Sequence record: NC_073064.1 | Reading direction: 5' to 3' (one strand) | From: Escherichia phage vB_EcoS_PTXU06 | DNA length: 45,904 bases | Part shown: piece after piece, positions 1 through 45,904 of the stretch | How the letters are laid out: every line of letters starts with the position of its first letter | Position numbering within the stretch: the first letter of the stretch is position 1 | Made by a program: the position numbers and the translations under genes | Notes under the pieces: model-generated | The model's input: only the letters and a program-made list of their open reading frames with translations | What the model was told of the DNA's origin: nothing | The model's database searches: none

Positions 1-44
1 CAGCAGATAGCGATCAACTTTTTCATGCGCGTGATTAATATTGG

Positions 45-73
45 TTGCATTCAGCCCAGCACCCGGCTATATT
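45..73 (+). promoter_or_regulatory. candidate sigma70-like promoter (-35 TTGCAT 45-50, 17-bp spacer, -10 TATATT 68-73)
   Basis: Hexamers read directly; the -35 is embedded in the recurring ATTGGTTGCAT motif (40-50); lies upstream of the first ORF at 102. Confidence 0.35.
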
Positions 74-101
74 GGTCGCACACCGACATGAGGACTGAAC
101 G

Positions 102-407
102 ATGAGAGCATTAATCTGGAATTACACAATGTCTGTGGCTAAGCTGTACGAAGCAAAACACACAAACGGCAACGCAGACGACGCGCGCCAGGCTGTCATC
201 CTGGCCCAGCAGGGAATCATGAACGCGTTAGACAATATGTTTGCCAGCCTGGACGAACTGGAGCCGCTGCGCGTGGCAATCTGCGAATATGCGATGGCAT
301 TTGCCCGTGAGCGCCTGGCTTATCGCTTCGGAATCGGCGAGACGGCAGTGACAAACGTCGCCAGGATTAAATCCCAGCGCGAACTATTCGCCCAGCTTGC
401 TAAATAA
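102..407 (+). CDS. hypothetical protein
   Basis: 101-aa ORF downstream of the candidate promoter; no recognisable motif. Confidence 0.5.
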   Translation: MRALIWNYTMSVAKLYEAKHTNGNADDARQAVILAQQGIMNALDNMFASLDELEPLRVAICEYAMAFARERLAYRFGIGETAVTNVARIKSQRELFAQLAK

Positions 408-416
408 GGGGTCAAA

Positions 417-686
417 ATGGGGCGTAGACGAGCAAAACAGCTTTCGTGGCGTATCCCACTGCATTGCATACGAATATGGGCTAAGAATGCGAATGCGGGG
501 GATTCTGTGTACTGGTGCTATCGCGACGACGTAAAGCCGTTGACGCAGACTCGCTACTTGCACCAGTTCGCAGCACAACACGATTTCAGGGTGCGGACTT
601 CCTTGCAACCAATGGGGATCCGTATTACATTACGCCGGAAGCCCGCCATTGAGCGGGTAGGCAAACACTGGAGACTGAGCAAATGA
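417..686 (+). CDS. hypothetical protein
   Basis: 89-aa ORF; AAGGGG Shine-Dalgarno-like sequence just upstream of the ATG; tightly packed with neighbours. Confidence 0.45.
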   Translation: MGRRRAKQLSWRIPLHCIRIWAKNANAGDSVYWCYRDDVKPLTQTRYLHQFAAQHDFRVRTSLQPMGIRITLRRKPAIERVGKHWRLSK

Positions 687-835
687 CACCAATGCAAAGA
701 GCACTAATGGCGGGATTCTCGCAGAAGTTTATTTCAGTAGACGCCTGCATAGCTGATTATGAGATGGACAGCATCGCTACGGTATGCGATGGCGACTATA
801 AGACTGTTGACGAGATTGAGGAGACTGAGCAATGA
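683..835 (+). CDS. small hypothetical protein (50 aa)
   Basis: Below the ORF-track cutoff; ATGA stop/start overlap with both the upstream (686) and downstream (832) genes suggests translational coupling. Confidence 0.3.
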   Translation: MTPMQRALMAGFSQKFISVDACIADYEMDSIATVCDGDYKTVDEIEETEQ

Positions 836-1386
836 GATTACTATTCCGCCGCAAATCAGACGGGCGCATACTGAAGCCGATCCAGACCCTGGATTCCTAC
901 GTCCGCTTGCACCACGCGGCAAGCGATCGGGTATTCCGCGCATCGAAGGGCACATTGCCGCAGTTCTTCGAAGTCCTCACACACGATATCGAGCGGGGCG
1001 ATGTTCTGCGTGATATTCGCGACGGGCAATTGTGGGTCGTGGAGCACACCCACCGGCACGGCTTGCGGTTGAAGTCCGGAATCTTGCTAAAGGGTATGAC
1101 GTACTTCGGGCTAATCAACTACGAGCGCGTGGGCCGCAAATACAGCCTTCGCGAACGCCATCCGCATGAGCGCGTTGAGTTCCGCAAGTCACAGCCAGCC
1201 TATGCGACCTACGACGCGAGCAAAGTGATGGACCCGGTCCGCCAGGCGACGCATGAGATTATTAATCGCTTCGATGCCGTGACGAACGCACAGCGCCATG
1301 CGCAGGAATACGGCGTTGGATTCATCCGTGTCGAACCAGACGGCAGCATGAATGCCATCGACCCGCGCTCGGTGATTCTGAAATGA
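832..1386 (+). CDS. hypothetical protein
   Basis: 184-aa ORF in the same-strand gene train; no recognisable motif. Confidence 0.55.
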   Translation: MRLLFRRKSDGRILKPIQTLDSYVRLHHAASDRVFRASKGTLPQFFEVLTHDIERGDVLRDIRDGQLWVVEHTHRHGLRLKSGILLKGMTYFGLINYERVGRKYSLRERHPHERVEFRKSQPAYATYDASKVMDPVRQATHEIINRFDAVTNAQRHAQEYGVGFIRVEPDGSMNAIDPRSVILK

Positions 1387-1523
1387 GTGCGTCTATCCGT
1401 GATATGCTGATGCACAACCGCTTTGAGATCGGCGGTCGGGTGTTTCGCAATTACTTCGTGGCGCGTGCCTGGGCGCGCCATATTGGCAAACCAGAGGGGG
1501 CAATACGATGCTACACGATTTGA
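1383..1523 (+). CDS. small hypothetical protein (46 aa)
   Basis: ATGA overlap with the preceding gene fills an otherwise empty 120-bp gap; weak support. Confidence 0.2.
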   Translation: MSASIRDMLMHNRFEIGGRVFRNYFVARAWARHIGKPEGAIRCYTI

Positions 1524-1795
1524 TATATTGGTTTGGATTGGCCAGTTGGCTATGCTTGGTCACGGCAGGGCTTGGCGCGATATGGGTATTCCTGCTTTGG
1601 CCCGCGGTAGAAGCCGCCAGCATTACCCGCATGACGTTCCAGATATACAAGCGCCGTGGCATCACTGAGCACCCTACCAGGTTGCGCATGTGGTGGCTAT
1701 GGTATCGGGATATGATAGGGGGCAGGATGTTCGAGGCCGTCAGGTCGAGTGGATGGGAGTGGAAAGGCGTCGGCAAGTGGTCCATTTTCGATTAA
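1508..1795 (+). CDS. small membrane protein
   Basis: 95 aa; strong RBS (AGAGGGGG) 7 nt upstream; hydrophobic N-terminal segment (WFGLASWLCLVTAGLGAIWVFLLW). Confidence 0.5.
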   Translation: MLHDLIYWFGLASWLCLVTAGLGAIWVFLLWPAVEAASITRMTFQIYKRRGITEHPTRLRMWWLWYRDMIGGRMFEAVRSSGWEWKGVGKWSIFD

Positions 1796-1812
1796 GTATG
1801 CAAGCGTGATAT

Positions 1813-1847
1813 AGTCCCAGTGAGATAAAACTTACTGGGACTTTTTT
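1813..1847 (+). terminator. rho-independent terminator
   Basis: Inverted repeat AGTCCCAGT / ACTGGGACT followed by TTTTTT. Confidence 0.55.
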
Positions 1848-2138
1848 ATGGATAAGCTAAACGAGTGGTTATTCGCCCTTGCGTGTCTGGCGGGCGGCTT
1901 CGTAGGCGCGCGCATTCACGGCGAGGCTACGAAAGGGCCGCTAAACTTCGTTTTATATATCGTAGTTGGCTTCCTGTGTGCCATATTTGGTGCGCCAGCT
2001 ATCGCCGAGTGGGCGGGCTTATCGGGCGAGCGCACTGTCGCCGGTTTGGGCTTCGTAACTGCAATCTTCTGGATGCCAATAGCCGCCCGGATCAGGGAGA
2101 CTATTGAGTCGTTCCGACTTCCGGGGGGCGCAAAATGA
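1848..2138 (+). CDS. putative holin (multi-TM membrane protein)
   Basis: 96 aa with 2-3 hydrophobic helices; two genes upstream of a lysozyme. Confidence 0.45.
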   Translation: MDKLNEWLFALACLAGGFVGARIHGEATKGPLNFVLYIVVGFLCAIFGAPAIAEWAGLSGERTVAGLGFVTAIFWMPIAARIRETIESFRLPGGAK

Positions 2139-2380
2139 TTATCTCCGTCCTGTTGTTTGTTATCATTGGGGCTTCGTCCCTGTTTAACGTGTATGCGCCG
2201 TCCGTCCAGGATGGCATTTTAGGCCGGGTGTTATATCTGCTAACGGCGATGATCTGCGTTATCGGATTGTTGCAAACGGGAGACGTATCAGACACCACCT
2301 GGACCGCGTTAATCTGGCTGTTTGCATTGCGCACGCTGCGTAATGCTGTTTTGAATGGGGTAAAACATGCGATTCAGTGA
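2135..2380 (+). CDS. small membrane protein (holin/antiholin-like)
   Basis: 81 aa, three hydrophobic segments; ATGA-coupled to the upstream gene; directly precedes the lysozyme. Confidence 0.4.
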   Translation: MIISVLLFVIIGASSLFNVYAPSVQDGILGRVLYLLTAMICVIGLLQTGDVSDTTWTALIWLFALRTLRNAVLNGVKHAIQ

Positions 2381-2858
2381 CAACGGTCTAAGATTTACGG
2401 CAGCATGGGAGCAATTCAGCCCAGTGCCGTATTTCGCGACTAAGAAAGAGCAGGCCCGCGGCCTGTATACCTGGGGCTATGGTCACACCGGCACTAATCC
2501 GCCGCGGAGCATTACCCGTGCGGAAGCACTGGAGCTACTCAAGCGCGACGTGGCGTATGCCGAAAACTGGGTGAACAAGTACGCACACCCGAGCATCAAT
2601 CAGGCGCAATTCGACGCGCTGGTGGACCTGGTTATCAATGCTGGTCCAGGTCCGATCATGCCGGACGACGTCGCGGGTGATTTCGACGATGCGATCCGCC
2701 TGGGTGACTGGGCGAAGGTCCGTGCTATTCTGCCACAGTTCCGCAAGCAAGGCGGGGAAGTGCTTAAGGGACTTGTCCGTCGAGCAATAGGCAGGCAAGC
2801 GCTATTCGATGGAAAGCAGTGGGACGTCGCCGAGAAGATCGGACGTAACGCAGCATAA
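2367..2858 (+). CDS. endolysin, lysozyme (GH24 / T4-lysozyme-like fold)
   Basis: 163 aa; WEQF...TWGYGHTG arrangement resembles the catalytic Glu and downstream TxGxGH region of phage lysozymes. Confidence 0.7.
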   Translation: MRFSDNGLRFTAAWEQFSPVPYFATKKEQARGLYTWGYGHTGTNPPRSITRAEALELLKRDVAYAENWVNKYAHPSINQAQFDALVDLVINAGPGPIMPDDVAGDFDDAIRLGDWAKVRAILPQFRKQGGEVLKGLVRRAIGRQALFDGKQWDVAEKIGRNAA

Positions 2859-2874
2859 TACGAGGGGACACAGT

Positions 2875-3288
2875 ATGTTAAAAAGTATTCTTGATCATAA
2901 CGCCGACGCGCTCGCCGCGCTGGCTAAAACCGAAGACCCCGGCGCACGCGCGATTGTAGCGGATACGATCAGCCATGCGGGGGTCTTCGACGCGAAGCTG
3001 CCTCGCCCGCCGGAAAGTAAGCCGGTGACAAGCGCCACCGTAACCATCACACCGGAATCCGCCGCAGTTGGTGCGAAGGCCACCGCTTCGGTTGAGGTCC
3101 AGCCACCCGACGCGACTAACAAGGCCGGGAAGTGGGTGTCGTCGAATCCCGCCTGCGCGGCAATCGATCAGACTACCGGCGAAATCACAGCCCAAACGGC
3201 GGGTAGCGCCCACATCTTTTGGGTGGCCTCAGATGGTAGCGGGGCGATGGCGTCCGCCATCTTCACCGTAACGGGGGCGGAAGAATAA
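2875..3288 (+). CDS. Ig-like (Big_2-type) domain protein
   Basis: Start taken at the ATG with GAGGGG RBS (the track ORF begins at 2809 inside the lysozyme); sequence TVTITPESAAVGAKATASVEV...WVSSNPACAAIDQTTGEITAQTAGSAHIFW resembles bacterial Ig-like group 2 domains. Confidence 0.45.
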   Translation: MLKSILDHNADALAALAKTEDPGARAIVADTISHAGVFDAKLPRPPESKPVTSATVTITPESAAVGAKATASVEVQPPDATNKAGKWVSSNPACAAIDQTTGEITAQTAGSAHIFWVASDGSGAMASAIFTVTGAEE

Positions 3289-3294
3289 ATCTAC

Positions 3295-3321
3295 AAGCCC
3301 GGTTAATTCCGGGCTTTTTAT
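3295..3321 (+). terminator. rho-independent terminator
   Basis: AAGCCCGG-TTAATT-CCGGGCTT hairpin followed by a T-run. Confidence 0.6.
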
Positions 3322-3324
3322 TGC

Positions 3325-3354
3325 TTGACTTGCAACCAACATAGAGGCCATACT
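3325..3354 (+). promoter_or_regulatory. candidate promoter (-35 TTGACT, 18-bp spacer, -10 CATACT) abutting a TGCAACCAA motif
   Basis: Read directly; sits between the terminator and the next gene block. Confidence 0.3.
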
Positions 3355-3384
3355 GCGACCAATCAACGAGAGGAGTATTACACT

Positions 3385-3465
3385 ATGGCACGTAATGATA
3401 TTTGGGTATTGGCAATCTGGTCCGCCGCGGGATTTATCGGTATGGTTATTTGCGAATTGCTATAA
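3385..3465 (+). CDS. small hydrophobic peptide (26 aa)
   Basis: Strong AGAGGAG RBS about 8 nt upstream of the ATG; peptide MARNDIWVLAIWSAAGFIGMVICELL is mostly one hydrophobic helix; below the ORF-track cutoff. Confidence 0.25.
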   Translation: MARNDIWVLAIWSAAGFIGMVICELL

Positions 3466-3517
3466 CCCGCCGCAATAGGGACCGTGGTATATTGTCCTCG
3501 GTCCCATAATCAGGAAG

Positions 3518-4669
3518 TTGATTAATATGCACCCGCAAACTAAAATCACCGACGAGCAATTGATCGCCGAGTTGCAATCCGGCACTACCGCGAAAGAGAT
3601 TGCGAAGAAGTACGGCCTTTCCCTACGAAACGTCTACATGCGCAAAGCCCGCCTGTCGAAGAAAGGTATTGGTCACGGCAACGATGCCGTAATCCGTAAG
3701 CGCGTTGCCGATGGCTTCGGCGTTAAGCGCGTATCCGCCCTGGTACGCGGCAATGGCGAAGAGGTCATGTCGTGGGTTATCACTGAGCAGGACAAAGAGC
3801 GCCAGCTTGAAGCAATGCGCGCCGTTGTCGATGGTATGAACAGCGAAATCACACCGGCAGCACCCGTAAGCGCCCCGCCAGTCCCGATCCAGGCGCTCGA
3901 CCTGCTCAACCTGTACACCGTGTCCGACTTCCACCTGGGCATGTTGGCCTGGGGCGAGGAGACTGGCGAAGACTGGGATATGGCGATTGCCGAAGACCTG
4001 TTCTACCGCTGGTTTGTCGAAGCCTTCGCACGCGCACCGGACGCAGGCACTGCCGTAATTAATATCCTCGGTGATATGGCACACTTTGATAGCCTCGATG
4101 CCGTCACACCTGCCAGCGGTCACGTACTGGACGCGGATACCCGCTACCAGAAGCTGGTCCGCTACATGATTCGCATGGTGCGCAACGTGGTGGAACTGGC
4201 GCTGCAAAAACACCACAAAGTCAAACTGCTAATCGTCCAGGGGAATCATGATGAGTCGGGCATGATTTGGCTGGCTGAAATGTTCAATACTCTGTACGAG
4301 AACGAGCCACGCGTCGAGGTGGACACATCCCCAGATGTGTACAAAATGGTGCAGCACGGTAAAACAACGCTGTTCTTCCACCACGGGCACAAAGCACGTT
4401 TTGACGCTATTGAAACCGTCATGATTTCCAAATTCAGACAAGCGTTCGGATCCAGCGAGTACAGCTACGCGCATGTAGGCCACTTGCACCACCAGAAGAT
4501 TGTAGAATCCCGCAACATGATTGTTGAACAGCACCGGACCCTCGCCGCGAAAGACGCATATGCCAGCCGCGGCGGTTGGATGTCCGGTCGTAGCGCCAAC
4601 GTAATCACCTATAGCGCCAACTACGGCGAAGTAGCGCGCTTAACCATTAGCCTGGAAATGTTGAAATGA
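3518..4669 (+). CDS. HTH domain + calcineurin-like metallophosphoesterase
   Basis: N-terminal HTH-like segment (TAKEIAKKYGLSLRNVYMRKARL); ordered phosphoesterase motifs DFH, GDMAHFD, GNHDE, HHGH, GHLHH. Confidence 0.6.
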   Translation: MINMHPQTKITDEQLIAELQSGTTAKEIAKKYGLSLRNVYMRKARLSKKGIGHGNDAVIRKRVADGFGVKRVSALVRGNGEEVMSWVITEQDKERQLEAMRAVVDGMNSEITPAAPVSAPPVPIQALDLLNLYTVSDFHLGMLAWGEETGEDWDMAIAEDLFYRWFVEAFARAPDAGTAVINILGDMAHFDSLDAVTPASGHVLDADTRYQKLVRYMIRMVRNVVELALQKHHKVKLLIVQGNHDESGMIWLAEMFNTLYENEPRVEVDTSPDVYKMVQHGKTTLFFHHGHKARFDAIETVMISKFRQAFGSSEYSYAHVGHLHHQKIVESRNMIVEQHRTLAAKDAYASRGGWMSGRSANVITYSANYGEVARLTISLEMLK

Positions 4670-4923
4670 TTAGACAAGTATTCATGAGCACGCAGGCCGC
4701 ACGCCTGAAAGAACTACGCAAACAACTGGAAGGATTGCGTCGATTCGAACGAACGGCAGCGGCAATCGGCATGTCTATCAGCGAGCGGATCGAGATACTA
4801 TCGCAAATACGCTACACAGAAGGCGCTATACGCGAAGTAGAAAGCATGTTAACCGATACTACGGTCGCGCCGTTTAACCCTCCTAGCCTGCCGATTTGGT
4901 GGGCTTTTTTGTGCCTGTTATAA
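4666..4923 (+). CDS. hypothetical protein
   Basis: 85 aa; ATGA overlap with the upstream gene. Confidence 0.45.
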   Translation: MIRQVFMSTQAARLKELRKQLEGLRRFERTAAAIGMSISERIEILSQIRYTEGAIREVESMLTDTTVAPFNPPSLPIWWAFLCLL

Positions 4924-4993
4924 TCCCCTTAGATGGCAGGGCCGTCTCCTATGTTGCCGATGGTCGGCGCATATGCACAAAAGGGCTTATATC

Positions 4994-5545
4994 ATGGCAG
5001 AAATTAAAGTTAAAGGCCGTCGCGCTAAACTGGACGGACGAGTAGCAGTTACCCCGCGCCGTAAACCAGGCGAGCAAACCGAGCATACCAATCTCGGACC
5101 TGAAATCGAGTACGGAAAGCGCCGTAAAGGCGGCAAATGTGGACGCCCTACTGACTACCGATCCGTTTACTGCGACCAGCTTCGCCGCTATTTTGCCGAC
5201 GCCGACGCCTGGCAGGTAAACTACTCCGATAAAGGCGCTGCGCAAGTAATCCCCCGCAACAAAATGCCAACCTTCGGTCGATTTGCCGCGGAAATCGGCG
5301 TGGGCGTAGCTTGCCTGTATCGCTGGGCGCGTGCGCATGAGGAGTTCGCCGAGGCGATGGCGGACGCTATGGAGTTGCAGAAAACTTTCCTGATGGAAGC
5401 TGGCGGCGTGACCATCGCGGCGGGCTTCGCTACCTTCCTGCTTAAAGCCAACCACGGCGTCCGGGACGACGTACCGCTGGATGACGACGAAGATGATAAC
5501 GGCGACGTCGTTGTGGAACCTACCGGCAAAGGCCAGGGTGATTAA
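4994..5545 (+). CDS. putative terminase small subunit
   Basis: Immediately upstream of and overlapping the large terminase; basic N-terminus; start at 4994 has the better RBS (track start 4973). Confidence 0.5.
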   Translation: MAEIKVKGRRAKLDGRVAVTPRRKPGEQTEHTNLGPEIEYGKRRKGGKCGRPTDYRSVYCDQLRRYFADADAWQVNYSDKGAAQVIPRNKMPTFGRFAAEIGVGVACLYRWARAHEEFAEAMADAMELQKTFLMEAGGVTIAAGFATFLLKANHGVRDDVPLDDDEDDNGDVVVEPTGKGQGD

Positions 5546-6930
5546 TGCGTAACTATGCGGCAGAACATCGCGCCCTTGAACGAGCGATCGCAAAGCGAAA
5601 CCGACCGCCGCGCCCGACACGCGTTGCGCAGGCCGTCCGCCTTTACCAGCCTGATTGCTTGCCGCACCAGGTTGAACTACTGCGCGACACGAAGACTAAA
5701 ATCCTCGGCCTGTGTTCCGGCTTCGGTGGCGGCAAGTCATGGGTTGCGGCGCGAAAGGTCATCCAGCTTTTAACACTGAACCCCGGTCATGATGGCATCG
5801 TGACAGAACCGACTATTCCACTTCTGGTCAAAATCATGTACCCGGAATTGGAAAAGGCATTCGACGAGGCGGGCTTCCGGTGGAAGTTCAATAAGCAGGA
5901 CAAGATTTATAGCGTGCTGGTGAAAGGCAAGTGGACGCGCGTAATCTGTGAGTCAATGGAGAACTACACCCGCCTTATCGGGGTTAACGCCGCATGGATT
6001 GTTGCCGACGAGTTCGACACCACGAAACAAGACGTCGCAATGGCGGCATATCACAAATTGCTTGGTCGTCTGCGTGCGGGCTTTGTCCGCCAGTTCGTCA
6101 TCGTGTCCACGCCTGAAGGCTTCCGGGCGATGTACCAGATTTTCGAAGTGGAGAAAGACAGCCAGAAGCGTTTGATCCGGGCGAAGACTACCGATAATCA
6201 CCACTTACCGGCAGACTTTATTGACACGCTGCGCAGCCAGTACCCGGCTAACCTGATTGACGCGTACTTGAACGGCCTGTTTGTAAACCTTACGTCTGGC
6301 GCGGTTTACAAGATGTTCAATCGTGAGGAGAACGCCAGCACCGAAGAAGTGCAACCGGACGACACGCTGATTATCGGTATGGACTTTAACGTCACGAAAA
6401 TGGCGGCGGTTGTGTACGTCAGACGGCAGCGCATCACCGAGAACAAGGAGTTCCGCGACGAGATCCACGCAGTGGATGAATTTGTGGACCTGTTTGATAC
6501 CCCGGCTATGATTGAGGCGATCGAGGAGCGCTACCCCGATCATTGTGCTGCCGGTAGGGTCGTCGTTTACCCGGATAGCAGCGGAAAATCCCGCAAAACG
6601 GTCAACGCGTCGTCGTCCGATATCGCGCAACTGGAAGATGCGGGCTTTGAGGTGGAATACGACAGCGTTAACCCGCCTGTGAAAGATCGATTGATCGCGA
6701 TGAATACGATGATGTGCAACTCGAAGGGCGTGCGCCAGTATTTTGTCAACCTGGATAAATGCCCTACACTAGCGAAATGTCTGGAACAGCAGGTTTACGA
6801 CCTGAAGAAAGGCGAGCCGGATAAAACCGCCGGTGTGGACCACATGAACGATGCCGCGGGCTATCCAATTGCGCACCTGTTCCCAGTGATTCGCCCAATC
6901 GCCGTTGTTCCAACTGTAGACTTCTACTAA
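5545..6930 (+). CDS. terminase large subunit
   Basis: 461 aa; P-loop GFGGGKS, Walker-B-like WIVADEFD, C-terminal nuclease-like acidic residues; followed by portal. Confidence 0.85.
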   Translation: MRNYAAEHRALERAIAKRNRPPRPTRVAQAVRLYQPDCLPHQVELLRDTKTKILGLCSGFGGGKSWVAARKVIQLLTLNPGHDGIVTEPTIPLLVKIMYPELEKAFDEAGFRWKFNKQDKIYSVLVKGKWTRVICESMENYTRLIGVNAAWIVADEFDTTKQDVAMAAYHKLLGRLRAGFVRQFVIVSTPEGFRAMYQIFEVEKDSQKRLIRAKTTDNHHLPADFIDTLRSQYPANLIDAYLNGLFVNLTSGAVYKMFNREENASTEEVQPDDTLIIGMDFNVTKMAAVVYVRRQRITENKEFRDEIHAVDEFVDLFDTPAMIEAIEERYPDHCAAGRVVVYPDSSGKSRKTVNASSSDIAQLEDAGFEVEYDSVNPPVKDRLIAMNTMMCNSKGVRQYFVNLDKCPTLAKCLEQQVYDLKKGEPDKTAGVDHMNDAAGYPIAHLFPVIRPIAVVPTVDFY

Positions 6931-6940
6931 GGAAACGACC

Positions 6941-8461
6941 ATGACCGTTAACGTTGACAACCAGCACCCACTCTATGCGCGCATCGCGCCAGAGTGGAAG
7001 ATGATCCGCGATTGTGTAGCAGGTGAGCGCGCCGTGAAGGCGTGCGGCCCCTTGTACCTGCCTCATCCCGCCAGTGGCGACAATACTGACCCGAAAGCAC
7101 GGGCGCGGTATAAGGCGTACAAGCAACGCGCTGTATTCCTGAACGCCACCGCCCGCACACTTAACGCGCTGTTAGGCGTTGCCTTTGCTAAACCGGTAAG
7201 TCTGGACCTTTCCGGGGCGATGGCTGACCTGATTGACGACGTAGACGGCAGTGGTATGCCGCTGCCGCAACTCCTGCGCGGTGCTATGTCTGAAGTTCTG
7301 CAATCAGGCCGTGCGGGCTTTATGGTCGACTACGACCGCCAGGCGCATTTTGATGAACTGGGTAACGTAGTTCCGCAGACAGCCGCCGAGATGGCGTCAC
7401 ACCGCCCGCTTATCCGCCTGTACACGGCAGAACAGATCATCAACTGGCGGCAGACCCACGGCGTCGATACGCTAATTGTGCTGAAGGAAACGGACGAAAT
7501 CAGCACCGAAGACCCGGACGACTTCGCAAACCACGAAGTAACAATCTGGACCGAGCTTCGCATGGTTAACGGTGCGGCACACGCCCGCCGCTGGTTTTAT
7601 AACGCGGACACGTCCGAGGTGAAAATGGACTTGCCGCGGGGATTTACCCGCACCGACCTTGTGCCGCTGGTGGATGCCTCCGGTAATGCGCTTACACAAC
7701 TTCCGTTTTGCTGGTGTGGTGCTGTGGACAACAACGCGACGCCGGACGCCGCGCCGCTGGCAGATATCGCATCCATCAACATTAAGCACTACAACGCCGA
7801 AGCGGACGTCGCCGAGATTGCGCACATCGTGGGTCAACCTACTCTGGTGGCAACGGGCTTGACTCAATCATGGGCGGACAAAAACCTGAAGGGTGGCATT
7901 GCCCTCGGTGCGACTAAGGGCGTTATCCTGGGCCAGAACATGGACGCTAAACTGATCCAGGCCGAGGAGCGCAACTTGTCTGTTGCACTGTGTGAGCGAC
8001 GCGAATTGCAAATGGCTAAACTAGGCGCGGCCCTGGTTGAGAAGGGGACCGCACCTAAGACGGCAACAGAGGCGGCCTACGATGCGCAGACTGATAACAG
8101 CATCCTGTCGCTTATTGCCGGTAACGTTGAGAAGGCTTTCAACCGTGCGCTGCAAATCGTGCAGCTTTTCACTGGTGACACCGCCGACCAGCGTGTGACG
8201 CTGAATAAGTTCTACACCGAAATCACGGTTGATGCGCAGCTTATGACCGCGATGATGTCGGGTGTGCAGACTGGCACGGTCCGCCTGGCCGATTTCATCA
8301 AGTGGATGATGGCGCAGGGCGTCATCGACGACTCGCAAACCGTCGAGCAGGTGGAAGACGAATTGCGAAATCAGAATCCATTGCCTCAAATGTCCCCTGA
8401 TGCGGTAGAATCTACCGAAGAAGACCCGGACAAGGTAGCGGACAATGGCGAAGACAATTAA
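6941..8461 (+). CDS. portal protein
   Basis: 506 aa directly after the large terminase; acidic C-terminal tail; size and position typical. Confidence 0.7.
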   Translation: MTVNVDNQHPLYARIAPEWKMIRDCVAGERAVKACGPLYLPHPASGDNTDPKARARYKAYKQRAVFLNATARTLNALLGVAFAKPVSLDLSGAMADLIDDVDGSGMPLPQLLRGAMSEVLQSGRAGFMVDYDRQAHFDELGNVVPQTAAEMASHRPLIRLYTAEQIINWRQTHGVDTLIVLKETDEISTEDPDDFANHEVTIWTELRMVNGAAHARRWFYNADTSEVKMDLPRGFTRTDLVPLVDASGNALTQLPFCWCGAVDNNATPDAAPLADIASINIKHYNAEADVAEIAHIVGQPTLVATGLTQSWADKNLKGGIALGATKGVILGQNMDAKLIQAEERNLSVALCERRELQMAKLGAALVEKGTAPKTATEAAYDAQTDNSILSLIAGNVEKAFNRALQIVQLFTGDTADQRVTLNKFYTEITVDAQLMTAMMSGVQTGTVRLADFIKWMMAQGVIDDSQTVEQVEDELRNQNPLPQMSPDAVESTEEDPDKVADNGEDN

Positions 8462-9548
8462 TCAATATTTGGCGGATCGAATGATCCGCCGTCACATCTT
8501 CACCCAACGCCTGAGCAATGACCAGGCGCGAAGGGTGCTGGCTATGTGGGAGAAGTTCCGCCCCGCTTTACTGGGTAAGTTGACCGAGCTACTAGATGGT
8601 AAAAAGTCCATGAGCAACAAGGCACTTACCACACTGTTAACGCAACTAGACAAGACCGTCAAAACGGAACTGCGCGCCGAGTTTAAAGTGCTGGCGGAGA
8701 GCCTTCAGGAGTTCGCCGACACCGAGGCTGATTATCTCGCTGACACACTAACGGCAGCGATCCAGCCCGCTGTCGCCGTACCCGCTGTTGAAGTAGTTGG
8801 CGTTGTTACCGGCGCGCAGATTGCAGCGACTGCAGTGAAAAACCCGTTCCAGGGTAACACCATGATGCAATGGCCTGACTCACTTTCCGAGTGGACCAGG
8901 ACGCAGATCGGCAATCAGGTGCGCGCTGGATTCATCCAGGGCAAGCCGACTATGGAAATTATTGCGGACGTGAGGCGCGCGCTAGGCGGTCGTAGTGCGC
9001 AAGCAATCTCAAGCGTTGTTAAGTCCGCGGTCAACCACTATGCGGCGACCGCCCGCGAATTAATGGTAAAAGCTAATGATGATATTCTCGAAGGTCGCCA
9101 ATGGTTGGCTACATTGGACACGCATACTTCTCCCATGTGCCAGCTACGCGATCGCCTGTTTTATCCGGTTGCTGTTACTCCCGACACCAAAGGCAAGCGC
9201 GGCGGGAAAGTGGTGGCGGGATCACAATATGGCGCTGGTCCGGGCAAGCTGCATTATTGCTGCCGTTCGACGGAGACGTGGAAAGTCAAAGGTATGGAAG
9301 ATTGGCCCAGTGGTAAGCGTCCGGCACTGAAGGCTGACGCAGGCAGGTTGCTGAGTGAGCAGGTCGACGCGCAGACTGATTTCTTCTCCTGGGTGCAGCG
9401 CCAGCCGCGCCATATTCTGGAGGAATTATATGGGGTGCAACGCGCCGACCAGATTATGCGCGGCGTGAAAGTGCCGAAGATGTTTACCGATTCTGGCGAA
9501 CTGATGACTATTGCACAGCTTAAAAACCGGGGGTTATGGCGTGATTAA
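8445..9548 (+). CDS. head morphogenesis / minor head protein
   Basis: 367 aa directly after portal; positional call. Confidence 0.5.
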   Translation: MAKTINQYLADRMIRRHIFTQRLSNDQARRVLAMWEKFRPALLGKLTELLDGKKSMSNKALTTLLTQLDKTVKTELRAEFKVLAESLQEFADTEADYLADTLTAAIQPAVAVPAVEVVGVVTGAQIAATAVKNPFQGNTMMQWPDSLSEWTRTQIGNQVRAGFIQGKPTMEIIADVRRALGGRSAQAISSVVKSAVNHYAATARELMVKANDDILEGRQWLATLDTHTSPMCQLRDRLFYPVAVTPDTKGKRGGKVVAGSQYGAGPGKLHYCCRSTETWKVKGMEDWPSGKRPALKADAGRLLSEQVDAQTDFFSWVQRQPRHILEELYGVQRADQIMRGVKVPKMFTDSGELMTIAQLKNRGLWRD

Positions 9549-9870
9549 ATATGCAGCGATCGTACTGGTTATCGGTCTGGTGGTAGGATTCTGGCTAGGT
9601 GACTCCTATCGCGCTGGCGTAGTGGCGGAGGCGGCACAAGAAGCGCAAGCAGAAGCCCAACGGCAGCAAACTAAAGTTATTGAGCGCTCCGTGCAGGCCG
9701 AACAAGCCCGCGACGTAGAATACCGGACTATCACGAAAGAGGTTGTTAAATATGTTACGCGCCCTAACCGCCCTGATTGTAGTTTTGATGCTGAGCGCGT
9801 GCGGATCAAGCAACGTGCCGTTGATGCCGCTAACGGAGTCGGCACTGCGACCGCCGTGCAAGTTCGATAA
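9541..9870 (+). CDS. i-spanin (Rz-like)
   Basis: GTG start with CCGGGGG RBS 7 nt upstream; N-terminal TM helix (AAIVLVIGLVVGFWLG) then coiled-coil-like AEAAQEAQAEAQRQQ; contains an embedded lipoprotein ORF in another frame. Confidence 0.45.
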   Translation: MIKYAAIVLVIGLVVGFWLGDSYRAGVVAEAAQEAQAEAQRQQTKVIERSVQAEQARDVEYRTITKEVVKYVTRPNRPDCSFDAERVRIKQRAVDAANGVGTATAVQVR

Positions 9871-9982
9871 CCCGTCCGCGGACCCCGACGAAGATTTGAT
9901 GATTGACGTGAAAAATATGGAATGCGGCGCGAAGCTAAGGGCGCAGGTCCTGGAGTTGCAGCAAATGATTAAGGGGCCGTAA
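9752..9982 (+). CDS. o-spanin (Rz1-like outer-membrane lipoprotein)
   Basis: ATG 9752 with GAAAGAGG RBS; signal peptide with lipobox L-S-A-C (MLRALTALIVVLMLSACGSS); proline-rich; starts inside the i-spanin gene in a different frame. Confidence 0.55.
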   Translation: MLRALTALIVVLMLSACGSSNVPLMPLTESALRPPCKFDNPSADPDEDLMIDVKNMECGAKLRAQVLELQQMIKGP

Positions 9983-9995
9983 TGGCCCCCTTTTA
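9973..9995. terminator. rho-independent terminator between convergent genes
   Basis: GGGGCC-GTAAT-GGCCCC hairpin followed by TTTT; located between the plus-strand spanins and a minus-strand gene. Confidence 0.55.
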
Positions 9996-10760
9996 TTAGC
10001 GCGGAATACCGCAGATTTCGTTTAACGTCTTCACGTCCAGCGCCACCGCCGTGGACTTCGGCTTATCCGGGTATGGAATAAACTGTTCAACTTCAGGCCA
10101 CGCCTTGATCAGCTTCTTATCGGTATTGTGCATATCAAGCACGCCGGTAACGGTTAGTTTGAACGCGTCATACTTAGCACGCAACTCACGTCGGGCATTG
10201 TCGTTACGGTCCAGGCGCTTGCAGAAATCATGATCCGCCGGGAAATCCGCACGACAGCGCGGCTTATAGATCGGCAGCGCTTTCCCATCCTCGTCCACTT
10301 CGCACACAGAAGCCAGCATTACTTCTTCGAACCCAGGTACAATATCGCCGAGATCGGGAGATAGCTTATTCATGTATTTATATTCCCAGTATCCGCGATG
10401 TACTCGGTATTGTCGTCCGTCACCGCTCAATGACAGTGTGCGCACATTTCCGCCTGCGTTGATTTCGAAAGTGGCGTCGTAAACGCTGCCGATGCCTTTT
10501 GGGCGGTCAGCGTTATAACTATACGTCGCCTTGTTGGTGTATACGCTTACTCCGTACATCTGCGACGGGTCGTCGCCGATTGCTTTAATGCGCGCGAGTA
10601 GCTCGGCGAAAGTGCGAATGCCTTCCGGCATACAGTCCAGCGTAATGGCGTACGCCAGGTCGCGCGAGTCCATCATGATGGATTTGGCTTCGGTCGCGAT
10701 TTCATGGTCGCGCAGGATGTTAGCCAGGATCAGGTTTTTAATGTCTTTTGTCAGTCTCAT
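9996..10760 (-). CDS. hypothetical protein (minus-strand insert in structural block)
   Basis: 254-aa ORF with GAGGA RBS; opposite strand to all flanking structural genes; no recognisable motif. Confidence 0.6.
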   Translation of the reverse strand: MRLTKDIKNLILANILRDHEIATEAKSIMMDSRDLAYAITLDCMPEGIRTFAELLARIKAIGDDPSQMYGVSVYTNKATYSYNADRPKGIGSVYDATFEINAGGNVRTLSLSGDGRQYRVHRGYWEYKYMNKLSPDLGDIVPGFEEVMLASVCEVDEDGKALPIYKPRCRADFPADHDFCKRLDRNDNARRELRAKYDAFKLTVTGVLDMHNTDKKLIKAWPEVEQFIPYPDKPKSTAVALDVKTLNEICGIPR

Positions 10761-10803
10761 TTTTGTGTCCTCGTTGTTGGGGCTTTCGCCCCGTTTGGTT
10801 TAG

Positions 10804-11211
10804 TTAAAGTGCTTCTAGAATCTCGTAAAACTTATTTGCCAGCGCTTGGCGGCGTTCGAATTTTTCAGTGATAACCAATTCCGGGCGGTTAAATAGCTTT
10901 GCGTGGGTGTTCCAATTGAGGATTTCCGTTTCCATTATTTTCTTCCGGTTGTAGTCGGTGTTTTTGATGCTAAATTCCTTGATAGCGTCATTAAGAAAAT
11001 CAGTCATACACTCAACGTCTGTTCTCTTAACTTCGAACGTACGGGCCTCGATTGGGCTATTTGTGCGAAGTACGACGACTCCGCCGTGGTAGGTGTCGAC
11101 TACCATATACTTATAAGTCACCCCATCCCACTCCGGATCGAAAGGGCGCCCAAATACGTCGTCGGCTTTCCACACTTTCTGGTACGGTGTTTCTTTGATT
11201 AATGTTGGCAT
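10804..11211 (-). CDS. hypothetical protein (minus-strand insert in structural block)
   Basis: 135-aa ORF; region looks AT-richer than its flanks by eye; no recognisable motif. Confidence 0.55.
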   Translation of the reverse strand: MPTLIKETPYQKVWKADDVFGRPFDPEWDGVTYKYMVVDTYHGGVVVLRTNSPIEARTFEVKRTDVECMTDFLNDAIKEFSIKNTDYNRKKIMETEILNWNTHAKLFNRPELVITEKFERRQALANKFYEILEAL

Positions 11212-11284
11212 TTTGTTTTTCCTTCATGTCTCTGTTGGTGTGCAACCAATATATTGCAACCAATACCCGGATTGCAAGCGAATT

Positions 11285-11312
11285 TTGCGATTATTTTTAT
11301 CGCTGATAATAT
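11285..11312 (+). promoter_or_regulatory. candidate promoter for the scaffold/capsid operon (-35 TTGCGA, 16-bp spacer, -10 TAATAT)
   Basis: Read directly; two TGCAACCAAT direct copies lie just upstream (11241-11264). Confidence 0.3.
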
Positions 11313-11367
11313 TAAAGGCGTGAAGTCGAGCGGGAGGCCCGCTCTGCCACAATCCCAGGGGGATAGC

Positions 11368-12072
11368 ATGAAACTTACTAAAGCAGAATATGACGCGTTG
11401 CCGGAAGGTATGAAGGCGCTTTTTGTTGCCGATGGCGACGGGTATAAATCAACGTTCATGACCGCAGAAGAAGTACAGGCGGAAATCAAGGGTCTGAAAG
11501 AAAACAACGCGAAGCTGGTGAGCGAGAAGAAAGCAGAAGCCGAACGCCGCGCCGAAGCTGAGCGCCTTGCGAAAGAGAAAGAGGAAGCCGCCGCGCGCAA
11601 AAATGGCGACCTCGAAGCGATCGACAAGTCCTGGAAAGATAAGTTTGCTAAACACGAAGCAGACACATCGGGAAAAATCGAAGCCTACCGCAAGCAGATC
11701 CACGATCTCACCATCGGCAGCGCTGCCAAAGACCTGGCGTCGAAGCTGTTCGGCAAGAATGCGGGCATCATGCAACGCCACGTAATGGACCGCCTGACGC
11801 TGGAAGACGGCGAAGACGGCAGCTTGAAAGTGCGTGTCTTGCAGGATGGCAAACCGTCCGCGCTGACGATGGAAGAGCTTGAAAAAGAGTTCCGTAATAA
11901 CGCCGATTTTGCATCCGTCCTGGCTGGCACGCCAGCCGGTGGCGCGCCTAGCAAACCGACGCAGGTTGTCGAAGATGTGAAGTCGAAAATCACTATGGGC
12001 CATAGCTTCGGTATCACTGACCTTACGAAACAGGCGGGGGATATCATCGCGAAGATGGGCGACGACGAGTAA
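11368..12072 (+). CDS. putative head scaffolding protein
   Basis: Start at the ATG with AGGGGGA RBS (track start 11254 lies in the intergenic promoter region); charged coiled-coil-like sequence; immediately precedes the major capsid gene. Confidence 0.55.
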   Translation: MKLTKAEYDALPEGMKALFVADGDGYKSTFMTAEEVQAEIKGLKENNAKLVSEKKAEAERRAEAERLAKEKEEAAARKNGDLEAIDKSWKDKFAKHEADTSGKIEAYRKQIHDLTIGSAAKDLASKLFGKNAGIMQRHVMDRLTLEDGEDGSLKVRVLQDGKPSALTMEELEKEFRNNADFASVLAGTPAGGAPSKPTQVVEDVKSKITMGHSFGITDLTKQAGDIIAKMGDDE

Positions 12073-12077
12073 GCAGA

Positions 12078-12101
12078 TTGCCCGCTTTCGCGGGCAATTT
12101 T
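12078..12101 (+). terminator. weak terminator / attenuator
   Basis: TTGCCCGC-TTTC-GCGGGCAA hairpin followed by TTTT, between scaffold and capsid genes. Confidence 0.4.
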
Positions 12102-12169
12102 GCGAGCGCGGAAATCTAAGGTAACATTAACGTCACTGGGCGAATGCTCACAACTCAAAGGATTTCGAT

Positions 12170-13270
12170 ATGTCTTTAACAGTGTTCCAGCGTAAACTCG
12201 TTACCGCGGTTACGCAAATGATCCCCGACAACCTGAACGTTTTCAACGCCGCCGCCAATGGCGCTGTTGTTCTCGGTACTGGTGAAGTGCTGAAGGATGT
12301 TGTTGAGAAAATGTCCGTAGGCTTGATCGCCAACCTCGTTACCGACCGTAACGCCTACGCCCCTGTCGGCACTCCGGCAACCGCGAAAGTGCTGGCTCGT
12401 ATGCTGACCAACTCGGTTAACCTTTCCGCAAAAGTGGGTCCGGTAGCAATCACTAAGGCTATGATGGCTAAGATCGAAACCAACGTTAACAGCGTTGCGG
12501 CTGAGATTGCGGCACAGGCTACTCAAGCGATTATGCTGCACTACCTGAAAGCTGGTATCGGCGCAAGTAAAGCGGCGATCGAAAGCAACGCAGCGGCAAA
12601 ATACACCCAACCGGCGCGCGTTGACGGCGTTGGCGGTCGTACCTTCCCGACCCTGGCAGACTTCCCGCTGGCGGCTTCTAAGTTCGGCGATCAGGCGTCT
12701 TTAATTAAATCCTGGTTTATGGACGGCGTTACCTGGGCAAACTTCATTGCATACCAGGCGCTCCCGTCTGCCGAGCAGGTATTCGCAATCGGCGATCTGC
12801 AGGTAATGGGTGATGGCCTGGGCCGTCGTTTCATTATCTCCGATGCCGCTGCCGATGCTATGGGCACGGGTAACATGCTGGGTCTGGTCCCTGGCGCTGT
12901 TGCGGTTACCACCAACGGCCTTGATATGCTGGCGCAGGAAAAAGGCGGTAACGAGAACATCGAGCGCTGGTGGCAGGGTGAGTTCGACTTCAACGTGGCT
13001 GTTAAAGGCTACCGTCTGAAGGCGTCCGCTCGTACCCCGATCGAAGGTGTGCGCTCGTTCAAACTGAGCGATATCACCACCTCCGCGAACTGGGAACTGG
13101 ACCAGGGCCAGGTAGACAACGCACCGGCAACCGTTCAGGACGTTGGCGCTGTAGGCGATGGTGATACTAAAGGCCGTCGTAAGACACAGGCTGCTCAGGA
13201 AGTGCCGACCCGCAACATCAAGGAAACGGCTGGCGTACTGGTTACGCTGACGGCGACTACCGCGTCTTAA
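12170..13270 (+). CDS. major capsid protein
   Basis: 366 aa after the scaffold gene; followed by a strong terminator; positional and size call. Confidence 0.7.
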   Translation: MSLTVFQRKLVTAVTQMIPDNLNVFNAAANGAVVLGTGEVLKDVVEKMSVGLIANLVTDRNAYAPVGTPATAKVLARMLTNSVNLSAKVGPVAITKAMMAKIETNVNSVAAEIAAQATQAIMLHYLKAGIGASKAAIESNAAAKYTQPARVDGVGGRTFPTLADFPLAASKFGDQASLIKSWFMDGVTWANFIAYQALPSAEQVFAIGDLQVMGDGLGRRFIISDAAADAMGTGNMLGLVPGAVAVTTNGLDMLAQEKGGNENIERWWQGEFDFNVAVKGYRLKASARTPIEGVRSFKLSDITTSANWELDQGQVDNAPATVQDVGAVGDGDTKGRRKTQAAQEVPTRNIKETAGVLVTLTATTAS

Positions 13271-13288
13271 CGGGCGCACATCCCAAAG

Positions 13289-13313
13289 GGGCGGGCTTAT
13301 GCCCGCCTTTTTT
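13289..13313 (+). terminator. rho-independent terminator
   Basis: GGCGGGC-TTAT-GCCCGCC hairpin followed by TTTTTT. Confidence 0.65.
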
Positions 13314-13328
13314 ATAGGAGTGAATACA

Positions 13329-13829
13329 ATGTATGGCGACCCGCAAACCTTTGTCGATTATGCCGCTGCGCGAGGCGTTGAAATTACGCTAGGCGATGCA
13401 ACGCGACACCTTACCATCGTTAACGACTTCCTTAACGGAATCAACTGGGTCGGCGAACAAGCGGACACGACCGGAATCGACGCATGGCCCCGCATCAATT
13501 ACCCATCGGACGGGAAGCCGGTGCGCGACACGCTAACCGAAGTCGTGGCGGTAGTGCCTGCCGGGCAAATCGTAGACTTTGCATCAATCCCCGTTGCCGT
13601 TGAGCAAGCTGTATACCGGCTGGCGCTGTTGGTGGCGGACGAGATCGATATTTCTCCGGTCGGCGATGGTAAAGAGACTATCCGCGAAACGGTCGGCCCG
13701 ATCACGATGGAATATGACCCGGCGTCGATTGGTAGCGGGGTATCGTTCCCGTGGTGGGATGGCTTGTTAGGGCACTGGGTTGATTCTGGCGGCAACGCCG
13801 CAGGCAATTTCGACGTATTCAGGGGGTAA
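13329..13829 (+). CDS. putative head-tail connector / head completion protein
   Basis: Start at ATG 13329 with AGGAG RBS (track start 13299 lies inside the terminator); position between capsid and tail genes. Confidence 0.45.
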   Translation: MYGDPQTFVDYAAARGVEITLGDATRHLTIVNDFLNGINWVGEQADTTGIDAWPRINYPSDGKPVRDTLTEVVAVVPAGQIVDFASIPVAVEQAVYRLALLVADEIDISPVGDGKETIRETVGPITMEYDPASIGSGVSFPWWDGLLGHWVDSGGNAAGNFDVFRG

Positions 13830-13830
13830 T

Positions 13831-13956
13831 ATGAATCCTGCATTACTCGCGGCGATTATCGCCGCCATCACTAAACGGCAACCAGAACAACCAGTACCAC
13901 CGGAGCCAGAACCAGTACCACCGGCACAGGAGAGCGAAGAAGATGGCGGGCTTTAA
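13831..13956 (+). CDS. small hypothetical protein (41 aa)
   Basis: CAGGGGG RBS; N-terminal hydrophobic stretch then PEPxP-rich tail; overlaps the next gene start. Confidence 0.25.
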   Translation: MNPALLAAIIAAITKRQPEQPVPPEPEPVPPAQESEEDGGL

Positions 13957-14296
13957 TTACGCAGGATTAAAGCGGAAAGTGAATCCGCTGATTAAAAAAT
14001 TCGGCATGACCGTTAAGGTTACGCGTCCCGGATCGGTGGACCGCGTAGACGGCGACGAAGTGGTAATCCCGCCAACGTCGTTTGCCGTCATCGGTCTTCG
14101 AGAGGAGTACAAGCCTAGCGAGATCGACGGAACGCGTATCGTTGCTGGTGATGTGAAGTTTTTATGTCGGGCGGTTGAGCAATTGCGGGTGGGCGACCTG
14201 GTTAACCTGAACGGCACTGACTACCGGGTCGTCAACCCTAACCCACTGCAACCGGCTGGCACTATCATGCTGTTTCAACTACAGCTAAGGGGCTGA
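13943..14296 (+). CDS. putative head-tail joining protein
   Basis: 117 aa in the head-tail connector region; positional call. Confidence 0.45.
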   Translation: MAGFNYAGLKRKVNPLIKKFGMTVKVTRPGSVDRVDGDEVVIPPTSFAVIGLREEYKPSEIDGTRIVAGDVKFLCRAVEQLRVGDLVNLNGTDYRVVNPNPLQPAGTIMLFQLQLRG

Positions 14297-14297
14297 C

Positions 14298-14891
14298 GTG
14301 GCTGAAGTCTACTCATTCGCCGCCACTATTGCTACGTGGGTGGATAAGACGAAGGAGAACAACGATAAGGCGGTGCGGGCGTACGGTATGCAAATACTCG
14401 GACGCCTTATTGAGATCTCCCCGGTAGGCGACCCACGCCGGTGGAAGATTAACAAGGCTTACGCGCTTGCACGCGAACACGCGAACAAGGTGAACGCCGC
14501 ACAGCGCCGCAAGAATGGCGGCAAACTGAAGCGCGGGCAGAAGAAGCACGCCAGTGTGCTCATCTCATTCAAAACTAAAAACGGCAACGTCACGTTCCGC
14601 CAGCGTGGCTGGGCTGCGAAGAATTACACCGGCGGACGCTTCCGGGGAAACTGGCAGGTTACGTTCGACCGCCCAGCTGTAGGCGCTATTGACCGCGTGG
14701 ATAAGGCCGGAACGGCAACATTAGCCGCAGGGCGTGAAGTGCTGGCGCATTACGATTCCGGTGAATACGGGTCGATCTGGTTTACTAACAATGTGCCGTA
14801 TGCGCAGCGACTTGAGTATGGCTGGAGTAAACAAGCGCCCGCGGGGATTGTTCGCGTCGTAGCGGCAGAAATTAATTCGAAGGTGAAATAA
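14298..14891 (+). CDS. putative head-tail adaptor / tail completion protein
   Basis: 197 aa, GTG start with AAGGGG RBS; positional call. Confidence 0.45.
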   Translation: MAEVYSFAATIATWVDKTKENNDKAVRAYGMQILGRLIEISPVGDPRRWKINKAYALAREHANKVNAAQRRKNGGKLKRGQKKHASVLISFKTKNGNVTFRQRGWAAKNYTGGRFRGNWQVTFDRPAVGAIDRVDKAGTATLAAGREVLAHYDSGEYGSIWFTNNVPYAQRLEYGWSKQAPAGIVRVVAAEINSKVK

Positions 14892-15313
14892 TGAGCAATA
14901 CACTAATCCGCAAGGCGCTTAACAGCGTAGTTGAAGAATTAGCGGGGAGCCTGAGCACTAATCAGCGTCCGATCCAGGTTAACTGGGAGAACGTGAGCGG
15001 CGACCACGCTAACGGCAATGGTGTTTACCTGGAACCGTATCTGCTTCCGGCGCCGACCCAGTTTGTTGGCTTTCAGCAAAAAGGCCGGATCTATGCAGGC
15101 GTGTATCAGGTCGCTGTTGTGTTCCCCGCAGGCACTGGCACACAGTACGCGAGCGAACTGGCGGACGCCATCGCGACGTCGGATAAGTGGCAGGCGGTGA
15201 AGATTTACGGCGCTTCATTTCAGCTTCAGGACGCGCCATACACCAGTTCCGTGATTGAGGACGTCGATCGTGCTCGCATCGTGGTTACAGTCCCCTACAC
15301 CTGTTGCGCCTGA
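14891..15313 (+). CDS. putative tail terminator / completion protein
   Basis: 140 aa; ATGA-coupled to the upstream gene; immediately before the major tail gene. Confidence 0.45.
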   Translation: MSNTLIRKALNSVVEELAGSLSTNQRPIQVNWENVSGDHANGNGVYLEPYLLPAPTQFVGFQQKGRIYAGVYQVAVVFPAGTGTQYASELADAIATSDKWQAVKIYGASFQLQDAPYTSSVIEDVDRARIVVTVPYTCCA

Positions 15314-15373
15314 TTTGGCGCAATTCTGCGCGTGCTGTATCATTAAACCGTATATCTAAACAGGAGCGTCATT

Positions 15374-16099
15374 ATGGGTTATCAACTTCCTAACGGGTCC
15401 AGCGTGCAGATTGGGTCCGTACTGGGCAGCGGCATCGCTGTTACGGCAGCTACCAACGCCGCCGCATCTATCTCTGATCTTACGCAAGGTTGCGTAATTA
15501 CCTGCGCGGCTTCGCATGGTCTGGTGGTTGGCGACGTTGTTATGTTCACTAAAACCCCGTGGGTCCGAGCGCTTAACCGCGCATTCATCGTGGGTAAAGT
15601 GGACACCAACGACGTGACGCTGGCGCGCTTCGACACCTCGGACGTGACCAAATATCCTACCGGCGCGTTTGGGGTGGGCACTCCGGGCGAAGTGGTGAAG
15701 GTGTCTAACTTTATCGACTTTCCGTTTATCACTAACGTTGCCGTGTCGGGTGGCGACCAGCAGACGACTACCTTCCAGCCGTTGCAGGTGAACACAGCAA
15801 TCAGCCTGAACACCACGAAAAACCCGCTGGTCCAGACTTACACCTTCACCCACGACGAAGAAGACCCGATCCGCCCAATCCTGGAAGACCTGGACGATAC
15901 ACAGAAAACCACTGTGATTAAGTTCACTAACCCAGCGGCAGCAAGCGGCAAAGGTGAAATTCGTATTTACCCGGCGAAGGTATCCTTCCAGAAGATTCCG
16001 TCCGCTGAGGTAAACAACGTGGAAACGGTACAATCTACTCTGACCATGCAGTCAGATATGGTTATCTACCGTAAGGATCTGGTCGAGGCATTGTCTTGA
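15374..16099 (+). CDS. major tail protein
   Basis: 241 aa with strong RBS (ACAGGAG); lies between connector genes and the chaperone/tape-measure pair; followed by a terminator. Confidence 0.65.
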   Translation: MGYQLPNGSSVQIGSVLGSGIAVTAATNAAASISDLTQGCVITCAASHGLVVGDVVMFTKTPWVRALNRAFIVGKVDTNDVTLARFDTSDVTKYPTGAFGVGTPGEVVKVSNFIDFPFITNVAVSGGDQQTTTFQPLQVNTAISLNTTKNPLVQTYTFTHDEEDPIRPILEDLDDTQKTTVIKFTNPAAASGKGEIRIYPAKVSFQKIPSAEVNNVETVQSTLTMQSDMVIYRKDLVEALS

Positions 16100-16129
16100 T
16101 TTGGTCGCTTAAATAGCGAGTGATAATAT

Positions 16130-16152
16130 GGGGCCAGCACGGCCCCTTTTTA
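16130..16152 (+). terminator. rho-independent terminator
   Basis: GGGGCC-AGCAC-GGCCCC hairpin followed by TTTTT. Confidence 0.6.
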
Positions 16153-16167
16153 TTGGAGAATATTACG

Positions 16168-16530
16168 ATGGCTAAAGCACCACTCTTCACACTTGACCCT
16201 AAGCCAACCTTTAAGCTGCCGATTGAGATCCCGCGCCCTGGCGAGAACGAACCGGGCAAGATGACGTTTACCGTCCGCCACCGACCTATCGACGAGTTTT
16301 CGCAAACCATGCAGGACACCGAACGGAAGCTGTCTGAATATGACGACAATGACCCGGACGGCTTTAACGTTATGGTCGAGGCAATCATGCACGTCGCTGA
16401 AGGCTGGAATCTGCCGGACGAATTTAACGCGGAGAACGTCCGTCGCCTGGTGGTCAACTATCCACGCGCGTTCGGTGTGTTCCACACGTCGTACTATCTC
16501 GAACTGATGGGATTGCGTGAAAAAAACTAA
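16168..16530 (+). CDS. tail assembly chaperone (lambda G-like)
   Basis: 120 aa between major tail and tape measure; ends in a slippery heptamer; start at ATG 16168 with GGAG RBS (track start 16120 lies in the terminator). Confidence 0.65.
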   Translation: MAKAPLFTLDPKPTFKLPIEIPRPGENEPGKMTFTVRHRPIDEFSQTMQDTERKLSEYDDNDPDGFNVMVEAIMHVAEGWNLPDEFNAENVRRLVVNYPRAFGVFHTSYYLELMGLREKN

Positions 16531-16844
16531 TTGAGGCGGCGCGGCGCTTTTACGGCCCGCCGCCACCCTCTGAAGATTTAGCCGCGAGTTTATGGGGTGC
16601 GGCCCCCGAAGATGTTTGTCCGCCTGTTGCGCTATGGCCCGACAACGCGAAGATAGTCGCAGTCTTCACAGATTGCGCCACGCAATGGCGCACAGGATTT
16701 GGTGGCGCATACGGCATCGACTACGGCGTGTTGGAGTGGTTATTTAAGATGCACGGTATCGAAAACGAGCAGCGCGCGTTTAAAGATATCAAGCTAATGG
16801 AGCGAATCGCGCTTGATGAAATGGCGCAACAAAACCCCGCATAA
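16168..16844 (+). CDS. tail assembly chaperone frameshift product (G-T-like)
   Basis: The -1 frame is open from 16521 to the stop at 16842-16844 (about 107 codons) and contains W/G/Y-rich T-domain-like sequence; entry by -1 slip at A_AAA_AAC. Confidence 0.5.
16521..16564 (+). other. programmed -1 ribosomal frameshift signal (slippery heptamer plus downstream GC-rich hairpin)
   Basis: A_AAA_AAC at 16521-16527 in the zero frame of the chaperone; 7-nt spacer; GC-rich stem-loop GGCGGCGCGGCG...GGCCCGCCGCC at 16535-16564. Confidence 0.55.
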
Positions 16845-17160
16845 TGAAGCGGGACGTCCCGCTTTGTCCCGCCCTGTAAAACCGCATATCTAATCACTTT
16901 CATTGCATAAACTCAAAGCGGGACAGGCGGGACGTCCCGTTTTGTCCCACCACGCAAATGCGCATACCTATGCAGTTTTATTGCATAAAGTAAGCGGGAC
17001 AGAAAGCGGGACAGACAAGGGGCGGGACAAAGTGGGACAGCACCCCGTCCCCGCCAGTGCTGCCGCGGTTTTCAGCCGATCGGGACAGGCGGGACAAACC
17101 CCAGTCTTTCAGACTAGACGGGGGTCAGCGGTCCCCCTCGTCTGAGACTGAATAAGGTTT
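16845..17160. repeat. iteron cluster A: about 14 GCGGGACA boxes in both orientations plus a long imperfect palindrome
   Basis: Read directly; 374-bp non-coding gap between the chaperone stop and the tape-measure start; homologous to 45606-45790. Confidence 0.8.
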
Positions 17161-17218
17161 GTTTGAAATTCGCTGATACAATGACAGTCGGCAACTGCAT
17201 AAAAAAGGGGACTGCATA

Positions 17219-19861
17219 ATGGCAGATCAAGCAGCAGGCATCACGCTGAAGGCTGATGTTGCACAAATCAGAACGGCAAATACTGTGCTGGACTCCTTCG
17301 CACAGAAATCCGAGAACACAGAAAACAAGGTTAAGAAATTAAACGACACCCTCGGCAAATCCAAAAATGTGACGAGTGACGCCGCGGGCGGAATGGAGAA
17401 GCTGGCGACTGAATCGCAGCGTGCCGCCGACGGCATGACGAAACAAGAGCGACTTGCCAACCGGTTAGGCATGTCGACCAAAAACCTGGGCTTTGCCTCG
17501 CGTAACGCCGCATTCCAGTTACAGGATATTGCGGTTACGCTTGAGATGGGGATGCCATTGCACCGCGTTATGCTTCAGCAGTTACCACAGCTTACTGGGG
17601 CGTTCGGTGGATTTGGTAACACGCTGCGTTATGTTGCGGGCTTCCTCGGCCCGGTAGGGATCGGCATTGCGGCACTAACGGCAACGCTAGGCGTAGGGGT
17701 GGCGATTACGTCCCGCGCAGAAAACCAGGTCGCAGCGCTTAACAAGACGCTGGCGCTATCCGGTAATATCTCCGGCCTAACAGCTAACCAGATCCTGGTG
17801 TTATCGGAGAACGCCGAGCGCATGGGCGGATCATTCCGCAAGACGCGAGACACAATTCAGGCACTGGCGGCGGCGGGCGTGAAGGCGGGTGCTGACTTCG
17901 GCGCACTGGCTAAGACCGTTAATGACTTCGCGAAGGCGTCCAGCCAGCCGATCGAGGATGTGGTCGCGGCGGTAGCGAAGCTGTCTACAGACCCGGTAGG
18001 CGGCTTGCGAGCATTGGCTGATAAGTATCACGTCGTAAACGAAGCGCAGATCCGGCAGGTACAATCCCTGGTGGATATGGGTCGTGAGACTGAAGCGGTG
18101 GCGCTGGCTAATAAAACAGCCGCGGCGTCGTTCACCACCATGACCAACGATATTAAGTCCAACATGGGAACGCTCGAGCGGTCGATGAACATCGTCACAT
18201 CGGCAGCGAAATCTATGTGGGATGCCATCCTGGATGTTGGACGCGCGCAGTCCTCGAATGAGTCAGAGATGAAAGCGCGTGAATCATTGCAGCGACTGAC
18301 CACGGCTTACTATGCCGAGATGAAAGCGGTAAACGCTGCCGGTGGGGTGATGACCGAAGCGCAGAAAGCGCGTATTAACATGCTTTACAGCGAACTGGTA
18401 GCCCAGGAAAAAGTAGTGGCGTCGCTCACCCTGCGCAACCGTGCCGAGCGTGACAACGCCAACGCCGCGGAACAATCAGCGAAGGCGAACGAGGAGGCCA
18501 ACCGCACCGCGCGGGACCGCGCCGCGTTCGAGAAGGAGTACGCAACCAACGCGAAGAGGCGCGCCGACGAGATCGCCCGCCTCAATTTGCTTAATAAGCG
18601 CGGCGTGATTGACGAGAAAGAGCTTGCCGAGGCGGTGAAGCAGGTAAACGAGCGTTACAAAGACCCCGCCCCGAAGAAGGCCGCCGCCGTTCGAGTCGAT
18701 GCCGGGCTGAAAATGCTGGAGGTCGCACGGAGCGAACTGGCACAGCTTCGAGAATCCGGCAAGCAGATCGAGGCCAACTCTTCGACGCAGACCCGCACGC
18801 AACGAGCGCAAGCGGCCCTTAACAAGCTGATTGCCGACAACGAGCAGTTAATCGCTGCGAGCAAAGAAAGGGCGCTGACGGCAGCAGAGAAGCAGCAATT
18901 AGTCGAGTTCGGACGCGTGAAGGAAGTACGTGAGCAGATCGTCGAAGAAGCCAAATTGCTGGACGCGAAAGAGAAGCAGGTCAAGGCGCACGCGCAGATC
19001 GACGCCTTCGTTAAGAACCAGAACGCCGAGCTAAAAGCCACCGCGGCGGGCTATGCGCTTTCCACTCGCGAAGCGGCTAACCTGCGCGAAGAATTGCAGC
19101 TAATTGACCGCCTTAAGCGGGTGGGCGCTAGCGATACCGATATTGATCTGGCGGTGTCTAAGCTGCGCGAAGTGCAGGAAGCACAGACCGGTGCTAACGC
19201 CTCGCTATGGGATGGATTCAGCCGTGGGCTTAAGGATAGCGTGGATGAAATGGGTAACGGATATACGCAGATGGCGTCACTCACAAAATTCACGTTCGGC
19301 GCTATGCAGGACACGATGAACGAGTTTTTCGAGACTGGCAAGCTGAACGCAAAGGATATGGTTAAGTCCATCCTGAGCGAATTAATCAAGCTGGCTACAT
19401 CGCAGGCGTTCAAGTCCATCGTTAGCGCTTTCGGTGGCGACGGCGGCAAAAACGGATTGTTCGGCGCTATCTTCTCCGGCCTGACTAAGAATGCGGACGG
19501 CGGAGCGTACGCAGGGGGCAATCTCGCGGCCTATTCAGGGCAAGTGGTAAGCCAGCCAACCTTTTTCAGTTATGGCGTCCAGGCGTTCGCTAAGGGGGCA
19601 GGATTGATGGGGGAGGCTGGACCCGAGGCCATCATGCCGCTGAAGCGCGGGCCAGACGGGAAACTGGGCGTTGCCGCTGCCGGTGTAGGCGGGGGAATGA
19701 TTGTAACGACCAACGTTAACATGGGGACCGGTAAGACGGATACCAGTGTTAGCGGACCAGACCCGCGCACCGCGCAGGCGTTCGGGAAGCAAATCACCGA
19801 GTCGGTCAAGGCCGAGATCGTGAAGGCGACGAAACCGGGTGGTGTACTTTACAAACGATGA
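17219..19861 (+). CDS. tail tape measure protein
   Basis: 880 aa, long alpha-helical/coiled-coil character with Gly-rich C-terminal region; follows the chaperone pair. Confidence 0.85.
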   Translation: MADQAAGITLKADVAQIRTANTVLDSFAQKSENTENKVKKLNDTLGKSKNVTSDAAGGMEKLATESQRAADGMTKQERLANRLGMSTKNLGFASRNAAFQLQDIAVTLEMGMPLHRVMLQQLPQLTGAFGGFGNTLRYVAGFLGPVGIGIAALTATLGVGVAITSRAENQVAALNKTLALSGNISGLTANQILVLSENAERMGGSFRKTRDTIQALAAAGVKAGADFGALAKTVNDFAKASSQPIEDVVAAVAKLSTDPVGGLRALADKYHVVNEAQIRQVQSLVDMGRETEAVALANKTAAASFTTMTNDIKSNMGTLERSMNIVTSAAKSMWDAILDVGRAQSSNESEMKARESLQRLTTAYYAEMKAVNAAGGVMTEAQKARINMLYSELVAQEKVVASLTLRNRAERDNANAAEQSAKANEEANRTARDRAAFEKEYATNAKRRADEIARLNLLNKRGVIDEKELAEAVKQVNERYKDPAPKKAAAVRVDAGLKMLEVARSELAQLRESGKQIEANSSTQTRTQRAQAALNKLIADNEQLIAASKERALTAAEKQQLVEFGRVKEVREQIVEEAKLLDAKEKQVKAHAQIDAFVKNQNAELKATAAGYALSTREAANLREELQLIDRLKRVGASDTDIDLAVSKLREVQEAQTGANASLWDGFSRGLKDSVDEMGNGYTQMASLTKFTFGAMQDTMNEFFETGKLNAKDMVKSILSELIKLATSQAFKSIVSAFGGDGGKNGLFGAIFSGLTKNADGGAYAGGNLAAYSGQVVSQPTFFSYGVQAFAKGAGLMGEAGPEAIMPLKRGPDGKLGVAAAGVGGGMIVTTNVNMGTGKTDTSVSGPDPRTAQAFGKQITESVKAEIVKATKPGGVLYKR

Positions 19862-19868
19862 TAAAATG

Positions 19869-19896
19869 GCCCTCACTACAACGTGGGGGCTTTTTT
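19869..19896 (+). terminator. terminator / attenuator hairpin
   Basis: GCCCTCAC-TACAAC-GTGGGGGC hairpin followed by TTTTTT immediately before the next start codon. Confidence 0.45.
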
Positions 19897-20496
19897 ATGT
19901 CACAAGGTACAATCACACTAACGAAAGGAAGTAAGACCGTCACGGGCGCGGGGACGGCGTTCCTGAGCGAGATTGGGAAGGTCCGCGTATTTGCCCGCAT
20001 CGACGGCAACGACTACACCGGCAAAATTGCAGCATTCAACTCTAACACCGTCATCACCCTGGCGGATAACTGGGCAGGTCCGACAAAAGCCGGTGTGGCT
20101 TATGAGCTAATCGAAGCGCACGACCCGCGGTCAAACGAATGGCCCTATTACTGGCACATGCAATTGCAAGGCGGCGGGGACGTGCAGTTAGCTTTCCGGT
20201 CCGAGGAATTGCAATTTGGTAACGGTTACGGTCAGAACATCGCGGACGGCCCGAACGCCGAAACGAAACAGTTCCCCGTGCAATTCATCGGACTTACTAC
20301 TGACAAGTGGTGCAACCCTAAACTGGTTTACAACTTTCTTCGCGGTCACTTCGTCAAGCCGTTTGTTGTCACCGCGCCGGATGGCGAAACAGGTTTATTC
20401 GTGGTCGAGCGTTCGAGCTTGTCGTACACTGACAACGGGAACTACACGGCAACTGTGTCCGCCACCCTCAAGACTGCTATCGGATTTGTAAGATGA
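19897..20496 (+). CDS. minor tail protein (lambda M position)
   Basis: 199 aa directly after tape measure; N-terminal GTITLTKGSKTVTGAGTAF motif shared with the side tail fiber at 27312. Confidence 0.55.
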   Translation: MSQGTITLTKGSKTVTGAGTAFLSEIGKVRVFARIDGNDYTGKIAAFNSNTVITLADNWAGPTKAGVAYELIEAHDPRSNEWPYYWHMQLQGGGDVQLAFRSEELQFGNGYGQNIADGPNAETKQFPVQFIGLTTDKWCNPKLVYNFLRGHFVKPFVVTAPDGETGLFVVERSSLSYTDNGNYTATVSATLKTAIGFVR

Positions 20497-21281
20497 ATAA
20501 ATTATATCGTGAGGCGACGCGCTTTGATCCATCGGGTCGCGTTCGCCTGATTCACATTGACGCGCAGGACGTGGAACCAGGCGACGGTGCGATCGGCGCG
20601 GGCCATCACTATTTCCACTACTGCTTTATTCCGCACACTGCCGAGGATATTGCTGCCGCGGGCGGAGACGAGGACAAGCTAAAGCCAAAATCTATCTTCT
20701 TCGGCGGGCAGGAATTCGAATTCTGGCCCTTCGATTTGTCCGGCCTTAACTTCTCCACATCAACGGCAGCGGAACCGCAGCTAACCATCGTTGATATTGG
20801 CGGAATCATCACCCGGTTGTCGCTGAATCACGACCAGCTACTGGGCGCGAAGGTTGAAATAATCGACACGTTCGCGAAGTTCCTGGATAACGGGTCGGAT
20901 CCAGACCCGACGCAGAAACGAGTTCAGGAGTATTACATCGACTCGCAGGTTGGGCGCAATCCTGGCAAGCAAATCACCTTCGCACTATCCTCTCCTGCGG
21001 ATATGGAGGGGCAAGTAGTCCCCCGCCGCCAAATCATGAATATGTGCGAATGGGCGTTAAATGGGAAGTACGCCAGCGGGGACGGGTGCACCTGGAACCT
21101 TGCGAAGCCAGGTATCAAGTATTACGACGAGCGGGGTAATGAAGTCATCGCGATGAATATGGACCGATGCGGCGGATGCTTGTCGGACTGCTATCTTCGT
21201 TTTGGACAAGGTCTTGCAGACCCAAAAGCGGCGGTGCTGGACTTCGGCGGTTTTCCAGGGTCCAAATTAATTAAGGGGTAG
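20493..21281 (+). CDS. minor tail protein L-like
   Basis: 262 aa; C-terminal cysteine cluster (CGGCLSDC) as in Fe-S-binding lambda L proteins; position in the tail-tip operon. Confidence 0.7.
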   Translation: MNKLYREATRFDPSGRVRLIHIDAQDVEPGDGAIGAGHHYFHYCFIPHTAEDIAAAGGDEDKLKPKSIFFGGQEFEFWPFDLSGLNFSTSTAAEPQLTIVDIGGIITRLSLNHDQLLGAKVEIIDTFAKFLDNGSDPDPTQKRVQEYYIDSQVGRNPGKQITFALSSPADMEGQVVPRRQIMNMCEWALNGKYASGDGCTWNLAKPGIKYYDERGNEVIAMNMDRCGGCLSDCYLRFGQGLADPKAAVLDFGGFPGSKLIKG

Positions 21282-21283
21282 TC

Positions 21284-22024
21284 ATGCTAACGAAGAAGGT
21301 TAAACGCGATATCGCCGCACACGTTGCGGCATGTCTGCCGGAAGAAGCGTGCGGGCTGGTCGTCATGGTGGGCCGCAAACAAGTGTTTATCCCGTGCCTG
21401 AACGTGTTTGAAGACCCGACCGGCGTGCGCTCACGCAAAGACGCTTTCACGATTAGTGATATGGCCTGGATGGACGCCGAGGATATGGGCGACGTTGTGC
21501 GCGTAGTCCACTCGCACCCGGGTCAGCGCGAGCTAACCCCGTCATTGGGCGACGTTAATGGGTGCAACGGCAGCGGCGTCGTCTGGACCATCACTAACGA
21601 ATATGGCGACTTTATCGAGATCGACCCGGAAGACCCGCCGCTGGTAGGTCGCCGATTTGTTCTCGGAATTACGGATTGTTATGGCCTCGTTATGGATTGG
21701 CATAAAAAGCAGGGCGTAAACCTGCCAGACTTCCGTGTACCGTACAACTGGTGGGAGACAGGCGAAAACCTGTATATGGACAATTGGTATGGCGCTGGCT
21801 TCCGGGAGTGTGAGGAGAACACGCCGGGGGCGATGGTCATCATGCAGATTAGCGCGCCAGTGCCTAACCATGCCGGAATCTACCTTCCGGGCAACCAATT
21901 ACTACACCATATATACGGCAGCCTGTCTAGCGTGATCCCCTTCCGGGCGGGATTTTTCCGCGACAATGTGGTTAAATGGGTACGTCATAAAGACCTACCG
22001 GGGGATATCACAGAATGGCAATGA
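21284..22024 (+). CDS. tail assembly protein K-like (JAB/MPN plus NlpC/P60-like)
   Basis: 246 aa; HSHPGQRELTPSLGD matches the JAMM HxH...S..D metal-binding pattern. Confidence 0.7.
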   Translation: MLTKKVKRDIAAHVAACLPEEACGLVVMVGRKQVFIPCLNVFEDPTGVRSRKDAFTISDMAWMDAEDMGDVVRVVHSHPGQRELTPSLGDVNGCNGSGVVWTITNEYGDFIEIDPEDPPLVGRRFVLGITDCYGLVMDWHKKQGVNLPDFRVPYNWWETGENLYMDNWYGAGFRECEENTPGAMVIMQISAPVPNHAGIYLPGNQLLHHIYGSLSSVIPFRAGFFRDNVVKWVRHKDLPGDITEWQ

Positions 22025-22632
22025 CCACCTTTAAACTCTACGGCGTCTTAGGACGTCGTTTCGGTAAAGTGCATAAGCTGGACTGCTTCACGCCGGGCGA
22101 GGGTATCACCGGCCTGTGTGTGAAGTTACCAGGCCTACAGGACTTTTTAATGTCGGCCCACCTTGACAACATGATGTTCAAAGTGCGCAAGGGCAATCAC
22201 ACAATGACCGGCTACGATGAGCTGGGCGAGTTCCACGGCAACCGCGTAGTAACCATCGCCCCGGTTATGACTGGTGCAAAAAGCGGACTGGGCCAATTGC
22301 TGGCGGGTGTAGCAATCGTGGTGGCGTCGTTCTATACCGGCGGGCTTGCGACTGCCGCTTTCGGAGCTTCAGCGGCGACCGCGGCCTCTATTGGCGCAGC
22401 GACGTTTTCGTTCGGGATGTCTATGGCGCTGGGGGGCGTTATGCAATTGCTATCGCCGCAACCGAAAGGATTGCAGACACGGCAGGACGTGGATAACAAG
22501 GCGTCGTATGCGTTCGGCGGACCGGTAAACACGACCGCGCAAGGCACGGCACTTGGTGTATTATGGGGCGAACGTGAGATCGGCGGCGCTATTATTTCAG
22601 CCGGAATCGTAACAGAGGACTTGAACGAATGA
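22015..22632 (+). CDS. tail assembly protein I-like
   Basis: 205 aa; Gly/Ala-rich hydrophobic C-terminal half; position between K-like and J-like genes. Confidence 0.6.
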   Translation: MAMTTFKLYGVLGRRFGKVHKLDCFTPGEGITGLCVKLPGLQDFLMSAHLDNMMFKVRKGNHTMTGYDELGEFHGNRVVTIAPVMTGAKSGLGQLLAGVAIVVASFYTGGLATAAFGASAATAASIGAATFSFGMSMALGGVMQLLSPQPKGLQTRQDVDNKASYAFGGPVNTTAQGTALGVLWGEREIGGAIISAGIVTEDLNE

Positions 22633-25600
22633 CGATTATCTACGACGTCACTGGGCATAAAGGCGGCGGCGGCAAACAGCACACCCCGCAGGAGACGCCG
22701 GACAGCCTGCATTCGCTGGCTAAAATCCGCATCTTGCTTGCGCTGGGGGAAGGGGAGTTCGAAAGTATTACCAGCGCCAGCGAATTGCGGCAGCGAGTAT
22801 ATCTGGACGGCACGCCGATCCAGAACGCCGACCTGTCGGAAAACTTCCCCGGCGCGCGCGTGGAGTTCCGCCCAGGCACACAGCACCAGGACGTGATCCA
22901 CGGATTTTCAGCGGTAGAAAGCGAGCAGTCCGTCGGTGTAAAACTGGAAAACGGCACGCCGTGGGTGCGCCAGATTAATGACACCAGTCTTGACGCTGTG
23001 CGCATTCGAATCGGCATTCCGGCTTTGTACACCAACGAAGATAATGGCGACCTGGTGGGCGGGCGCATCGACTATAAAATCGTTGTGTACACCGATAACG
23101 CGGATCCGCGCGAGTTCAACTTCGCTGCCGTTGGTAAAACAATGTCGCTATATGAGCGCGACCACCGCATCGAATTACCGCCGAACGTGAATACCGGCTG
23201 GCGCGTGGAAGTTCACCGCACAACGGCAGATTCTACATCGGCGAAAGTGGTTAATGATATCCGGGTGCAATCCATCACTGAGATTATCGACGCCCGCCTG
23301 CGTTACCCGCTAACCGCGCTGTTGTTTGTGGAGTTCGACGCCAAAGCGTTCCAGAACATCCCGCGCGTGTCCATCAAGTGCAAAGGCCGCAAAGTTCTAA
23401 TACCGAACAACTACGACCCGATTAATCATACCTATTCCGGGGACTGGGATGGCACGTTCAAACGCGCATGGACGGATAACCCCGCGTGGCACTGGTACGA
23501 TATTTGTATTACTGAGCGCTTCGGCCTCGGTCGGCGTATCAAACCGCAAATGTTAAACCGGTACGCGCTCTACCAGATTGCGCAGCGCTGCGATCAGTTG
23601 GTCAGTGACGGCAACGGCGGGCGAGAAATCCGCTTTAAGAATGATATGTACATACAGTCGCAGACCGACGCCTGGACCGTGCTTAAGGATCTAGCTGCCA
23701 TCTTTGCCGGTATGACCTGGTGGGGAAACCAGATGTTGAATATCGTAAGTGACCAGCCGGTCGCAGCGGTATCGCACACTATCACCAACGCCTCGGTTAT
23801 TGATGGCAGATTTGACTACGCGTCAGGGAGCCAGAAAACCCGCTATTCCACGTTCGCGGTAGCATACGGCAACCCGAAAAACCACTATGATGACGCTATC
23901 GCAACGGGCCAGCGCGTCGAACTGGTGCGCCGCCATAAGATTAACCGTCTTGATATAACGGCGATCGGCTGTACGCGCGAATCTGAAGCGCAACGCCGCG
24001 GACACTGGGCGCTAATCTCCAACCAGTTGGACCAGCAGGTCAGCTTCAAGGTTGGCATGGAGGGGCTATTCTTTATTCCTGGTAGCGTAGTCGCGATCGC
24101 GGATACTAATATTTCCGGCGGATTCGAGACTCGCGGCGGTCGCCTGTTGTCAGACCCTGGCACGCGTACCGTGCTTAACACAGACAGCGAAATCACATTC
24201 CGCCCTGGTGATAAGTTCCTGGTGCGCACCGATAGCGGAAATGTGGAGACTCGCGAGATCGCCAGCGTCAACGGCAACAAGGTCACGCTAAAAACCGCAC
24301 TGGATGCCGACCCGATTCCAGACCAACCGTTTTGCGTTGATGGCGACGATATCCAGTTGCAAAAATTCCGCATCACCGATCTGGAGTATGACGACTCTAC
24401 GAGCACTTTCTCGGTGCGCGGGATTGAATACAACGATAGCAAATATGATGCCGTTGATAATGGCGCACGACTAGACCCGGGCATCTTTACGCAAGTGCCA
24501 GACGGGGTAATGAAGGGGCCGGAATCCGTGACCATCACCCCGTCGCAGATTTCATCGCAAGGACAGCTAATCACCAACGTGGATATTGTTTTCCCGCCGG
24601 TGAAAGATGCCGTTGTATACGAAATCCAGTGGCGACGTACCAGCTTGCAGAATATGGCAATCCAGTGGGGAAACGACTGGGTAAACATCCCCCGCACGGC
24701 ATCGAACGGCGCTCACATCCCAAATGTGTTTTCTGGTAACTACCAGGCCCGCGTCCGCGCGATCGGTATGGGCGAGATTTCATCCCCGTGGGTGGAGTCT
24801 GCCATCACGCCGGTAGAAGGTCGTCTCGGTGGGCTTAACGCGCCTATCATCACTAACGCGATTTCTGGCCTCCACCAGATTTTGTGGAAGTGGAACCATA
24901 ACAACGCCGCGACGGATATCTCTTACACCGAGCTTGAAGTGCGCAAGACTGGTGAAACGGAATGGAAATTTCTTACAAACGTCCCATATCCGGGGGCGGA
25001 GTATGCCCAAACGTCACTGGAGTTCGGGATCTATCAGCAGTTGCGCGCCCGTGTAGCGGATAAAATCGGCAACCTATCGGACTGGTCGGACCCGTTTGAA
25101 GGGCAGGTGAGTGACAAAGTTGACGAGTACATGAAGGGTCTTGATGACGAGTTCTTGACTTCCGAGGATGGTAAACGCTTCCAGGAAGCAATCGACACGA
25201 TCCCGCAGGGTATTTACGAGGCGATGCTCACCGACGCGCAGCAATTGTTCAACGCCCGCGCCGAGTACAAGGGTATTTATGCGGAAATCTCGGTCGCGTA
25301 TAACGTGGCGGCGGACGCCCACAAGGCGGTCGCCCAACTGGAGACGTTGATCGGCACGCGACTTGACGATGCGGAAGCGGCGATCCACACGTTGCAGACA
25401 GCGCAAAGCACGCACGAACAAGCGTTTGCCCAGTACCAGCAAACTGTTGCCGCTAAGTTCGGGGAACAGGAAGCCGCCATCCAGCAGGTGCAAACGGCAA
25501 CGGCAGACGTAGCGGGCGCGCTGGCGGAGTACAAGACCCAGGTCGCGGCACAGTTCGGTCAGCAGTCCGCCGCTATCGAGCAGAAGATGACGTCCACGTT

Positions 25601-26051
25601 TAACCATGCCGGTGGCAACGCCACATACCGCCTTAAGGCTGGCGTGACGTATAACGGGACTTACTACGATGCCGGTATGCAGCTTTCAGTTGTTGCGGAA
25701 GGTGGCGAGGTTAAATCCCGCATCGCGTTCAAGGCGGACCAGTTCTACATCATGCACCCATCTAACGGGTCGCTTTCGTCCGCGTTTATCGTGGACGGCG
25801 GCGCGGTGTATATTGACACGGCACGCATCAAGGACGCGACTATCAACTTCGCGCAGATCACGGACACGCTGCAATCGAATAACTATGACGGCTACTCGCG
25901 TGGCTGGCGCTTAGGGAAAGACGGAACGTTTATCAACCTGGGAACCGGTAACGGTGGCGGGGCGATGAAAATGACGAATGACACAATCAGCGTAAAGGAT
26001 TCTAACGGAGTTTTGCGAGTTCAGATTGGTAAAATCACGGGGGGTTGGTGA
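22629..26051 (+). CDS. host specificity protein J-like central tail fiber
   Basis: 1140 aa; N-terminus (HKGGGGKQHTPQE...) resembles lambda J-family proteins; terminal gene of the tail-tip operon. Confidence 0.85.
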   Translation: MTIIYDVTGHKGGGGKQHTPQETPDSLHSLAKIRILLALGEGEFESITSASELRQRVYLDGTPIQNADLSENFPGARVEFRPGTQHQDVIHGFSAVESEQSVGVKLENGTPWVRQINDTSLDAVRIRIGIPALYTNEDNGDLVGGRIDYKIVVYTDNADPREFNFAAVGKTMSLYERDHRIELPPNVNTGWRVEVHRTTADSTSAKVVNDIRVQSITEIIDARLRYPLTALLFVEFDAKAFQNIPRVSIKCKGRKVLIPNNYDPINHTYSGDWDGTFKRAWTDNPAWHWYDICITERFGLGRRIKPQMLNRYALYQIAQRCDQLVSDGNGGREIRFKNDMYIQSQTDAWTVLKDLAAIFAGMTWWGNQMLNIVSDQPVAAVSHTITNASVIDGRFDYASGSQKTRYSTFAVAYGNPKNHYDDAIATGQRVELVRRHKINRLDITAIGCTRESEAQRRGHWALISNQLDQQVSFKVGMEGLFFIPGSVVAIADTNISGGFETRGGRLLSDPGTRTVLNTDSEITFRPGDKFLVRTDSGNVETREIASVNGNKVTLKTALDADPIPDQPFCVDGDDIQLQKFRITDLEYDDSTSTFSVRGIEYNDSKYDAVDNGARLDPGIFTQVPDGVMKGPESVTITPSQISSQGQLITNVDIVFPPVKDAVVYEIQWRRTSLQNMAIQWGNDWVNIPRTASNGAHIPNVFSGNYQARVRAIGMGEISSPWVESAITPVEGRLGGLNAPIITNAISGLHQILWKWNHNNAATDISYTELEVRKTGETEWKFLTNVPYPGAEYAQTSLEFGIYQQLRARVADKIGNLSDWSDPFEGQVSDKVDEYMKGLDDEFLTSEDGKRFQEAIDTIPQGIYEAMLTDAQQLFNARAEYKGIYAEISVAYNVAADAHKAVAQLETLIGTRLDDAEAAIHTLQTAQSTHEQAFAQYQQTVAAKFGEQEAAIQQVQTATADVAGALAEYKTQVAAQFGQQSAAIEQKMTSTFNHAGGNATYRLKAGVTYNGTYYDAGMQLSVVAEGGEVKSRIAFKADQFYIMHPSNGSLSSAFIVDGGAVYIDTARIKDATINFAQITDTLQSNNYDGYSRGWRLGKDGTFINLGTGNGGGAMKMTNDTISVKDSNGVLRVQIGKITGGW

Positions 26052-26054
26052 TAT

Positions 26055-26076
26055 AGGGGCTTCGGCCCCTTCTATC
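26055..26076. terminator. bidirectional terminator-like hairpin
   Basis: AGGGGC-TTCG-GCCCCT hairpin between convergent genes; weak T-tract. Confidence 0.4.
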
Positions 26077-26689
26077 AATCGTATTTAGCCGCATCTATTG
26101 CGAGTATGGATGGTGAATAATAAACGCCGAGCGGCCCTGGTGTGTGGGCGACTTGCTTAGATATCGAATAAATGCTTGTTCCGGATGCGCCGGATTGTGA
26201 TTCATAAATCGCGTGCCCACCAATCTGAGGGGTGGGAACCGAGTTTATTGCCGTTTGTTGTGGCGATACGGCACATGTATACCCCAGATTAACATCAAAA
26301 GACAGACCATTTATCGGTATTTGGTGGGCCTCCAGCGGCAGCATTTTCCCGTGGTACACCATATTCCCAGCAGAATTATAGAATGCGATCCCGTAGTCTC
26401 CTGGCGGGGTAACCATATCACTAAAAGCATAAACCTTAATCCATCCGGGATTGTCGGTCTTGTCTAGCCGGAGCGCATGGTAACCCCCGTTATTTATGTG
26501 AGAGAATGCGGTGTACGCTCGCCCGCCCATCCTCACAAAGAAAAAGCACACGCGATCGAATGGTATTGGCGTTGTAAAAACAGAACCGCTATACACCCCC
26601 ATATCACCGCGACTTATTAAATTAACAGGCGTAAAATCCGGGCTTAACCAAATGGACCCATCCGGCTTTGTGATCTGCATTCCGTACAT
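26075..26689 (-). CDS. hypothetical protein
   Basis: 204-aa ORF with GGGGG RBS; 1-nt gap from the upstream ORF; no recognisable motif. Confidence 0.5.
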   Translation of the reverse strand: MYGMQITKPDGSIWLSPDFTPVNLISRGDMGVYSGSVFTTPIPFDRVCFFFVRMGGRAYTAFSHINNGGYHALRLDKTDNPGWIKVYAFSDMVTPPGDYGIAFYNSAGNMVYHGKMLPLEAHQIPINGLSFDVNLGYTCAVSPQQTAINSVPTPQIGGHAIYESQSGASGTSIYSISKQVAHTPGPLGVYYSPSILAIDAAKYD

Positions 26690-26690
26690 G

Positions 26691-26990
26691 CTACCCCCAA
26701 TACGTATATATAAATCTTGATTCGCCAGCGTTAAAGCCGCTCCAGGAGACAGTGTTGTCGCTTACGGATATTGATGGCGCACCCCAAGATGTGCCGTTCC
26801 AGGTATGCGTACCAACGTAACCTGCCTTTAAACTTTTCCCCGGCGGACGGTTGTGATACGTCTTGCTCCCGGATGGTTGTGTGAATTTGTCAAGAAAAAA
26901 AACCGGCGTTAACAGGCCTGTGACGTCACGACCATGTTCGTCATAAATCGCGTACCCATAGTTACTCACTTCTACACTCCACAATTTCAA
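26691..26990 (-). CDS. hypothetical protein
   Basis: 99-aa ORF, translationally coupled to the downstream gene. Confidence 0.45.
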   Translation of the reverse strand: MKLWSVEVSNYGYAIYDEHGRDVTGLLTPVFFLDKFTQPSGSKTYHNRPPGKSLKAGYVGTHTWNGTSWGAPSISVSDNTVSWSGFNAGESRFIYTYWG

Positions 26991-27231
26991 ATTTATCTTC
27001 GCTTTGCCATCTGTGAACGAAAGTTACAAATTTCTGTGATGGGGCTACTCGGTATTGTTTTTCGCCAAATCGGTTTTCACGCACCGCGTTTAGTTTAACA
27101 GGGTAGCTATCGTTTACGGGGAATGTTTTAACCGCATATTGGCCTACGCAATCGATAGCCTTGTAGTTGCCGTCTGGCGATGCGGAGCAACCGGACAAAA
27201 GAACCGCACAAATCATAATTAAAGTTTTCAT
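26962..27231 (-). CDS. small lipoprotein (candidate superinfection-exclusion / receptor-blocking protein)
   Basis: Start at the internal ATG with GGAGA RBS; signal peptide with lipobox L-S-G-C (MKTLIMICAVLLSGCSA); sits between two tail fiber genes. Confidence 0.5.
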   Translation of the reverse strand: MKTLIMICAVLLSGCSASPDGNYKAIDCVGQYAVKTFPVNDSYPVKLNAVRENRFGEKQYRVAPSQKFVTFVHRWQSEDKFEIVECRSE

Positions 27232-27311
27232 GGTATCATCTCCTATATTTGGTTGAGTTTTAGTATTACACCGCTCGATCAAGAATGCAACCAATTTACG
27301 AGGATTTAGCT

Positions 27312-29135
27312 ATGGCAGCGGGCACACTATCCGTAACGAATAACAGCAAGGCGGTTGTAGGGGTCGGGACAACGTTTACCGCGTTTAACGCTGGCGACTT
27401 CTTAACGCTGGTGGTAGGGCAAGTCCCCTACACCGTAGCAATCGCGTCCGTTGAAAGCGAAACCGCGCTTACGCTGGTGTTACCGTTCGACGGCCCAACG
27501 GCAACCGGCCTTGCGTGGGATGGCGTTAAGCGCGATACCATGTCACTGGCGACGATGGGCGTAACCGTACAGGCACAGAAAGCATTGCGCTTGATGCTTG
27601 CAGATGAAAACAACTGGCGTGCAATCTTCGGCGACGCTGAAGAAATAACCGTGACGTTGCCTAACGGGCAGGTAATGCAGGGTATGTCATGGGGATATCT
27701 GTCGCAGTTGATGAAACAGGTCGACCCAGTTGAGATGCGCAACCTGCAACAGCAAGCCGCCGCATCTGAAGCAGCCGCGCAGGGATACCGGAACGAGGCC
27801 GAAGGCTTCAAGACCGAGACGGCGGGCATTCGCGACGCCACCAATCAGATTAAGGCGGATACGCAGGCGATCCACGACGCCACTAATACCATCAAGACGC
27901 AGACTGACCTGATTAAGACTGATACTCAGGCCATCAAGGACCAGACGAACCAGATCAAGACTGACACCGGCGTTATTCGTGACGAAGCCAATATGGCGAA
28001 GACTGACGCGCAGGCCGCCAGCGCTGCCGCGCAGGGATTTCGCGATCAGGCCGAAGAATGGGCGCAAAGCGTAAACCCCGACAATCTGCTAACCAAATCC
28101 GGCAACCTCGCCGGGCTTGCGGACAAAAGTGCGTCGTGGGCTAACCTTATGCCGTCAGGACCGCTTCGCGTAGGTGCGGACCCCGTAAACACCCTGGACG
28201 CTGCGACTAAAGGGTGGGTGTGGCGCGGTCTTGATGACGTGGGGCTTTGGGGTTTACGCAATAACTACGCTTCAGAACCCGCAGGGGGTGCAGAAGTATA
28301 CGGCGGGCGCTTTGACTCCTCTGTGAACGTCGCAGGGACCGAAAAATACAGAATGTCGATACAGCTTCAGGGGCGTAATAACGTAGACGCCTGGACACGT
28401 TTGGCGACCGCTGACGTCCGCAGCATGGCGAACGCGGCGACGTGGGACTTTAAATATGATGGCAAGATTATTTTCAATAAGGGATTGAGTCCATCGTCCA
28501 CCTCGGCGTCGCCAGGTAATACCTACGTAACCCTTGCGAATACATGGATGGACAGCCAATACTCGGGACACGTCGGCTTTGTTGGAGGCGGGGCGGGGAC
28601 GAGTGGTGGCGGGTGGCGTAACTTTATTTCGTTCGGCGCGCTGATCCACCCGCCCACCGGTAACTCGCACCCCCATGCTATGATTGCGCAGGTCTTTGAT
28701 TATGATTTGGCGTCCGGGACACAGCCTAACGGCGATAGCGTTCGAAACACTACATTCAACCCCGAAGCATACGATATCACCTTCGGCAACAACTTAGGGA
28801 CTGTTAACTATATTTTCGCAAAGTCCCCGGTATCCGATAGGGCGCTGAAGCATGATATCGCCCGGATCGATACTCAAGTTGCGTACGATAACGTTATGAC
28901 TATGGAGTACTCGTCCTTTGTTTATAACTACGACAAAAAAGAGACGGTTAGACGTGGTTTTATCGCGCAGCAGTTGGAAGAGATCGACCCGCAGTATGTC
29001 CGCAAGTACACCAACGCAACCGGTAAAGAGTTTCTGGCATTAGATGAAAACGTCCTACTACTTGACCTAATCGCGACTGTTCAGCATTTGGCGGCGAAGG
29101 TTGAGGCGTTAGAAAGTAAGTTAGCGGAGAAATGA
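27312..29135 (+). CDS. side tail fiber with C-terminal intramolecular chaperone-like domain
   Basis: Start at ATG 27312 with GAGGA RBS; repetitive T/Q/D-rich shaft (IKTDTQAIKDQTNQIKTDTG); C-terminal SDRALKHDI...coiled coil resembles S74-type auto-cleaving chaperone domains. Confidence 0.7.
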   Translation: MAAGTLSVTNNSKAVVGVGTTFTAFNAGDFLTLVVGQVPYTVAIASVESETALTLVLPFDGPTATGLAWDGVKRDTMSLATMGVTVQAQKALRLMLADENNWRAIFGDAEEITVTLPNGQVMQGMSWGYLSQLMKQVDPVEMRNLQQQAAASEAAAQGYRNEAEGFKTETAGIRDATNQIKADTQAIHDATNTIKTQTDLIKTDTQAIKDQTNQIKTDTGVIRDEANMAKTDAQAASAAAQGFRDQAEEWAQSVNPDNLLTKSGNLAGLADKSASWANLMPSGPLRVGADPVNTLDAATKGWVWRGLDDVGLWGLRNNYASEPAGGAEVYGGRFDSSVNVAGTEKYRMSIQLQGRNNVDAWTRLATADVRSMANAATWDFKYDGKIIFNKGLSPSSTSASPGNTYVTLANTWMDSQYSGHVGFVGGGAGTSGGGWRNFISFGALIHPPTGNSHPHAMIAQVFDYDLASGTQPNGDSVRNTTFNPEAYDITFGNNLGTVNYIFAKSPVSDRALKHDIARIDTQVAYDNVMTMEYSSFVYNYDKKETVRRGFIAQQLEEIDPQYVRKYTNATGKEFLALDENVLLLDLIATVQHLAAKVEALESKLAEK

Positions 29136-29139
29136 GAAT

Positions 29140-29164
29140 AAGGGGCCATACGGCCCCTTTTTTA
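29140..29164. terminator. bidirectional rho-independent terminator
   Basis: AAGGGGCC-ATAC-GGCCCCTT hairpin followed by TTTTTT at the switch from plus to minus transcription. Confidence 0.65.
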
Positions 29165-29737
29165 GTTTGAGTTTTCCCAGTCCATTTTGCGCCGCACCAG
29201 CGGGCTTTCAAAGTATTCCTTGCCCTCAACTTCCACCAAAGGCCAGTCGTTCACAATCACGTACGGCTCCGCGATATCCTCAATCACGCCGTGCGCGCTT
29301 TGCGGCCCTAACGACACACCAACCAGGATAACCCCGGCAACTCGACGAGTGAGATACTCGCGAGCGCAACGTGCCTCAACCAGCCCCCTACGGATGCCGC
29401 TGGTGGCCTTAACCTCGTACGCCCAAACGGCATCAATCATATGTTCCCGGAAGTCGGGACCAGACTTTACCTTGCGTTTGCCGACCATGATAATATCGCC
29501 GCGGTCGATAGTGTTAGCGCTAAACAGGCCGGTACGCATTAGCAAACCTTGAGGGATACAGCTACGCCCGCCCGCCTGCCCTTCTAGGTACATGCCCGCA
29601 AACATCTCACCCAGCACACCTACAAGGCGGCTTTGTTTGCACGCGTCAGACTTTAAGCGCCACTGTTCAAACTCTATGCTTGCGATCATTGCTGCGAGGT
29701 GGAATTGTTTACCGGTTATTTCATATTCGCCGTACAT
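29162..29737 (-). CDS. hypothetical protein, possible PD-(D/E)xK-type nuclease
   Basis: 191 aa; GDIIMVGK...IDAVWAYEVKAT resembles a D...ExK nuclease core (weak). Confidence 0.4.
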   Translation of the reverse strand: MYGEYEITGKQFHLAAMIASIEFEQWRLKSDACKQSRLVGVLGEMFAGMYLEGQAGGRSCIPQGLLMRTGLFSANTIDRGDIIMVGKRKVKSGPDFREHMIDAVWAYEVKATSGIRRGLVEARCAREYLTRRVAGVILVGVSLGPQSAHGVIEDIAEPYVIVNDWPLVEVEGKEYFESPLVRRKMDWENSN

Positions 29738-29778
29738 TGTGAATCCCTCATTGATGCGGGCCGAAGCCCGCGATTAAA

Positions 29779-30231
29779 TTATTTAAGTGCGCCAGTCACC
29801 AGTGTTTTTTCCATGTTGCGGAAATCTTCCGGCGTCATGAGGATTTTGGACCCATCTTCGCCGGTGAGCACGACCATAGGCCGGGCGTCTTGATCTGCGG
29901 TGGGGCAACCTTTGAGGCTTTCAAACTGTTCTGCCGTTGTATCGATCTGAATCTCGTCGTGTACGGTCATGTACGACTCGCCCAGCAAGGCCGCATACGC
30001 TACCAGGTCGACGATATTGTCTTCCTGGTGCTTACGGTGCTGGCGCACCAGCTTCAGGCAGATCAAGAAGGTCCATGCTTCTTGCTCGGTCAGGTCGCGA
30101 CCGGTAAGCGCGTTAAACACGGCAGCGATCTGCTTAGCACTTCGTTCTTCTTTCTCGCCGTCATAGCCGTTTTCTTTCCCGCGCTGTTCCATAGTGGTGG
30201 CGGCGTTTTTGCAGTATTCGTATGCTTTCAT
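29779..30231 (-). CDS. hypothetical protein
   Basis: 150-aa ORF downstream of the candidate promoter at 30278-30307. Confidence 0.5.
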   Translation of the reverse strand: MKAYEYCKNAATTMEQRGKENGYDGEKEERSAKQIAAVFNALTGRDLTEQEAWTFLICLKLVRQHRKHQEDNIVDLVAYAALLGESYMTVHDEIQIDTTAEQFESLKGCPTADQDARPMVVLTGEDGSKILMTPEDFRNMEKTLVTGALK

Positions 30232-30277
30232 AGTGTTTTCCTTTTTCGGGGAGGCCGTATTGCCTCCCTGCGCGTTA

Positions 30278-30307
30278 ACTATAGTGCAACCAACCTATTG
30301 GTTGCAA
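30278..30307 (-). promoter_or_regulatory. candidate promoter (-35 TTGCAA, 18-bp spacer, -10 TATAGT) overlapping a palindromic operator-like site
   Basis: Inverted repeat TGCAACCAA-CCTA-TTGGTTGCA at 30285-30306 read directly. Confidence 0.35.
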
Positions 30308-30765
30308 GTAAATTTTGCAACATTTATTGCGTAAATTTTCGGAACCAGATCGCTGCACGCCCGACGAATTGCCGCGATGTTCTTCTCGCAATCTTCAATG
30401 ATGACCAGTTCCGACACGTCCGCATAGCAGACCATTTTGAACACGGCGCACGCCTTAAACTCAGGCGGTGGGGTGTCGTCCAGCATGTGGCGCATAAACA
30501 ACCGACCGACAGGGAAGACCTCCAGTTGCTCGGCGGTAGTCTCCCAGCATTCTCGCTGCCGGTTTGTCAGATACGCGATCTCGAAGCCTTGCTCTTTATA
30601 CATGCTCAACAGCGGCAGCATATCCATGTTAAGGTCTTCGCGTACGTGCGCTTTGTGCCACTTCGCCCAAAATGTTGATTTGGTTTTTATACCTGGAACC
30701 AGGTCGGCGCGTGCATCACTCGAACCATTAATAACGCCATCAAGATCACAAATCAGTAGTTTCAT
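30295..30765 (-). CDS. HAD-superfamily hydrolase, putative 5'(3')-deoxyribonucleotidase-like
   Basis: N-terminal LLICDLDGVI matches the HAD motif I (DxDG) as in phage and eukaryotic 5'-nucleotidases. Confidence 0.5.
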   Translation of the reverse strand: MKLLICDLDGVINGSSDARADLVPGIKTKSTFWAKWHKAHVREDLNMDMLPLLSMYKEQGFEIAYLTNRQRECWETTAEQLEVFPVGRLFMRHMLDDTPPPEFKACAVFKMVCYADVSELVIIEDCEKNIAAIRRACSDLVPKIYAINVAKFTCNQ

Positions 30766-30986
30766 TGTAAGCTCTCAATAAGGGTGTATCGGACGCTGCG
30801 CGCGGAAAACTTGTTACACACAAGATGCCAACGGGCGGTTATGACCAGCCAGCCGGTAAGATCCAGGCCCAGGATATATTCTGGACGTGACACGCGCTTC
30901 ACACGATCGCGGCGCGGGTCGATGTTATAGTCTATTTGCATTCGGACTACTACCGCAGGGTCGCGGTCAACGATTAAGATATTCAA
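30762..30986 (-). CDS. hypothetical protein
   Basis: 74-aa ORF overlapping both neighbours. Confidence 0.4.
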   Translation of the reverse strand: MNILIVDRDPAVVVRMQIDYNIDPRRDRVKRVSRPEYILGLDLTGWLVITARWHLVCNKFSARSVRYTLIESLQ

Positions 30987-31452
30987 GGAGTTCTCCTTCG
31001 CTCATTATTTCAATTTGTGCGCTGCCGATGGGTGGCGCTTCGTCAAAGATTATCAATTGCTGGCACTTGTTATTGCTCGGCCCGACTTCGCCGGTGACGG
31101 CGTGAATGAATCTAATCCGCCAGTCCAGAAGAATTATCAGGTTTGCAGTCTTCCGGGCCAGCTTCGCCCACTTCGTCGACGTGTCCTGATTCAGTAGCAT
31201 GACAGTCCGGCGTCCGTGCGCTGCGCACTCAACCCACGGCAGCGGATCGGAATACGGCGGATTGCACCACTTCCACCCTTTCAACTCTGCCCAGTCCACA
31301 TCAAGCGCGCTGTGCTCTGCCGTGAAGTAACGCGGTAGCAGATGGTTGGCGTCGCTTGCCGCCATGTCATAACGGAATCGGTACTTCCGGCGCAGCGGTT
31401 TAAATAAAGCTGGCGGCGTGCGCCAGCTATCTTTTTGCTCACTCTTCTGCAT
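30967..31452 (-). CDS. DNA N6-adenine methyltransferase (phage Dam-like)
   Basis: 161 aa; N-terminal WRTPP and catalytic NPPYS motif typical of small phage N6A methyltransferases. Confidence 0.75.
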   Translation of the reverse strand: MQKSEQKDSWRTPPALFKPLRRKYRFRYDMAASDANHLLPRYFTAEHSALDVDWAELKGWKWCNPPYSDPLPWVECAAHGRRTVMLLNQDTSTKWAKLARKTANLIILLDWRIRFIHAVTGEVGPSNNKCQQLIIFDEAPPIGSAQIEIMSEGELLEYLNR

Positions 31453-31903
31453 GGTCGGTGTCTATCGCATAAAGTGGAGTCTTACCACCTTTATTGATGA
31501 CGCGCTGCACGCGCTTTGCTTCCTCGACACTAAGCGGGCGCGCGTTCGGGTAGATGCTGCCGTTTGTAGGGTTGCGCCACGCCATGAGCACAAGGTCTTT
31601 CCGGGCGATCGAAGACTGGCGGCTCTTCGGACGCACGTACTCCTCGGCCCGTTTGCAATGCTCGCGCAGACCTTCGGCAGTGATGCGGTTTAATGCAACG
31701 CTGGTTGTGTATCCGGTGCGCTGCATAATACCCATCAACTCATACAGCAGTTCGAAGCGCTCCTCTAATTCCTTGCGCGCCTTCTTCTCGCCTACATATA
31801 GCGCATGGTTGGTGTCCGCCACCGCGTTCGCACGTTCGGCCTGATCGCGGGCTTCTAGGCATTGCGCGGCCCAGTATGCTTTTTCTTCTTGTAAAATTTT
31901 CAT
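31439..31903 (-). CDS. hypothetical protein
   Basis: Start at the internal ATG with GGAG RBS (track start 31963 lies inside a terminator hairpin); coiled-coil-like. Confidence 0.5.
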   Translation of the reverse strand: MKILQEEKAYWAAQCLEARDQAERANAVADTNHALYVGEKKARKELEERFELLYELMGIMQRTGYTTSVALNRITAEGLREHCKRAEEYVRPKSRQSSIARKDLVLMAWRNPTNGSIYPNARPLSVEEAKRVQRVINKGGKTPLYAIDTDHAEE

Positions 31904-31922
31904 CGTGTCGACTCCAGGTATT

Positions 31923-31949
31923 AAAAAAGGGCGTCCAAACCGGACACCC
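31923..31949 (-). terminator. rho-independent terminator (minus strand)
   Basis: On the minus strand GGGTGTCC-GGTTT-GGACGCCC followed by TTTTTT. Confidence 0.55.
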
Positions 31950-31951
31950 TC

Positions 31952-31980
31952 AATATAATGCAACCAATATGATTATGCAA
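31952..31980 (-). promoter_or_regulatory. candidate promoter (-35 TTGCAT, 17-bp spacer, -10 TATATT) built on two ATGCAACCAAT copies
   Basis: Motif copies at 31958-31968 and 31975-31985; hexamers read on the minus strand. Confidence 0.35.
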
Positions 31981-31985
31981 CCAAT

Positions 31986-32303
31986 TTACGCATAAAAATT
32001 CGGGTCGCGCGCGACGTCTACCAGATACAGGTTGCTGATTCGGTTGCCGTAGTGGCCTGGTGTTCGCTGGCGGCACACAACGGCGTAGCCTGGAGGAATT
32101 GTATTGCCGGTCGCGATAATCCACGCCACGCGTGCGCCCGATAGAGTTTTGCCGTTGCATTCGATGCGCGTGCCGCCATCGGCGGTATTGAGGTTGCCAA
32201 TTTTGCAGCCGGTGGACTTCAGACGAATGACGCCGGTTTTGCTGTCGTAGGAGAATAACTGGTTAGTCATTGCAACCGAAAAATCGATGGCTTCGAATGT
32301 CAT
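31986..32303 (-). CDS. HNH_3-like (homing-endonuclease-like) protein, possibly degenerate
   Basis: 105 aa; ARVAWIIATG and GNRISNLYLV resemble HNH_3 proteins but the canonical D-H is replaced (VCRQ); ATGA-coupled to the upstream methyltransferase-like gene. Confidence 0.4.
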   Translation of the reverse strand: MTFEAIDFSVAMTNQLFSYDSKTGVIRLKSTGCKIGNLNTADGGTRIECNGKTLSGARVAWIIATGNTIPPGYAVVCRQRTPGHYGNRISNLYLVDVARDPNFYA

Positions 32304-32995
32304 TTTAAATTTTCCTCGTTAACCGCTATCGCGAAGCCGCGCGGAGTGAGCGACCTGATTAATTTGGTGCGGGCAGATTTGCCTCCGAGGCGACTATACT
32401 GCTTCGAGTACCCTTTTTCAACGAATACAGGCTTTTTCTCTGGCATACGGAAGCCGTTGCCGGTCCATAAGCAGGTCAGCTTCGGATATGAATCACGGGC
32501 GTTGATGTATTCAGGGAATAGCGGGTGCACGTCATCCTCCGGCAAATAGCCGCCATACTCCCACGGGTCAAACGAGTGGTCAGGCTTACGCCATTGAGTG
32601 GAGAGCACGCTGCGCGGGTTCTCAATCAGATACGGCACTTCAAAGAAATCACCCAGGTAAGCGGCGATCTTCGCGGTGCGTACCGCCTTAAGCTGGAAGG
32701 CAGGGTCGCTGGCGCGTTTGCGCGGGAAAGCTGGCGCACCGCTAACCGCCAGATCCGTACACGGCGGGAATGCATAAATGATGTCCGGCGTGCCGAAATC
32801 ACCATTCATCGCACGGTCCACGAAGTCCAGATCGATAAACTCATTGCGATACCGGATTCCGCGACCATAAATCCGGTAGTCAAGGTAAGACCCGTGATCG
32901 GCTTCGGAGTAGTTGAAGCAATAACACTTATGCCCCATCTCGGCAGCACGCTCAATCATCAAGCCGCTGCCGTCGAACAATGACCAGATTATCAT
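32300..32995 (-). CDS. putative DNA (cytosine-5)-methyltransferase-like protein, copy 1
   Basis: 231 aa; LFDGSG (motif I-like), FPPC (motif IV-like catalytic Cys), LIENP (motif VI-like); unusually short for a C5 methyltransferase. Confidence 0.5.
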   Translation of the reverse strand: MIIWSLFDGSGLMIERAAEMGHKCYCFNYSEADHGSYLDYRIYGRGIRYRNEFIDLDFVDRAMNGDFGTPDIIYAFPPCTDLAVSGAPAFPRKRASDPAFQLKAVRTAKIAAYLGDFFEVPYLIENPRSVLSTQWRKPDHSFDPWEYGGYLPEDDVHPLFPEYINARDSYPKLTCLWTGNGFRMPEKKPVFVEKGYSKQYSRLGGKSARTKLIRSLTPRGFAIAVNEENLK

Positions 32996-33168
32996 TTGCG
33001 CGCCTTTTTAGCTTTCATGTATTCCATTAAATCATCCTGAATATCGCGCTTACTGTCGCGACGCTCGGCGACCAGTTCGTCCAGCGTCCCGCGAGCCTGG
33101 ATAATGTAGACGAATACGGGTCGAGGGTGTCCTGCTTGCATCTGGCGAACCGGCCCGATACGTTCAAC
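32992..33168 (-). pseudogene. duplicated 3' fragment of the helicase gene (last ~58 codons)
   Basis: Identical to 34056-34232; the 90-aa track ORF here is a junction chimera of the helicase C-terminus with out-of-frame sequence. Confidence 0.6.
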
Positions 33169-33367
33169 TGCCGGTCGCGATAATCCACGCCACGCGTGCG
33201 CCCGATAGAGTTTTGCCGTTGCATTCGATGCGCGTGCCGCCATCGGCGGTATTGAGGTTGCCAATTTTGCAGCCGGTGGACTTCAGACGAATGACGCCGG
33301 TTTTGCTGTCGTAGGAGAATAACTGGTTAGTCATTGCAACCGAAAAATCGATGGCTTCGAATGTCAT
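33169..33367 (-). pseudogene. truncated 5' copy of the HNH-like gene
   Basis: First ~64 codons identical to 31986-32303, then broken at the duplication junction. Confidence 0.55.
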
Positions 33368-34059
33368 TTTAAATTTTCCTCGTTAACCGCTATCGCGAAG
33401 CCGCGCGGAGTGAGCGACCTGATTAATTTGGTGCGGGCAGATTTGCCTCCGAGGCGACTATACTGCTTCGAGTACCCTTTTTCAACGAATACAGGCTTTT
33501 TCTCTGGCATACGGAAGCCGTTGCCGGTCCATAAGCAGGTCAGCTTCGGATATGAATCACGGGCGTTGATGTATTCAGGGAATAGCGGGTGCACGTCATC
33601 CTCCGGCAAATAGCCGCCATACTCCCACGGGTCAAACGAGTGGTCAGGCTTACGCCATTGAGTGGAGAGCACGCTGCGCGGGTTCTCAATCAGATACGGC
33701 ACTTCAAAGAAATCACCCAGGTAAGCGGCGATCTTCGCGGTGCGTACCGCCTTAAGCTGGAAGGCAGGGTCGCTGGCGCGTTTGCGCGGGAAAGCTGGCG
33801 CACCGCTAACCGCCAGATCCGTACACGGCGGGAATGCATAAATGATGTCCGGCGTGCCGAAATCACCATTCATCGCACGGTCCACGAAGTCCAGATCGAT
33901 AAACTCATTGCGATACCGGATTCCGCGACCATAAATCCGGTAGTCAAGGTAAGACCCGTGATCGGCTTCGGAGTAGTTGAAGCAATAACACTTATGCCCC
34001 ATCTCGGCAGCACGCTCAATCATCAAGCCGCTGCCGTCGAACAATGACCAGATTATCAT
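33364..34059 (-). CDS. putative DNA (cytosine-5)-methyltransferase-like protein, copy 2
   Basis: Translation identical to copy 1. Confidence 0.5.
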   Translation of the reverse strand: MIIWSLFDGSGLMIERAAEMGHKCYCFNYSEADHGSYLDYRIYGRGIRYRNEFIDLDFVDRAMNGDFGTPDIIYAFPPCTDLAVSGAPAFPRKRASDPAFQLKAVRTAKIAAYLGDFFEVPYLIENPRSVLSTQWRKPDHSFDPWEYGGYLPEDDVHPLFPEYINARDSYPKLTCLWTGNGFRMPEKKPVFVEKGYSKQYSRLGGKSARTKLIRSLTPRGFAIAVNEENLK

Positions 34060-35480
34060 TTGCGCGCCTTTTTAGCTTTCATGTATTCCATTAAATCATC
34101 CTGAATATCGCGCTTACTGTCGCGACGCTCGGCGACCAGTTCGTCCAGCGTCCCGCGAGCCTGGATAATGTAGACGAATACGGGTCGAGGGTGTCCTGCT
34201 TGCATCTGGCGAACCGGCCCGATACGTTCAACGATCTGCGAAAAGTGCTCAAAGTTCCAGGTATCGGAGAAGATTGCCAGGTGATGACCGCCGTCCTGCA
34301 AGTTAAGGCCGTGGCCCGCCGATGCCGGGTGTGCAAACATGATGGGGATCTCGCCTCTGTTCCACGCCTCCATATCCTTATTGCCCTGCTTACCTTTACC
34401 CAACGCAACGCCGTGCGGAAATTTCTTCTTAAGACGTGCCAGGTCATGCTTATACTGATACGCAACGAGCAACGGCGCGCCGTTCAACTCCTCCACGATA
34501 CTTTCCAGCGCGTCCAGCTTCGCGTCGTGAATCTTCACCCACTCGTCGGTCCGTTCGCCGTCTTCGTCGACTTTATACACAGCCCCCGAAGCAAGCTGAA
34601 GGCACTTAATAGTCTTCGATGCAGCGTTCGCCGCCTCCACAGTTCCGCTTTCCAGTTCCGCAAATAACTCCGCTTCGAACTGGTCATAAATCTTGCGGGC
34701 TTTCTTCGGCAGGTCCACAACAACCGGCGTATATATTGGCTTGTCGCATCCGAAGTATTCCGCCGCGTCAACGGTTAGCGACACGTCGGACAGGCGTTGT
34801 TGGATCTCTTTCTCGGAGTTCTTAAGCGGGGCGTGCTGCATAGAGAAGCTGCCAGGCTTAACAGGCTTGCTAATGAACCAGCGATCGGTAAATGCCTTAT
34901 AGCTACTGCCGAGGCGTTCGCCACCGTCGACAAACCACGTTTGCCCCCACAGATCTTTCAAGCCATTTGGCGCTGGTGTGCCGGTAAGGTTAATCCAGCG
35001 CTTGACGTGCTTATGTGCGATCGCCGCCAGTGCGCGTGCGCGCTTACTACCCTGCTTACTTCGGTAGCCTTTCAGCTTAGTGGATTCATCGGCAACAACC
35101 ACCGTAAAGGGCCACGCATCGCCGTAATAGTCGACCAGCCACTCAACCACATCGTAGTTAACACAAACCACGTTAGCGTCGCTCTCAAGCGCGGCAATAC
35201 GGTCCTTCTCCGGTCCGGTGCCGTCTACGACCAGCAGGGATGAGAACCGCCATTTCTCCTGTTCCGGGGGCCATGTACCCGACGCAACACGCAGCGGGGC
35301 CAGCACCAGTACGCGGTCCTCATGATGGGACAGGATGCCAGTCTGGAACATTTTGTTCAGCGCCCACATTGTCGCGCCGGTTTTACCCGACCCCATTGTC
35401 GCCCAGATATTGCATCGCTTATGCTTGAGGATGAACGCGGTAATCAACTTCTGATATTCGCGGCGTCGGAATCGTGCCAT
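34056..35480 (-). CDS. SNF2/DEAD-like helicase
   Basis: Walker A GSGKTG, DExx box VVADEST, C-terminal helicase motif QIVERIGPVRQ; start taken at ATG 35480 (MARFRRR); the track ORF extends to a GTG at 35570 overlapping the upstream gene. Confidence 0.8.
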   Translation of the reverse strand: MARFRRREYQKLITAFILKHKRCNIWATMGSGKTGATMWALNKMFQTGILSHHEDRVLVLAPLRVASGTWPPEQEKWRFSSLLVVDGTGPEKDRIAALESDANVVCVNYDVVEWLVDYYGDAWPFTVVVADESTKLKGYRSKQGSKRARALAAIAHKHVKRWINLTGTPAPNGLKDLWGQTWFVDGGERLGSSYKAFTDRWFISKPVKPGSFSMQHAPLKNSEKEIQQRLSDVSLTVDAAEYFGCDKPIYTPVVVDLPKKARKIYDQFEAELFAELESGTVEAANAASKTIKCLQLASGAVYKVDEDGERTDEWVKIHDAKLDALESIVEELNGAPLLVAYQYKHDLARLKKKFPHGVALGKGKQGNKDMEAWNRGEIPIMFAHPASAGHGLNLQDGGHHLAIFSDTWNFEHFSQIVERIGPVRQMQAGHPRPVFVYIIQARGTLDELVAERRDSKRDIQDDLMEYMKAKKARK

Positions 35481-35484
35481 GTCT

Positions 35485-35703
35485 TTATTCCGCCTTTTTC
35501 CAGACTTCGGTTTCACTGTTCCAGTTCCTTTTTGTGGCGTCGTAGTTGGTGGCGTGTCCGATGTGGACACCGGTAGCCCGGAAGCTCTTAAATTTTTGCC
35601 AGCACACCGTCAACGGCAGCGGATCATTCATGCCCGCGATAAACCATACGCGATCGCCCGGTTTACATTCGCCCAGCTTGGTGAGTCGGTAATGTTCTTT
35701 CAT
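35485..35703 (-). CDS. hypothetical protein
   Basis: 72 aa from the ATG with GGGAGA RBS at 7-nt spacing; preceded by a terminator. Confidence 0.4.
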   Translation of the reverse strand: MKEHYRLTKLGECKPGDRVWFIAGMNDPLPLTVCWQKFKSFRATGVHIGHATNYDATKRNWNSETEVWKKAE

Positions 35704-35716
35704 CGTCATGTCTCCC

Positions 35717-35739
35717 AAAAATGGCGGGACAAGCCCGCC
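35717..35739 (-). terminator. rho-independent terminator (minus strand)
   Basis: GGCGGG-CTTGT-CCCGCC hairpin followed by ATTTTT on the minus strand. Confidence 0.55.
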
Positions 35740-35746
35740 GTATTAA

Positions 35747-35920
35747 TTATTTTTGTTCTGCACGGTAGCGGCGCTGCCGTTCGCGCTCTTTCTTATTGCG
35801 GCACGATTTGCACTCTGCCCGATACCCGTCTGGACTGCGCGCAGTCTTACCGGTGTATTTGTGGAACTGGGATAGCGGCTTTACACAGCCGCAATTACTA
35901 CAACGTTTTTCTTCAATCAT
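35747..35920 (-). CDS. small zinc-ribbon protein (CxxC...CxxC), basic C-terminus
   Basis: Start at the internal ATG with GAGGA RBS; CSNCGC...CKSCRNKKERERQRRYR. Confidence 0.4.
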   Translation of the reverse strand: MIEEKRCSNCGCVKPLSQFHKYTGKTARSPDGYRAECKSCRNKKERERQRRYRAEQK

Positions 35921-35951
35921 CTCTAAAATCCTCGATATGGCTAACCGGCAC

Positions 35952-35980
35952 ACTATACCGCTATGCGACCAATTCAGCAA
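35952..35980 (-). promoter_or_regulatory. candidate promoter (-35 TTGCTG, 17-bp spacer, -10 TATAGT) with ATTGGT-type motif variants
   Basis: Read directly on the minus strand; motif variants at 35963-35973 and 35977-35985. Confidence 0.3.
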
Positions 35981-36239
35981 CCAATAAATCGCAGTCGGAT
36001 ATGTTGTCGATAACGCGAACGTCAGCACCGCGGCGGGCCATTCGCTCATGTTCACGTACCTGGTGCGGCTTCGGTTTTCCTCCGGGGCGCTTCACTTCGA
36101 CGAACACTATTTTGCCGTTGATGATAATAATCAGGTCGGGCGCACCCGCGCGCCCCTCCCATGCCAGTTTGCGGCAGAATCCGCCTACCTCTTTCACCCG
36201 TCGCTTCAGGTGACTTTGAATCTTGCCCTCTGGTGTCAT
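35961..36239 (-). CDS. VRR-NUC domain nuclease
   Basis: PDLIIIINGKIVFVEVKRPGGKPKPHQ matches the VRR-NUC D...E.K core; start at the internal ATG (track start 36311 overlaps the polymerase gene). Confidence 0.55.
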   Translation of the reverse strand: MTPEGKIQSHLKRRVKEVGGFCRKLAWEGRAGAPDLIIIINGKIVFVEVKRPGGKPKPHQVREHERMARRGADVRVIDNISDCDLLVAELVA

Positions 36240-36270
36240 AATCTTATTCCCGTCAAAAGCAACATTTCCG

Positions 36271-38562
36271 CTACTTGCGGTAGCGATACATGCAATCGCC
36301 TTCGGCGGCAAGTGGGAAGCCTTTCGCCCATACAGGCAGGTCGCACATCAGCGCGCAAAGCTCCTCGGTCGTGTAGTCGTCGGTGTCGGGCACTTCTGTG
36401 ATCAATTCATCATGCACCGACAGGACGATTTCATACCCCGCAGCTTCAACGCCGGGCATGGACCATGCGAGAATATCGCGACACAACGCCTGCACTATGT
36501 TCTCCGTAAGTTTGCCGCCGTAGGTATACTGGAAGCCCCACTGGCGCGTCGTCTGATTCTCGCCCTGGTATTTGATGCGGGTGCTGGTACGCTTCTTGCC
36601 GGTGTCTTCGTCAATCTCGGTCGTGACAGACAGTGCGATGCCTGGGTAGCTCATGATGCGCCCTGACGGCAACTCAATTTTAAGCCACCACCCTGCCGCG
36701 TTCGGGTCGTCGCGCTCCTCGTCGAAGGTTGGGTCATGCTTCGCCTTCGTACGGACAATCTTGAGCGCTTTTCTACCGTCCGGGCGAACGTTCGCGCCAG
36801 CCCAGTATGCTTTGCCCGGATTGCGGATTGCACACAACACCGCGTCCTCCAGCTCGGCCCAAAAGGCTACCGTCTTCGGGTGCGCCTCACGCCACATACG
36901 TTTGATTGCGTCACAAGTAAGCCATACGTTTTTCGGCAGTATGTATGTTGGGCGCTCGTCTTTCTTACCTGGCTTCGGCGGGCGTTTCGCTTCGTTAATG
37001 CGGGCGTACTCATAGCCGCGTTTCGCCGCCGCCCAAATGTGATCCGGGAACGTGCCTTTCATCACGTCCGCCATAGTGTAAAGGTCGAGGCCCAGGTTTT
37101 TAGCGAACTGCAAGAACGCCGCGACGCCGCCACCATAGCCCAGTCCCAATTCGCACGCCTTACCAATCTGGCGTAAGTCCTTGCGGTTGGCTTTAATGTA
37201 ATCCGGGTCAAGGCCGAACATCTTACCGGCAGTCTCGCAATAGATATCGCGACCGGACTTAAAGACCATTAACGCTGTTTTCTCGCCAGCGATCCAGGCA
37301 AGGCCGCGCCCTTCCACGTTGGAGTAGTCCGCTACGACAAACTTCTTGCCCTTAGCCGGAATAATGCACCCGCGAACGGTCGAGGCGGTCAGCTTAGATA
37401 TGTCATACGCCCAGTGCGCTGTCCCACGTAACAGGGAGTTGATGCCGTTGGTGAGCATGTGCGACCGGACCCAAAAAGCGACGTCGCTCTCGCCTTCGCG
37501 GCGCTTAATCTTCCCTTCGTGGTCGTCGCTATACTCGCCGCGTGCCAGGTTTTGCGGCTGGAAGCCTTTACCAGCCCAGCGCAGCGTGCGCTTTGCGCCA
37601 CCATACTGAAGACACCCACGGCGGCGACCATCTGCGGATAGGCCATTAACTAGCGGATTGTACTTAGTCGATGCCGTTGATGACGCACCGAGGCGCATTT
37701 CGATAAGCGCTTTGCCTTCGTCGGGGAAGTCCGGGTCTTCAAGCAGGTCGTTAAGTGTGGATTTCTGCGCGTTGTGGATTGTGAACGCCGGGGCGATATC
37801 ACGCAGGATTGGCAGGAAGTCATTGCCTGTCAGCTTACCGCCAAATCGCTCCCAGGCTTCTTCCTTCAATTCTTCCTTATGCGCCTGCACCGCTTTGATC
37901 GCGGCGTTCGCCAGGTCAACGTCCACATAGAAGCCGCGGTCGTTGATCAACTGGTCGATAAGCAGGATTTCATCTTCCTTCGGAGTATTACCCCAGTCCG
38001 GTATGCGCCAGTAGACTTCACGCATTGCGATAATATCCAGCGCGGCATAGCGCAGAAATTTGGCCCATTCTTCCGGGTGAGTCTCGCGAGTGTAGCGGCG
38101 TATTTTGTAGGTCTTAGGGGTAGGCTTACAGAATCGTTTAATCAGCGCCTTACCTGCCTTATCCTTCGCGTGCTCTGCGTCAACGCCCAGCACCTGGCAC
38201 TGCATATCGAGGCTACCCGGCAGCGCGTGGCGAAAGGCCATAATCATGGTGTCTTCGATCTGGCTTACCGGCAGGTCGATGCCCCACTTCTCACGGATAA
38301 CCAGGCGGTCAAACAGGAGGCCGTTAGCCATCACTATTTTTGCTTTCTTGCGGGATACATGGCGGAGCGCCTTGCGCAGTTCACGCGGCATTGTGGGGGA
38401 TTCAGTGCAATCCCATGTCTGCACGCGGCCTTCGTCGATGGCGTAGGTGCAAATCATAATCTCGGTGGTTTGGTGCTCCGCGTAGGCGTACGCCCCAACT
38501 TTCTTCAGGTCCACCCCGCTAAATGTCTCGGTATCGAGAAACAGGCGTTCGAAGTCTTTCAT
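36271..38562 (-). CDS. DNA polymerase I (family A) with 3'-5' exonuclease domain
   Basis: 763 aa; N-terminal exonuclease motif LFLDTETFSG (D-x-E); C-terminal polymerase motifs including LSVHDELITEV. Confidence 0.9.
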   Translation of the reverse strand: MKDFERLFLDTETFSGVDLKKVGAYAYAEHQTTEIMICTYAIDEGRVQTWDCTESPTMPRELRKALRHVSRKKAKIVMANGLLFDRLVIREKWGIDLPVSQIEDTMIMAFRHALPGSLDMQCQVLGVDAEHAKDKAGKALIKRFCKPTPKTYKIRRYTRETHPEEWAKFLRYAALDIIAMREVYWRIPDWGNTPKEDEILLIDQLINDRGFYVDVDLANAAIKAVQAHKEELKEEAWERFGGKLTGNDFLPILRDIAPAFTIHNAQKSTLNDLLEDPDFPDEGKALIEMRLGASSTASTKYNPLVNGLSADGRRRGCLQYGGAKRTLRWAGKGFQPQNLARGEYSDDHEGKIKRREGESDVAFWVRSHMLTNGINSLLRGTAHWAYDISKLTASTVRGCIIPAKGKKFVVADYSNVEGRGLAWIAGEKTALMVFKSGRDIYCETAGKMFGLDPDYIKANRKDLRQIGKACELGLGYGGGVAAFLQFAKNLGLDLYTMADVMKGTFPDHIWAAAKRGYEYARINEAKRPPKPGKKDERPTYILPKNVWLTCDAIKRMWREAHPKTVAFWAELEDAVLCAIRNPGKAYWAGANVRPDGRKALKIVRTKAKHDPTFDEERDDPNAAGWWLKIELPSGRIMSYPGIALSVTTEIDEDTGKKRTSTRIKYQGENQTTRQWGFQYTYGGKLTENIVQALCRDILAWSMPGVEAAGYEIVLSVHDELITEVPDTDDYTTEELCALMCDLPVWAKGFPLAAEGDCMYRYRK

Positions 38563-38729
38563 TGCTTTATCCTCACTACGGCGTCAGCGCTGCCGATCAT
38601 GGAGAAGATGCCGTCGGACAGGGCGATTTCTTCGCCGTTGTTGCGAATCTCGGCAACTGTGAAATATTCCCCCAGTAGCTTGGACCATACTTGCATTCCG
38701 ACTTTTACTTCGCTGGCTTTAATACGCAT
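38559..38729 (-). CDS. small hypothetical protein (56 aa)
   Basis: Stop overlaps the polymerase ATG (ATGA); below the ORF-track cutoff. Confidence 0.3.
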   Translation of the reverse strand: MRIKASEVKVGMQVWSKLLGEYFTVAEIRNNGEEIALSDGIFSMIGSADAVVRIKQ

Positions 38730-38744
38730 TTTTCATTGTCCTAT

Positions 38745-38768
38745 TAAAAAGCCCGCATTAAGCGGGCT
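38745..38768 (-). terminator. rho-independent terminator (minus strand)
   Basis: AGCCCGC-TTAAT-GCGGGCT hairpin followed by TTTTT on the minus strand. Confidence 0.55.
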
Positions 38769-38787
38769 TGAATAGTGGGCTTTGCCC

Positions 38788-39573
38788 TTAACGGCGGCGA
38801 CGTTTACGTGGTGCTTCGTCTTCGTCGTCTTCGTCCTCATCTTCGTCATCGCGGGACTTGCGGCGTTTGCGAGGTTTTTCATCTTCGTCTTCGTCGTCGT
38901 CATCGCGGCGCTTGGATTTCTTGGACTTGCGCGGCTTGTCATCTTCATCATCGTCATCACGACGTTTTGACTTCTTAGCCTTGCGCGGTGCTTCGTCTTC
39001 GTCGTCGTTGTCCAGGTCTTCATCGGAGCAAGAAGACCCGCCACCGCCGAAGGATTCACCGTCATCACGGAAGCGTAAACCCAGCAAGCCAGCACCGAGT
39101 CCCTTGCCGTTGGTGTTGTTCCACGCCCAAATATCAAGGGACACGTTGCAATAACAACCGGAGTAGATCTCCTGGCCTTCAATCTCGTCGCCGTCGATGG
39201 TCAGACCCTGTTCAGTCTGCTTCTCGCCGAGTGACGTTTGAATGATAGGCTGTTTGAACGATTTGGCGTTGATGTACAACATGCCTTCGAATTCTTCGGT
39301 AACTTCGTCGCGCTCGTCACCGTCGCGAACTGCACATTCCTTAGAATCCTGGGCATAGTGGCGGTCCATCCACTTATCGGCATTCTTCTCGGATTTCAGC
39401 TTGTCGGTGAGCACTGCGCGTGCTGCCGCTTCCACTTTGTCCACCTGCGGATCTTCTTTATCCAGAAGAATCACGGCACGGTATGCCGGTTTTTGCCCAT
39501 CCTGTTTAGGGGTATCACGTTCCCAAATTTTCAGGAAGCATACGCGCACATTTTTCAGGTTGACTTTAGCCAT
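38788..39573 (-). CDS. putative ssDNA-binding protein (DUF2815-like) with repetitive mixed-charge C-terminal tail
   Basis: Start at ATG 39573 with GAGGA RBS (MAKVNLKNVRVCF...); three tandem RRDDDDEDE-KPRK-KKSK repeats at the C-terminus. Confidence 0.45.
   Translation of the reverse strand: MAKVNLKNVRVCFLKIWERDTPKQDGQKPAYRAVILLDKEDPQVDKVEAAARAVLTDKLKSEKNADKWMDRHYAQDSKECAVRDGDERDEVTEEFEGMLYINAKSFKQPIIQTSLGEKQTEQGLTIDGDEIEGQEIYSGCYCNVSLDIWAWNNTNGKGLGAGLLGLRFRDDGESFGGGGSSCSDEDLDNDDEDEAPRKAKKSKRRDDDDEDDKPRKSKKSKRRDDDDEDEDEKPRKRRKSRDDEDEDEDDEDEAPRKRRRR
38820..39010. repeat. about 3 tandem ~60-bp coding repeats
   Basis: Repeated CTTCGTCGTC...CATCGCGGCGCTTG...CTTGCGCGG units read directly. Confidence 0.6.
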
Positions 39574-39663
39574 TTTCCAATTCCTCATTTTCACATGTAT
39601 CGGGGTAATTGGAAGCCACCCCGTTCGGCTTGGTTGCCAATTTACTTGGTTGCGCCTGAGCGG

Positions 39664-39906
39664 TCAAGCATTTTCATTAAAAAGATTTCTGGTAACGTAG
39701 TTGGTAGCGTTCTCGATCCAGCTTAATGGCGGGCGGTCGCCATGTCTCGCGATCCACGCCACGGCAATGGTGCTGTATCCATCGTCCAGCCATTGGGTCG
39801 GATGTCGAATCATCCACGCCACCATTAACACGCCTTGCACACAATGCAGGATAAAACCCAGCGCGCCGAGCAAAAACATCAATAAGATTGCGAATACTTT
39901 ATTCAT
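39664..39906 (-). CDS. small membrane protein
   Basis: 80 aa; N-terminal TM helix (VFAILLMFLLGALGFIL). Confidence 0.45.
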   Translation of the reverse strand: MNKVFAILLMFLLGALGFILHCVQGVLMVAWMIRHPTQWLDDGYSTIAVAWIARHGDRPPLSWIENATNYVTRNLFNENA

Positions 39907-41329
39907 TGCTTAAATCCTCGTCAGTAGCTTCTGACCACGCAGGGCGCGGGTCGTCAATGGGTGCTAATACAGGTTTAGCCGGTGCGCGTGTGATTTTATC
40001 ACACAGCTTCGCCCATACTTTCGGTTTCTCGTCCTTCAGCACCTTCTCGGCATCCGTAGGACTGAGTAATGTTTCTTTGTACATAACATCGCGCTTGATC
40101 CGGGCCTTCGTGAAGATCTCAATCACTTCGCTTTCGTCCGCCCACTTGCGGATCCCTTCCTTACCGGCAACCATTTTGAGGCCCAGCGATTCGCCATCGC
40201 CAGCCATAACCGCCTTGAATACCGCGGACTCGATAGCCTTGATGTGCTGGCGCATTGCGTCTAAACCTTCATACGCCTTGCGCAGTTCCGCGGCAGTCAT
40301 AGCGCCGGAGGCCGCTTCTTTCTTGCCACGCTTCGCACGTCGTGCCGCTTTGCGGGCTTCGCGGGCCATATTGCGGTCATGATTGGCGCATTCTTCCTCT
40401 GTCGCAATACTCACGTCGTCGCCCAGGTCTTCGTCTGTTGCCGTTGGTGGGGTCATCGTGTCGATTGCAGCCTTAGCGCGGGCGCTACACTGGTCCGCAA
40501 ATCTGCACCACTGACACGCATCAACGCTCGGTCGGAAGTCGGCACGGGTGAGTCCCTTTTTGCCGCGGGCGTACGCTTCCAGGGCGGCGATAGCACGCTT
40601 GGACGCAAACTTCGCGAATATCTCCAGGGCTTCTACCGAAATATCCCACTCCGACGCCCCGCCGCAATACGGCTGGAAGATAACCAGGCGCACGGTCGTG
40701 ATGTCGTACATGGATTGCAGCTTGCGCAGCAGGCCGAGCGCATACAGCATAAGCTGTTTGTTTTCTTTCGCCTCGACCTTATGCCGCCCCGTCTTCAGGT
40801 CGCCAACAATCAGCATGTACGTGCCGTCGGTCTTCTTCATGACCATGACCATATCCGCAGTGCCGAACGTCTTAACCCGGTTGCCGTCGATCTCGAAGCC
40901 AGAGTGTAGGACGCGGGTGAGATCGGCGCGCATCTCAAGCTGAACAAACTCCGCCACTTCGAGGAGCGGTCGCCAGTGGTCGATGTACGCGTCGCACTGT
41001 TTCACCATGTCGTCGTTGACCAGTACGCCGCCTTTCGGTGCTTTCGGGTGCGCCTTTACCGGCCCCTTACCTTCGTTCTCGACGTAGCACCCTTTGTACG
41101 TTTTCGCGGTTATCAGCTTCTCACCGGCAATAATGCGGTTTAGCACGACTTCCGATACTGTGTGCATACTCGTACCGTTAATAGCCGCTTGCCCGGATTC
41201 GTTCGGGATACCCTGTTCTACCACCAGGGCGGCGGGGCAACCCATCCATTTTTTAGCACCGGATGGCCCGAGTAATGAATGTTCCGTATTACTACCGGAT
41301 TGTGTTTTGCGCTTCGGTTTAATCGCCAT
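39899..41329 (-). CDS. PD-(D/E)xK nuclease, Cas4/RecB-like with Cys cluster (DUF2800-like)
   Basis: 476 aa; N-terminal HSLLGPSGAKKWMGCP; C-terminal cysteine cluster C...CQWCRFADQC. Confidence 0.55.
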   Translation of the reverse strand: MAIKPKRKTQSGSNTEHSLLGPSGAKKWMGCPAALVVEQGIPNESGQAAINGTSMHTVSEVVLNRIIAGEKLITAKTYKGCYVENEGKGPVKAHPKAPKGGVLVNDDMVKQCDAYIDHWRPLLEVAEFVQLEMRADLTRVLHSGFEIDGNRVKTFGTADMVMVMKKTDGTYMLIVGDLKTGRHKVEAKENKQLMLYALGLLRKLQSMYDITTVRLVIFQPYCGGASEWDISVEALEIFAKFASKRAIAALEAYARGKKGLTRADFRPSVDACQWCRFADQCSARAKAAIDTMTPPTATDEDLGDDVSIATEEECANHDRNMAREARKAARRAKRGKKEAASGAMTAAELRKAYEGLDAMRQHIKAIESAVFKAVMAGDGESLGLKMVAGKEGIRKWADESEVIEIFTKARIKRDVMYKETLLSPTDAEKVLKDEKPKVWAKLCDKITRAPAKPVLAPIDDPRPAWSEATDEDLSNE

Positions 41330-41517
41330 TATTCCACCCTTGAAAATTGAGCAATGTAATAATCGTGTTCAACATTGGCCCGCTTCGCGGCATTGTTCAT
41401 GGTAGCCGCCAGTCCTCGAGCTTGCATCCAGCAGCAATTCCAGTTTTGATTCATAACAATTTCTGGTTGCTCGTCGCCGGTAATACGGCAACGAAATAAA
41501 ACAAAGAATATAGCCAT
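41329..41517 (-). CDS. hypothetical protein
   Basis: 62-aa ORF in the same-strand gene train. Confidence 0.35.
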   Translation of the reverse strand: MAIFFVLFRCRITGDEQPEIVMNQNWNCCWMQARGLAATMNNAAKRANVEHDYYIAQFSRVE

Positions 41518-41769
41518 TTATTTTGTCTCCCAGCGGTCAATTGTTTTTGCTTCGGATGCAACTGCGAAGCGAACATATTCCAGATTGGAATCCGCCCAAA
41601 TATAAAAGTCGGGGTTAGTAAAGGTGGTGCGCTTAATTTGCGCGGGGGTGTTACGGCGTTTATCTATTACGGCAACGCGTGACTGAAAGCTGCCGATGCG
41701 TTCGAATAGCCAATAGTACGGGCGCTGGTCGCGGGAGTCCACCGCCTCGATTAGCGTGAAGCGTGCCAT
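41518..41769 (-). CDS. hypothetical protein
   Basis: 83-aa ORF. Confidence 0.45.
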   Translation of the reverse strand: MARFTLIEAVDSRDQRPYYWLFERIGSFQSRVAVIDKRRNTPAQIKRTTFTNPDFYIWADSNLEYVRFAVASEAKTIDRWETK

Positions 41770-41782
41770 TGTCTCGTCCTCT

Positions 41783-41809
41783 AAAAATAGGCCCGCAGAT
41801 TAGCGGGCC
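41783..41809 (-). terminator. rho-independent terminator (minus strand)
   Basis: GGCCCGC-TAATCT-GCGGGCC hairpin followed by TATTTTT on the minus strand. Confidence 0.55.
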
Positions 41810-41817
41810 GGAATATA

Positions 41818-41943
41818 TTAATCTTCACCGCCGAGTTGTCTATAAACCTCGTCCGGGTCGTCGCCTCTTTCTTCGCAGAAGGCGGTGAACGCCGCCCAAT
41901 TTTCTGCTATGAAATCGAGCATGATTCTCATTTCATAGTCCAT
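41818..41943 (-). CDS. small acidic hypothetical protein (41 aa)
   Basis: Below the ORF-track cutoff; starts 5 nt after the upstream gene's stop. Confidence 0.25.
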   Translation of the reverse strand: MDYEMRIMLDFIAENWAAFTAFCEERGDDPDEVYRQLGGED

Positions 41944-41947
41944 GATA

Positions 41948-42463
41948 TTAATCTTCCAGTTCGAAATAGGTTTCGACGATTTCTTTTAGCTCTTTGTGGA
42001 AGTCTTCGACGTCGTCATCTTCCAGCTTGGCGATTGATTTGATCTCGAACGATTCCAGCAGGTCGTCGAATTCGTCGTTCGCATCGTCGTCATCACCACC
42101 GGCGATAATCGCGGCATACTGTTTGATTTCGTCGCGCATCTCCGCCAGCGGATCGGCATCTTTCTTACCTTTGCCTTTCGCCGGTGCTTTCTTAGACTTA
42201 GCCGGTTTTTCGTCTTCGGCATCGTCGTCGTCATCTTCTACGACTTCTTTTTTAGCCTTACCTTTCGCCGGTGCTTTTTTAGCTTTAGCCGGTTTTTCGT
42301 CTTCGGCGTCATCGTCGTCATCTTCGACAACTTCTTTTTTGGCCTTAGACGGCTTCTTGTCTTCCTGTTTACCAACGGCAGCGCCAACGGTTTCATAATG
42401 CTTTGCAATGGTTTCCAGTGCTACTACGCCGCGAGTGATCAGGTTTACGATTTGCTCAAACAT
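41948..42463 (-). CDS. acidic repeat protein (possible early protein)
   Basis: Start at ATG 42463 with GGAGA RBS; two tandem ~32-aa Lys/Ala- and Asp/Glu-rich repeats; very acidic C-terminus; first gene downstream of a strong candidate promoter. Confidence 0.5.
   Translation of the reverse strand: MFEQIVNLITRGVVALETIAKHYETVGAAVGKQEDKKPSKAKKEVVEDDDDDAEDEKPAKAKKAPAKGKAKKEVVEDDDDDAEDEKPAKSKKAPAKGKGKKDADPLAEMRDEIKQYAAIIAGGDDDDANDEFDDLLESFEIKSIAKLEDDDVEDFHKELKEIVETYFELED
42167..42356. repeat. 2 tandem ~96-bp coding repeats
   Basis: Read directly; encode KKEVVEDDDDDAEDEKPAK(A/S)KKAPAKGK repeats. Confidence 0.65.
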
Positions 42464-42659
42464 GGTATATCTCCGATTGGTTAAGTTTAGGTGTCGGCAG
42501 TTAACTTCGTCGGTGGCCTTAACATATTGCCAGGTTACGCGTTCTCCCGTTCGGGTAGTGGACCTGGTTATATAATCACGGTTGGGAATCCTGACACTTC
42601 GATCCGGCCCCTGCGTTGCCCCTCTCCAGTTTGCGTCCTGCATCCTGTCGACGGGGTGA

Positions 42660-42689
42660 ATATTAGATTGGTTGCATGTGGGGTGTCAA
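42660..42689 (-). promoter_or_regulatory. candidate strong promoter (-35 TTGACA, 18-bp spacer containing ATGCAACCAAT, -10 TAATAT)
   Basis: Read on the minus strand; located in the 400-bp divergent intergenic region. Confidence 0.4.
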
Positions 42690-42806
42690 CAACTAATTTC
42701 AAAAAAAAAAGCGCCGAGGCAAAATGCGACGGCGCTAACCAATAAGAGACAATGAGACGGGAATCATTATTACACGCGTGCGCGCCCGTTTCAATATCCA
42801 AAGGAT

Positions 42807-42835
42807 TTGACACCGTGCAGTTTTGGGTGTAGTTT
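42807..42835 (+). promoter_or_regulatory. candidate promoter (-35 TTGACA, 17-bp spacer, weak -10 TAGTTT)
   Basis: Read directly upstream of the HTH protein gene. Confidence 0.25.
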
Positions 42836-42866
42836 CGTTGGTCATTAACCAACTGAGGGCAGAGCA

Positions 42867-43196
42867 ATGAATGTAAACGACGCAATCGAAATGTTAACGA
42901 AGACTGTTAGCAGTGAAACAAGCCGGTCATGGGCTTATACCGATGCCGTTGGGGCGGTGTTATTTGAAATCGAACGACTGCGCAGTGTCGAAAAAGAATT
43001 ACGCGCCAGGCTGGAATTGCTCAACGGTACGGCAGCGAGCAAGCTGCAAAAGCACAATGAAGAAATGGAAGAATACAAAAAACAGGTTATCCGTTTGCGC
43101 GATGAGGGCAAATCTTGGGCGATGATTGCCGAGTTGACCGGAATTAATCAGAGCACAGTGCGCTCCTGGGTACGCAATAATAAAACTTCTAAGTAA
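42867..43196 (+). CDS. small DNA-binding protein with C-terminal HTH
   Basis: 109 aa; KSWAMIAELTGINQSTVRSWVRN helix-turn-helix; GAGGG RBS. Confidence 0.55.
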   Translation: MNVNDAIEMLTKTVSSETSRSWAYTDAVGAVLFEIERLRSVEKELRARLELLNGTAASKLQKHNEEMEEYKKQVIRLRDEGKSWAMIAELTGINQSTVRSWVRNNKTSK

Positions 43197-43206
43197 GGCC
43201 GCGGCA

Positions 43207-45471
43207 ATGAGCTTAATTAAATTCGCTGTAACACGACCCGCTAAAAAAGGCGAAAAAGCCAGGGCGGAAAACTTCCAGATGACTACCGAAGAGTTTTTCG
43301 AATTTATCAATGATGCGAAAGAAATATCCTCGGTGCATATCAACAAGACGGAAGATAAAGCGGAGTATGCGCGCCGCAAGCGTAAGGCCGATGGCATTGT
43401 GGCTTATACCAGTGATGGGCTGCGCCGCAAGACCAGTGCGGTGGACCGCTCGATCCTGTTCTTTGATATTGACCGCACCGACACCCGCACCCTGCGCCGC
43501 TGCCGTAAGGCGTTCATCGACGCGGGTCTGGAACACGTATTTCACACCACCACCGGCGACCGCCACCCGCTGAAGGGCGGCACGCGTTGCGCCCGTTTCC
43601 TGGTGCTCACTGACAAGCCTGTACCGGCTGAAGACCTGGGCCGCGTCCAGTATGCACTATTACACCAACTGGGTCTGTCAGATGTGGACTTCGACGATTG
43701 CACGAAAGACACAAACCGCCTGATGTACCTGCCACACCAGCAGTCCGTTATTAAGTGCCACTATGGCAAGCGCGCCAATGTGCGTCGACTACTCCGTCTG
43801 GCGGACAAGCTGGGGGTGGAAAAAGAGGAAGTACGCCGCGAGCTTACCCAGGGCGACGACGCAGTGGCAGACGGCATTCTGGACTGGTGCTTCCAGGCAG
43901 GATTCGAGGAGTTATCTTCCGGTCGCGGTTATGAAGTGCCGTGCCCGAACGAACATCTGCACAGCGGCGAAGGGTCGACGGCTATCATGGTCAAGGATGG
44001 CGAGATCCGTTTCAAGTGTATGCACACCGGCAACGAGTGTTGCTCGGAGCTAAATAGACACCAGCACCTTGCGCTACGTCTTATCGGGATACCGGACCAC
44101 CTGAACGTCGAGCCGCACAACATGTCCCGTAAGCAAATCGCCGCCATCCTTCCGGGACTGGACGACGAGGAAGTCGAATCCTTATATGAACATATTGTTG
44201 ATGCGGTTGGCGACGGCGAAGAATACGGCGTGTGCACCGATGCGGATCTGGATAACGAGCCGGTTGCGCTGTTCAGCAAGCACGACCCGATTATCGAGGG
44301 GTTGGTTAACTTTAAATCAACCTGGTATATGGCGGGTGAGTCGAACATCGGTAAGTCTTTCTACGTGCTGGGGCAAATGGGTGCGGTTGCCGCGGGGATT
44401 CCGTTCGGTGGCGCGAAGGTCGTCCAGTCCCATTGCTTCTATTTCGACGCGGAAGGTGGCGAAGCCTCCAACCAGCGTAAGGAAGCATTGCAGATCAAAT
44501 ATGAGCACGACCTGGACAAGCTGCACATTATTGACCTGCAATCACGCGGCTGGGATATCACCAGCAAGTCGGGCTTGCGCGAAGTTATCAGCTTTATAAA
44601 CCGCACCGCTAACGGCGAACCGGTTGGCCTGGTAGCTTTCGACTCACTCAACCAGACTGTTGCGCTGCGGTCCGCCGATGCTAAACCGTTTGACGAGAAC
44701 AACGCCAGCGATATGGGTGAAGTGGTCAAGGCGCTGAAGGCCATTGCGGAAAATACAGGCGGCAGTGCGGGCGTCATCCACCACCCGGCTAAAGGTGCAA
44801 ACGGAAGCAGATCCCCCCGCGGGTCCGGCGCGCTGCATGGCGCTGTCGATTCTGCGTTCTTCCTGGAACAGCCGGACGACAACCAGCCGGGACAACTTAA
44901 CCTGTATCACGAAAAGGCACGTAACGGCATCAAGCAAGCGCCGCGCGGCTTCGTCCTGCTCAAGTGCAAGGTTAAGGTGGATCTCCGCAAGTCCGAGGCG
45001 TTCGAAGCCCACCAGTCCACCAGCACCGGGCCGGACTTCGGTGATGTGGTCGCCGGTTGGGACGTCAAGCCGATTGCCTCCACGCCTCGCGACGAGACTC
45101 TGTACCTCGTACCGGTCGCCCTGGCACCGTTCGCCATCGAACAGGCGAAGGCCGCGGGCAAGGCAGCAGTTAAGGAAGAGAACGCCGCGGGACCGCGCAA
45201 CGAAAAAGAGAAAGTGCTTTATGCGGCACTGGAAAAACTGATGGAAGATAACCCGGACCATACCGGATTCAGTAAATCGGCAATTGTCCGCCAGGCTGGG
45301 CTTGCGAAAGGTGGCACATCGACGAAGGCAATCGACGATATGGTCGAGCGCGGCGTACTCGGTTTTTACACAGACCCACACACCGGGGCCATCTATGGGT
45401 CGTCGAATATCGTCATCAAAACGAATATACCCATCACGCTTTCGGCGACAGATGACGACTTAAAAGATTAA
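43207..45471 (+). CDS. primase-helicase (N-terminal primase-like domain, C-terminal P-loop helicase-like domain)
   Basis: 754 aa; central Cys/His cluster (CPNEHLHSGEG...CMHTGNECC); Walker A GESNIGKS and Walker-B-like LVAFDSLNQT. Confidence 0.75.
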   Translation: MSLIKFAVTRPAKKGEKARAENFQMTTEEFFEFINDAKEISSVHINKTEDKAEYARRKRKADGIVAYTSDGLRRKTSAVDRSILFFDIDRTDTRTLRRCRKAFIDAGLEHVFHTTTGDRHPLKGGTRCARFLVLTDKPVPAEDLGRVQYALLHQLGLSDVDFDDCTKDTNRLMYLPHQQSVIKCHYGKRANVRRLLRLADKLGVEKEEVRRELTQGDDAVADGILDWCFQAGFEELSSGRGYEVPCPNEHLHSGEGSTAIMVKDGEIRFKCMHTGNECCSELNRHQHLALRLIGIPDHLNVEPHNMSRKQIAAILPGLDDEEVESLYEHIVDAVGDGEEYGVCTDADLDNEPVALFSKHDPIIEGLVNFKSTWYMAGESNIGKSFYVLGQMGAVAAGIPFGGAKVVQSHCFYFDAEGGEASNQRKEALQIKYEHDLDKLHIIDLQSRGWDITSKSGLREVISFINRTANGEPVGLVAFDSLNQTVALRSADAKPFDENNASDMGEVVKALKAIAENTGGSAGVIHHPAKGANGSRSPRGSGALHGAVDSAFFLEQPDDNQPGQLNLYHEKARNGIKQAPRGFVLLKCKVKVDLRKSEAFEAHQSTSTGPDFGDVVAGWDVKPIASTPRDETLYLVPVALAPFAIEQAKAAGKAAVKEENAAGPRNEKEKVLYAALEKLMEDNPDHTGFSKSAIVRQAGLAKGGTSTKAIDDMVERGVLGFYTDPHTGAIYGSSNIVIKTNIPITLSATDDDLKD

Positions 45472-45546
45472 ATTTTGCGCGCATTGGTTGCCGATATGGG
45501 AATTCCCATATCGCCAAAAGATTAAATTTTGCGCGCATTGGTTGCC
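45462..45546. repeat. two 31-bp direct repeats flanking a perfect 20-bp palindrome
   Basis: AAAAGATTAAATTTTGCGCGCATTGGTTGCC at 45462-45492 and 45516-45546; GATATGGGAATTCCCATATC at 45493-45512. Confidence 0.85.
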
Positions 45547-45605
45547 ATTTTGGGTGTTTTTATCCGGTCGTATTGGTTGCCGTGTAATGTAAATATAGTG
45601 AATAG

Positions 45606-45790
45606 TTATGCAGTTTTATTGCATAAACTAAGCGGGACAAAAAGCGGGACAGCCAAGGGGCGGGACAAAGCGGGACAGCACCCCCGTCCCGCCCCGGATG
45701 GCGCGGCCTAGAGAGGAGCGGGACAGCGGGACAGCACCCCAGTCTTTCAGACTAGACGGGGGTCAACGGCCCCCCTCGTCTGAGACTGCA
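45606..45790. repeat. iteron cluster B: about 8 GCGGGACA boxes plus a long imperfect palindrome
   Basis: Roughly 85% identical by eye to 16967-17150, with small indels. Confidence 0.8.
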
Positions 45791-45904
45791 TAAAATCCGG
45801 GGATTGCAAAATACACGGCAGCATGATGCGAAGTGCGGTCGCGGATGAACTAGGCAACCAATGCGAGTTGTATTATGCGGAGTGAAAAACGCGGTTTGCA
45901 GATT

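Follow-up and report, generated by a model that had tools for sequence, protein, structure and literature searches.

The question raised by this locus is why the tail operon of a virulent siphovirus is interrupted by a non-coding stretch crowded with short repeats, and what that stretch might do. The window, i.e., the whole stretch of 45,904 nucleotides analysed here (Escherichia phage vB_EcoS_PTXU06, NC_073064.1), is a complete Dhillonvirus (HK578/SO-1-like) genome. The T part of its tail chaperone (-1 frame) ends with TAA at 16842-16844 and the tape measure gene starts with ATG at position 17219, and the gap between them, termed M1 below, measured exactly the 374 bp given to it in the first-pass annotation. 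The premise that the two genes are normally contiguous also held: in the relatives L145-L147 (chaperone identity 42-46%), the T stop abuts the tape measure ATG and the boxes are absent. The same junction takes up foreign DNA in other relatives, in the form of reverse-strand ORFs (L148, L220, and eiAU). The features of the gap are as follows.

16845-17218, unstranded: M1, the entire non-coding gap from the chaperone T-frame stop to the tape measure start, 374 bp
16849-16872, unstranded: left cluster of sub-module 1a, with GCGGGACG (+) at 16849, GCGGGACG (-) at 16855, and GCGGGACA (-) at 16865
16873-16917, unstranded: first AT-rich spacer, between the inverted clusters, 67% AT against 46% for the genome, its 3' end being ATTGCATAAACT
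16918-16950, unstranded: right cluster of sub-module 1a, with GCGGGACA (+) at 16918, GCGGGACG (+) at 16927, degenerate ACGGGACG (-) at 16933, and GTGGGACA (-) at 16943
16951-16993, unstranded: second AT-rich spacer, 63% AT, holding the inverted repeat TATGCA-N7-TGCATA at 16969-16987
16994-17096, + strand: direct boxes of sub-module 1b, GCGGGACA at 16994, 17006, 17022, and 17089, GTGGGACA at 17032, and TCGGGACA at 17080
17046-17054, - strand: inverted degenerate box of sub-module 1b, GCGGGGACG
17102-17150, unstranded: imperfect palindrome (hairpin) of 49 nt, CAGTCTTTCAGACTAGACGGGGG-loop-CCCCCTCGTCTGAGACTG
17174-17182, + strand: extended -10-like TGATACAAT, located 24 nt after the hairpin and 37 nt before the tape measure ATG

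Across the window, 13 exact copies of the box GCGGGACA were counted where 1.98 were expected, and none of 100 shuffles reached 13; six copies lie in M1, six in the related module M2 described below, and one elsewhere. When one mismatch to GCGGGACA was allowed, 12 boxes in both orientations were counted in M1, and with the two degenerate ones on the - strand (ACGGGACG, 16933-16940, and GCGGGGACG) the earlier estimate of about 14 boxes was reproduced. The other elements noticed at first reading were recovered as well, namely the palindrome GCGGGACGTCCCGC at 16849-16862, which is formed by the two GCGGGACG boxes of the left cluster, the inverted repeat TATGCAGTTTTATTGCATA in the second spacer, and the imperfect palindrome of about 50 bp. 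The left cluster is inverted relative to the right one, the spacer between them is a candidate unwinding element, and a similar architecture of inverted clusters around an AT-rich spacer was found in the arrays of L027/L073-type contigs. The AT enrichment of both spacers next to the boxes is moderate, box spacing is irregular and without helical phasing, and TGCATAAA in the second spacer is nearly invariant in 20 genomes. Pairwise identity in sub-module 1b was 92% for box columns against 82% for spacers; within Dhillonvirus, the values were 87% for box columns, 79% for spacers, and 95% for the hairpin.

The 3' half of M1 (16969-17155) is repeated at 45607-45793 with 86.7% identity over 188 nt, which confirmed the homologous module reported near 45606-45790. 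This second copy, M2, has the following parts and surroundings.

45607-45793, + strand: M2, module paralogous to M1, starting 136 bp after the primase-helicase stop
45607-45625: M2 inverted repeat
45632, 45644, 45660, 45670, 45718, and 45726 (+) and 45685 (-): M2 boxes
45740-45788: M2 hairpin
45484-45580, + strand: three direct, promoter-like TTGGTTGC motifs pointing into M2
45854-45861 and 41-48: further TTGGTTGC copies, the former inverted

The spacings 12/16/10 of sub-module 1b are those in M2. The two modules are separated by 17 and 29 kb, the two ways round; from M1 to the helicase gene, the distance is 17 kb if counted across the window ends and about 26 kb in the opposite direction. M2 thus has its repeats beside the candidate initiator gene, whereas M1 lies in the tail operon. 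Moreover, TTGGTTGC is a genome-wide, mostly intergenic, promoter-like motif that does not occur in M1, so M1 lacks the promoter-like motifs flanking M2 and the two modules are not equivalent. A BLAST search of M2 against 72,556 plasmid records yielded no similar DNA.

Within the genus, M1 is kept in about 150 Dhillonvirus records, and the gap was found in all 15 Dhillonvirus loci from IMG/VR, with 11-14 CGGGAC cores in or beside it in each locus except one cut by a contig end. Exactly two box clusters were present in each complete Dhillonvirus genome checked; the three or four "places" per record in some BLAST tables, which could suggest a third module, proved to be internal M1 repeats or M1 split by record ends. 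A conserved ORF was sought in the gap across 20 genomes, and no frame, start, or length was kept; because the gap ORFs vary in all three between genomes, the protein-coding reading was rejected. Note that several public records (Maverick, CHD5UKE2, Kente, and eiAU) are linearised within the module, and that the Kente record lacks exactly the part duplicated between M1 and M2. The 187-bp repeat has probably caused broken or collapsed assemblies at M1: assembler breaks at the repeat would place record ends in the duplicated part, as observed.

The association of such arrays with other genes was approached from two directions. IMG/VR was scanned with the DNA pattern alone (GCGGGACA-N4-GCGGGACA), and loci with at least eight CGGGAC cores in 300 bp were kept. 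The resulting 34 loci placed CGGGACA arrays in many unrelated phages, and nearly all of these arrays are found where a gene for a primase-helicase or a replication initiator ends. In 21 of the 34 (about 11 distinct lineages), the array was located around the 3' end (-300 to +324 nt) of a gene homologous to the window's primase-helicase, the encoded proteins being AAA_25 helicases fused to Prim-Pol, to Toprim plus a zinc ribbon, or to an unassigned N-terminus; in seven, it abutted the 3' end of a protein of about 660 aa matching the PHROG "DNA primase" family, and in one it was within an O/DnaD-like initiator gene. Two further loci were Dhillonvirus M1 copies and one was a coding repeat. A primase-helicase or initiator gene adjoins the array in 29 of the 31 relevant loci. 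For the reverse test, loci were retrieved by the helicase protein rather than by DNA, and the 600 nt after the stop were examined. A lineage-specific 7-mer with five to seven copies was present there in 22 of 29 helicase-family members, against mostly two or three copies of a 7-mer in control coding segments (maximum six, in Ala/Gly-rich stretches). The repeated sequence changes with helicase identity to that of the window, from GCGGGAC at 68% or more, through ACTCGCA at 49%, to GGGGAGA, CGGACAA, TCCGACA, AGGGATA, and GGGGATG at 37-45%; every lineage of the helicase family has a short post-helicase box of its own, among them CGGGACA, ACTCGCAA, GGGGAGA, and CGGACAA. In Cornellvirus PhiSTP1, the layout is kept (GAATAGTTATGCAG, then boxes), yet every box is GGGGAGA.

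The same dependence on lineage was found at the tail locus. A second module in the chaperone/tape measure gap, built from the lineage's own sequences, was present in the same genome or contig in four lineages and was seen across different contigs in a fifth. In the window, with its CGGGACA boxes, M1 and M2 share 84 8-mers against a control maximum of 24. The lineage with a helicase 68% identical (L149/L220) has 12 CGGGAC cores and 99 shared 8-mers against a control maximum of 17. In the 46% lineage (L151/L221, same contig), GGGAT[CA] boxes are accompanied by 17 shared 8-mers, a number reached by five of 485 controls, and in eiAU (helicase 45% identical), CGCCCCG and a shared 52-nt segment give 52 shared 8-mers, reached by none of 810 controls. 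Additionally, L222, whose tape measure is 45% identical, carries seven ACTCGCAA-type boxes, those of the 49% helicase lineage. Two of the three cross-lineage controls were without enrichment; the third, window M2 against the eiAU gap, gave 20 shared 8-mers (reached by two of 810 controls), which may come from a common hairpin core and the TTGGTTGC motif. The proposed check on related phages was thus answered by the genus-wide retention of the gap together with second modules in further lineages. At the same time, the word "inserted" in the earlier description is misleading, as it implies a recent event, while the second module is older than the genus, being present also in eiAU, in L222, and in the lineages with helicases 68% and 46% identical. 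PhiSTP1, which has the family's helicase and the array after it, was found to lack a second module; this replication system can therefore operate without one.

Two adjacent genes of the window encode candidate readers of the boxes.

42867-43196, + strand: HTH protein gene, 109 aa (HTH_23 / Sigma70_r4-like), rival candidate binder, directly upstream of the primase-helicase gene
43207-45471, + strand: primase-helicase gene, 754 aa, candidate box-binding initiator (Pfam AAA_25; PHROG replicative helicase-primase)

The primase-helicase consists of an N-terminal alpha/beta domain, a Cys/His cluster, a RepA (RSF1010)-like helicase core, and a C-terminal winged helix, the last predicted from AF2 models at residues of about 666-740 (nt ~45202-45426) with the order helix-helix-helix-strand-strand. 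The best fold match of the core was RSF1010 RepA (1g8y/1nlf, TM 0.66-0.70), and RecA-like ATPases were also matched. For the C-terminal 90 residues, nearly all of the best PDB fold matches were winged-helix domains, mostly DNA binders, including MarR-family regulators, MepR-DNA complexes, histone H1, and the ORC2 WH, and these matches were weak (E-value 0.02-0.2). Sequence divergence within the protein is highest in this domain (23-39% identity against 44-49% overall). A C-terminal reader domain common to all CGGGACA-associated helicases was looked for: 15 of these helicases cluster together, but no sequence similarity was detectable between the Dhillonvirus C-terminal domain and the C-termini of the others; the same box would then reflect convergence, or a divergence too deep to be detected. 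As to the small protein, an HTH gene upstream of the helicase gene is of the HTH_23 type in Dhillonvirus and the 68% lineage and of the HTH_3 type in the 49% and 46% lineages. Because the HTH type also changes between lineages, co-variation within the helicase family cannot separate the two candidate binders.

The arrays track primase-helicase and initiator genes and change with the helicase lineage at both sites, and M1 is therefore most likely an initiator-binding array. Above-chance clustering of a short repeat, an adjacent AT-rich stretch, and co-variation of the repeat with the initiator lineage, all features of iteron origins, are found in M1. Judged from sequence, we would put at roughly 60% the probability that M1 is an array of iterons for the phage's replication initiator, serving as a second origin or as an auxiliary site comparable to crr of P4. 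Of the functions proposed at first reading, the protein-binding array or origin thus gained from the comparative evidence, whereas the late-transcription element remained weak, its one point being the conserved extended -10-like TGATACAAT after a hairpin that is not a canonical intrinsic terminator. The suggested GC-skew shift was not seen at M1; cumulative skew follows gene orientation, with its minimum at about 42-43 kb and its maximum at about 29 kb.

We infer that the primase-helicase is the box binder and that replication may start at M1 or depend on it. The 754-aa protein, with its RepA/RSF1010-like hexameric core, would read the GCGGGACA boxes through the predicted C-terminal winged helix; several protomers on closely spaced boxes (8-16 bp, both orientations) would favour ring assembly beside the spacers of 63-67% AT, and these would open next to the assembled helicase ring. 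The conserved G5/C5 hairpin would be extruded or recognised as a loading or priming site. M1 could act as an origin of its own or as a cis-acting auxiliary site working with M2, as crr does with ori in satellite phage P4.

An unlikely reading is that the boxes are operators for a lineage-specific regulator such as the 109-aa HTH protein, which would make M1 a transcriptional punctuation in the tail operon. The hairpin would then attenuate transcription or mark a processing site, a promoter after it would serve the tape measure and distal tail genes, and M2 would act likewise at the end of the early replication operon. It agrees with the constant position of a small HTH gene next to the helicase gene and with the change of its family between lineages along with the boxes, as well as with the location of M1 between the highly expressed major tail and chaperone genes and the tape measure gene, for which a lower need is assumed. 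TGATACAAT, invariant in 20 genomes, is a possible promoter for the distal tail genes; a σ70 two-hexamer promoter scan did not call it and gave nothing convincing at the hairpins. No part of M1 is more conserved than the hairpin, whose stems are almost invariant and whose loop carries most of the variation, and which folds as ssDNA with -12 kcal/mol (z = -2.6); exact-pattern matches to it number two in most Dhillonvirus contigs, and other lineages have non-homologous hairpins at the equivalent place. However, the tails AATAAGGTTTG (M1) and CATAAAATCC (M2) do not give the GC-rich hairpin followed by a T-run of an intrinsic terminator, the M2 hairpin having no T-run, and a terminator consensus scan called no + strand site at either copy. 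Moreover, a homologue of the window's HTH protein was found at only one of the pattern-found array loci, the Dhillon-like L016, against the primase-helicase or initiator neighbours noted above, and 7-14 sites with AT-rich spacers and inverted clusters look origin-like rather than operator-like.

We regard it as very improbable that M1 is a pac site, or one of two, at which the small terminase would act on the repeated boxes and headful packaging would start. Short repeats also form the clusters known as pac sites in P1 and SPP1, and the records linearised within the module could be read in this sense. Headful packaging is predicted for Dhillonviruses (PMC10059673; PMC9022532). A pac site would be expected once, within or close to the small terminase gene; here, there are two copies per genome, both far from the terminase genes (4994-6930), and phages whose packaging genes are unrelated have the same boxes alongside their primase-helicase genes. 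The record breaks fall in the duplicated part, as assembler breaks at the 187-bp repeat would give, and this part is missing from the Kente record. The EE09 cos sequence ATCTTAAGGG was absent from the window.

A structured non-coding RNA, for instance a protein sponge with repeated GGA-containing motifs ending at the hairpin, is just as hard to credit. The + strand of the module as RNA would have a very stable fold (-156 kcal/mol, z = -6.6), the boxes of M2 and sub-module 1b mostly share one orientation and run up to a strong hairpin, and promoter-like TTGGTTGC motifs point into M2. Against this, no Rfam 15 family reached the gathering score anywhere in the window, and a permissive search of both modules returned only sub-threshold miRNA-hairpin matches, reflecting the inverted repeat of sub-module 1a. 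The boxes also point both ways and form perfect palindromes in the DNA, the almost invariant stems are without compensatory changes, and other lineages swap the boxes for unrelated sequences while the position beside replication genes is kept. The idea of a CsrA sponge, in particular, was abandoned, since the boxes are palindromes in the DNA itself and sister lineages have non-GGA boxes in their place. Finally, M1 could be a functionless remnant, left by an old duplication or recombination event and tolerated because the junction is permissive. The acceptance of foreign DNA there and the ability of PhiSTP1 to manage without a second module could be cited for this reading, but it is scarcely plausible: the module is kept in all of the approximately 150 Dhillonvirus records as well as in four other lineages, its boxes change in step with the helicase-proximal module, and its spacers are less conserved than its boxes and hairpin.

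A broader proposal can be made tentatively: that related siphoviruses (Dhillonvirus, Eiauvirus, and at least two uncultured lineages) keep a pair of initiator-binding modules that share their lineage-specific sequences, the second one, in the tail operon, being a required partner and not a spare, and that GGGAC-type octamer arrays 3' of AAA_25 primase-helicase genes represent a widespread, so far undescribed class of self-loading phage origins. A required second site could be a second origin halving the replication time or a P4 crr-like site looping to the first; alternatively, it could couple loading of the replicative helicase to distal tail gene expression. Dhillonviruses are common coliphages in therapy and in model collections such as BASEL, and the candidates are now concrete, comprising the two modules, a defined box of 8 bp, and a domain that may read it. 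A simple rule may locate origins in many uncultured phages, namely to look directly downstream of the AAA_25 primase-helicase gene for an array of boxes specific to the lineage. The conserved site within the late operon also poses the questions of whether virulent phages rely on more than one origin, or on origins that cooperate, and how replication initiation squares with heavy late transcription across the same DNA.

Both repeat regions are already flagged in the GenBank record of Sodalis phage SO-1 (GQ502199), in which the repeat_region entries "region A" and "region B" (11214-11597 and 40178-40657) are the same two loci. The entries are an annotation note carrying the submitters' description of direct, inverted, and palindromic repeats that are mutually similar. 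The searchable literature on Dhillonvirus, SO-1, HK578-like phages, and primase-helicase iterons contained no description of these modules and no mapped replication origin for Dhillonviruses or relatives, and a plain literature search for GCGGGACA returned only irrelevant primer matches.

Among known systems, the pRN1 ORF904 protein and related phage replication proteins combine primase, helicase, and winged helix with an origin just 3' of their own gene, and these replicons, like Bordetella phage BIP-1, resemble the present case in the domain combination and in the location of an origin with an essential stem-loop (PMC4234260). They differ in having an AEP primase, an SF3 helicase, and a mapped stem-loop, not iterons, at a single site, whereas iteron arrays with a hairpin are found here in two copies. 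IncQ plasmid RSF1010, the source of the best structural match of the helicase core, employs the RepA helicase, the RepB' primase, and the iteron binder RepC at an oriV composed of iterons, a GC-rich segment, an AT-rich segment, and priming hairpins. The origin logic is the same, but RSF1010 uses three separate proteins and 20-mer repeats, in contrast to 8-mers and functions fused, or inferred to be fused, in one protein. The Pri/Rep origins of SaPIs, with their self-loading helicases, have lineage-specific iterons directly 3' of the helicase gene, flanking an AT-rich region; they involve another helicase family, a single origin, and a Gram-positive host. A further analogy is satellite phage P4, whose alpha protein is a multifunctional primase-helicase with a C-terminal winged-helix origin-binding domain and whose iteron, the octamer TGTTCACC, lies in two clusters kilobases apart, ori and crr, both acting in cis. 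The window likewise has a primase-helicase with a predicted C-terminal winged helix and two separated clusters of one octamer; the alpha helicase is of the SF3 (D5-like) type, the AAA_25 RepA/RSF1010-like protein shows no homology to it, and the Dhillonvirus clusters are 17 and 29 kb apart, one of them within the tail operon. By this analogy, the primase-helicase of the window may work like P4 alpha, though it stands outside that protein family.

The window (45,904 bp) is the complete genome of a Dhillonvirus, a HK578/SO-1-like virulent siphovirus of E. coli, and has the following layout:

about 0.1-29 kb, + strand: lysis, packaging, head and tail genes
29-42.5 kb, - strand: DNA polymerase A, SNF2 helicase, Gp2.5-like SSB and DUF2800 nuclease genes
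42.9-45.5 kb, + strand: genes of a 109-aa HTH protein and a 754-aa primase-helicase

A tandem duplication in the second block (32105-33168/33169-34232; 1,064 bp, 91.4% identity) has given two paralogous 231-aa genes (32300-32995 and 33364-34059). Neither copy had a match in a Pfam search, and their single counterpart in SO-1 is annotated as a cytosine-C5 methyltransferase.

The tail chaperone is encoded as a G/GT pair, G ending at 16530 and the -1 frame, entered at the A-run near 16518, continuing to the TAA at 16842-16844. With the tape measure start at 17219, the 374-bp gap (module M1, 16845-17218) proposed in the first-pass annotation was borne out; a search of this gap for a conserved ORF found none. 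The programmed -1 frameshift site GAAAAAAAC (16516-16530) lies immediately before the G stop, and in many public records the T part is given as a small ORF of its own or left unannotated. The genome has 13 exact copies of the octamer GCGGGACA where about two would be expected. No shuffle reached 13, and 12 of these copies fall in M1 or in M2, the module located after the primase-helicase gene. The estimate of about 14 boxes in the gap agrees with 12 found at ≤1 mismatch plus two degenerate ones read from the sequence (16933-16940 and 17046-17054). The palindrome, the inverted repeat TATGCA-N7-TGCATA (16969-16987) and the 49-nt imperfect palindrome (17102-17150) were all located where they had been described, and the suspected homology of the two modules was confirmed by alignment of 16969-17155 with 45607-45793 at 86.7% identity. 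M1 and M2 were the only two clusters in each complete genome checked. The anatomy of M1 is as follows:

16849-16950: sub-module 1a, a pair of inverted box clusters flanking a 45-bp spacer (67% AT)
16951-17150: sub-module 1b, the M2-homologous part, made up in order of
a 63% AT spacer with the TATGCA-N7-TGCATA inverted repeat
four boxes in direct orientation, spaced 12, 16 and 10 bp apart
a degenerate box in inverted orientation, then a GC-rich 40-mer and two direct boxes
the hairpin (17102-17150)
3' of the hairpin, 37 nt upstream of the tape measure ATG: TGATACAAT, extended -10-like

A 1-kb stretch around M1 had matches in 157 phage records (80-96% identity), and in 140 of these the match spanned most of the stretch. 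Among 20 distinct Dhillonvirus sequences, box columns were more conserved than spacers (87% versus 79% overall, 92% versus 82% in 1b), TGATACAAT was unchanged, and the stems of the hairpin were almost invariant, most of the variation being held by the loop. The record of vB_EcoS_Zar3M (OM262541) is collinear with the window without gaps at 93.7% identity. This end-to-end alignment (OM262541.1; 2,903 mismatches, zero gaps) is atypical, as natural Dhillonvirus divergence includes indels, and only four boxes are intact in its M1; the sequence is perhaps a consensus that was guided by a reference or is rich in errors. Additionally, four public records start or end inside an M1-type module: LR990702 (Maverick), NC_073059 (CHD5UKE2), OX460974 (Kente) and KF772233 (eiAU). 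The first three are cut inside the stretch duplicated in M2, a stretch missing from the Kente record; such cuts are probably assembly breaks or collapse at the 187-bp repeat, not genome ends.

IMG/VR was also searched with the DNA pattern alone, GCGGGACA-N4-GCGGGACA, which beyond Dhillonviruses gave many unrelated contigs with 33-73% GC. Arrays of 8-15 CGGGAC cores inside 300 bp were present at 34 loci, and when all ORFs within 3.5 kb of them were clustered, the sole recurring family consisted of homologues of the primase-helicase. At 21 of the 34 loci (about 11 distinct lineages), the array lies -300 to +324 nt from the 3' end of such a homologue; at seven, it adjoins the 3' end of a gene whose ~660-aa product has a GxGKST motif and matches a PHROG "DNA primase" family, an AT-rich run there being flanked by inverted box triplets. 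The remaining arrays were found within an O/DnaD-like initiator gene (one), as Dhillonvirus M1 copies (two), as a coding Gly-rich repeat (one) and in a context left without assignment (two). Pfam AAA_25 is present in all primase-helicase homologues, and at the N-terminus they have Prim-Pol, Toprim plus a zinc ribbon, or no assigned domain. In contigs of 63-70% GC (L027, L037, L073, L074, L118, L066 and L096), a symmetric origin-like structure, consisting of a GC-rich palindrome between inverted CGGGACA triplets and a long AT-rich run (tagatagatagata...), stands directly 3' of the ~660-aa protein, which has no Pfam match and resembles the PHROG "DNA primase" family. In several unrelated phages (L021/L031/L045/L100, L111/L113, L035/L084/L088 and L052), the array already begins within coding sequence: its first CGGGAC boxes occupy the 3' end of the helicase or initiator gene and are read in frame as Arg-Asp codons, so that one stretch of DNA both encodes the C-terminus of the protein and carries its presumed binding sites.

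The reverse test proceeded from the protein (tblastn, protein database and IMG/VR loci) to the DNA 3' of the stop codon. In the lineages whose gene calls were inspected (L149-L151 and eiAU), the helicase gene is followed by a non-coding gap of 0.4-0.9 kb, and 22 of the 29 family members have 5-7 copies of one 7-mer after the stop. This 7-mer differs by lineage, being GCGGGAC at helicase identities of 68% or more to that of the window, ACTCGCA at 49-50%, and GGGGAGA, CGGACAA, TCCGACA, AGGGATA or GGGGATG at 37-45%. PhiSTP1 of Salmonella (43.7% identity) retains a recognisable M2 layout (GAATAGTTATGCAG, paired boxes, one inverted, then more boxes), with GGGGAGA as the sequence of all boxes. Such concerted replacement across a whole array would be expected for iterons co-evolving with their initiator.

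The main rival explanation is that the boxes are recognised by the small HTH protein, or by some other regulator specific to the lineage, and that transcription is punctuated at the modules. Within the phage family of the window, the HTH protein also changes with lineage, so box co-variation cannot separate it from the helicase as the reader. However, in unrelated phages the constant neighbour is the helicase or initiator gene and not the HTH gene, a homologue of which was present among the array loci only in the Dhillon-like L016. Readings of the modules as a pac site, a non-coding RNA or junk are weak.

The primase-helicase is the candidate reader. In its AlphaFold2 model (mean pLDDT 79), an N-terminal alpha/beta domain is followed by a Cys/His cluster with invariant residues C246, H252, C271, H273, C279 and H285, a RecA-type helicase core best matched in the PDB by the hexameric helicase RepA of RSF1010, and a C-terminal helix-helix-helix-strand-strand unit. 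When the last 104 residues were modelled separately, nearly all top PDB matches were winged-helix domains. Most of these bind DNA (MarR-family regulators, with MepR-DNA complexes among them, histone H1 and the ORC2 winged helix); Foldseek probabilities were about 0.99, yet E-values just 0.02-0.2. This domain has diverged faster than the remainder of the protein.

A module at the same chaperone/tape-measure position, made of the lineage's own sequences, was found in four further lineages. The 68% lineage (L220) has 12 CGGGAC cores, led in by the same GAATAGTTATGCAG, and an almost identical hairpin; in the 46% lineage (L221, on the contig of L151) the boxes read GGGAT[CA] and the hairpin is a different one; L222 has seven boxes of the ACTCGCAA type, the hairpin being different again; and Edwardsiella phage eiAU, whose helicase is 45% identical, has boxes of the form CGCCC(C)G. 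A 52-nt segment of the eiAU module recurs at 88% identity 3' of the eiAU helicase gene, and the hairpin of this module has the GACGGGGG...CCCCTCGTC core in common with that of the window. No second array was found in PhiSTP1, and L145-L147 (chaperone 42-46% identical) have no module, the T stop abutting the tape measure ATG. Shared 8-mers between both modules of one genome exceeded all or nearly all control windows: 84 for M1/M2 (control maximum 24), 99 in the 68% lineage (maximum 17), 52 in eiAU (reached by 0/810 controls) and 17 in the 46% lineage (5/485). Two of three cross-lineage controls gave three shared 8-mers, without enrichment; the third, window M2 against the eiAU gap, gave 20 (reached by 2/810), which is attributed to the common hairpin core and the TTGGTTGC motif. 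The second module is therefore older than the genus Dhillonvirus, and its composition suggests that one lineage-specific factor recognises both modules. In both CGGGACA lineages the tail-operon copy is richer in boxes than the helicase-proximal one (about 14 versus 7 in the window, 12 versus 7 in the 68% lineage). In several relatives, reverse-strand ORFs of unassigned function also occur at this junction (L148, about 500-1330; L220, 1353-2101; eiAU, L219, 42365-42718), which appears to be a permissive insertion spot.

The two modules are not equivalent in their surroundings. The motif TTGGTTGC occurs 20 times in the window against 1.9 expected, mostly in intergenic DNA and often paired (e.g. 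41, 11242/11256, 27287, 30286/30298, 31960/31977, 35977, 39630/39646 and 42668). M2 is flanked on both sides by inward-facing copies (45484, 45538 and 45573 on the + strand, 45854 on the - strand), and M1 contains none. In several copies a TTGC(A/T)N -35-like hexamer stands 16-17 nt upstream of a TATAnT-like hexamer. The motif probably represents a phage-specific promoter or operator sequence. It is also frequent in eiAU (as GCAACCAA), and in other lineages it reappears 3' of the helicase gene. M1, inside the tail operon, is presumably co-transcribed with it, so the two modules may, speculatively, differ in when they are activated.

The submitters of Sodalis phage SO-1 had already annotated both repeats as mutually similar "region A" and "region B", and other records label parts as "repeat_region" or "terminator"; a literature search for an analysis of these modules found no paper. 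What appears to be new is the association of the boxes with the AAA_25 primase-helicase family in many phages, the box code specific to each lineage, and the conserved, co-evolving second module within the tail operon.

An iteron array serving a self-loading primase-helicase is itself an already known kind of site. P4 alpha and SaPI Rep are winged-helix primase-helicases that assemble on DNA just 3' of their own genes. An experimentally studied case is pRN1 ORF904, a winged-helix primase-helicase that likewise assembles just 3' of its own gene, where an essential stem-loop lies (PMC4234260). With these precedents and the same rule in unrelated phages, M2 would be the canonical origin-type site of the phage replication module; binding and initiation at either module are inferred. 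As M1 offers twice as many sites for the same protein, has the classic layout in which inverted clusters flank an AT-rich spacer, and shares the hairpin, the initiator would be expected to assemble there as well, and M1 may thus serve as a second origin or, by analogy, as a cis-acting partner like P4 crr.

What the first reader, a model, noticed from the sequence alone, without database searches (positions are those of the whole stretch)
19897..20050. Shared N-terminal motif between the M-position tail protein and the side tail fiber
The 199-aa protein after tape measure begins MSQGTITLTKGSKTVTGAGTAFLSEI, and the side tail fiber (from 27312) begins MAAGTLSVTNNSKAVVGVGTTFTAFNAG. This is the same G-T-[IL]-[ST]-[LV]-T-x-x-S-K-x-V-x-G-x-G-T-x-F pattern. 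It suggests a common docking domain, or that the 199-aa protein is a fiber-related baseplate component rather than a lambda-M homolog.
Basis: seen in the sequence. Interest (0 to 1): 0.4.

Follow-up and report, generated by a model that had tools for sequence, protein, structure and literature searches.

The report
Fibre-anchor domain fused to distal tail protein
The small tail protein after the tape measure in this E. coli Dhillonvirus is a normal lambda-M-type distal tail protein that has gained, at its N-terminus, a copy of the small beta-barrel that side tail fibres use to attach to the virion; this is a modest new twist on a known theme.

Summary
The 199-aa protein (19897-20496) and the side tail fibre (27312-29135) align without gaps over their first 70 residues (34% identity, BLASTP E=2e-7, z=15 against shuffles).

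The shared unit is a complete ~75-aa six-stranded beta-barrel. It belongs to a very large family (3,863 cluster representatives). The domain sits at residue 1 of hundreds of phage tail fibres and forms tandem arrays in giant surface proteins. A profile links it (E=7e-14) to the N-terminal "OB" domain of F2-pyocin side fibre PyoF13, which was shown by cryo-EM to anchor that fibre.

Residues 86-192 match Pfam Phage_min_tail, and a 97%-identical protein is deposited as PDB 23gd "Distal tail protein gp20".

The fusion is confined to Dhillonvirus. Sister phages, and N15, ES18, T1-like phages and F-pyocins, keep the fibre domain with a plain ~120-aa distal tail protein. The extra domain is therefore not required for fibre attachment in general. 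It is under purifying selection (dN/dS 0.13).

Most likely it forms a six-copy outer collar at the tube-tip junction that docks or co-assembles with the fibre barrels. This mechanism is inferred, not shown. Moderate interest.

The parts
19897..20496 (+). Distal tail protein gene (199 aa plus stop), lambda gpM position, two domains
   Evidence: ORF list. Pfam PF05939 at aa 86-192. phrog_9922 'minor tail protein' matches full length. PDB 23gd_B 'Distal tail protein gp20', 199 aa, E=4e-132.
19897..20121 (+). N-terminal ~75-aa fibre-type beta-barrel (OB-like) domain of the distal tail protein; this is the finding
20122..20151 (+). Short linker (aa 76-85, HDPRSNEWPY region) joining the barrel to the gpM-type domain
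   Evidence: Lies between the end of the domain profile match (aa ~75) and the start of the PF05939 match (aa 86). NTD-less relatives begin just before the conserved WPYWW motif.
20152..20493 (+). gpM-type (Phage_min_tail, tail-tube-fold) ring domain, aa 86-199
   Evidence: PF05939, 44 bits against cut-off 39. 56-66% identical to 122-125-aa distal tail proteins that lack the N-terminal domain. Matches T1 minor tail protein 9l9p_H, E=6e-12.
27312..29135 (+). Side (lateral) tail fibre gene, 607 aa plus stop
   Evidence: phrog_1980 tail fibre, E=1e-123. Peptidase_S74 at aa 508-563. Annotated as lateral tail fibre in BASEL Dhillonvirus records.
27312..27536 (+). N-terminal ~75-aa beta-barrel of the side tail fibre, homologous to the distal tail protein's N-terminal domain
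   Evidence: Nearly invariant across 16 Dhillonvirus loci although fibre length varies from 538 to 893 aa. dN/dS 0.07.
27537..27731 (+). Conserved fibre segment after the barrel (aa 76-140), probable stem
   Evidence: Conserved together with the barrel in Dhillonvirus, N15 gp25, phiES15, S135 and other fibres. dN/dS 0.05. Helical or stem character is inferred from PyoF13 (PMC13455828) and was not tested.
28833..29000 (+). Intramolecular chaperone (Peptidase_S74) domain of the fibre
   Evidence: PF13884, E=2e-11, aa 508-563. Aligns with the C-terminus of the T5-like L-shaped fibre 8hqz_d.
22629..26051 (+). J-like central fibre (context); contains a ~130-aa helical segment (about aa 855-985) homologous to the T1 and F2-pyocin central fibres. 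It is the alternative docking site for the fibre barrel.
   Evidence: Pfam domains. PDB 23gd_D; F2-pyocin fibre E=2e-222; T1 E=1e-204; lambda J E=3e-86. C-terminal part aligned to T1 and F2.
19868..19896 (+). Hairpin plus U-run between the tape-measure stop and the distal tail protein start (context, noticed in passing)
   Evidence: Terminator-like site. Folds at -22 kcal/mol, z=-5.5. Same structure with different stem sequences in L001, L003 and L019.

Best explanation
Shown: the 199-aa protein is a two-domain distal tail protein. Its C-terminal ~115 residues are the lambda-gpM-type ring domain. Its first ~75 residues are a six-stranded beta-barrel from a very widespread mobile domain family whose usual home is residue 1 of phage side fibres and tailspikes. 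The motif G-T-[IL]-[ST]-[LV]-T-x-x-S-x-x-V-x-G-x-G-T-x-F is the family's fold signature. The phage's own side fibre carries another, 34%-identical copy.

Inferred origin: the fusion arose by domain shuffling in the Dhillonvirus ancestor. The domain was added cleanly between the start codon and the WPYYW motif of a plain distal tail protein.

Inferred mechanism: the Pfam match begins at residue 86, at position 5 of the gpM profile. In Ur-lambda, gpM residues K2 and W6 contact the side-fibre collar. The six N-terminal barrels should therefore sit on the outside of the hexameric ring at the tube-tip junction, forming a built-in collar. I favour the view that this collar acts as a protein-protein docking module for the three side fibres. 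It would do so through lateral barrel-barrel contacts with the fibres' homologous N-terminal barrels, as PyoF13 barrels pack side by side into a pseudo-sixfold ring in the F2 pyocin. This would add a proximal attachment or resting point to whatever site the fibres use in relatives that lack the fusion.

Confidence in the domain identity is about 0.95. Confidence in the docking mechanism is about 0.4.
For: Homology of the two N-termini.
Two-domain architecture: Pfam PF05939 at aa 86-192. PDB 23gd_B 'Distal tail protein gp20' is near-identical.
Domain family: 3,863 representatives at E<=1e-3. In 123 of 128 single-copy members the domain starts at residue 1. Many PHROG tail-fibre families match at their N-terminus.
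Link to a solved anchoring domain: the profile matches F2-pyocin side fibre aa 5-74 at E=7e-14. That OB domain mediates attachment and forms a pseudo-sixfold ring (PMC13455828). F7 pyocin side fibres likewise bind through the N-terminal domain (PMC12874032).
Functionality: dN/dS 0.13.
Distribution: the fusion is present in 161 phage records, all Dhillonvirus-like, while 953 other records match only aa 84-199. All 16 Dhillonvirus loci have exactly two copies, one on the distal tail protein and one on the fibre.
Position of the gpM N-terminus at the Ur-lambda collar contact: PMC12617516.
Distal tail protein accessory domains that dock fibres or spikes are documented for Sf11 (PMC12724387) and monocin (cited).
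Against: Four sister contigs (L001, L002, L003, L019) have a 122-125-aa distal tail protein without the domain, yet their fibre barrels are nearly identical or closely similar. N15, ES18, phiES15, T1-like phages and F-pyocins also pair this fibre barrel with plain distal tail proteins. Fibre attachment therefore does not need the fused copy.

No co-variation is visible. L014 has a clearly diverged N-terminal domain on its distal tail protein, but its fibre barrel is unchanged.

In both solved F-pyocins the homologous fibre domain binds the central-fibre coiled coil, not the distal tail protein. The J-like protein here has a homologous helical region.

No chain of PDB 23gd matches the fibre, so a rigid fibre collar next to gp20 was at least not modelled.

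No complex was modelled or observed here.
Confidence: 0.45

Rival explanations
1. Independent decoration. The N-terminal barrel of the distal tail protein has nothing to do with the side fibre. It acts on its own, either as a weak adhesin for cell-surface glycans (like carbohydrate-binding modules of 'evolved' distal tail proteins) or as a structural brace of the tube-tip junction. The fibres attach elsewhere, probably to the coiled coil of the J-like central fibre as in F-pyocins.
For: Relatives and many other phages use the same fibre barrel with a plain distal tail protein. F2 and F7 pyocin fibres bind the central-fibre coiled coil, and the J-like protein is closer to the F2 fibre (E=2e-222) than to lambda J. 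The domain also occurs as tandem arrays in giant surface proteins with PKD, SdrD-B and Peptidase_C25 domains, as a generic surface module would. It is structurally similar to the T5 pb9 decorating OB domain, whose role is not fibre anchoring. No co-variation with the fibre barrel was seen.
Against: No sugar-binding site or lectin family match was found. The closest sequence relatives of the distal tail protein's barrel are fibre N-termini carrying the 'GPT' motif and starting at Met1, not the tandem-array copies. The solved homologue's documented activity is protein-protein attachment.
Confidence: 0.33
2. Post-trigger latch. In F-pyocins this barrel type grips the central-fibre coiled coil. 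The six copies on the distal tail protein could therefore capture the J coiled coil, or the fibre-J assembly, when the central fibre bends up alongside the tube after receptor binding.
For: The homologous domain binds the coiled coil in F2 and F7 pyocins. Ur-lambda's central fibre bends to the side of the tail during infection (PMC12617516). The J-like protein here has a homologous helical segment.
Against: This is entirely inferential. The F2/F7 attachment segment is not covered by the alignment to this J protein. The barrel here lacks the following stem helix that forms the six-helix bundle in F2.
Confidence: 0.06
3. The resemblance is chance or compositional (Gly/Thr/Ser-rich N-termini) and has no biological meaning.
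For: The motif is rich in G, T, S and V. A single AF2 model with a shallow alignment failed to fold the region.
Against: BLASTP with compositional adjustment gives E=2e-7. z=15, and 0 of 2000 shuffles reach the score. Reciprocal profile hits were found. A confident beta-barrel model was obtained with a family alignment.
Confidence: 0.01
4. The 199-aa protein is a fibre-related baseplate component and not a lambda-M homolog.
For: Its first 75 residues are fibre-like.
Against: PF05939 matches above the curated cut-off at aa 86-192. Residues 82-199 are 56-66% identical to plain 122-125-aa distal tail proteins located between the tape measure and gpL. PDB 23gd names the near-identical protein a distal tail protein. 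It has no fibre shaft or receptor-binding part.
Confidence: 0.01

Closest known systems
Distal tail protein gp20 of an E. coli Dhillonvirus, PDB 23gd chain B (with J-like gp24, chain D)
   Same: 199 aa, about 97% identical over the full length, including the N-terminal domain. It is the same protein in a sister phage.
   Different: I found no publication in the searchable library, and the entry is newer than the fold-search copy of the PDB. What the depositors say about residues 1-75 could not be read. No fibre chain of that entry matches the Stf.
F2-pyocin side fibre PyoF13 N-terminal OB domain (PDB 25ve/25vj; PMC13455828), and the F7 pyocin side fibre (PMC12874032)
   Same: Sequence-homologous domain at the extreme N-terminus (profile E=7e-14, aa 5-74). 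It is a small beta-barrel that mediates attachment of the fibre to the particle and packs laterally into a ring.
   Different: In pyocins the domain sits only on the fibre and binds the central-fibre coiled coil, and the pyocin distal tail protein (MF2, 113 aa) has no such domain. Here a second copy is fused to the distal tail protein.
Phage T5 distal tail protein pb9 (PDB 4JMQ), a distal tail protein with a decorating OB-fold domain
   Different: There is no detectable sequence similarity. In pb9 the accessory domain follows the ring domain, whereas here it precedes it. T5 fibres are anchored by a separate collar protein, p132.
Ur-lambda side tail fibre collar (gpStf residues 1-94; PDB 9MGH; PMC12617516)
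   Same: It is an N-terminal fibre domain that forms a collar at the gpV/gpM junction and touches gpM residues K2 and W6. That is the place where an N-terminal extension of a gpM homologue would emerge.
   Different: The fold and family differ: an Ig-like six-stranded sheet plus a helix. All twelve copies come from four fibres, and lambda gpM has no extra domain. No sequence match to the domain here.
Shigella phage Sf11 distal tail protein gp17 adaptor (PMC12724387)
   Same: It is a distal tail protein enlarged by an accessory region that docks trimeric host-recognition appendages.
   Different: The Sf11 adaptor is a C-terminal helix that forms a four-helix bundle with tailspike N-terminal helices. 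It is not homologous to the appendage's own anchor domain.

Membership tests
Lambda gpM / Pfam PF05939 Phage_min_tail (siphophage distal tail protein) | Match to the family HMM above the curated gathering score | tested here: met
   44 bits against cut-off 39, aa 86-192 aligned to profile positions 5-105 of 108. phrog_14 'minor tail protein' at aa 86-193.
Lambda gpM / Pfam PF05939 Phage_min_tail (siphophage distal tail protein) | Gene lies immediately after the tape measure gene and before gpL, gpK, gpI and gpJ homologues | tested here: met
   Tape measure 17219-19861, this gene 19897-20496, Phage_tail_L 20493-21281, then the NlpC/P60-JAB, I-like and J-like genes.
Lambda gpM / Pfam PF05939 Phage_min_tail (siphophage distal tail protein) | Experimentally placed as the hexameric ring under the last tail-tube ring | not testable with these tools
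   Supported only indirectly: the 97%-identical PDB chain 23gd_B is named 'Distal tail protein gp20'. Coordinates could not be inspected.
Lambda gpM / Pfam PF05939 Phage_min_tail (siphophage distal tail protein) | Tail-tube fold of the ring domain | tested here: inconclusive
   The full-length AF2 model is poor (mean pLDDT 49.8). Only aa ~120-195 reach pLDDT 68-85.
Fibre N-terminal beta-barrel ('OB') anchor domain, as in F-pyocin PyoF13 | Sequence homology to the solved PyoF13 N-terminal domain | tested here: met
   Distal tail protein alone: E=1.4e-3, aa 2-81 against 5-82. Family profile including both window copies: E=7e-14, aa 5-74. The Stf on its own does not reach E<=1.
Fibre N-terminal beta-barrel ('OB') anchor domain, as in F-pyocin PyoF13 | Small all-beta barrel fold | tested here: met
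Fibre N-terminal beta-barrel ('OB') anchor domain, as in F-pyocin PyoF13 | Located at residue 1 of a trimeric fibre and followed by a stem and shaft | tested here: not met
   Met for the Stf copy: starts at residue 1, followed by the conserved aa 76-140 segment and a 607-aa fibre. Not met for the distal tail protein copy: it starts at residue 1 but is followed directly by the gpM domain. The distal tail protein carries the domain but is not a fibre.
Fibre N-terminal beta-barrel ('OB') anchor domain, as in F-pyocin PyoF13 | Binds the coiled coil of the central fibre | not testable with these tools
   The J-like protein has a homologous helical region, but the F2/F7 attachment segment is not covered by the alignment. 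No multimer modelling was available.
Decorated ('evolved') distal tail proteins, e.g. T5 pb9 | Distal tail protein ring domain plus an accessory domain exposed on the outside of the ring | tested here: inconclusive
   The two-domain architecture is shown. Outward exposure is inferred only from the position of the gpM N-terminus in Ur-lambda.
Decorated ('evolved') distal tail proteins, e.g. T5 pb9 | Accessory domain C-terminal to, or inserted in, the ring domain | tested here: not met
   Here the accessory domain is N-terminal, aa 1-75 before the ring domain at aa 86-199.
Ur-lambda-type Stf collar domain | Sequence or fold match to the lambda Stf N-terminal Ig-like collar domain | tested here: not met
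   Neither protein gives a Pfam hit to a lambda Stf N-terminal family. No lambda Stf chain appears among the PDB sequence hits.

The most novel reading that the evidence does not exclude
The six barrels of the distal tail protein and six of the nine barrels of the three side fibres interdigitate into one mixed twelve-membered collar at the tube-tip junction. This would be a collar of the Ur-lambda/T5 type, but built from two different proteins sharing one fold. Acquiring the domain on the distal tail protein would then have moved the fibres from the central-fibre coiled coil (the F-pyocin mode) up to the distal tail protein.
Probability: 0.15. Interest if true: 0.55.

Novelty: new variant of a known kind. 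Interest (0 to 1): 0.35.

Why it matters
How side fibres are fixed to siphophage tails is only now being resolved: Ur-lambda in 2025, F-pyocins in 2026, and T5. Three different solutions are known. This phage group offers a natural experiment. The same fibre anchor domain occurs both on the fibre and, in cis, on the distal tail protein, while close relatives have only the fibre copy. If the two copies co-assemble, this would show how a fibre docking site can be created by copying the fibre's own anchor onto a ring protein. It would also give a simple handle for engineering fibre display in Dhillonvirus phages, which are common in phage collections. If they do not co-assemble, the domain joins the T5 pb9 OB domain as a conserved distal-tail-protein decoration of unknown role. 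Separately, the work defines a very large domain family (3,863 cluster representatives) that has no match in the Pfam-A or NCBIfam copies searched.

Tried and rejected
- The word-indexed homologue search with the 85-aa domain alone returned nothing. It was replaced by the full-length search and the exhaustive profile search.
- AF2 of the full 199-aa protein with 11 sequences failed for aa 1-122 (pLDDT <50). The domain was then modelled alone with a 63-sequence family alignment.
- Four literature searches for a paper describing 23gd or a Dhillonvirus tail structure found none. The Avs-1 'gp20' is an unrelated Aeromonas phage.
- I looked for the F2/F7 fibre-attachment segment (acidic kink near residues 950-961) in the J-like protein. 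The alignment to the F2 fibre starts only at residue 976, so this is inconclusive.
- I looked for co-variation between the two barrels across 16 loci. None was evident, and both are highly conserved, so the test has little power.
- A recent intragenomic duplication is rejected: only 46% nucleotide identity in frame.
- An internal start that would yield an NTD-less distal tail protein was considered and rejected from the sequence. There is no Met before the WPYYW motif.

Full report
**What the window is.**
The region is the tail module of an E. coli Dhillonvirus-type siphophage. It is 94% identical over 10 kb to phage vB_EcoS_Zar3M, and 167 phage records match. Gene order is:
- tape measure (17219-19861)
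- the 199-aa protein (19897-20496)
- gpL homologue
- NlpC/P60-JAB protein
- I-like protein
- J-like central fibre (22629-26051)
- three small reverse-strand genes
- side tail fibre (27312-29135) with a C-terminal S74 chaperone

**The observation.**
Both quoted N-termini are present as stated. The similarity is not limited to 26 residues. BLASTP aligns residues 1-70 of both proteins without a gap (34% identity, E=2e-7). Smith-Waterman scores are far outside shuffled controls: z=15 for the first 85 residues and z=9 for the motif alone, and 0 of 2000 shuffles reach the observed score. A profile of the domain finds exactly two copies in the whole window, at these two N-termini.

**What the shared unit is.**
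- PHROG profiles show the same ~70 residues at the N-terminus of many tail-fibre families.
- Pfam-A and NCBIfam have no model for it.
- An exhaustive profile search of 1.84 billion cluster representatives found 3,863 proteins at E<=1e-3 and 492 at E<=1e-10.
- Among the best 150, 128 carry one copy. In 123 of these it starts at residue 1 of a protein with median length 405 aa, mostly fibres with S74 or Phage_tail_C_2 C-termini.
- Twenty-five carry 2-13 tandem copies inside giant proteins with PKD, SdrD-B or Peptidase_C25 domains.
- The family consensus is GT[IV]SVTNGSxxVxGxGTxFxxxLxxGDxIxxxGxxYTIxSVxSDTxLTLxxxYxGxTxSG. Most residues shared by the two window proteins are therefore family fold determinants.
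- With a 63-sequence family alignment, AF2 folds the distal tail protein's copy as a six-stranded beta-barrel (pLDDT 84).
- In BFVD the best matches are a 199-aa 'minor tail protein' and the N-termini of lateral fibres of Dhillonvirus and T1-like phages.

**Link to solved structures.**
- The 199-aa protein is about 97% identical to PDB 23gd chain B, 'Distal tail protein gp20'. The J-like protein matches 23gd chain D. I found no paper for this entry.
- The domain profile matches residues 5-74 of the F2-pyocin side fibre PyoF13 at E=7e-14.
- The F2 paper describes this PyoF13 N-terminal part as an OB domain that resembles the decorating domain of the T5 distal tail protein. [quoted passage not shown] - The F7 pyocin preprint reports the same attachment mode (PMC12874032).

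**The 199-aa protein is a gpM homologue.**
- Residues 86-192 match PF05939 above the curated cut-off.
- Residues 82-199 are 56-66% identical to 122-125-aa proteins that occupy the same gene position in related contigs.
The protein is a fusion of a fibre-type barrel and a gpM-type ring domain.

**Distribution of the fusion.**
- In the phage collection, 161 records (all Dhillonvirus-like, 80-99% identical) cover the whole protein. The other 953 records match only residues ~84-199.
- Among the top 150 domain-family representatives, only the Dhillonvirus cluster also has the gpM domain.
- In 15 IMG/VR Dhillonvirus loci plus the window, both copies are always present. Fibre length ranges from 538 to 893 aa while the barrel and the next ~65 residues stay nearly invariant.
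- Four sister contigs (L001, L002, L003, L019) have the same tail gene order and an 880-aa tape measure, but a distal tail protein without the barrel. Their fibres still begin with the barrel, and in L001 it is almost identical to the window's.
- The fibre barrel plus stem also occurs in N15 gp25, phiES15, ES18, SPN3UB and others. The same fold heads T1-like lateral fibres. T1 and the F2 pyocin have plain 113-117-aa distal tail proteins.
- The intergenic region and start codon are in the same place in both kinds of genome. The barrel was therefore added, or lost, exactly between Met1 and the WPYYW motif. Gain in the Dhillonvirus ancestor is the parsimonious reading.
- The fused copy is under purifying selection: dN/dS 0.13, compared with 0.04 for the ring domain and 0.07 for the fibre barrel. 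It is not a recent duplicate of the fibre's copy (46% nucleotide identity).

**Mechanism.**
What is shown: the domain identity, its fold, its homology to a domain that attaches fibres, its restriction to Dhillonvirus, and its selective maintenance.

What is inferred:
- The gpM profile starts at residue 86. In Ur-lambda, gpM residues K2 and W6 touch the twelve-membered side-fibre collar at the gpV/gpM junction (PMC12617516). The six barrels should therefore project from the outside of the ring at that junction.
- Distal tail protein accessory regions often dock fibres or spikes (Sf11; monocin).
- This barrel type packs laterally with its own kind in the F2 pyocin.

From these points I favour a built-in collar that docks or co-assembles with the fibres' barrels (about 0.4).

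The main rival (about 0.33) is that fibres attach elsewhere, most simply to the J-like coiled coil as in F-pyocins. The J-like protein is closer to the F2 fibre than to lambda J, and its C-terminal helical part is homologous. Under this rival, the distal tail protein's barrel is an independent decoration or weak adhesin. Three observations support it: the relatives without the fusion, the lack of co-variation in L014, and the absence of a fibre chain in 23gd. A more speculative latch role for the bent central fibre cannot be excluded.

**Comparison and novelty.**
Decorated distal tail proteins and fibre N-terminal anchor barrels are both known. What differs here is that the accessory domain is N-terminal and is homologous to the anchor domain of the same virion's side fibre. 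A near-identical protein has already been solved (23gd), so the structure itself is not new. The relationship between the two copies, and its evolutionary context, were not described in anything I could find. I rate this a new variant of a known kind, of moderate interest.

**Side observations.**
- A stable hairpin followed by a U-run lies between the tape-measure stop and the distal tail protein start. It encloses the only SD-like G-run and pairs the stop-codon region with the start-codon region. It is conserved in structure, with different stem sequences, in three relatives. It could be a terminator or a translational-coupling device.
- The remaining side observations are listed under Noticed in passing.

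Noticed in passing
window 19856-19905 (hairpin 19868-19891, U-run 19892-19896, ATG 19897); L001 9960-10008; L003 9960-10008; L019 9945-9995: A stable hairpin plus U-run fills the 35-nt gap between the tape-measure stop (TGATAA) and the distal tail protein start. It folds at -22 kcal/mol (z=-5.5). The 3' arm holds the only SD-like G-run, and the outer stem pairs the stop-codon region with the U-run and start codon. Three relatives have the same structure with different stem sequences. It could be an intrinsic terminator or attenuator that sets tape measure to distal tail protein stoichiometry, or a translational-coupling hairpin opened by the ribosome terminating on the tape-measure gene.
   Followed up: partly
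window 19858-19896 and 27285-27311: Both genes have an in-frame upstream ATG: a 212-aa distal tail protein from 19858, and a 616-aa Stf from 27285. Some gene callers use these (P0001 212 aa, P0002 218 aa, P0018 and P0029 'MQPIYEDSAMAAGT'). The 199-aa PDB chain, and the rule that this domain starts at residue 1 (123 of 128 members), favour 19897 and 27312.
   Followed up: partly
L001 10362-11609 and L002 6133-7380 (compare window 20493-21281): In the sister contigs that lack the barrel on the distal tail protein, the gpL homologue is 415 aa instead of 262 aa. It has a ~150-aa insertion after about residue 55, which may be a different accessory domain on another tail-tip protein. L003 has neither addition.
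   Followed up: no
proteins P0011-P0014, P0017, P0033, P0035: The same ~75-aa domain occurs as 4-13 tandem copies in giant proteins of 1,000-2,900 aa that also carry PKD, SdrD B-like or Peptidase_C25 domains. It is therefore not a phage-only module. Neither the Pfam-A nor the NCBIfam copy searched has a model for it.
   Followed up: partly
window 22629-26051: By sequence the J-like central fibre is much closer to the F2-pyocin central fibre (E=2e-222) and to T1 (E=1e-204) than to lambda J (E=3e-86). It has a ~130-aa helical segment before the Phage_Tail_Tip domain, comparable to the coiled coil that carries the side fibres in F-pyocins.
   Followed up: partly
window 27312-29135 (aa 216-308 and 507-606): The middle and C-terminal parts of the side fibre align with the L-shaped tail fibre of a T5-like phage (PDB 8hqz_d, E=2e-14), including the S74 intramolecular chaperone. 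This shows the usual mosaic make-up of these fibres.
   Followed up: no
phage database records matching window 19000-29200: Records labelled 'Campylobacter phage' (6, 21; e.g. A144, host C. jejuni) and Sodalis phage SO-1 are about 95% identical to E. coli Dhillonvirus genomes in this region. This suggests mislabelled hosts or contaminating coliphages in those records.
   Followed up: no
window 26075-27294, minus strand: Three small reverse-strand genes (204, 99 and 110 aa) lie between the J-like gene and the side fibre. In relatives the corresponding genes carry DUF6453 and Phage_lipoprotein domains. A 2025 paper proposes these as overlooked receptor-binding components of Dhillonvirus (PMC12309495).
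   Followed up: no

Follow-up and report, generated by a model that had tools for sequence, protein, structure and literature searches.

An accessory gene block in a Dhillonvirus predicted to encode a PD-(D/E)xK-fold nuclease, a HAD-superfamily phosphatase, a DUF6378 protein and the Avs2 trigger Ksap1

The 45,904-nucleotide stretch of Escherichia phage vB_EcoS_PTXU06 analyzed here (NC_073064.1; hereafter, the window) contains, from 29162 to 30986, four minus-strand ORFs that fill this span exactly and that likely represent the promoter-distal end of a leftward Dhillonvirus DNA-metabolism operon, with four accessory genes carried on one shared transcript. Taken as a whole, the explanation that we favor, and consider probable, is that this operon end encodes a nuclease (ORF A), a DUF6378 protein (ORF B), a HAD phosphomonoesterase (ORF C), and Ksap1 (ORF D). 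These are accessory genes that are worth annotating but mostly ordinary, and the new point is confined to the small PD-(D/E)xK family to which ORF A belongs. The features of the region are as follows.

29140 to 29159, no strand assigned: GC-rich hairpin, probable terminator for both transcription units (terminator-like scan).
29162 to 29737, minus strand: ORF A, 191 aa, predicted PD-(D/E)xK-fold nuclease, last gene of the leftward operon.
29779 to 30231, minus strand: ORF B, 150 aa, DUF6378 protein.
30295 to 30765, minus strand: ORF C, 156 aa, predicted HAD-superfamily phosphomonoesterase.
30762 to 30986, minus strand: ORF D, 74 aa, TTG start, Ksap1.
30967 to 31452, minus strand: Dam-type N6-adenine DNA methyltransferase, directly upstream in the operon (Pfam PF05869, 2e-35).

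The window is a near-complete genome of a Dhillonvirus (HK578-like Escherichia coli siphophage); it shares 97% identity with Escherichia phage Zar3M, and 157 phage records match it, the majority of them named as Escherichia or Dhillonvirus phages. A 2.5-kb region here is covered to at least 80% by 149 phage records at a DNA identity of 80 to 97%. The four ORFs are confirmed as real genes rather than chance ORFs by end-to-end PHROG family matches (E-values of 6e-43 to 3e-117), by their conservation in roughly 150 sequenced relatives, by their annotation as coding sequences in relatives, by the Shine-Dalgarno-like sequences that precede them, and by overlapping stops and starts: the 156-aa and 74-aa genes share an ATGA, and the 3' end of the Dam gene overlaps the start of the 74-aa gene by 20 nt. 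The hairpin lies between two convergent genes, a tail-fiber gene ending at 29135 and ORF A ending at 29162, and was detected on both strands, with a good T-run only on the plus strand. The preliminary description of this DNA placed the genes at the start of the minus-strand block, which is accurate in plus-strand coordinates, but by transcription they form the 3' end of the leftward operon.

ORF A belongs to phrog_10558, a small family found only in phages. Across 19 aligned sequences with identity down to 24%, residues E44, D81, E108, and K110 are invariant. The structure model is confident and has a restriction-endonuclease-like alpha/beta core, in which E44 lies on the first long helix (residues 34 to 54), D81 opens a strand (82 to 92), and E108-x-K110 lies on a second strand (97 to 112). 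From this order of secondary-structure elements we infer that D81 would sit opposite E108 in a beta-hairpin and that the four catalytic-type residues would cluster in space. ORF A thus has a PD-(D/E)xK fold, the E...D...ExK core of which is conserved, and structural similarity to such folds, on which the preliminary description had staked its reading of this gene, was indeed found. That description spoke of a weak D...EVK nuclease-like core. E108-V-K110 is present with both D81 and D102 upstream, and the fold and this motif hold; an identification of the aspartate with D102 does not, since D102 is not conserved and D81 is the residue paired with ExK throughout the family. Judging from these residues and the model, ORF A would most likely be an active, Mg2+-dependent PD-(D/E)xK DNA endonuclease, and it may degrade or process DNA that is not mature phage DNA, for instance host DNA or by-products of replication. 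Protein identity of 91 to 100% among the roughly 150 Dhillonviruses indicates strong purifying selection on this gene. One GenBank record labels it a restriction endonuclease, while most of the Dhillonvirus records listed call it a hypothetical protein, and our results support replacing the latter with "PD-(D/E)xK family nuclease." Annotations in phage relatives already include an endonuclease VII and another endonuclease or Holliday-junction resolvase.

The DLDGVI sequence that was previously taken as HAD motif I occupies residues 7 to 12 of ORF C, and this assignment is borne out by profile matches and by a full complement of HAD motifs: D7-x-D9-x-V (motif I), T67 with R69 (motif II), K104 (motif III), and E124-D125 (motif IV). 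In an alignment of 13 homologues, D7-L-D9-G-V11, K104, and D125 are invariant, position 67 is always Thr or Ser, and position 124 is Glu or Asp. The match to Pfam PF03767 (Acid_phosphat_B; 4e-5, 23.6 bits) falls under the gathering threshold of 27 bits, but a homologue in another locus that is 37% identical (hhalign probability of 99.6%) just exceeds it at 27.4 bits, and precomputed PF03767 matches exist for 5 of 16 relatives. A PDB profile search returned Pnkp1 (4xrp, E = 0.0019) and a class C acid phosphatase (2i33, E = 0.0055). Against the e(P4) 5'-nucleotidase model TIGR01533, ORF C scored 14 bits (E = 0.023, cutoff of 216), as expected of a distant relative rather than a member. By these profiles ORF C is predicted to be a HAD-superfamily phosphatase whose nearest relatives are the class B/C acid phosphatases and the PNKP phosphatase domains, and it would act through an aspartyl-phosphate intermediate on D7.

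Both of these neighboring families bear on the substrate. The possibility that ORF C is a polynucleotide 3'-phosphatase that heals DNA or RNA ends cut by host nucleases, in the manner of T4 Pnkp or Pnkp1, rather than a nucleotidase, draws on the label "polynucleotide kinase" attached to its PHROG family (phrog_415, 7e-36) and repeated in several GenBank records, on the rank of Pnkp1 as the top PDB profile match, and on a weak match to Pfam HAD_PNKP (0.15). We nevertheless regard it as somewhat unlikely. The HAD domain fills all 156 aa of ORF C and leaves no P-loop kinase domain, and none of the flanking ORFs matched a kinase family; nor was a credible ligase gene found nearby, the neighboring "DNA ligase" being a helical protein of 154 aa with a match to anti-Tmn. 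No T4 Pnkp structure in the PDB was matched at E ≤ 1, and the alignment to Pnkp1 covers motif I and motif II separately and leaves the cap insert unaligned, whereas the alignment to the class C acid phosphatase 2i33 runs ungapped from motif I through a conserved W-x-x-W helical insert, corresponding to the cap region, to motif III. Small substrates are usual for capped HAD enzymes. Because ORF C has a conserved insert rich in Trp and His behind motif I, and this insert aligns with the class C cap region, a small nucleotide (NMP or dNMP, 5' or 3') appears a likelier substrate than a polynucleotide 3'-phosphate end. The earlier term "5'-nucleotidase-like" is therefore apt insofar as the e(P4)/class C acid phosphatase nucleotidases are among the nearest families, but nucleotidase activity is one of at least two substrate options, and the annotation "HAD family phosphatase" is safer than "polynucleotide kinase."

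A functional partnership between the two predicted enzymes, in which ORF A fragments host DNA and ORF C dephosphorylates the resulting dNMPs in the manner of A1 and the 5'-deoxynucleotidase Dmp of phage T5, is a further reading of the locus, which we think unlikely. Homologues of ORF A and of the HAD protein are found together in Dhillonviruses, and so they are in 55%-identical relatives as well as in another phage lineage of 42 kb. HAD motif I (DLDGT) is shared by T5 Dmp, which is encoded close to A1, annotated in the T5 record with a role in degrading host DNA. However, a profile comparison of Dmp with ORF C gave no significant similarity past motif I (hhalign probability of 2%), and we rejected Dmp as a homologue of ORF C on this ground. 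Webervirus-like and T1-like phages carry ORF A homologues with no annotated HAD gene nearby, phage GeorgBuechner retains ORF A although its HAD gene is mostly gone, and no report that Dhillonviruses degrade host DNA was found. GeorgBuechner is a viable natural isolate and deletion of Ksap1 is likewise tolerated, which indicates that these two genes are not essential in the laboratory.

ORF D was one of "two unknowns" in the preliminary description, and neither of them proved wholly anonymous. It matches phrog_10685 (6e-43) and is 84% identical to SECphi18 gp51 (YP_010844212) over 74 of 74 residues with no gaps. In SECphi18, Ksap1 (KpAvs2-stimulating protein 1) is a 74-aa gene located between methyltransferase and phosphatase genes, and its product triggers Klebsiella pneumoniae Avs2 by binding to it directly; natural Ksap1 variants can escape from this (PMC11564622, Nat Commun 2024). 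With full-length homology and the same Dam/phosphatase locus, we assign ORF D as the Ksap1 of this phage on sequence grounds. The gene family is unusually divergent, at 52 to 99% identity across the genus compared with 91 to 100% for ORF A. ORF D carries K30, L39, L47, T50, and F60, all of which are escape or contact sites in the published protein (PMC11564622), and recognition by KpAvs2 is predicted from the presence of these residues. By analogy, the surface of this variant would be what the Klebsiella Avs2 binds, starting abortive infection, and Klebsiella-type Avs2 is predicted to sense the phage as a whole, a point that bears on host-range prediction and on engineering for therapy. We also considered whether the protein could be a degenerate HAD or receiver half-domain, as its N terminus (MNILIVDRDP) mimics that of ORF C (MKLLICDLDG), and rejected this because the Ksap1 family does not conserve D7 and D9.

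The second of the former unknowns, ORF B, is a DUF6378 protein (Pfam PF19905; 39.1 bits with a cutoff of 27.1, E = 9e-10), and 15 of its 17 aligned relatives match the same family. Its layout comprises an N-terminal DUF6378 helical domain (residues ~15 to 85), a linker whose length varies greatly, and, at the C terminus, a short conserved segment, with close relatives ranging from 130 to 199 aa. It matches phrog_9871 as well as phrog_474 and phrog_1167, both of which are labeled "phosphofructokinase." Profile searches of the PDB recovered no relative, relaxed Pfam scans returned DUF6378 alone, and the AF2 model is poor (pLDDT of 53). The SECphi18 counterpart is labeled "Nucleotide modification associated protein," and with this label in mind a link to Nmad1/DUF1599 was suspected, although these searches did not show one. 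DUF6378 proteins such as this one turn up repeatedly in phage replication modules.

In more distant phages, ORF A, the HAD protein, a DUF6378 protein, and an adenine methyltransferase are again found together, and in an unrelated Vibrio phage a HAD gene is also close to a DUF6378 gene, but this recurring neighborhood may reflect inherited synteny of related siphophages rather than functional coupling. The Dam-like and C5-methyltransferase-like neighbors noted previously are both supported, the first by Pfam (2e-35) and the second by membership of the neighboring protein in phrog_757, labeled "DNA methyltransferase." Together with the HAD and nuclease genes they fit the earlier view of a nucleotide-metabolism or DNA-modification region. 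That view does not extend to the block in its entirety, since Ksap1 is present and the 154-aa helical protein encoded directly upstream, annotated as a DNA ligase, is a probable anti-Tmn homologue; Ksap1 (PMC11564622) and anti-Tmn are both experimentally defined host-immunity genes.

The run of genes from the anti-Tmn homologue through Dam, Ksap1, HAD, and DUF6378 to ORF A could accordingly be pictured as a conserved host-immunity island, in which ORF A and the HAD protein are counter-defense enzymes or triggers rather than housekeeping functions. In one study, mutation of an unnamed Dhillonvirus protein is reported to allow phage98 to escape Retron-Eco7 (PMC12640716), and on this picture ORF A could be that protein. 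A PADLOC scan for defense and anti-defense genes gave no meaningful match, and publications on ApeA, Retron-Eco2, Borvo, and Dazbog do not involve the genes of the block. We consider the island proposal quite unlikely; were it true, ORF A and the HAD protein could, for example, destroy DNA- or nucleotide-based immune components. As Ksap1 and the probable anti-Tmn homologue lie within 1.2 kb of both predicted enzymes, these enzymes are reasonable candidates for deletion and defense screens.

Two other accounts of ORF A are very unlikely. The E...D...ExK arrangement, together with a similar length, resembles that of T4 endonuclease IV (DenB), a dC-specific single-stranded DNA endonuclease whose conserved residues fall in the same order (E62...D89...E102-V-K104), and a protein of Escherichia phage OLB35 annotated as "DNA endonuclease IV" was a marginal Foldseek match among viral models (E = 0.083, probability of 0.91). 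Such an order is common to the entire PD-(D/E)xK superfamily rather than specific to DenB, however, and hhalign, in which the sole aligned segment was the helix bearing the conserved Glu, gave nonsignificant values with T4 DenB alone (1.8%) and with a nine-sequence DenB alignment (0.9%). Profile homology was thus not found with T4 DenB and eight homologues, and we treat DenB as a loose analogue. That ORF A is instead a DNA-binding or structural protein that has the fold without nuclease activity, or a homing endonuclease, is hard to credit given that the invariance of four catalytic-type residues down to 24% identity argues that the chemistry is retained, and that the gene occupies a single fixed site in roughly 150 genomes at 91 to 100% identity, whereas homing endonucleases are distributed patchily.

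Our preferred reading of ORF A as a predicted nuclease places it among a set of structurally related enzymes that includes I-Ssp6803I (2ost), the archaeal Hjc resolvases (2wcw and 1gef), and NhoI (8q5n), with which it shares just 9 to 18% sequence identity and for which no relationship at the HMM level was found. It differs from minimal PD-(D/E)xK nucleases in having additional N-terminal (residues 1 to 30) and C-terminal (residues ~157 to 191) elements and an unusually long D81-E108 hairpin, which is shorter in distant members of phrog_10558, and its fixed gene position indicates that, unlike the homing endonuclease I-Ssp6803I, it is not mobile. ORF C resembles HAD subfamily IIIB in its DxDx(T/V) nucleophile motif and its Ser/Thr, Lys, and acidic-pair motifs, but at 156 aa it is far shorter than the class B/C enzymes of that subfamily (~230 to 270 aa), and in contrast to the HAD-IIIB acid phosphatases it begins at motif I with no obvious hydrophobic signal or lipoprotein N terminus, suggesting that it is probably cytoplasmic. 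It is also akin to the PNKP phosphatase domains, which are likewise small members of the HAD superfamily with matching motifs I and II, and to T5 Dmp, which is similarly a phage-encoded phosphatase with a DLDG(T/V) motif I but is 244 aa in length and expressed pre-early. The closest parallel is that between ORF D and the Ksap1 of SECphi18, which are equal in length and occupy the same site between Dam and HAD phosphatase genes, and which differ at 12 positions, several of which fall within the last third of the protein, toward the C terminus.

A megablast search with positions 29000-31500 matched 157 phage records, almost all of them Escherichia or Shigella Dhillonvirus (HK578-like siphophages), with vB_EcoS_Zar3M giving the best match (97.3% identity, same coordinates). 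On the strength of these matches, the 45,904-bp window is, by sequence comparison, essentially an entire Dhillonvirus genome. The stretch at 29162-30986 holds exactly four ORFs, each with a full-length PHROG family match (E-values 6e-43 to 3e-117) and a CDS annotation in relatives.

29140-29159: GC-rich hairpin between ORF A and the convergent tail-fibre gene
29162-29737, minus strand: ORF A, 191 aa
29779-30231, minus strand: ORF B, 150 aa
30295-30765, minus strand: ORF C, 156 aa
30762-30986, minus strand: ORF D, 74 aa, TTG start

Shine-Dalgarno-like sequences precede the cluster genes on the minus strand, ORF D overlaps ORF C by ATGA, and the upstream N6-adenine methyltransferase gene (Dam) overlaps ORF D by 20 nt, an arrangement that indicates a single operon. 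The hairpin at 29140-29159 places the cluster at the end of the leftward block in the direction of transcription, not at its start, where the preliminary description had put it. GC-rich hairpins without U-tracts also lie on the minus strand in both intergenic gaps, B/A (29745-29775, GCGGGCttcgGCCCGC) and C/B (30245-30290, GGGAGGCaatacGGCCTCCCC), and may be RNA-stability or processing elements.

Neither single-sequence nor profile searches gave ORF A a match in the PDB, Pfam, NCBIfam, or PADLOC. Its family is very small: 5.8 billion proteins yielded 6 clusters, and an exhaustive profile search of 1.84 billion yielded 15 representatives. Residues invariant across 19 aligned sequences (down to 24% identity) include G40, E44, G64, R68, D81, E108, and K110, while D102 varies. 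AlphaFold2, given this alignment, returned a confident model (pLDDT 91.6, pTM 0.86) with E44 on helix 34-54, D81 just before strand 82-92, and E108 and K110 on the antiparallel strand 97-112. The model and the invariant E44, D81, E108, and K110 bear out the PD-(D/E)xK fold guessed for this protein from sequence motifs, all of which were found as quoted. We conclude that ORF A represents a putative new small family inside the PD-(D/E)xK superfamily, and it is very likely catalytically competent. Foldseek searches gave at most a marginal match in the PDB (HincII, E 0.034) and, among viral models, numerous uncharacterised proteins from phages (best E 8e-15) together with a weak match to a protein annotated DNA endonuclease IV (E 0.083). 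DenB of T4 is also annotated as DNA endonuclease IV, and an alignment of nine DenB sequences has the same E...D...EVK order as ORF A; comparison by hhalign, including with this alignment, was not significant, and we rejected ORF A as a DenB relative.

About 150 Dhillonviruses carry ORF A at 91-100% identity, and ∼30%-identical homologues occur in Klebsiella Webervirus-like phages and a T1-like coliphage. The gene closes the replication/methylase module in all contexts examined, with an N6-adenine methyltransferase (Dam or MT-A70) encoded a few genes before it. These phage groups are related to one another (BASEL paper), so inherited synteny accounts for this arrangement no less well than functional coupling.

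The HAD fold proposed for the 156-aa ORF C, in which the quoted motif is likewise present, is supported by profile matches and by conservation in 13 homologues of all four HAD motifs (D7-x-D9-x-V, T/S67, K104, and (E/D)124-D125). Some matches make a PNKP-like 3'-phosphatase a serious rival identification: phrog_415, "polynucleotide kinase" (7e-36), and, in a PDB profile search, Pnkp1 (4xrp, 0.0019). The same search returned 2i33, a class C acid phosphatase from Bacillus (0.0055), whose alignment runs without gaps from motif I to K104 and takes in a conserved W33-x-x-W36-H-K-x-H insert. Pfam Acid_phosphat_B was matched below its cut-off (4e-5), and NCBIfam matches were weak (e(P4) 5'-nucleotidase, HAD-IIIA). 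Another phage, of 42 kb, encodes homologues of both ORF A and ORF C; its ORF C homologue clears the Pfam threshold (27.4 versus 27 bits) and aligns to ORF C with an hhalign probability of 99.6%. We infer that ORF C is a capped HAD enzyme whose substrate would be a small phosphomonoester and, most likely, a nucleotide. Motif I is all that ORF C shares with Dmp of T5, the classical dNMP phosphatase of phages. The ORF C gene is dispensable: in GeorgBuechner (Bas16) only its last third is left.

ORF B matches Pfam DUF6378 above the cut-off (9e-10). Its close relatives span 130-199 aa, a spread due to a variable linker that connects the helical N-terminal domain to a short C-terminal segment, both conserved. 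The linker (residues about 95-118) varies greatly in length among relatives otherwise 70-97% identical, and the version found in the window and in Zar3M is among the shorter ones, with 23 residues fewer than that of SECphi18. The structure model is unreliable (pLDDT 53). DUF6378 proteins occur in 358 phage records; in three contexts inspected the gene adjoins one for DNA polymerase, helicase, or dCTP deaminase, and in one Vibrio phage a HAD homologue is encoded three genes away. The PHROG label "phosphofructokinase" found no support in this analysis.

Three further genes of the window are listed below.

31439-31963, minus strand: probable anti-Tmn homologue, probable true start ATG giving 154 aa (about 31439-31903)
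9996-10760, minus strand: Nmad5 protein gene (Pfam PF18757, 2e-56), lone minus-strand gene in the structural module
32300-32995, minus strand: methyltransferase-like ORF, 231 aa, called "C5 cytosine methyltransferase" in relatives

The first, just upstream of Dam, is 86% identical (31439-31900) to CDS0035 of SM_S22. Going by the numbering and the structure given in Commun Biol 2025, CDS0035 appears to be ORF35, the anti-Tmn protein. PHROGs and GenBank label the gene upstream of Dam "DNA ligase," almost certainly wrongly; its 154-aa product is helical, with a small beta-sheet. The Nmad5 protein is 90% identical to that of SM_S22, where one K-to-E substitution enables Dhillonviruses to evade Tmn, and the matching lysine sits in the conserved C-terminal part. 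The 231-aa putative methyltransferase matches phrog_757 only, with no Pfam match at E ≤ 1. It lies in a perfect 1,064-bp tandem duplication (32105-33168 identical to 33169-34232) that yields an identical second copy (33364-34059) and a truncated second HNH-like ORF; the gene is annotated once in other Dhillonvirus records inspected, and the duplication may be real or an assembly artefact. In a Dhillonvirus, "phage98," mutations that allow escape from Retron-Eco7 fall in a gene given neither name nor function (PMC12640716).

The preliminary description labeled the block a nucleotide-metabolism or DNA-modification region, which suits two of its products but not ORF D, a protein of immunological significance. 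The block comprises two probable nucleic-acid or nucleotide enzymes and at least one protein of known immunological significance; it holds nothing categorically new, and the ORF A nuclease family is its sole unexplored element. ORF D corresponds to Ksap1, an activator of Klebsiella pneumoniae Avs2 that binds this sensor's C-terminal domain (Nat Commun 2024, PMC11564622). Ksap1 is at least 90% identical in just 6 of 156 records, versus about 150 records for ORF A and 138 for ORF C, and this much greater divergence across the genus than in neighbouring genes fits diversifying pressure from immune recognition. Natural escape variants are documented, and phages tolerate large ksap1 deletions (PMC11564622). 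SECphi18 gp51, at the position described for Ksap1 in that study, is 84% identical to ORF D without gaps, and ORF D carries all of K30, L39, L47, T50, and F60, the named escape or contact sites of Ksap1 (PMC11564622).

Follow-up and report, generated by a model that had tools for sequence, protein, structure and literature searches.

The window, a 45,904-nt stretch of DNA from Escherichia phage vB_EcoS_PTXU06 (NC_073064.1), carries, between positions 30967 and 32995, DNA-methylation and replication genes in the arrangement ordinary for a Dhillonvirus coliphage. We put the chance at about three in four (roughly 0.75) that three statements hold together: the 231-aa protein encoded here functions as a Dcm-like C5 cytosine methyltransferase, the HNH-like protein coupled to it is non-catalytic, and a tandem repeat that takes in the methyltransferase gene is artefactual. 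The methyltransferase family is already known, with annotated members in hundreds of phage genomes, and one close homologue is characterised both biochemically and as a retron trigger. The locus has little weight as a discovery; its practical value lies in record quality and in the HNH label.

Gene order at the locus

The interval forms the distal portion of the early/replication block of a Dhillonvirus (HK578-like) coliphage (Table 1). A SNF2-family helicase gene, the methyltransferase gene and the HNH-like gene follow one another in this order, as they do in jat, SECphi18, L009 and L010. The helicase stop and the start of methyltransferase copy 2 overlap. The methyltransferase stop overlaps the start of the 105-aa HNH-like ORF in the sequence AAAATGACATTC, which is the ATGA coupling described in the earlier note. 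The three genes are translationally chained through such ATGA overlaps, in a unit that an intrinsic terminator is predicted to close. A conserved 154-aa gene and a gene for a Dam-family N6-adenine methyltransferase come after this terminator-closed unit. The Zar3M annotation places the helicase start at 35480.

Table 1. Features of the helicase-methyltransferase-HNH-like locus, by position in the window.
Feature	Position	Strand	Remarks
Phage Dam-family N6-adenine DNA methyltransferase gene, 161 aa, predicted	30967..31452	-	PF05869, PHROG 111, NPPY
Conserved 154-aa ORF, no function assigned	31439..31903	-	PHROG 10530, labelled 'DNA ligase'
Intrinsic terminator	31927..31951	-	11-bp stem then T run; ends helicase-methyltransferase-HNH-like transcription unit
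HNH_3-like ORF, full-length, 105 aa, degenerate catalytic core, no AP2	31986..32303	-	PHROG 99; sub-threshold HNH_3
Tandem repeat unit, copy 1	32105..33168		Identical to copy 2
Dcm-like short C5 cytosine methyltransferase gene, copy 1, 231 aa	32300..32995	-	ORF of the earlier note
90-aa junction ORF, TTG start	32992..33264	-	Last 57 residues are the C-terminus of the 504-aa helicase ORF
HNH-like ORF cut to 67 aa (66 N-terminal residues plus Ser before the stop)	33164..33367	-	Made by the duplication junction
Tandem repeat unit, copy 2, upstream copy in transcription direction	33169..34232		Identical to copy 1
Dcm-like methyltransferase gene, copy 2, 231 aa	33364..34059	-	Translation identical to 32300-32995; coupled to intact helicase gene
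SNF2-family helicase gene	34056..35570	-	PF00176 SNF2-rel_dom, E 1.7e-10; first in ATGA-coupled chain

The features that the earlier note listed across 30967-32995 are all present, but it overlooked both the exact repeat and the ORF of 154 or 174 aa (31439-31903/31963) between the HNH-like and Dam-family genes. We reject the DNA ligase label of that ORF's protein group, since the protein is far too short and has no Pfam match. The Dam-like methyltransferase reported 0.5 kb downstream is confirmed. The 161-aa ORF lies 534 nt downstream of the HNH-like stop and matches PF05869 at E 2e-35 (122.4 bits, cut-off 28.1) and PHROG 111 at E 7e-55. It shares the PF05869 match and the NPPY motif, seen in its translation, with the phage Dam family (PF05869 / TIGR01712), and it scores under the cut-off of the TIGR01712 equivalog (85 vs 97 bits).

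The short C5 methyltransferase

The 231-aa protein carries the FDGSG, PPC and ENP motifs ascribed to it earlier. Motif I (F-x-G-x-G) is F7-D-G9-S10-G11 and is invariant among 49 family members. Motif IV (P77-P78-C79-T80) and motif VI (E125-N126-P127, with Pro replacing the Val of Glu-Asn-Val) are also invariant in the family. Motif VIII (Q-x-R-x-R) is not recognisable in the sequence; at the strand corresponding to this motif, the family has an invariant K172-x-T174.

No significant match came from sequence and profile searches of Pfam, NCBIfam and the PDB, run with the protein and with its family profile; the protein itself had no sequence match in these collections and did not match PF00145 at E values up to 0.1. 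Among its relatives, weak PF00145 matches occur in 30 of 49 (best E 1.3e-6), and PHROG 757 aligns across residues 1-229 of the protein (E 1.9e-81). Comparison of the family profile with the classical 330-aa C5 methyltransferase of Edwardsiella phage eiAU-183 by hhalign was uninformative (E 0.065, 30 columns). Our assignment to the C5 methyltransferases rests on the PHROGs, the weak family-wide Pfam matches and structure comparison. In the profile searches that the earlier note had proposed as a check, PF05869 scored above threshold, and the PF00145 and HNH_3 thresholds were not reached.

Structure prediction was another proposed check. The AF2 model of the 231-aa protein has the C5 methyltransferase catalytic-domain fold and superposes best on DNMT3A. 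Its best structural matches are DNMT3A and DNMT3B, which are DNA methyltransferases with minimal recognition domains, and among viral structures its neighbours are phage DNA-cytosine methylases of 225 aa. Identity to the DNMT3A/DNMT3B catalytic domains (for example PDB 6u8p, 6f57) is just 13-17%. The eukaryotic enzymes also carry regulatory domains and work with DNMT3L as a partner, and, in contrast to them, the phage family shows no evident canonical R-x-R of motif VIII. The earlier note judged the protein too short for a normal target-recognition domain. This description holds for the whole family, which spans 225-250 aa, but shortness is not a bar to DNA activity.

The Dcm of K42 / KarlJaspers (Bas06, Drexlerviridae) belongs to the same short family. 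It has 236 aa against 231 aa, the two proteins are 53% identical end to end (bas06_0055, E 6e-86), and both AF2 models superpose best on DNMT3A. KarlJaspers is of another phage family, and its dcm gene has other neighbours and no HNH-like partner. K42 Dcm makes 5-methylcytosine (5mC) in DNA, as measured by LC-MS, and works alone from a plasmid (bioRxiv 10.1101/2023.08.16.553469); it also triggers retron Ec86 (Wang et al., Cell Rep 2024; bioRxiv 10.1101/2023.08.16.553469). An inactive K42 enzyme was mutated at C82, E128, K175 and K176, of which K175 and K176 were assigned to substrate binding by superposition (bioRxiv 10.1101/2023.08.16.553469). C82, E128 and K175 are conserved as C79, E125 and K172 of the 231-aa protein, while K176 is replaced by Leu173 at a position that varies across the family. 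The CCWGG specificity of K42 Dcm was inferred from E. coli Dcm and an msDNA-site mutation, not mapped (bioRxiv 10.1101/2023.08.16.553469).

From this homologue, we predict that the 231-aa protein forms 5mC. It would be a minimal C5 DNA methyltransferase with a catalytic domain like that of DNMT3 and very little in the way of a target-recognition region, in which Cys79 (PPC) and Glu125 (ENP) would act with S-adenosylmethionine to place 5mC on double-stranded DNA. Its targets are probably CCWGG-type sites, which the genome does not avoid (148 vs 70 expected). One could instead envision a protein with a C5-methyltransferase fold that uses another substrate or chemistry, such as RNA, a free nucleotide or carboxymethylation in place of methyl transfer. 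The small size and missing motif VIII might suggest such a reading. We consider it highly improbable, given a full-length homologue with the same catalytic residues that makes 5mC in DNA and the fold matches to DNA C5 methyltransferases; the non-DNA substrate proposed in the earlier note is disfavoured on the same grounds.

Of the three functions that the earlier note offered for the locus, an anti-restriction methylation module fits best, because the protein is related over its full length to a 5mC-making phage Dcm and a Dam-family methylase lies alongside. The Dcm-like enzyme and Dam may pre-methylate phage DNA against methylation-sensitive restriction, and retron Ec86 could in turn sense such Dcm-like enzymes. 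In BASEL phenotyping, phage methyltransferase genes and restriction resistance had no simple link, and Dhillonviruses were comparatively restriction-sensitive.

Dhillonvirus orthologues (among them those of PaulFeyerabend MZ501097, jat, SECphi18, JL1 and SSL-2009a) are 97-99% identical to the 231-aa protein in amino-acid sequence and lie, as in PTXU06, between the SNF2 helicase and HNH-like genes with 4-nt overlaps. They are already labelled 'Dcm-like C5 cytosine methyltransferase' or 'C-5 cytosine-specific DNA methylase'. The exact 231-aa protein was not found in public gene calls.

The HNH-like gene

The 105-aa protein falls in PHROG 99, 'HNH endonuclease' (E 2.5e-16). Its match to Pfam HNH_3 (PF13392) reaches 13.3 bits against a cut-off of 24.8 (E 0.066) and stops just short of the catalytic position; 3 of 10 family members have such sub-threshold matches. 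A PDB profile search with the family found nothing. The AF2 model, for which there were five close sequences only, has a pLDDT of 45.7 and was left out of the fold search. Canonical HNH_3 relatives were reached by permissive tblastn against phage records. In the resulting alignment, V76-C77-R78-Q79 sits at the I-D-H-I of four bona fide PF13392-positive endonucleases, in agreement with the degenerate core recognised in the earlier note. The Asp-His position is C77-R78 in this protein and Leu-Arg in the other family members. The N-R-x-x-N-L block is kept (N87-R88-I-S-N91-L92), and G83, H84, Y85, R88, N91, L92 and D96 are invariant in the family. A T-x-x-E-N metal-ligand segment was not found, as the alignment has a seven-residue gap there; N102 is a possible substitute but is not invariant.

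The systems compared were endonucleases with HNH_3 and AP2 (PF13392 + PF00847; for example HK629 gp62, KP34 gp19) and the I-HmuI type. An N-terminal beta-rich segment, 'aRvAW..G..P.G' and N-R-I-x-N-L align with the HNH_3 + AP2 enzymes. Relative to these, Asp-His has become Cys/Leu-Arg, T-x-x-E-N and AP2 are absent, and the HNH-like family has a two-residue insertion with the invariant Gly-His-Tyr. The gene is also a fixed core gene, not a sporadic one. It occupies the same locus in all of the ~156 Dhillonvirus records (~156/~156), at no less than 81% identity. Judged by its codon differences, 29 synonymous vs 5 non-synonymous, it is under purifying selection. In L012 it adjoins the helicase gene with no methyltransferase homologue present. 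The only distant homologue of the protein, in eiAU-183, adjoins a Dam gene and a different C5 methyltransferase gene (330-aa, PF00145).

The HNH-like protein has lost the Asp-His pair along with its C-terminal metal-binding segment and an AP2 domain for DNA binding. Judged by its residues and distribution, it most likely accompanies the helicase as a core protein that is non-catalytic or at least non-canonical. It may have residual or non-canonical nuclease activity, as His84 (G-H-Y) and N-R-x-x-N-L are kept. Roles as a homing nuclease or as the restriction partner of the methyltransferase are judged unlikely, given the fixed locus and L012.

A broader form of partnership, in which the two proteins would make up a phage mini restriction-modification or host-takeover pair, seems improbable. 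The methyltransferase would mark phage DNA, and the HNH-like protein would cut or nick unmarked DNA through a non-canonical site around His84. The invariant residues suit this model, as do the conservation of the methyltransferase/HNH-like ATGA coupling in the four phages that share the gene order and the presence of a C5 methyltransferase and Dam beside the eiAU-183 homologue. However, the HNH-like protein lacks the canonical D-H pair as well as the metal-ligand segment at its C-terminus, L012 retains the HNH-like gene without a methyltransferase homologue, the K42 enzyme works alone from a plasmid, and most of the ~1,500 phage records that carry the methyltransferase family lack an HNH-like gene. 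In K-12 hosts the DNA itself carries Dcm methylation, so that CCWGG sites would not serve to tell self from non-self. The mobile homing or mini restriction-modification remnant suggested in the earlier note is likewise opposed by the constant position in ~156 records, the purifying selection, L012 and KarlJaspers. As the catalytic pair is gone and the gene is fixed and accompanies the helicase rather than the methyltransferase, the widely used label 'HNH (homing) endonuclease' probably misdescribes the function of this Dhillonvirus gene.

The tandem repeat

A unit of 1,064 nt is repeated head to tail with 0 mismatches, and the junction (33168/33169) has no microhomology. The unit spans the complete methyltransferase gene, with 173 nt from the end of the helicase gene on one side and 199 nt from the start of the HNH-like gene on the other. 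As a consequence, the methyltransferase gene is present twice, together with a truncated HNH-like ORF and a copy of the 173-nt helicase 3' end. The 90-aa ORF across the junction is probably a by-product of the duplication and not a gene.

This repeat is most likely an assembly artefact. All other Dhillonvirus records (~156 related records) have one copy of the unit, as do the orthologues named above, unlike the PTXU06/Zar3M scaffold. Zar3M is the only other carrier, and it differs from the PTXU06 stretch by substitutions only and contains 577 Ns. We rejected the presence of the repeat in both records as mutual support, because an alignment that is gapless over 45.9 kb indicates a single scaffold. 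The PTXU06 stretch and other re-oriented Dhillonvirus records have a common start base. Overlapping contig ends of a circularly permuted genome, if retained at re-orientation, would become an internal 1,064-bp repeat.

Alternatively, the duplication could be real and recent, with illegitimate recombination in replication having doubled the Dcm-like gene inside the operon. The phage would gain a higher dose of methyltransferase, as in a 'gene accordion' driven by restriction or by passage in the laboratory, along with a truncated HNH-like peptide. Phages that tolerate extra DNA do acquire tandem duplications. All three genes retain intact copies, both methyltransferase copies keep their upstream coupling context, the 45.9 kb genome is only slightly above the usual 43-46 kb of the genus, and perfect copy identity suits a very recent event too. 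We nevertheless regard a real duplication as rather unlikely, given its restriction to one scaffold, the start base shared with re-oriented records, a setting in which contig-end overlaps become internal repeats, and the failure to find the junction sequence in IMG/VR or an exact match to the 67-aa junction ORF among public gene calls. Also unlikely is a composite in which a genuine recent doubling of Dcm-like dose yields a 66-residue HNH-like fragment and, separately, the HNH-like protein is a domesticated, dead homing-endonuclease relic serving the SNF2 helicase module.

An assembly origin bears on reference data, as the RefSeq exemplar Zar3M very probably carries this 1-kb assembly duplication. 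Zar3M also has scattered Ns, and its genes at this locus bear the uninformative label 'hypothetical protein'.

The methyltransferase and its characterised relative

The earlier note had described a short C5-methyltransferase gene joined to an HNH-like ORF beside a Dam-like gene, and each of these elements is present. The 231-aa ORF carries all three claimed motifs, its stop and the first codon of the 105-aa ORF share bases in an ATGA-type coupling within AAAATGACATTC, and the 161-aa neighbour clearly belongs to the Dam family.

Features of the locus on the minus strand, and sites of a recurrent 9-mer
Feature	Position	Strand	Remarks
SNF2 helicase	34056-35570	-	first in minus-strand reading order
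Methyltransferase copy 2	33364-34059	-	after helicase
Truncated HNH-like ORF, 67 aa	33164-33367	-	after methyltransferase copy 2
Helicase-tail fragment	between truncated HNH-like ORF and methyltransferase copy 1	-
Methyltransferase copy 1, 231 aa	32300-32995	-	F7-D-G-S-G11, P77-P78-C79, E125-N126-P127
Full HNH-like ORF, 105 aa	31986-32303	-	start overlapped by methyltransferase copy 1 stop
Strong intrinsic terminator	31951-31927	-	last in minus-strand order, after full HNH-like ORF
Dam-family protein, 161 aa	30967-31452	-	PF05869 E 2e-35, NPPY present
9-mer ATTGGTTGC	40, 605, 11242/11256, 27287, 30285/30297, 31960/31977, 42667, 45483/45537/45572, 45854

The methyltransferase, the main component, belongs to an already known, experimentally supported phage Dcm-like family. 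In a study of retron Ec86, escape mutants of K42, a KarlJaspers/Bas06-like Drexlerviridae phage, all fell in one 711-bp 'dcm' gene, which was enough to trigger the retron when expressed alone (bioRxiv 10.1101/2023.08.16.553469; according to a reference list, published as Wang et al., Cell Rep 2024 43:114857). By LC-MS, 5mC in msDNA was high with wild-type dcm and not with a C82A/E128A/K175A/K176A mutant, and the authors superposed an AlphaFold model of the enzyme on DNMT3A; CCWGG specificity was assumed from E. coli Dcm, backed by mutation of the msDNA CCTGG site, and is unmapped (bioRxiv 10.1101/2023.08.16.553469). The window protein is 53% identical end to end (E 6e-86) to KarlJaspers bas06_0055, a 711-bp gene annotated 'Dcm-like C5 cytosine methyltransferase', and its C79, E125 and K172 occupy the positions of C82, E128 and K175 in K42 Dcm. 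The BASEL authors gave the same Dcm-like name to the orthologue in the Dhillonvirus PaulFeyerabend (98.7% identical), and dozens of other records label orthologues C-5 cytosine methylase.

The earlier interpretation is partly right: of its three readings, that of a methylation module stands, and the locus is most probably neither a mobile or restriction remnant nor the seat of an enzyme acting on a non-DNA substrate. In the BASEL phenotyping, resistance to restriction did not follow in any simple way from the methyltransferase genes that a phage carries, so an anti-restriction role can only be inferred. Relative to shuffles, neither CCWGG (148 in the window against 70 +/- 9, twofold more frequent) nor GATC (164 against 174 +/- 12, at expectation) is avoided, which is compatible with self-methylation and proves nothing.

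The HNH-like gene and its helicase partner

Pfam HNH_3 matches the HNH-like ORF below threshold (13.3 bits, E 0.066), in an alignment that ends at residue 75, immediately before the catalytic position; PHROG 99 ('HNH endonuclease') covers residues 7-97 (E 2.5e-16). We aligned the family with four weak tblastn matches, HK629 gp62, Dru_SM1, KP34 gp19 and PPpW-3 gp52, each of them a genuine HNH_3 endonuclease with an AP2 domain (PF13392 E 1e-13 to 5e-21). The family aligns well with them in its N-terminal part, an 'aRvAW..G..P.G' block and N-R-I-x-N-L, and their canonical I-D-H-I-N falls on V-C-R-Q-R, in agreement with the earlier claim that VCRQ replaces D-H. Unlike them, it has a two-residue insertion bearing an invariant G83-H84-Y85, a deletion of the T-x-x-E-N segment and no AP2 DNA-binding domain. 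Cys77 is Leu in many members. His84 might conceivably rescue catalysis, a point on which the AlphaFold model (pLDDT 45.7) is unusable. We read the protein as an HNH_3 derivative that is linked to the helicase, is probably no longer active and has wrongly been called a homing endonuclease.

Its relatives form only a dozen clusters among 5.8 billion proteins, of which only gp31 of the Edwardsiella phages eiAU/eiDWF lies outside the Dhillon-like phages. The gene is present in about 156 Dhillonvirus records at at least 81% identity (tblastn) and differs from that of Escherichia phage vB_EcoS_Zar3M at 29 synonymous and 5 non-synonymous codons. This spread and these codon counts mark it as a core gene that is fixed and kept by purifying selection, neither a pseudogene nor a sporadic homing element, and so speak against the proposed mobile homing remnant.

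A mini restriction-modification cassette, also proposed, would make the two genes a functional pair. The 4-nt overlaps of helicase with methyltransferase and of methyltransferase with HNH-like gene are kept in the Dhillonvirus relatives jat and SECphi18 and in the divergent metagenomic relatives L009 and L010 (methyltransferase 71% and HNH-like protein 54% identical). In phage eiAU-183, the HNH-like homologue has the helicase on one side and, on the other, a methyltransferase of another kind, the classical 330-aa PF00145 type, with Dam after it. In L012, a 25.3-kb Logan contig (SRR33991138) of a Dhillon-like metagenomic phage, the stretch 2018-3824 has the helicase followed, after a 55-nt spacer, by the HNH-like gene (protein 54-56% identical), with no short methyltransferase homologue within the surrounding 6.3-kb locus. 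This order indicates that the SNF2 helicase is the constant partner and the methyltransferase a dispensable insert between both, which argues against the cassette, as does the methyltransferase family itself, found in about 1,510 phage records of many groups and mostly lacking an HNH-like neighbour. The K42 enzyme is active without a partner (bioRxiv 10.1101/2023.08.16.553469).

The tandem repeat and the Zar3M record

Accurate in what it described, the earlier note was incomplete: it overlooked that 32105-33168 is repeated head to tail at 33169-34232 (1,064 nt, no mismatches). The unit comprises the last 173 nt of the helicase gene, all of the methyltransferase gene and 199 nt from the start of the full HNH-like gene, and no microhomology is found at the junction of ACGTTCAAC and TGCCGGTCG. 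Other Dhillonvirus records hold no second unit (it has 158 places in 156 records, and the two Zar3M accessions account for the excess), metagenomic relatives carry it in single copy, and the junction sequence is absent from IMG/VR, as is the 67-aa junction ORF from public gene calls.

Zar3M shares the duplication, its copies likewise identical, with 91 of 1,064 positions differing from the window. By megablast, 30900-35600 matched 159 phage records at 80-95% identity, nearly all Escherichia/Shigella Dhillonvirus, which are HK578-like siphophages. Among these, only Zar3M (OM262541.1 = NC_073065.1, 45,901 bp, Kazakhstan) matched in a single piece at the same coordinates, and its annotated CDS boundaries are the ORF boundaries of the window. 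All 45,901 record bases align directly with the window, with no gaps and 2,903 mismatches (577 of them N in the record). In the region studied, differences are chiefly synonymous and third-position (helicase codons: 69 synonymous, 4 non-synonymous), and both alleles occur in other Dhillonviruses. Two phages about 6% apart and assembled independently would not be indel-free over every intergenic region. The window and Zar3M are therefore two base-call versions of one scaffold, e.g. a reference-guided consensus or re-issue; the Zar3M record has the appearance of a mixed consensus or one of poor quality. Reads that map to both copies of a common scaffold would give just such a 'concerted' pattern, and the two sequences are thus not independent witnesses to the duplication.

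The most economical explanation is untrimmed overlapping contig ends. A contig from a circularly permuted genome would have carried such ends, and these, if left in place during rotation of the sequence or its ordering by a reference, would become an internal repeat. The window's start base is common to several other re-oriented Dhillonvirus records. That the duplication is instead genuine and recent is unlikely, with roughly one chance in six; an assembly error in a RefSeq genome is probable. Residual interest is modest, and lies in this probable error and the helicase-linked HNH_3 derivative.

Window and Zar3M are almost identical at 25.5-30 kb and diverge by up to 11% elsewhere; the window has 3 additional bases at its 3' end relative to OM262541.1. 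The Dhillonvirus-like PQ843332.1 (Escherichia phage P-GXEC-L2P5), at 88,607 bp about twice the normal genome length, was matched in many pieces; it too may have been concatenated or wrongly assembled.

Neighbouring genes and dispersed repeats

A conserved protein at 31439-31963 (minus strand) is 154 aa long, or 174 aa if an upstream TTG is taken as its start. Its PHROG match, 10530, bears the label 'DNA ligase', as does the SECphi18 annotation. This label is probably wrong, because the protein is far below ligase size and has no Pfam match. Against Zar3M, its non-synonymous codon differences (34) exceed the synonymous (19). Matches of the minus-strand genes at 29779-30231 and 30295-30765 to PHROG 9871/474 (DUF6378-like, 'nucleotide modification associated') and PHROG 415 (polynucleotide kinase / acid-phosphatase-like) show that further nucleic-acid-processing genes adjoin the two methyltransferases.

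The 9-mer ATTGGTTGC, usually ATTGGTTGCA, occurs 15 times in the window against about 0.35 expected by chance, mostly between genes and often as tandem or inverted pairs; one such site, with two copies, separates the HNH-like stop from the terminator. A role as a regulatory or promoter element of the phage is probable. A direct repeat, dispersed and about 175 nt long (about 85% identity), lies upstream of the tape-measure gene (16982-17155) and near the right genome end (45607-45788).

Follow-up and report, generated by a model that had tools for sequence, protein, structure and literature searches.

Tandem gene amplification is known in viruses, with the K3L 'gene accordions' of poxviruses and the tandem duplications of lambda and T4 as examples. 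In E. coli phages, microhomology is usual at the junctions formed by illegitimate recombination. In the genus Dhillonvirus, headful packaging, permuted genomes and circularising assemblies have been described with the help of PhageTerm for the phages Opt-212 and BF9 (PMC9022532; PMC10059673), and headful packaging entails that the genomes are circularly permuted. Repeated ends are also found in deposited records. The record of SECphi18 keeps an end overlap of 55 bp, the length of the SPAdes k-mer, and that of the Dhillonvirus WF5505 contains a perfect 2,026-bp repeat at its two ends, which its authors listed as a 'TR' of 2,025 bp (Table S4 of PMC6563267).

The window analysed here, i.e., the whole stretch of 45,904 bp, is the genome of Escherichia phage vB_EcoS_PTXU06 (genus Dhillonvirus, GenBank MK373789), a sibling of WF5505 from the same study. 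In that study (Korf et al. 2019; PMC6563267), single contigs were assembled with HGAP3 or SPAdes, and, if no ends could be detected, the contigs were re-arranged to fit related published phages. The PTXU06 record starts 176 bp from the start of WFI and WF5505. No duplication or terminal repeat of PTXU06 is reported in the paper, and its Table S4 gives no TR for this phage. The GC content listed in the same table (54.44%) fits the 45,904-bp version with the repeat described below, indicating that this was the version that the authors analysed. The sequencing technology used for each phage is given neither in the paper nor in its supplement (PMC6563267). Long reads of the PacBio type would have been capable of resolving a genuine tandem duplication of 1 kb, which speaks against an artefact, as does the fit of the published GC content to the repeat-containing version.

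The repeat and the genes that it contains

Direct comparison of the two copies of the repeat (Table 1) disclosed 0 mismatches over 1064 positions. The copies are adjacent, and identity ended sharply at both outer edges of the unit. The same 1064-bp tandem repeat was recovered by a blastn self-comparison of the window, the second-best internal repeat having a length of 189 bp and an identity of 87%. A perfect repeat of 1 kb cannot have arisen by chance.

The unit comprises the 5' two-thirds of an HNH-like endonuclease gene, the whole gene of a 231-aa methyltransferase-like protein and the final 58 codons of a helicase gene. Both of its breakpoints lie within genes: the repeat begins inside the full-length HNH-like gene, after nucleotide 199, and the other breakpoint is situated 177 nt before the end of the helicase gene, the 3' end of which falls inside copy B. 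Since the HNH-like gene contributes its first 199 nt to the unit, a truncated 67-aa ORF spans the junction. This ORF consists of the first 66 HNH-like codons and then runs across the junction into the helicase-tail fragment; the junction also interrupts a weak HNH_3 match in this ORF (residues 58-75). The ATG of methyltransferase-like copy B overlaps the stop codon of the helicase gene (ATGA). No microhomology of 1-7 nt was found on either side of the 33168/33169 junction, indicating that the join is blunt; its position is arbitrary, being unrelated to gene boundaries or to sequence homology. A preliminary description of this DNA had proposed an apparently perfect tandem duplication with a 1064-bp period, and had suggested that the two copies be aligned to look for mismatches. 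The alignment bore out this proposal, and the other structural points of that description (two identical 231-aa ORFs, a stranded helicase tail of about 58 codons, a truncated HNH-like 5' fragment and a junction without obvious microhomology) also held when the ORF translations and the breakpoints were inspected.

Table 1. Features in and around the repeated unit (window positions)
Feature	Position	Strand	Basis or remark
HNH-like endonuclease gene, full length, 105 aa	31986..32303	-	PHROG 99 'HNH endonuclease', E=2.5e-16
Repeat copy A, 1064 bp	32105..33168		identical to 33169-34232
DNA-methyltransferase-like gene copy A, 231 aa, QBQ80483.1/QBQ80485.1	32300..32995	-	PHROG 757, exact PTXU06 protein match
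Stranded last 58 helicase codons plus stop, 177 nt, without own start codon	32992..33168	-	ORF, breakpoint analysis
Truncated HNH-like ORF, 67 aa, QBQ80484.1	33164..33367	-	ORF, protein match
Repeat copy B, 1064 bp	33169..34232		novel junction 33168/33169, …CGTTCAAC/TGCCGG…
DNA-methyltransferase-like gene copy B, identical to copy A	33364..34059	-	ORF
SNF2/DEAD-type helicase gene, 474 aa, QBQ80486.1	34056..35480	-	Pfam SNF2-rel_dom, E=1.7e-10; exact PTXU06 protein match

The 231-aa protein matched PHROG 757, 'DNA methyltransferase' (E=1.9e-81). No Pfam family was found for it, even at E<=10, the profile of C5 cytosine DNA methyltransferases (PF00145) being unmatched, and no sequence relative was found in the PDB. 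'Methyltransferase-like' is therefore a fitting label. Strings resembling motifs (FDGSG, PPC and ENP) were spotted in the protein by eye. In an exact-protein look-up, the 231-aa sequence was limited to the NCBI record. The gene is accessory in Dhillonvirus, as it is missing from EP23 and similar phages.

Copy number in relatives and the Zar3M record

In the phage collection, 159 records matched the region, and all of them contained a single copy except the two records of Zar3M; a single-copy record spanned about 3.54-3.79 kb, as compared to 4.6 kb for the query. Zar3M/NC_073065 was also the only entry of the collection in which the junction was contiguous. The exact junction 37-mer had zero matches in IMG/VR, and a degenerate junction pattern had zero matches in IMG/VR and in the JGI metagenomes, while the natural single-copy context, used as a positive control, matched 12 Dhillonvirus contigs of IMG/VR. 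The identical HNH protein was encoded by a single Logan contig (ERR2367640), which came from another phage, about 91% identical, and was single copy. Thus, the comparison with related phage genomes that had been called for in the preliminary description indicated one copy in about 160 genomes and in the 12 IMG/VR contigs, Zar3M being excluded as template-derived for the following reasons.

Zar3M aligned with positions 1-45901 of the window in one HSP, with 0 gaps and 6.4% difference, while natural pairs of Dhillonviruses differing by 6.7-8.9% showed 48-75 gap openings and 10-13 HSPs. The Zar3M record contains 577 scattered N, including one that occupies equivalent positions in the two copies of the repeat. 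Where blocks of the two sequences are otherwise the same, the only differences are at start and stop codons, and one of these edits destroys an overlapping ATG at 30763-30765. The same kind of colinearity links L-h 1M, a further record from the submitters of Zar3M, to 011D5. We found no primary description of the Zar3M assembly in the literature, where Zar3M is only cited (PMC10513416). Judged from these features of its sequence, Zar3M is not independent, and was evidently built with PTXU06 as a template; the gapless colinearity, the N, the codon edits and the parallel with L-h 1M and 011D5 indicate that its repeat was inherited from this template. The use of Zar3M as an independent confirmation of the repeat was rejected because of the first three of these features.

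Origin of the repeat

We consider it probable that the repeat is an untrimmed overlap of contig ends that was made internal by re-linearisation, and hence a finishing artefact of MK373789. Reads from a circularly permuted, headful-packaged genome would assemble into a circle, and the assembler would have produced a linear contig, the two ends of which overlapped by 1064 bp. This contig may have started at window position 33169 and ended at window position 33168. If the overlap was left untrimmed, and the contig was then cut and re-joined so as to start where related phages start, the overlapping ends would have been brought head to tail. The outcome would be a perfect tandem repeat inside the record, joined bluntly at an arbitrary point, with a split HNH-like gene and a stranded helicase tail, and the true genome would have 44,840 bp and one methyltransferase-like gene.

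Several observations favour an artefact. One is the perfect identity of the copies, together with the blunt, microhomology-free junction inside two coding sequences. Another is the presence of a single copy in all independent relatives, the other record with the junction being template-derived. Genomes of the genus are permuted and a re-arrangement step is documented in the source paper; WF5505, from the same study, retains an untrimmed 2,026-bp overlap of its ends. The preliminary description had put forward three readings, namely an assembly artefact, a very recent event and selection for gene dosage. The relatives, Zar3M, the permuted genomes of the genus, the re-arrangement step and WF5505 favour the artefact; dosage selection found no support.

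That the PTXU06 stock used for sequencing had a genuine tandem duplication of very recent origin appears unlikely. Such a duplication would have arisen by illegitimate recombination or by a replication slip during concatemer replication, adding 1064 bp and leaving two expressed copies, and would be either neutral or selected because more methylase would protect against host restriction, as in a 'gene accordion'. The repeat is indeed present in the deposited record, the published GC content fits the version that contains it, and a genome of 45,904 bp would be packageable, since genomes of the genus reach about 46 kb (rolling has 46,017 bp). Furthermore, each copy retains the full gene, the ATGA start/stop overlap and 177 nt upstream. 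The ribosome-binding context is kept in both methyltransferase-like copies, so that a real duplication would be functional, and an accessory gene of this kind is one whose dosage might matter. Against a real duplication stand the lack of an independent occurrence among about 160 relatives, IMG/VR and the JGI metagenomes, the scaffolding on PTXU06 of its sole other carrier, Zar3M, the lack of microhomology at the junction, the silence of the authors (PMC6563267) and the untrimmed overlap of WF5505. In addition, the exonuclease and the Gp2.5-like annealing protein of PTXU06 (as deduced from the annotations of its relatives) should quickly collapse a perfect 1-kb direct repeat.

It is much less likely still that the copies are genuine direct terminal repeats, i.e., that the genome has defined ends at 33169/33168 and that the repeats became internal through permutation of the contig. 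The Phage Annotation Guide mentions that terminal redundancies can end up inside contigs, and the authors assigned a 2,025-bp 'TR' to the sibling WF5505. However, the members of the genus tested with PhageTerm are headful and have no defined ends (PMC9022532; PMC10059673), the WF5505 repeat is not homologous in position to that of PTXU06 (WF5505 having one methyltransferase-like gene), and no such repeat is found in WFI and about 160 other genomes. The ends would also interrupt the coding sequences of the HNH-like protein and the helicase, and Table S4 has no TR for PTXU06. An old duplication common to PTXU06 and Zar3M, the copies of which were homogenised by gene conversion (concerted evolution), is the least credible origin. 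It would account for the presence of the repeat at the same coordinates in both records, and for the 100% identity of the two copies in either record alongside 91 differences in 1064 positions when the PTXU06 unit is compared with that of Zar3M. Gapless colinearity over 45.9 kb, compared to 48-75 indels in natural pairs, argues against it, and so do the 577 N, the gene-aware codon edits, the N at a shared offset in both copies, and the fact that L-h 1M stands to 011D5 as Zar3M does to PTXU06. Within the limits of sequence analysis, concerted evolution is refuted.

Consequences and comparison with known systems

If the repeat is a finishing artefact, the GenBank and RefSeq records of PTXU06 are 1064 bp too long and contain three spurious features, namely the second methyltransferase copy, the 67-aa truncated HNH ORF and the stranded helicase tail. 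The error would already have spread to a second RefSeq genome, that of Zar3M, and its presence in both records would affect comparisons of gene content, pangenome counts and taxonomy in Dhillonvirus. No new biology would be revealed. If the repeat is real, it would be a modest case of a lytic phage with an amplified gene: a virulent coliphage stock with a fresh, microhomology-independent duplication that doubles an accessory methyltransferase-like gene, a 'gene accordion' against host restriction.

With the direct terminal repeats of T7-like and T5-like phages, the PTXU06 repeat shares a size of about 1 kb, such a repeat appearing as a tandem pair once permuted. It differs from them in that the genus is headful, that relatives do not share the position of the repeat and that its boundaries lie inside genes. 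Like viral tandem amplifications, it is a head-to-tail perfect repeat with a whole gene that plausibly counters host defence; unlike them, it is without independent occurrence or junction microhomology. The copies of PTXU06 are adjacent and internal, unlike those of WF5505 and SECphi18, and this needs re-linearisation without trimming, a step that is documented for the study in general rather than for PTXU06 specifically (PMC6563267). With the untrimmed overlaps of WF5505 and SECphi18, the PTXU06 repeat has in common the perfect identity of the copies, boundaries that are independent of genes and a headful, permuted genus and, with WF5505, the same study and pipeline.

Structure of the repeat

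A preliminary description had reported a perfect tandem repeat with a 1064-bp unit. On alignment, nucleotides 32105-33168 (copy A) and 33169-34232 (copy B), which are adjacent at 33168/33169, showed 0 mismatches (1064/1064 positions the same by direct comparison and by blastn self-comparison), and identity ended sharply at each outer edge of the repeat pair. All genes of the region are carried by the minus strand, and the layout of ORFs and breakpoints agreed with the two 231-aa ORFs, the stranded helicase tail and the truncated HNH-like fragment that had been described. The junction (…CGTTCAAC|TGCCGG…) had been said to lack obvious microhomology, and none of 1-7 nt was indeed found on either side. 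The PTXU06 record (45,904 bp) lists the proteins of the region as QBQ80482-QBQ80486 (exact protein match) and annotates the two methyltransferase copies as gp46 and gp48, and the 67-aa junction ORF as gp47.

Genes and gene fragments of the repeat region, in order of transcription
Feature	Position	Strand	Remark
SNF2/DEAD-type helicase	34056-35480	-	first
231-aa gene, copy B	33364-34059	-	second; ATG overlaps helicase stop codon
Truncated HNH-like ORF, 67 aa	33164-33367	-	third; spans junction
Stranded duplicate of final 58 helicase codons	32992-33168	-	fourth
231-aa gene, copy A	32300-32995	-	fifth
Full HNH-like gene, 105 aa	31986-32303	-	sixth, last

The helicase matches SNF2-rel_dom (Pfam) and the 105-aa protein PHROG 99 'HNH endonuclease'. 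The 231-aa protein, annotated in relatives as a C5 cytosine methylase, matches PHROG 757 'DNA methyltransferase' (E=1.9e-81), but a Pfam search gave no family even at E<=10 and a PDB search no sequence relative. Because of this, we consider 'methyltransferase-like' to be the proper level of claim for its predicted function. The distance from the helicase tail to the HNH-like gene is only ~260-450 bp in EP23, Dru_SM5, Teewinot, Opt212 and Shigella phage 1b. The methyltransferase-like gene seems absent or replaced in these Dhillonviruses, and so may be accessory in the genus.

Other repeats of the genome

A diverged repeat of ~190 bp, 84-87% identical, occurs in two intergenic segments, 16849-17155 and 45462-45793, each of which also contains short local direct repeats. 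The segments are the counterparts of 'region A' and 'region B', described as repeat-rich in the annotation of Sodalis phage SO-1, and the pair is kept in jat, WFI, WF5505 and SECphi18. GTC/GTCTTC-rich direct repeats, which would encode runs of acidic residues, lie at 38804-39024 and 42154-42337 inside minus-strand genes (a Gp2.5-like ssDNA-binding protein homologue and a 171-aa ORF); they include a tandem pair of 87 bp at 42154-42327 (86% identity). The DNA polymerase gene (36271-38562, 763 aa) is unbroken in PTXU06, while that of SO-1 (30312-33500) contains a group I intron with an HNH endonuclease. SO-1 and SECphi18 also have an additional HNH gene adjoining the VRR-NUC gene, which PTXU06 lacks.

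Copy number in relatives and the Zar3M record

The preliminary description had raised the question of whether related phages carry one copy, and all did except Zar3M (GenBank OM262541, RefSeq NC_073065). A 4.6-kb query across the repeat matched 159 phage records, and those other than Zar3M aligned in 2-3 pieces spanning ~3.54-3.79 kb, which is the single-copy order helicase-methyltransferase-HNH; in SO-1 and jat, the repeat unit aligned in one unbroken stretch. Among phage records, a 120-bp junction probe found an unbroken match in Zar3M only. Neither the exact junction nor a degenerate junction pattern was matched in IMG/VR or JGI metagenome contigs, while the natural single-copy context, used as a positive control, retrieved 12 IMG/VR Dhillonvirus contigs. 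A Logan contig with an identical HNH protein belonged to a different phage (~91% identity) with one copy. PQ843332.1 (Escherichia phage P-GXEC-L2P5), at 88,607 bp about twice the usual Dhillonvirus length, gave many separate matches to the query, in two parts of the record, and may be a concatenated or mixed assembly.

In Zar3M (45,901 bp) the repeat occupies the coordinates that it has in PTXU06; the copies are identical to one another and differ from the PTXU06 unit at 91/1064 positions. Taken at face value, this hinted at concerted evolution or a site-specific mechanism. The two genomes aligned, however, as one HSP over 1-45901 with 2,903 differences and 0 gaps; among natural pairs of Dhillonviruses that differ to a comparable extent (6.7-8.9%), alignments break into 10-13 HSPs and contain 48-75 gap openings. 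A total of 577 of the differences are scattered single N in Zar3M, one of which recurs at equal offset in each repeat copy. The long blocks 25482-29940 and 35250-36720 are identical but for 5 differences, each in a start or stop codon, and in the ATGA overlap at 30762-30765 a TGA-to-TAA change turns the adjacent ATG into ATA. L-h 1M (OM262540.1), from the same submitters, has the length and CDS coordinates of the earlier 011D5 (MT478993.1) from another laboratory; it is gap-free against it over the first 26.9 kb, contains 78 N and shows GTG/TTG-to-ATG changes in genes otherwise identical to 011D5. Both submissions are colinear base for base with earlier records of other laboratories, sharing length and CDS coordinates with them and being virtually indel-free; in genes that are otherwise identical, GTG/TTG start codons are changed to ATG and stop codons are also altered.

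Judged from their sequences, Zar3M and L-h 1M look template-derived rather than assembled de novo. Because of the gap-free colinearity, the scattered N, the start/stop-codon edits and the L-h 1M/011D5 parallel, we conclude that Zar3M was built using PTXU06 as template and inherited the repeat. We therefore rejected it as an independent witness, and the same observations ruled out concerted evolution and a site-specific mechanism.

Origin of the repeat

PTXU06 (MK373789, genus Dhillonvirus) comes from Korf et al. 2019 (PMC6563267), where assembly of PacBio reads with HGAP3, or of Illumina reads with SPAdes (k=55), gave single contigs; those lacking detectable ends were put in the order of related published phages. 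The paper mentions no PTXU06 duplication. Its Table S4 gives no terminal repeat, 1,819x coverage, 63 CDS and a size of 42,321 bp, at odds with the 45,904-bp deposited record; the listed GC, 54.44%, is nevertheless what the 45,904-bp sequence gives.

The repeat is probably an untrimmed contig-end overlap made internal by re-linearisation. Reads from a circularly permuted genome would have given a linear contig with ends, at 33169 and 33168, overlapping by 1,064 bp; the overlap would have been left untrimmed, and when the contig was re-linearised to a conventional start, its ends would have been fused head to tail. Such a course of events would explain two copies without a mismatch, a blunt junction that lacks homology and lies within two genes, the lack of that junction in every independent relative, the silence of PMC6563267 and a comparable overlap in WF5505, a phage from the same study.

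A real, very recent tandem duplication in PTXU06 appears unlikely. The deposited record and the published GC value do contain the repeat, both methyltransferase copies retain their translational context and the longer genome fits the size range of the genus, but there is no independent occurrence, the junction lacks microhomology, and a perfect 1-kb direct repeat would be expected to be unstable with the annotated exonuclease and Gp2.5-like annealing protein. Genuine terminal repeats of a genome with fixed ends are very improbable, as the genus is reported to package by headful, the repeat position is not conserved and the ends would land within genes. An old duplication common to PTXU06 and Zar3M, homogenised by gene conversion, has almost no probability left: it is refuted because Zar3M is template-derived. 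Of the three readings initially offered (very recent event, gene-dosage selection, assembly artefact), the artefact is thus the best supported, and the repeat is most probably not real as biology. The practical relevance lies in record curation, since the error would already have been carried into a second RefSeq genome, that of Zar3M.

WF5505 (MK373790.1), also a Dhillonvirus, has a perfect 2,026-bp repeat (1-2026 = 45057-47082), given as 'TR 2,025' in Table S4 (PMC6563267), and a single methyltransferase gene; five small genes are annotated twice in it. No repeat was found in WFI, and SECphi18 keeps a 55-bp overlap of its record ends. Independent PhageTerm analysis of two genus members, Opt-212 and BF9, indicated headful packaging and permuted genomes, with assemblies that circularise (PMC9022532, PMC10059673). 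Since the genus is reported to package in this way, the WF5505 repeat more probably represents an overlap left untrimmed in a circular assembly. WF5505 would resemble PTXU06 in its untrimmed overlap, but has it at the record ends and at another, non-homologous place in the genome.
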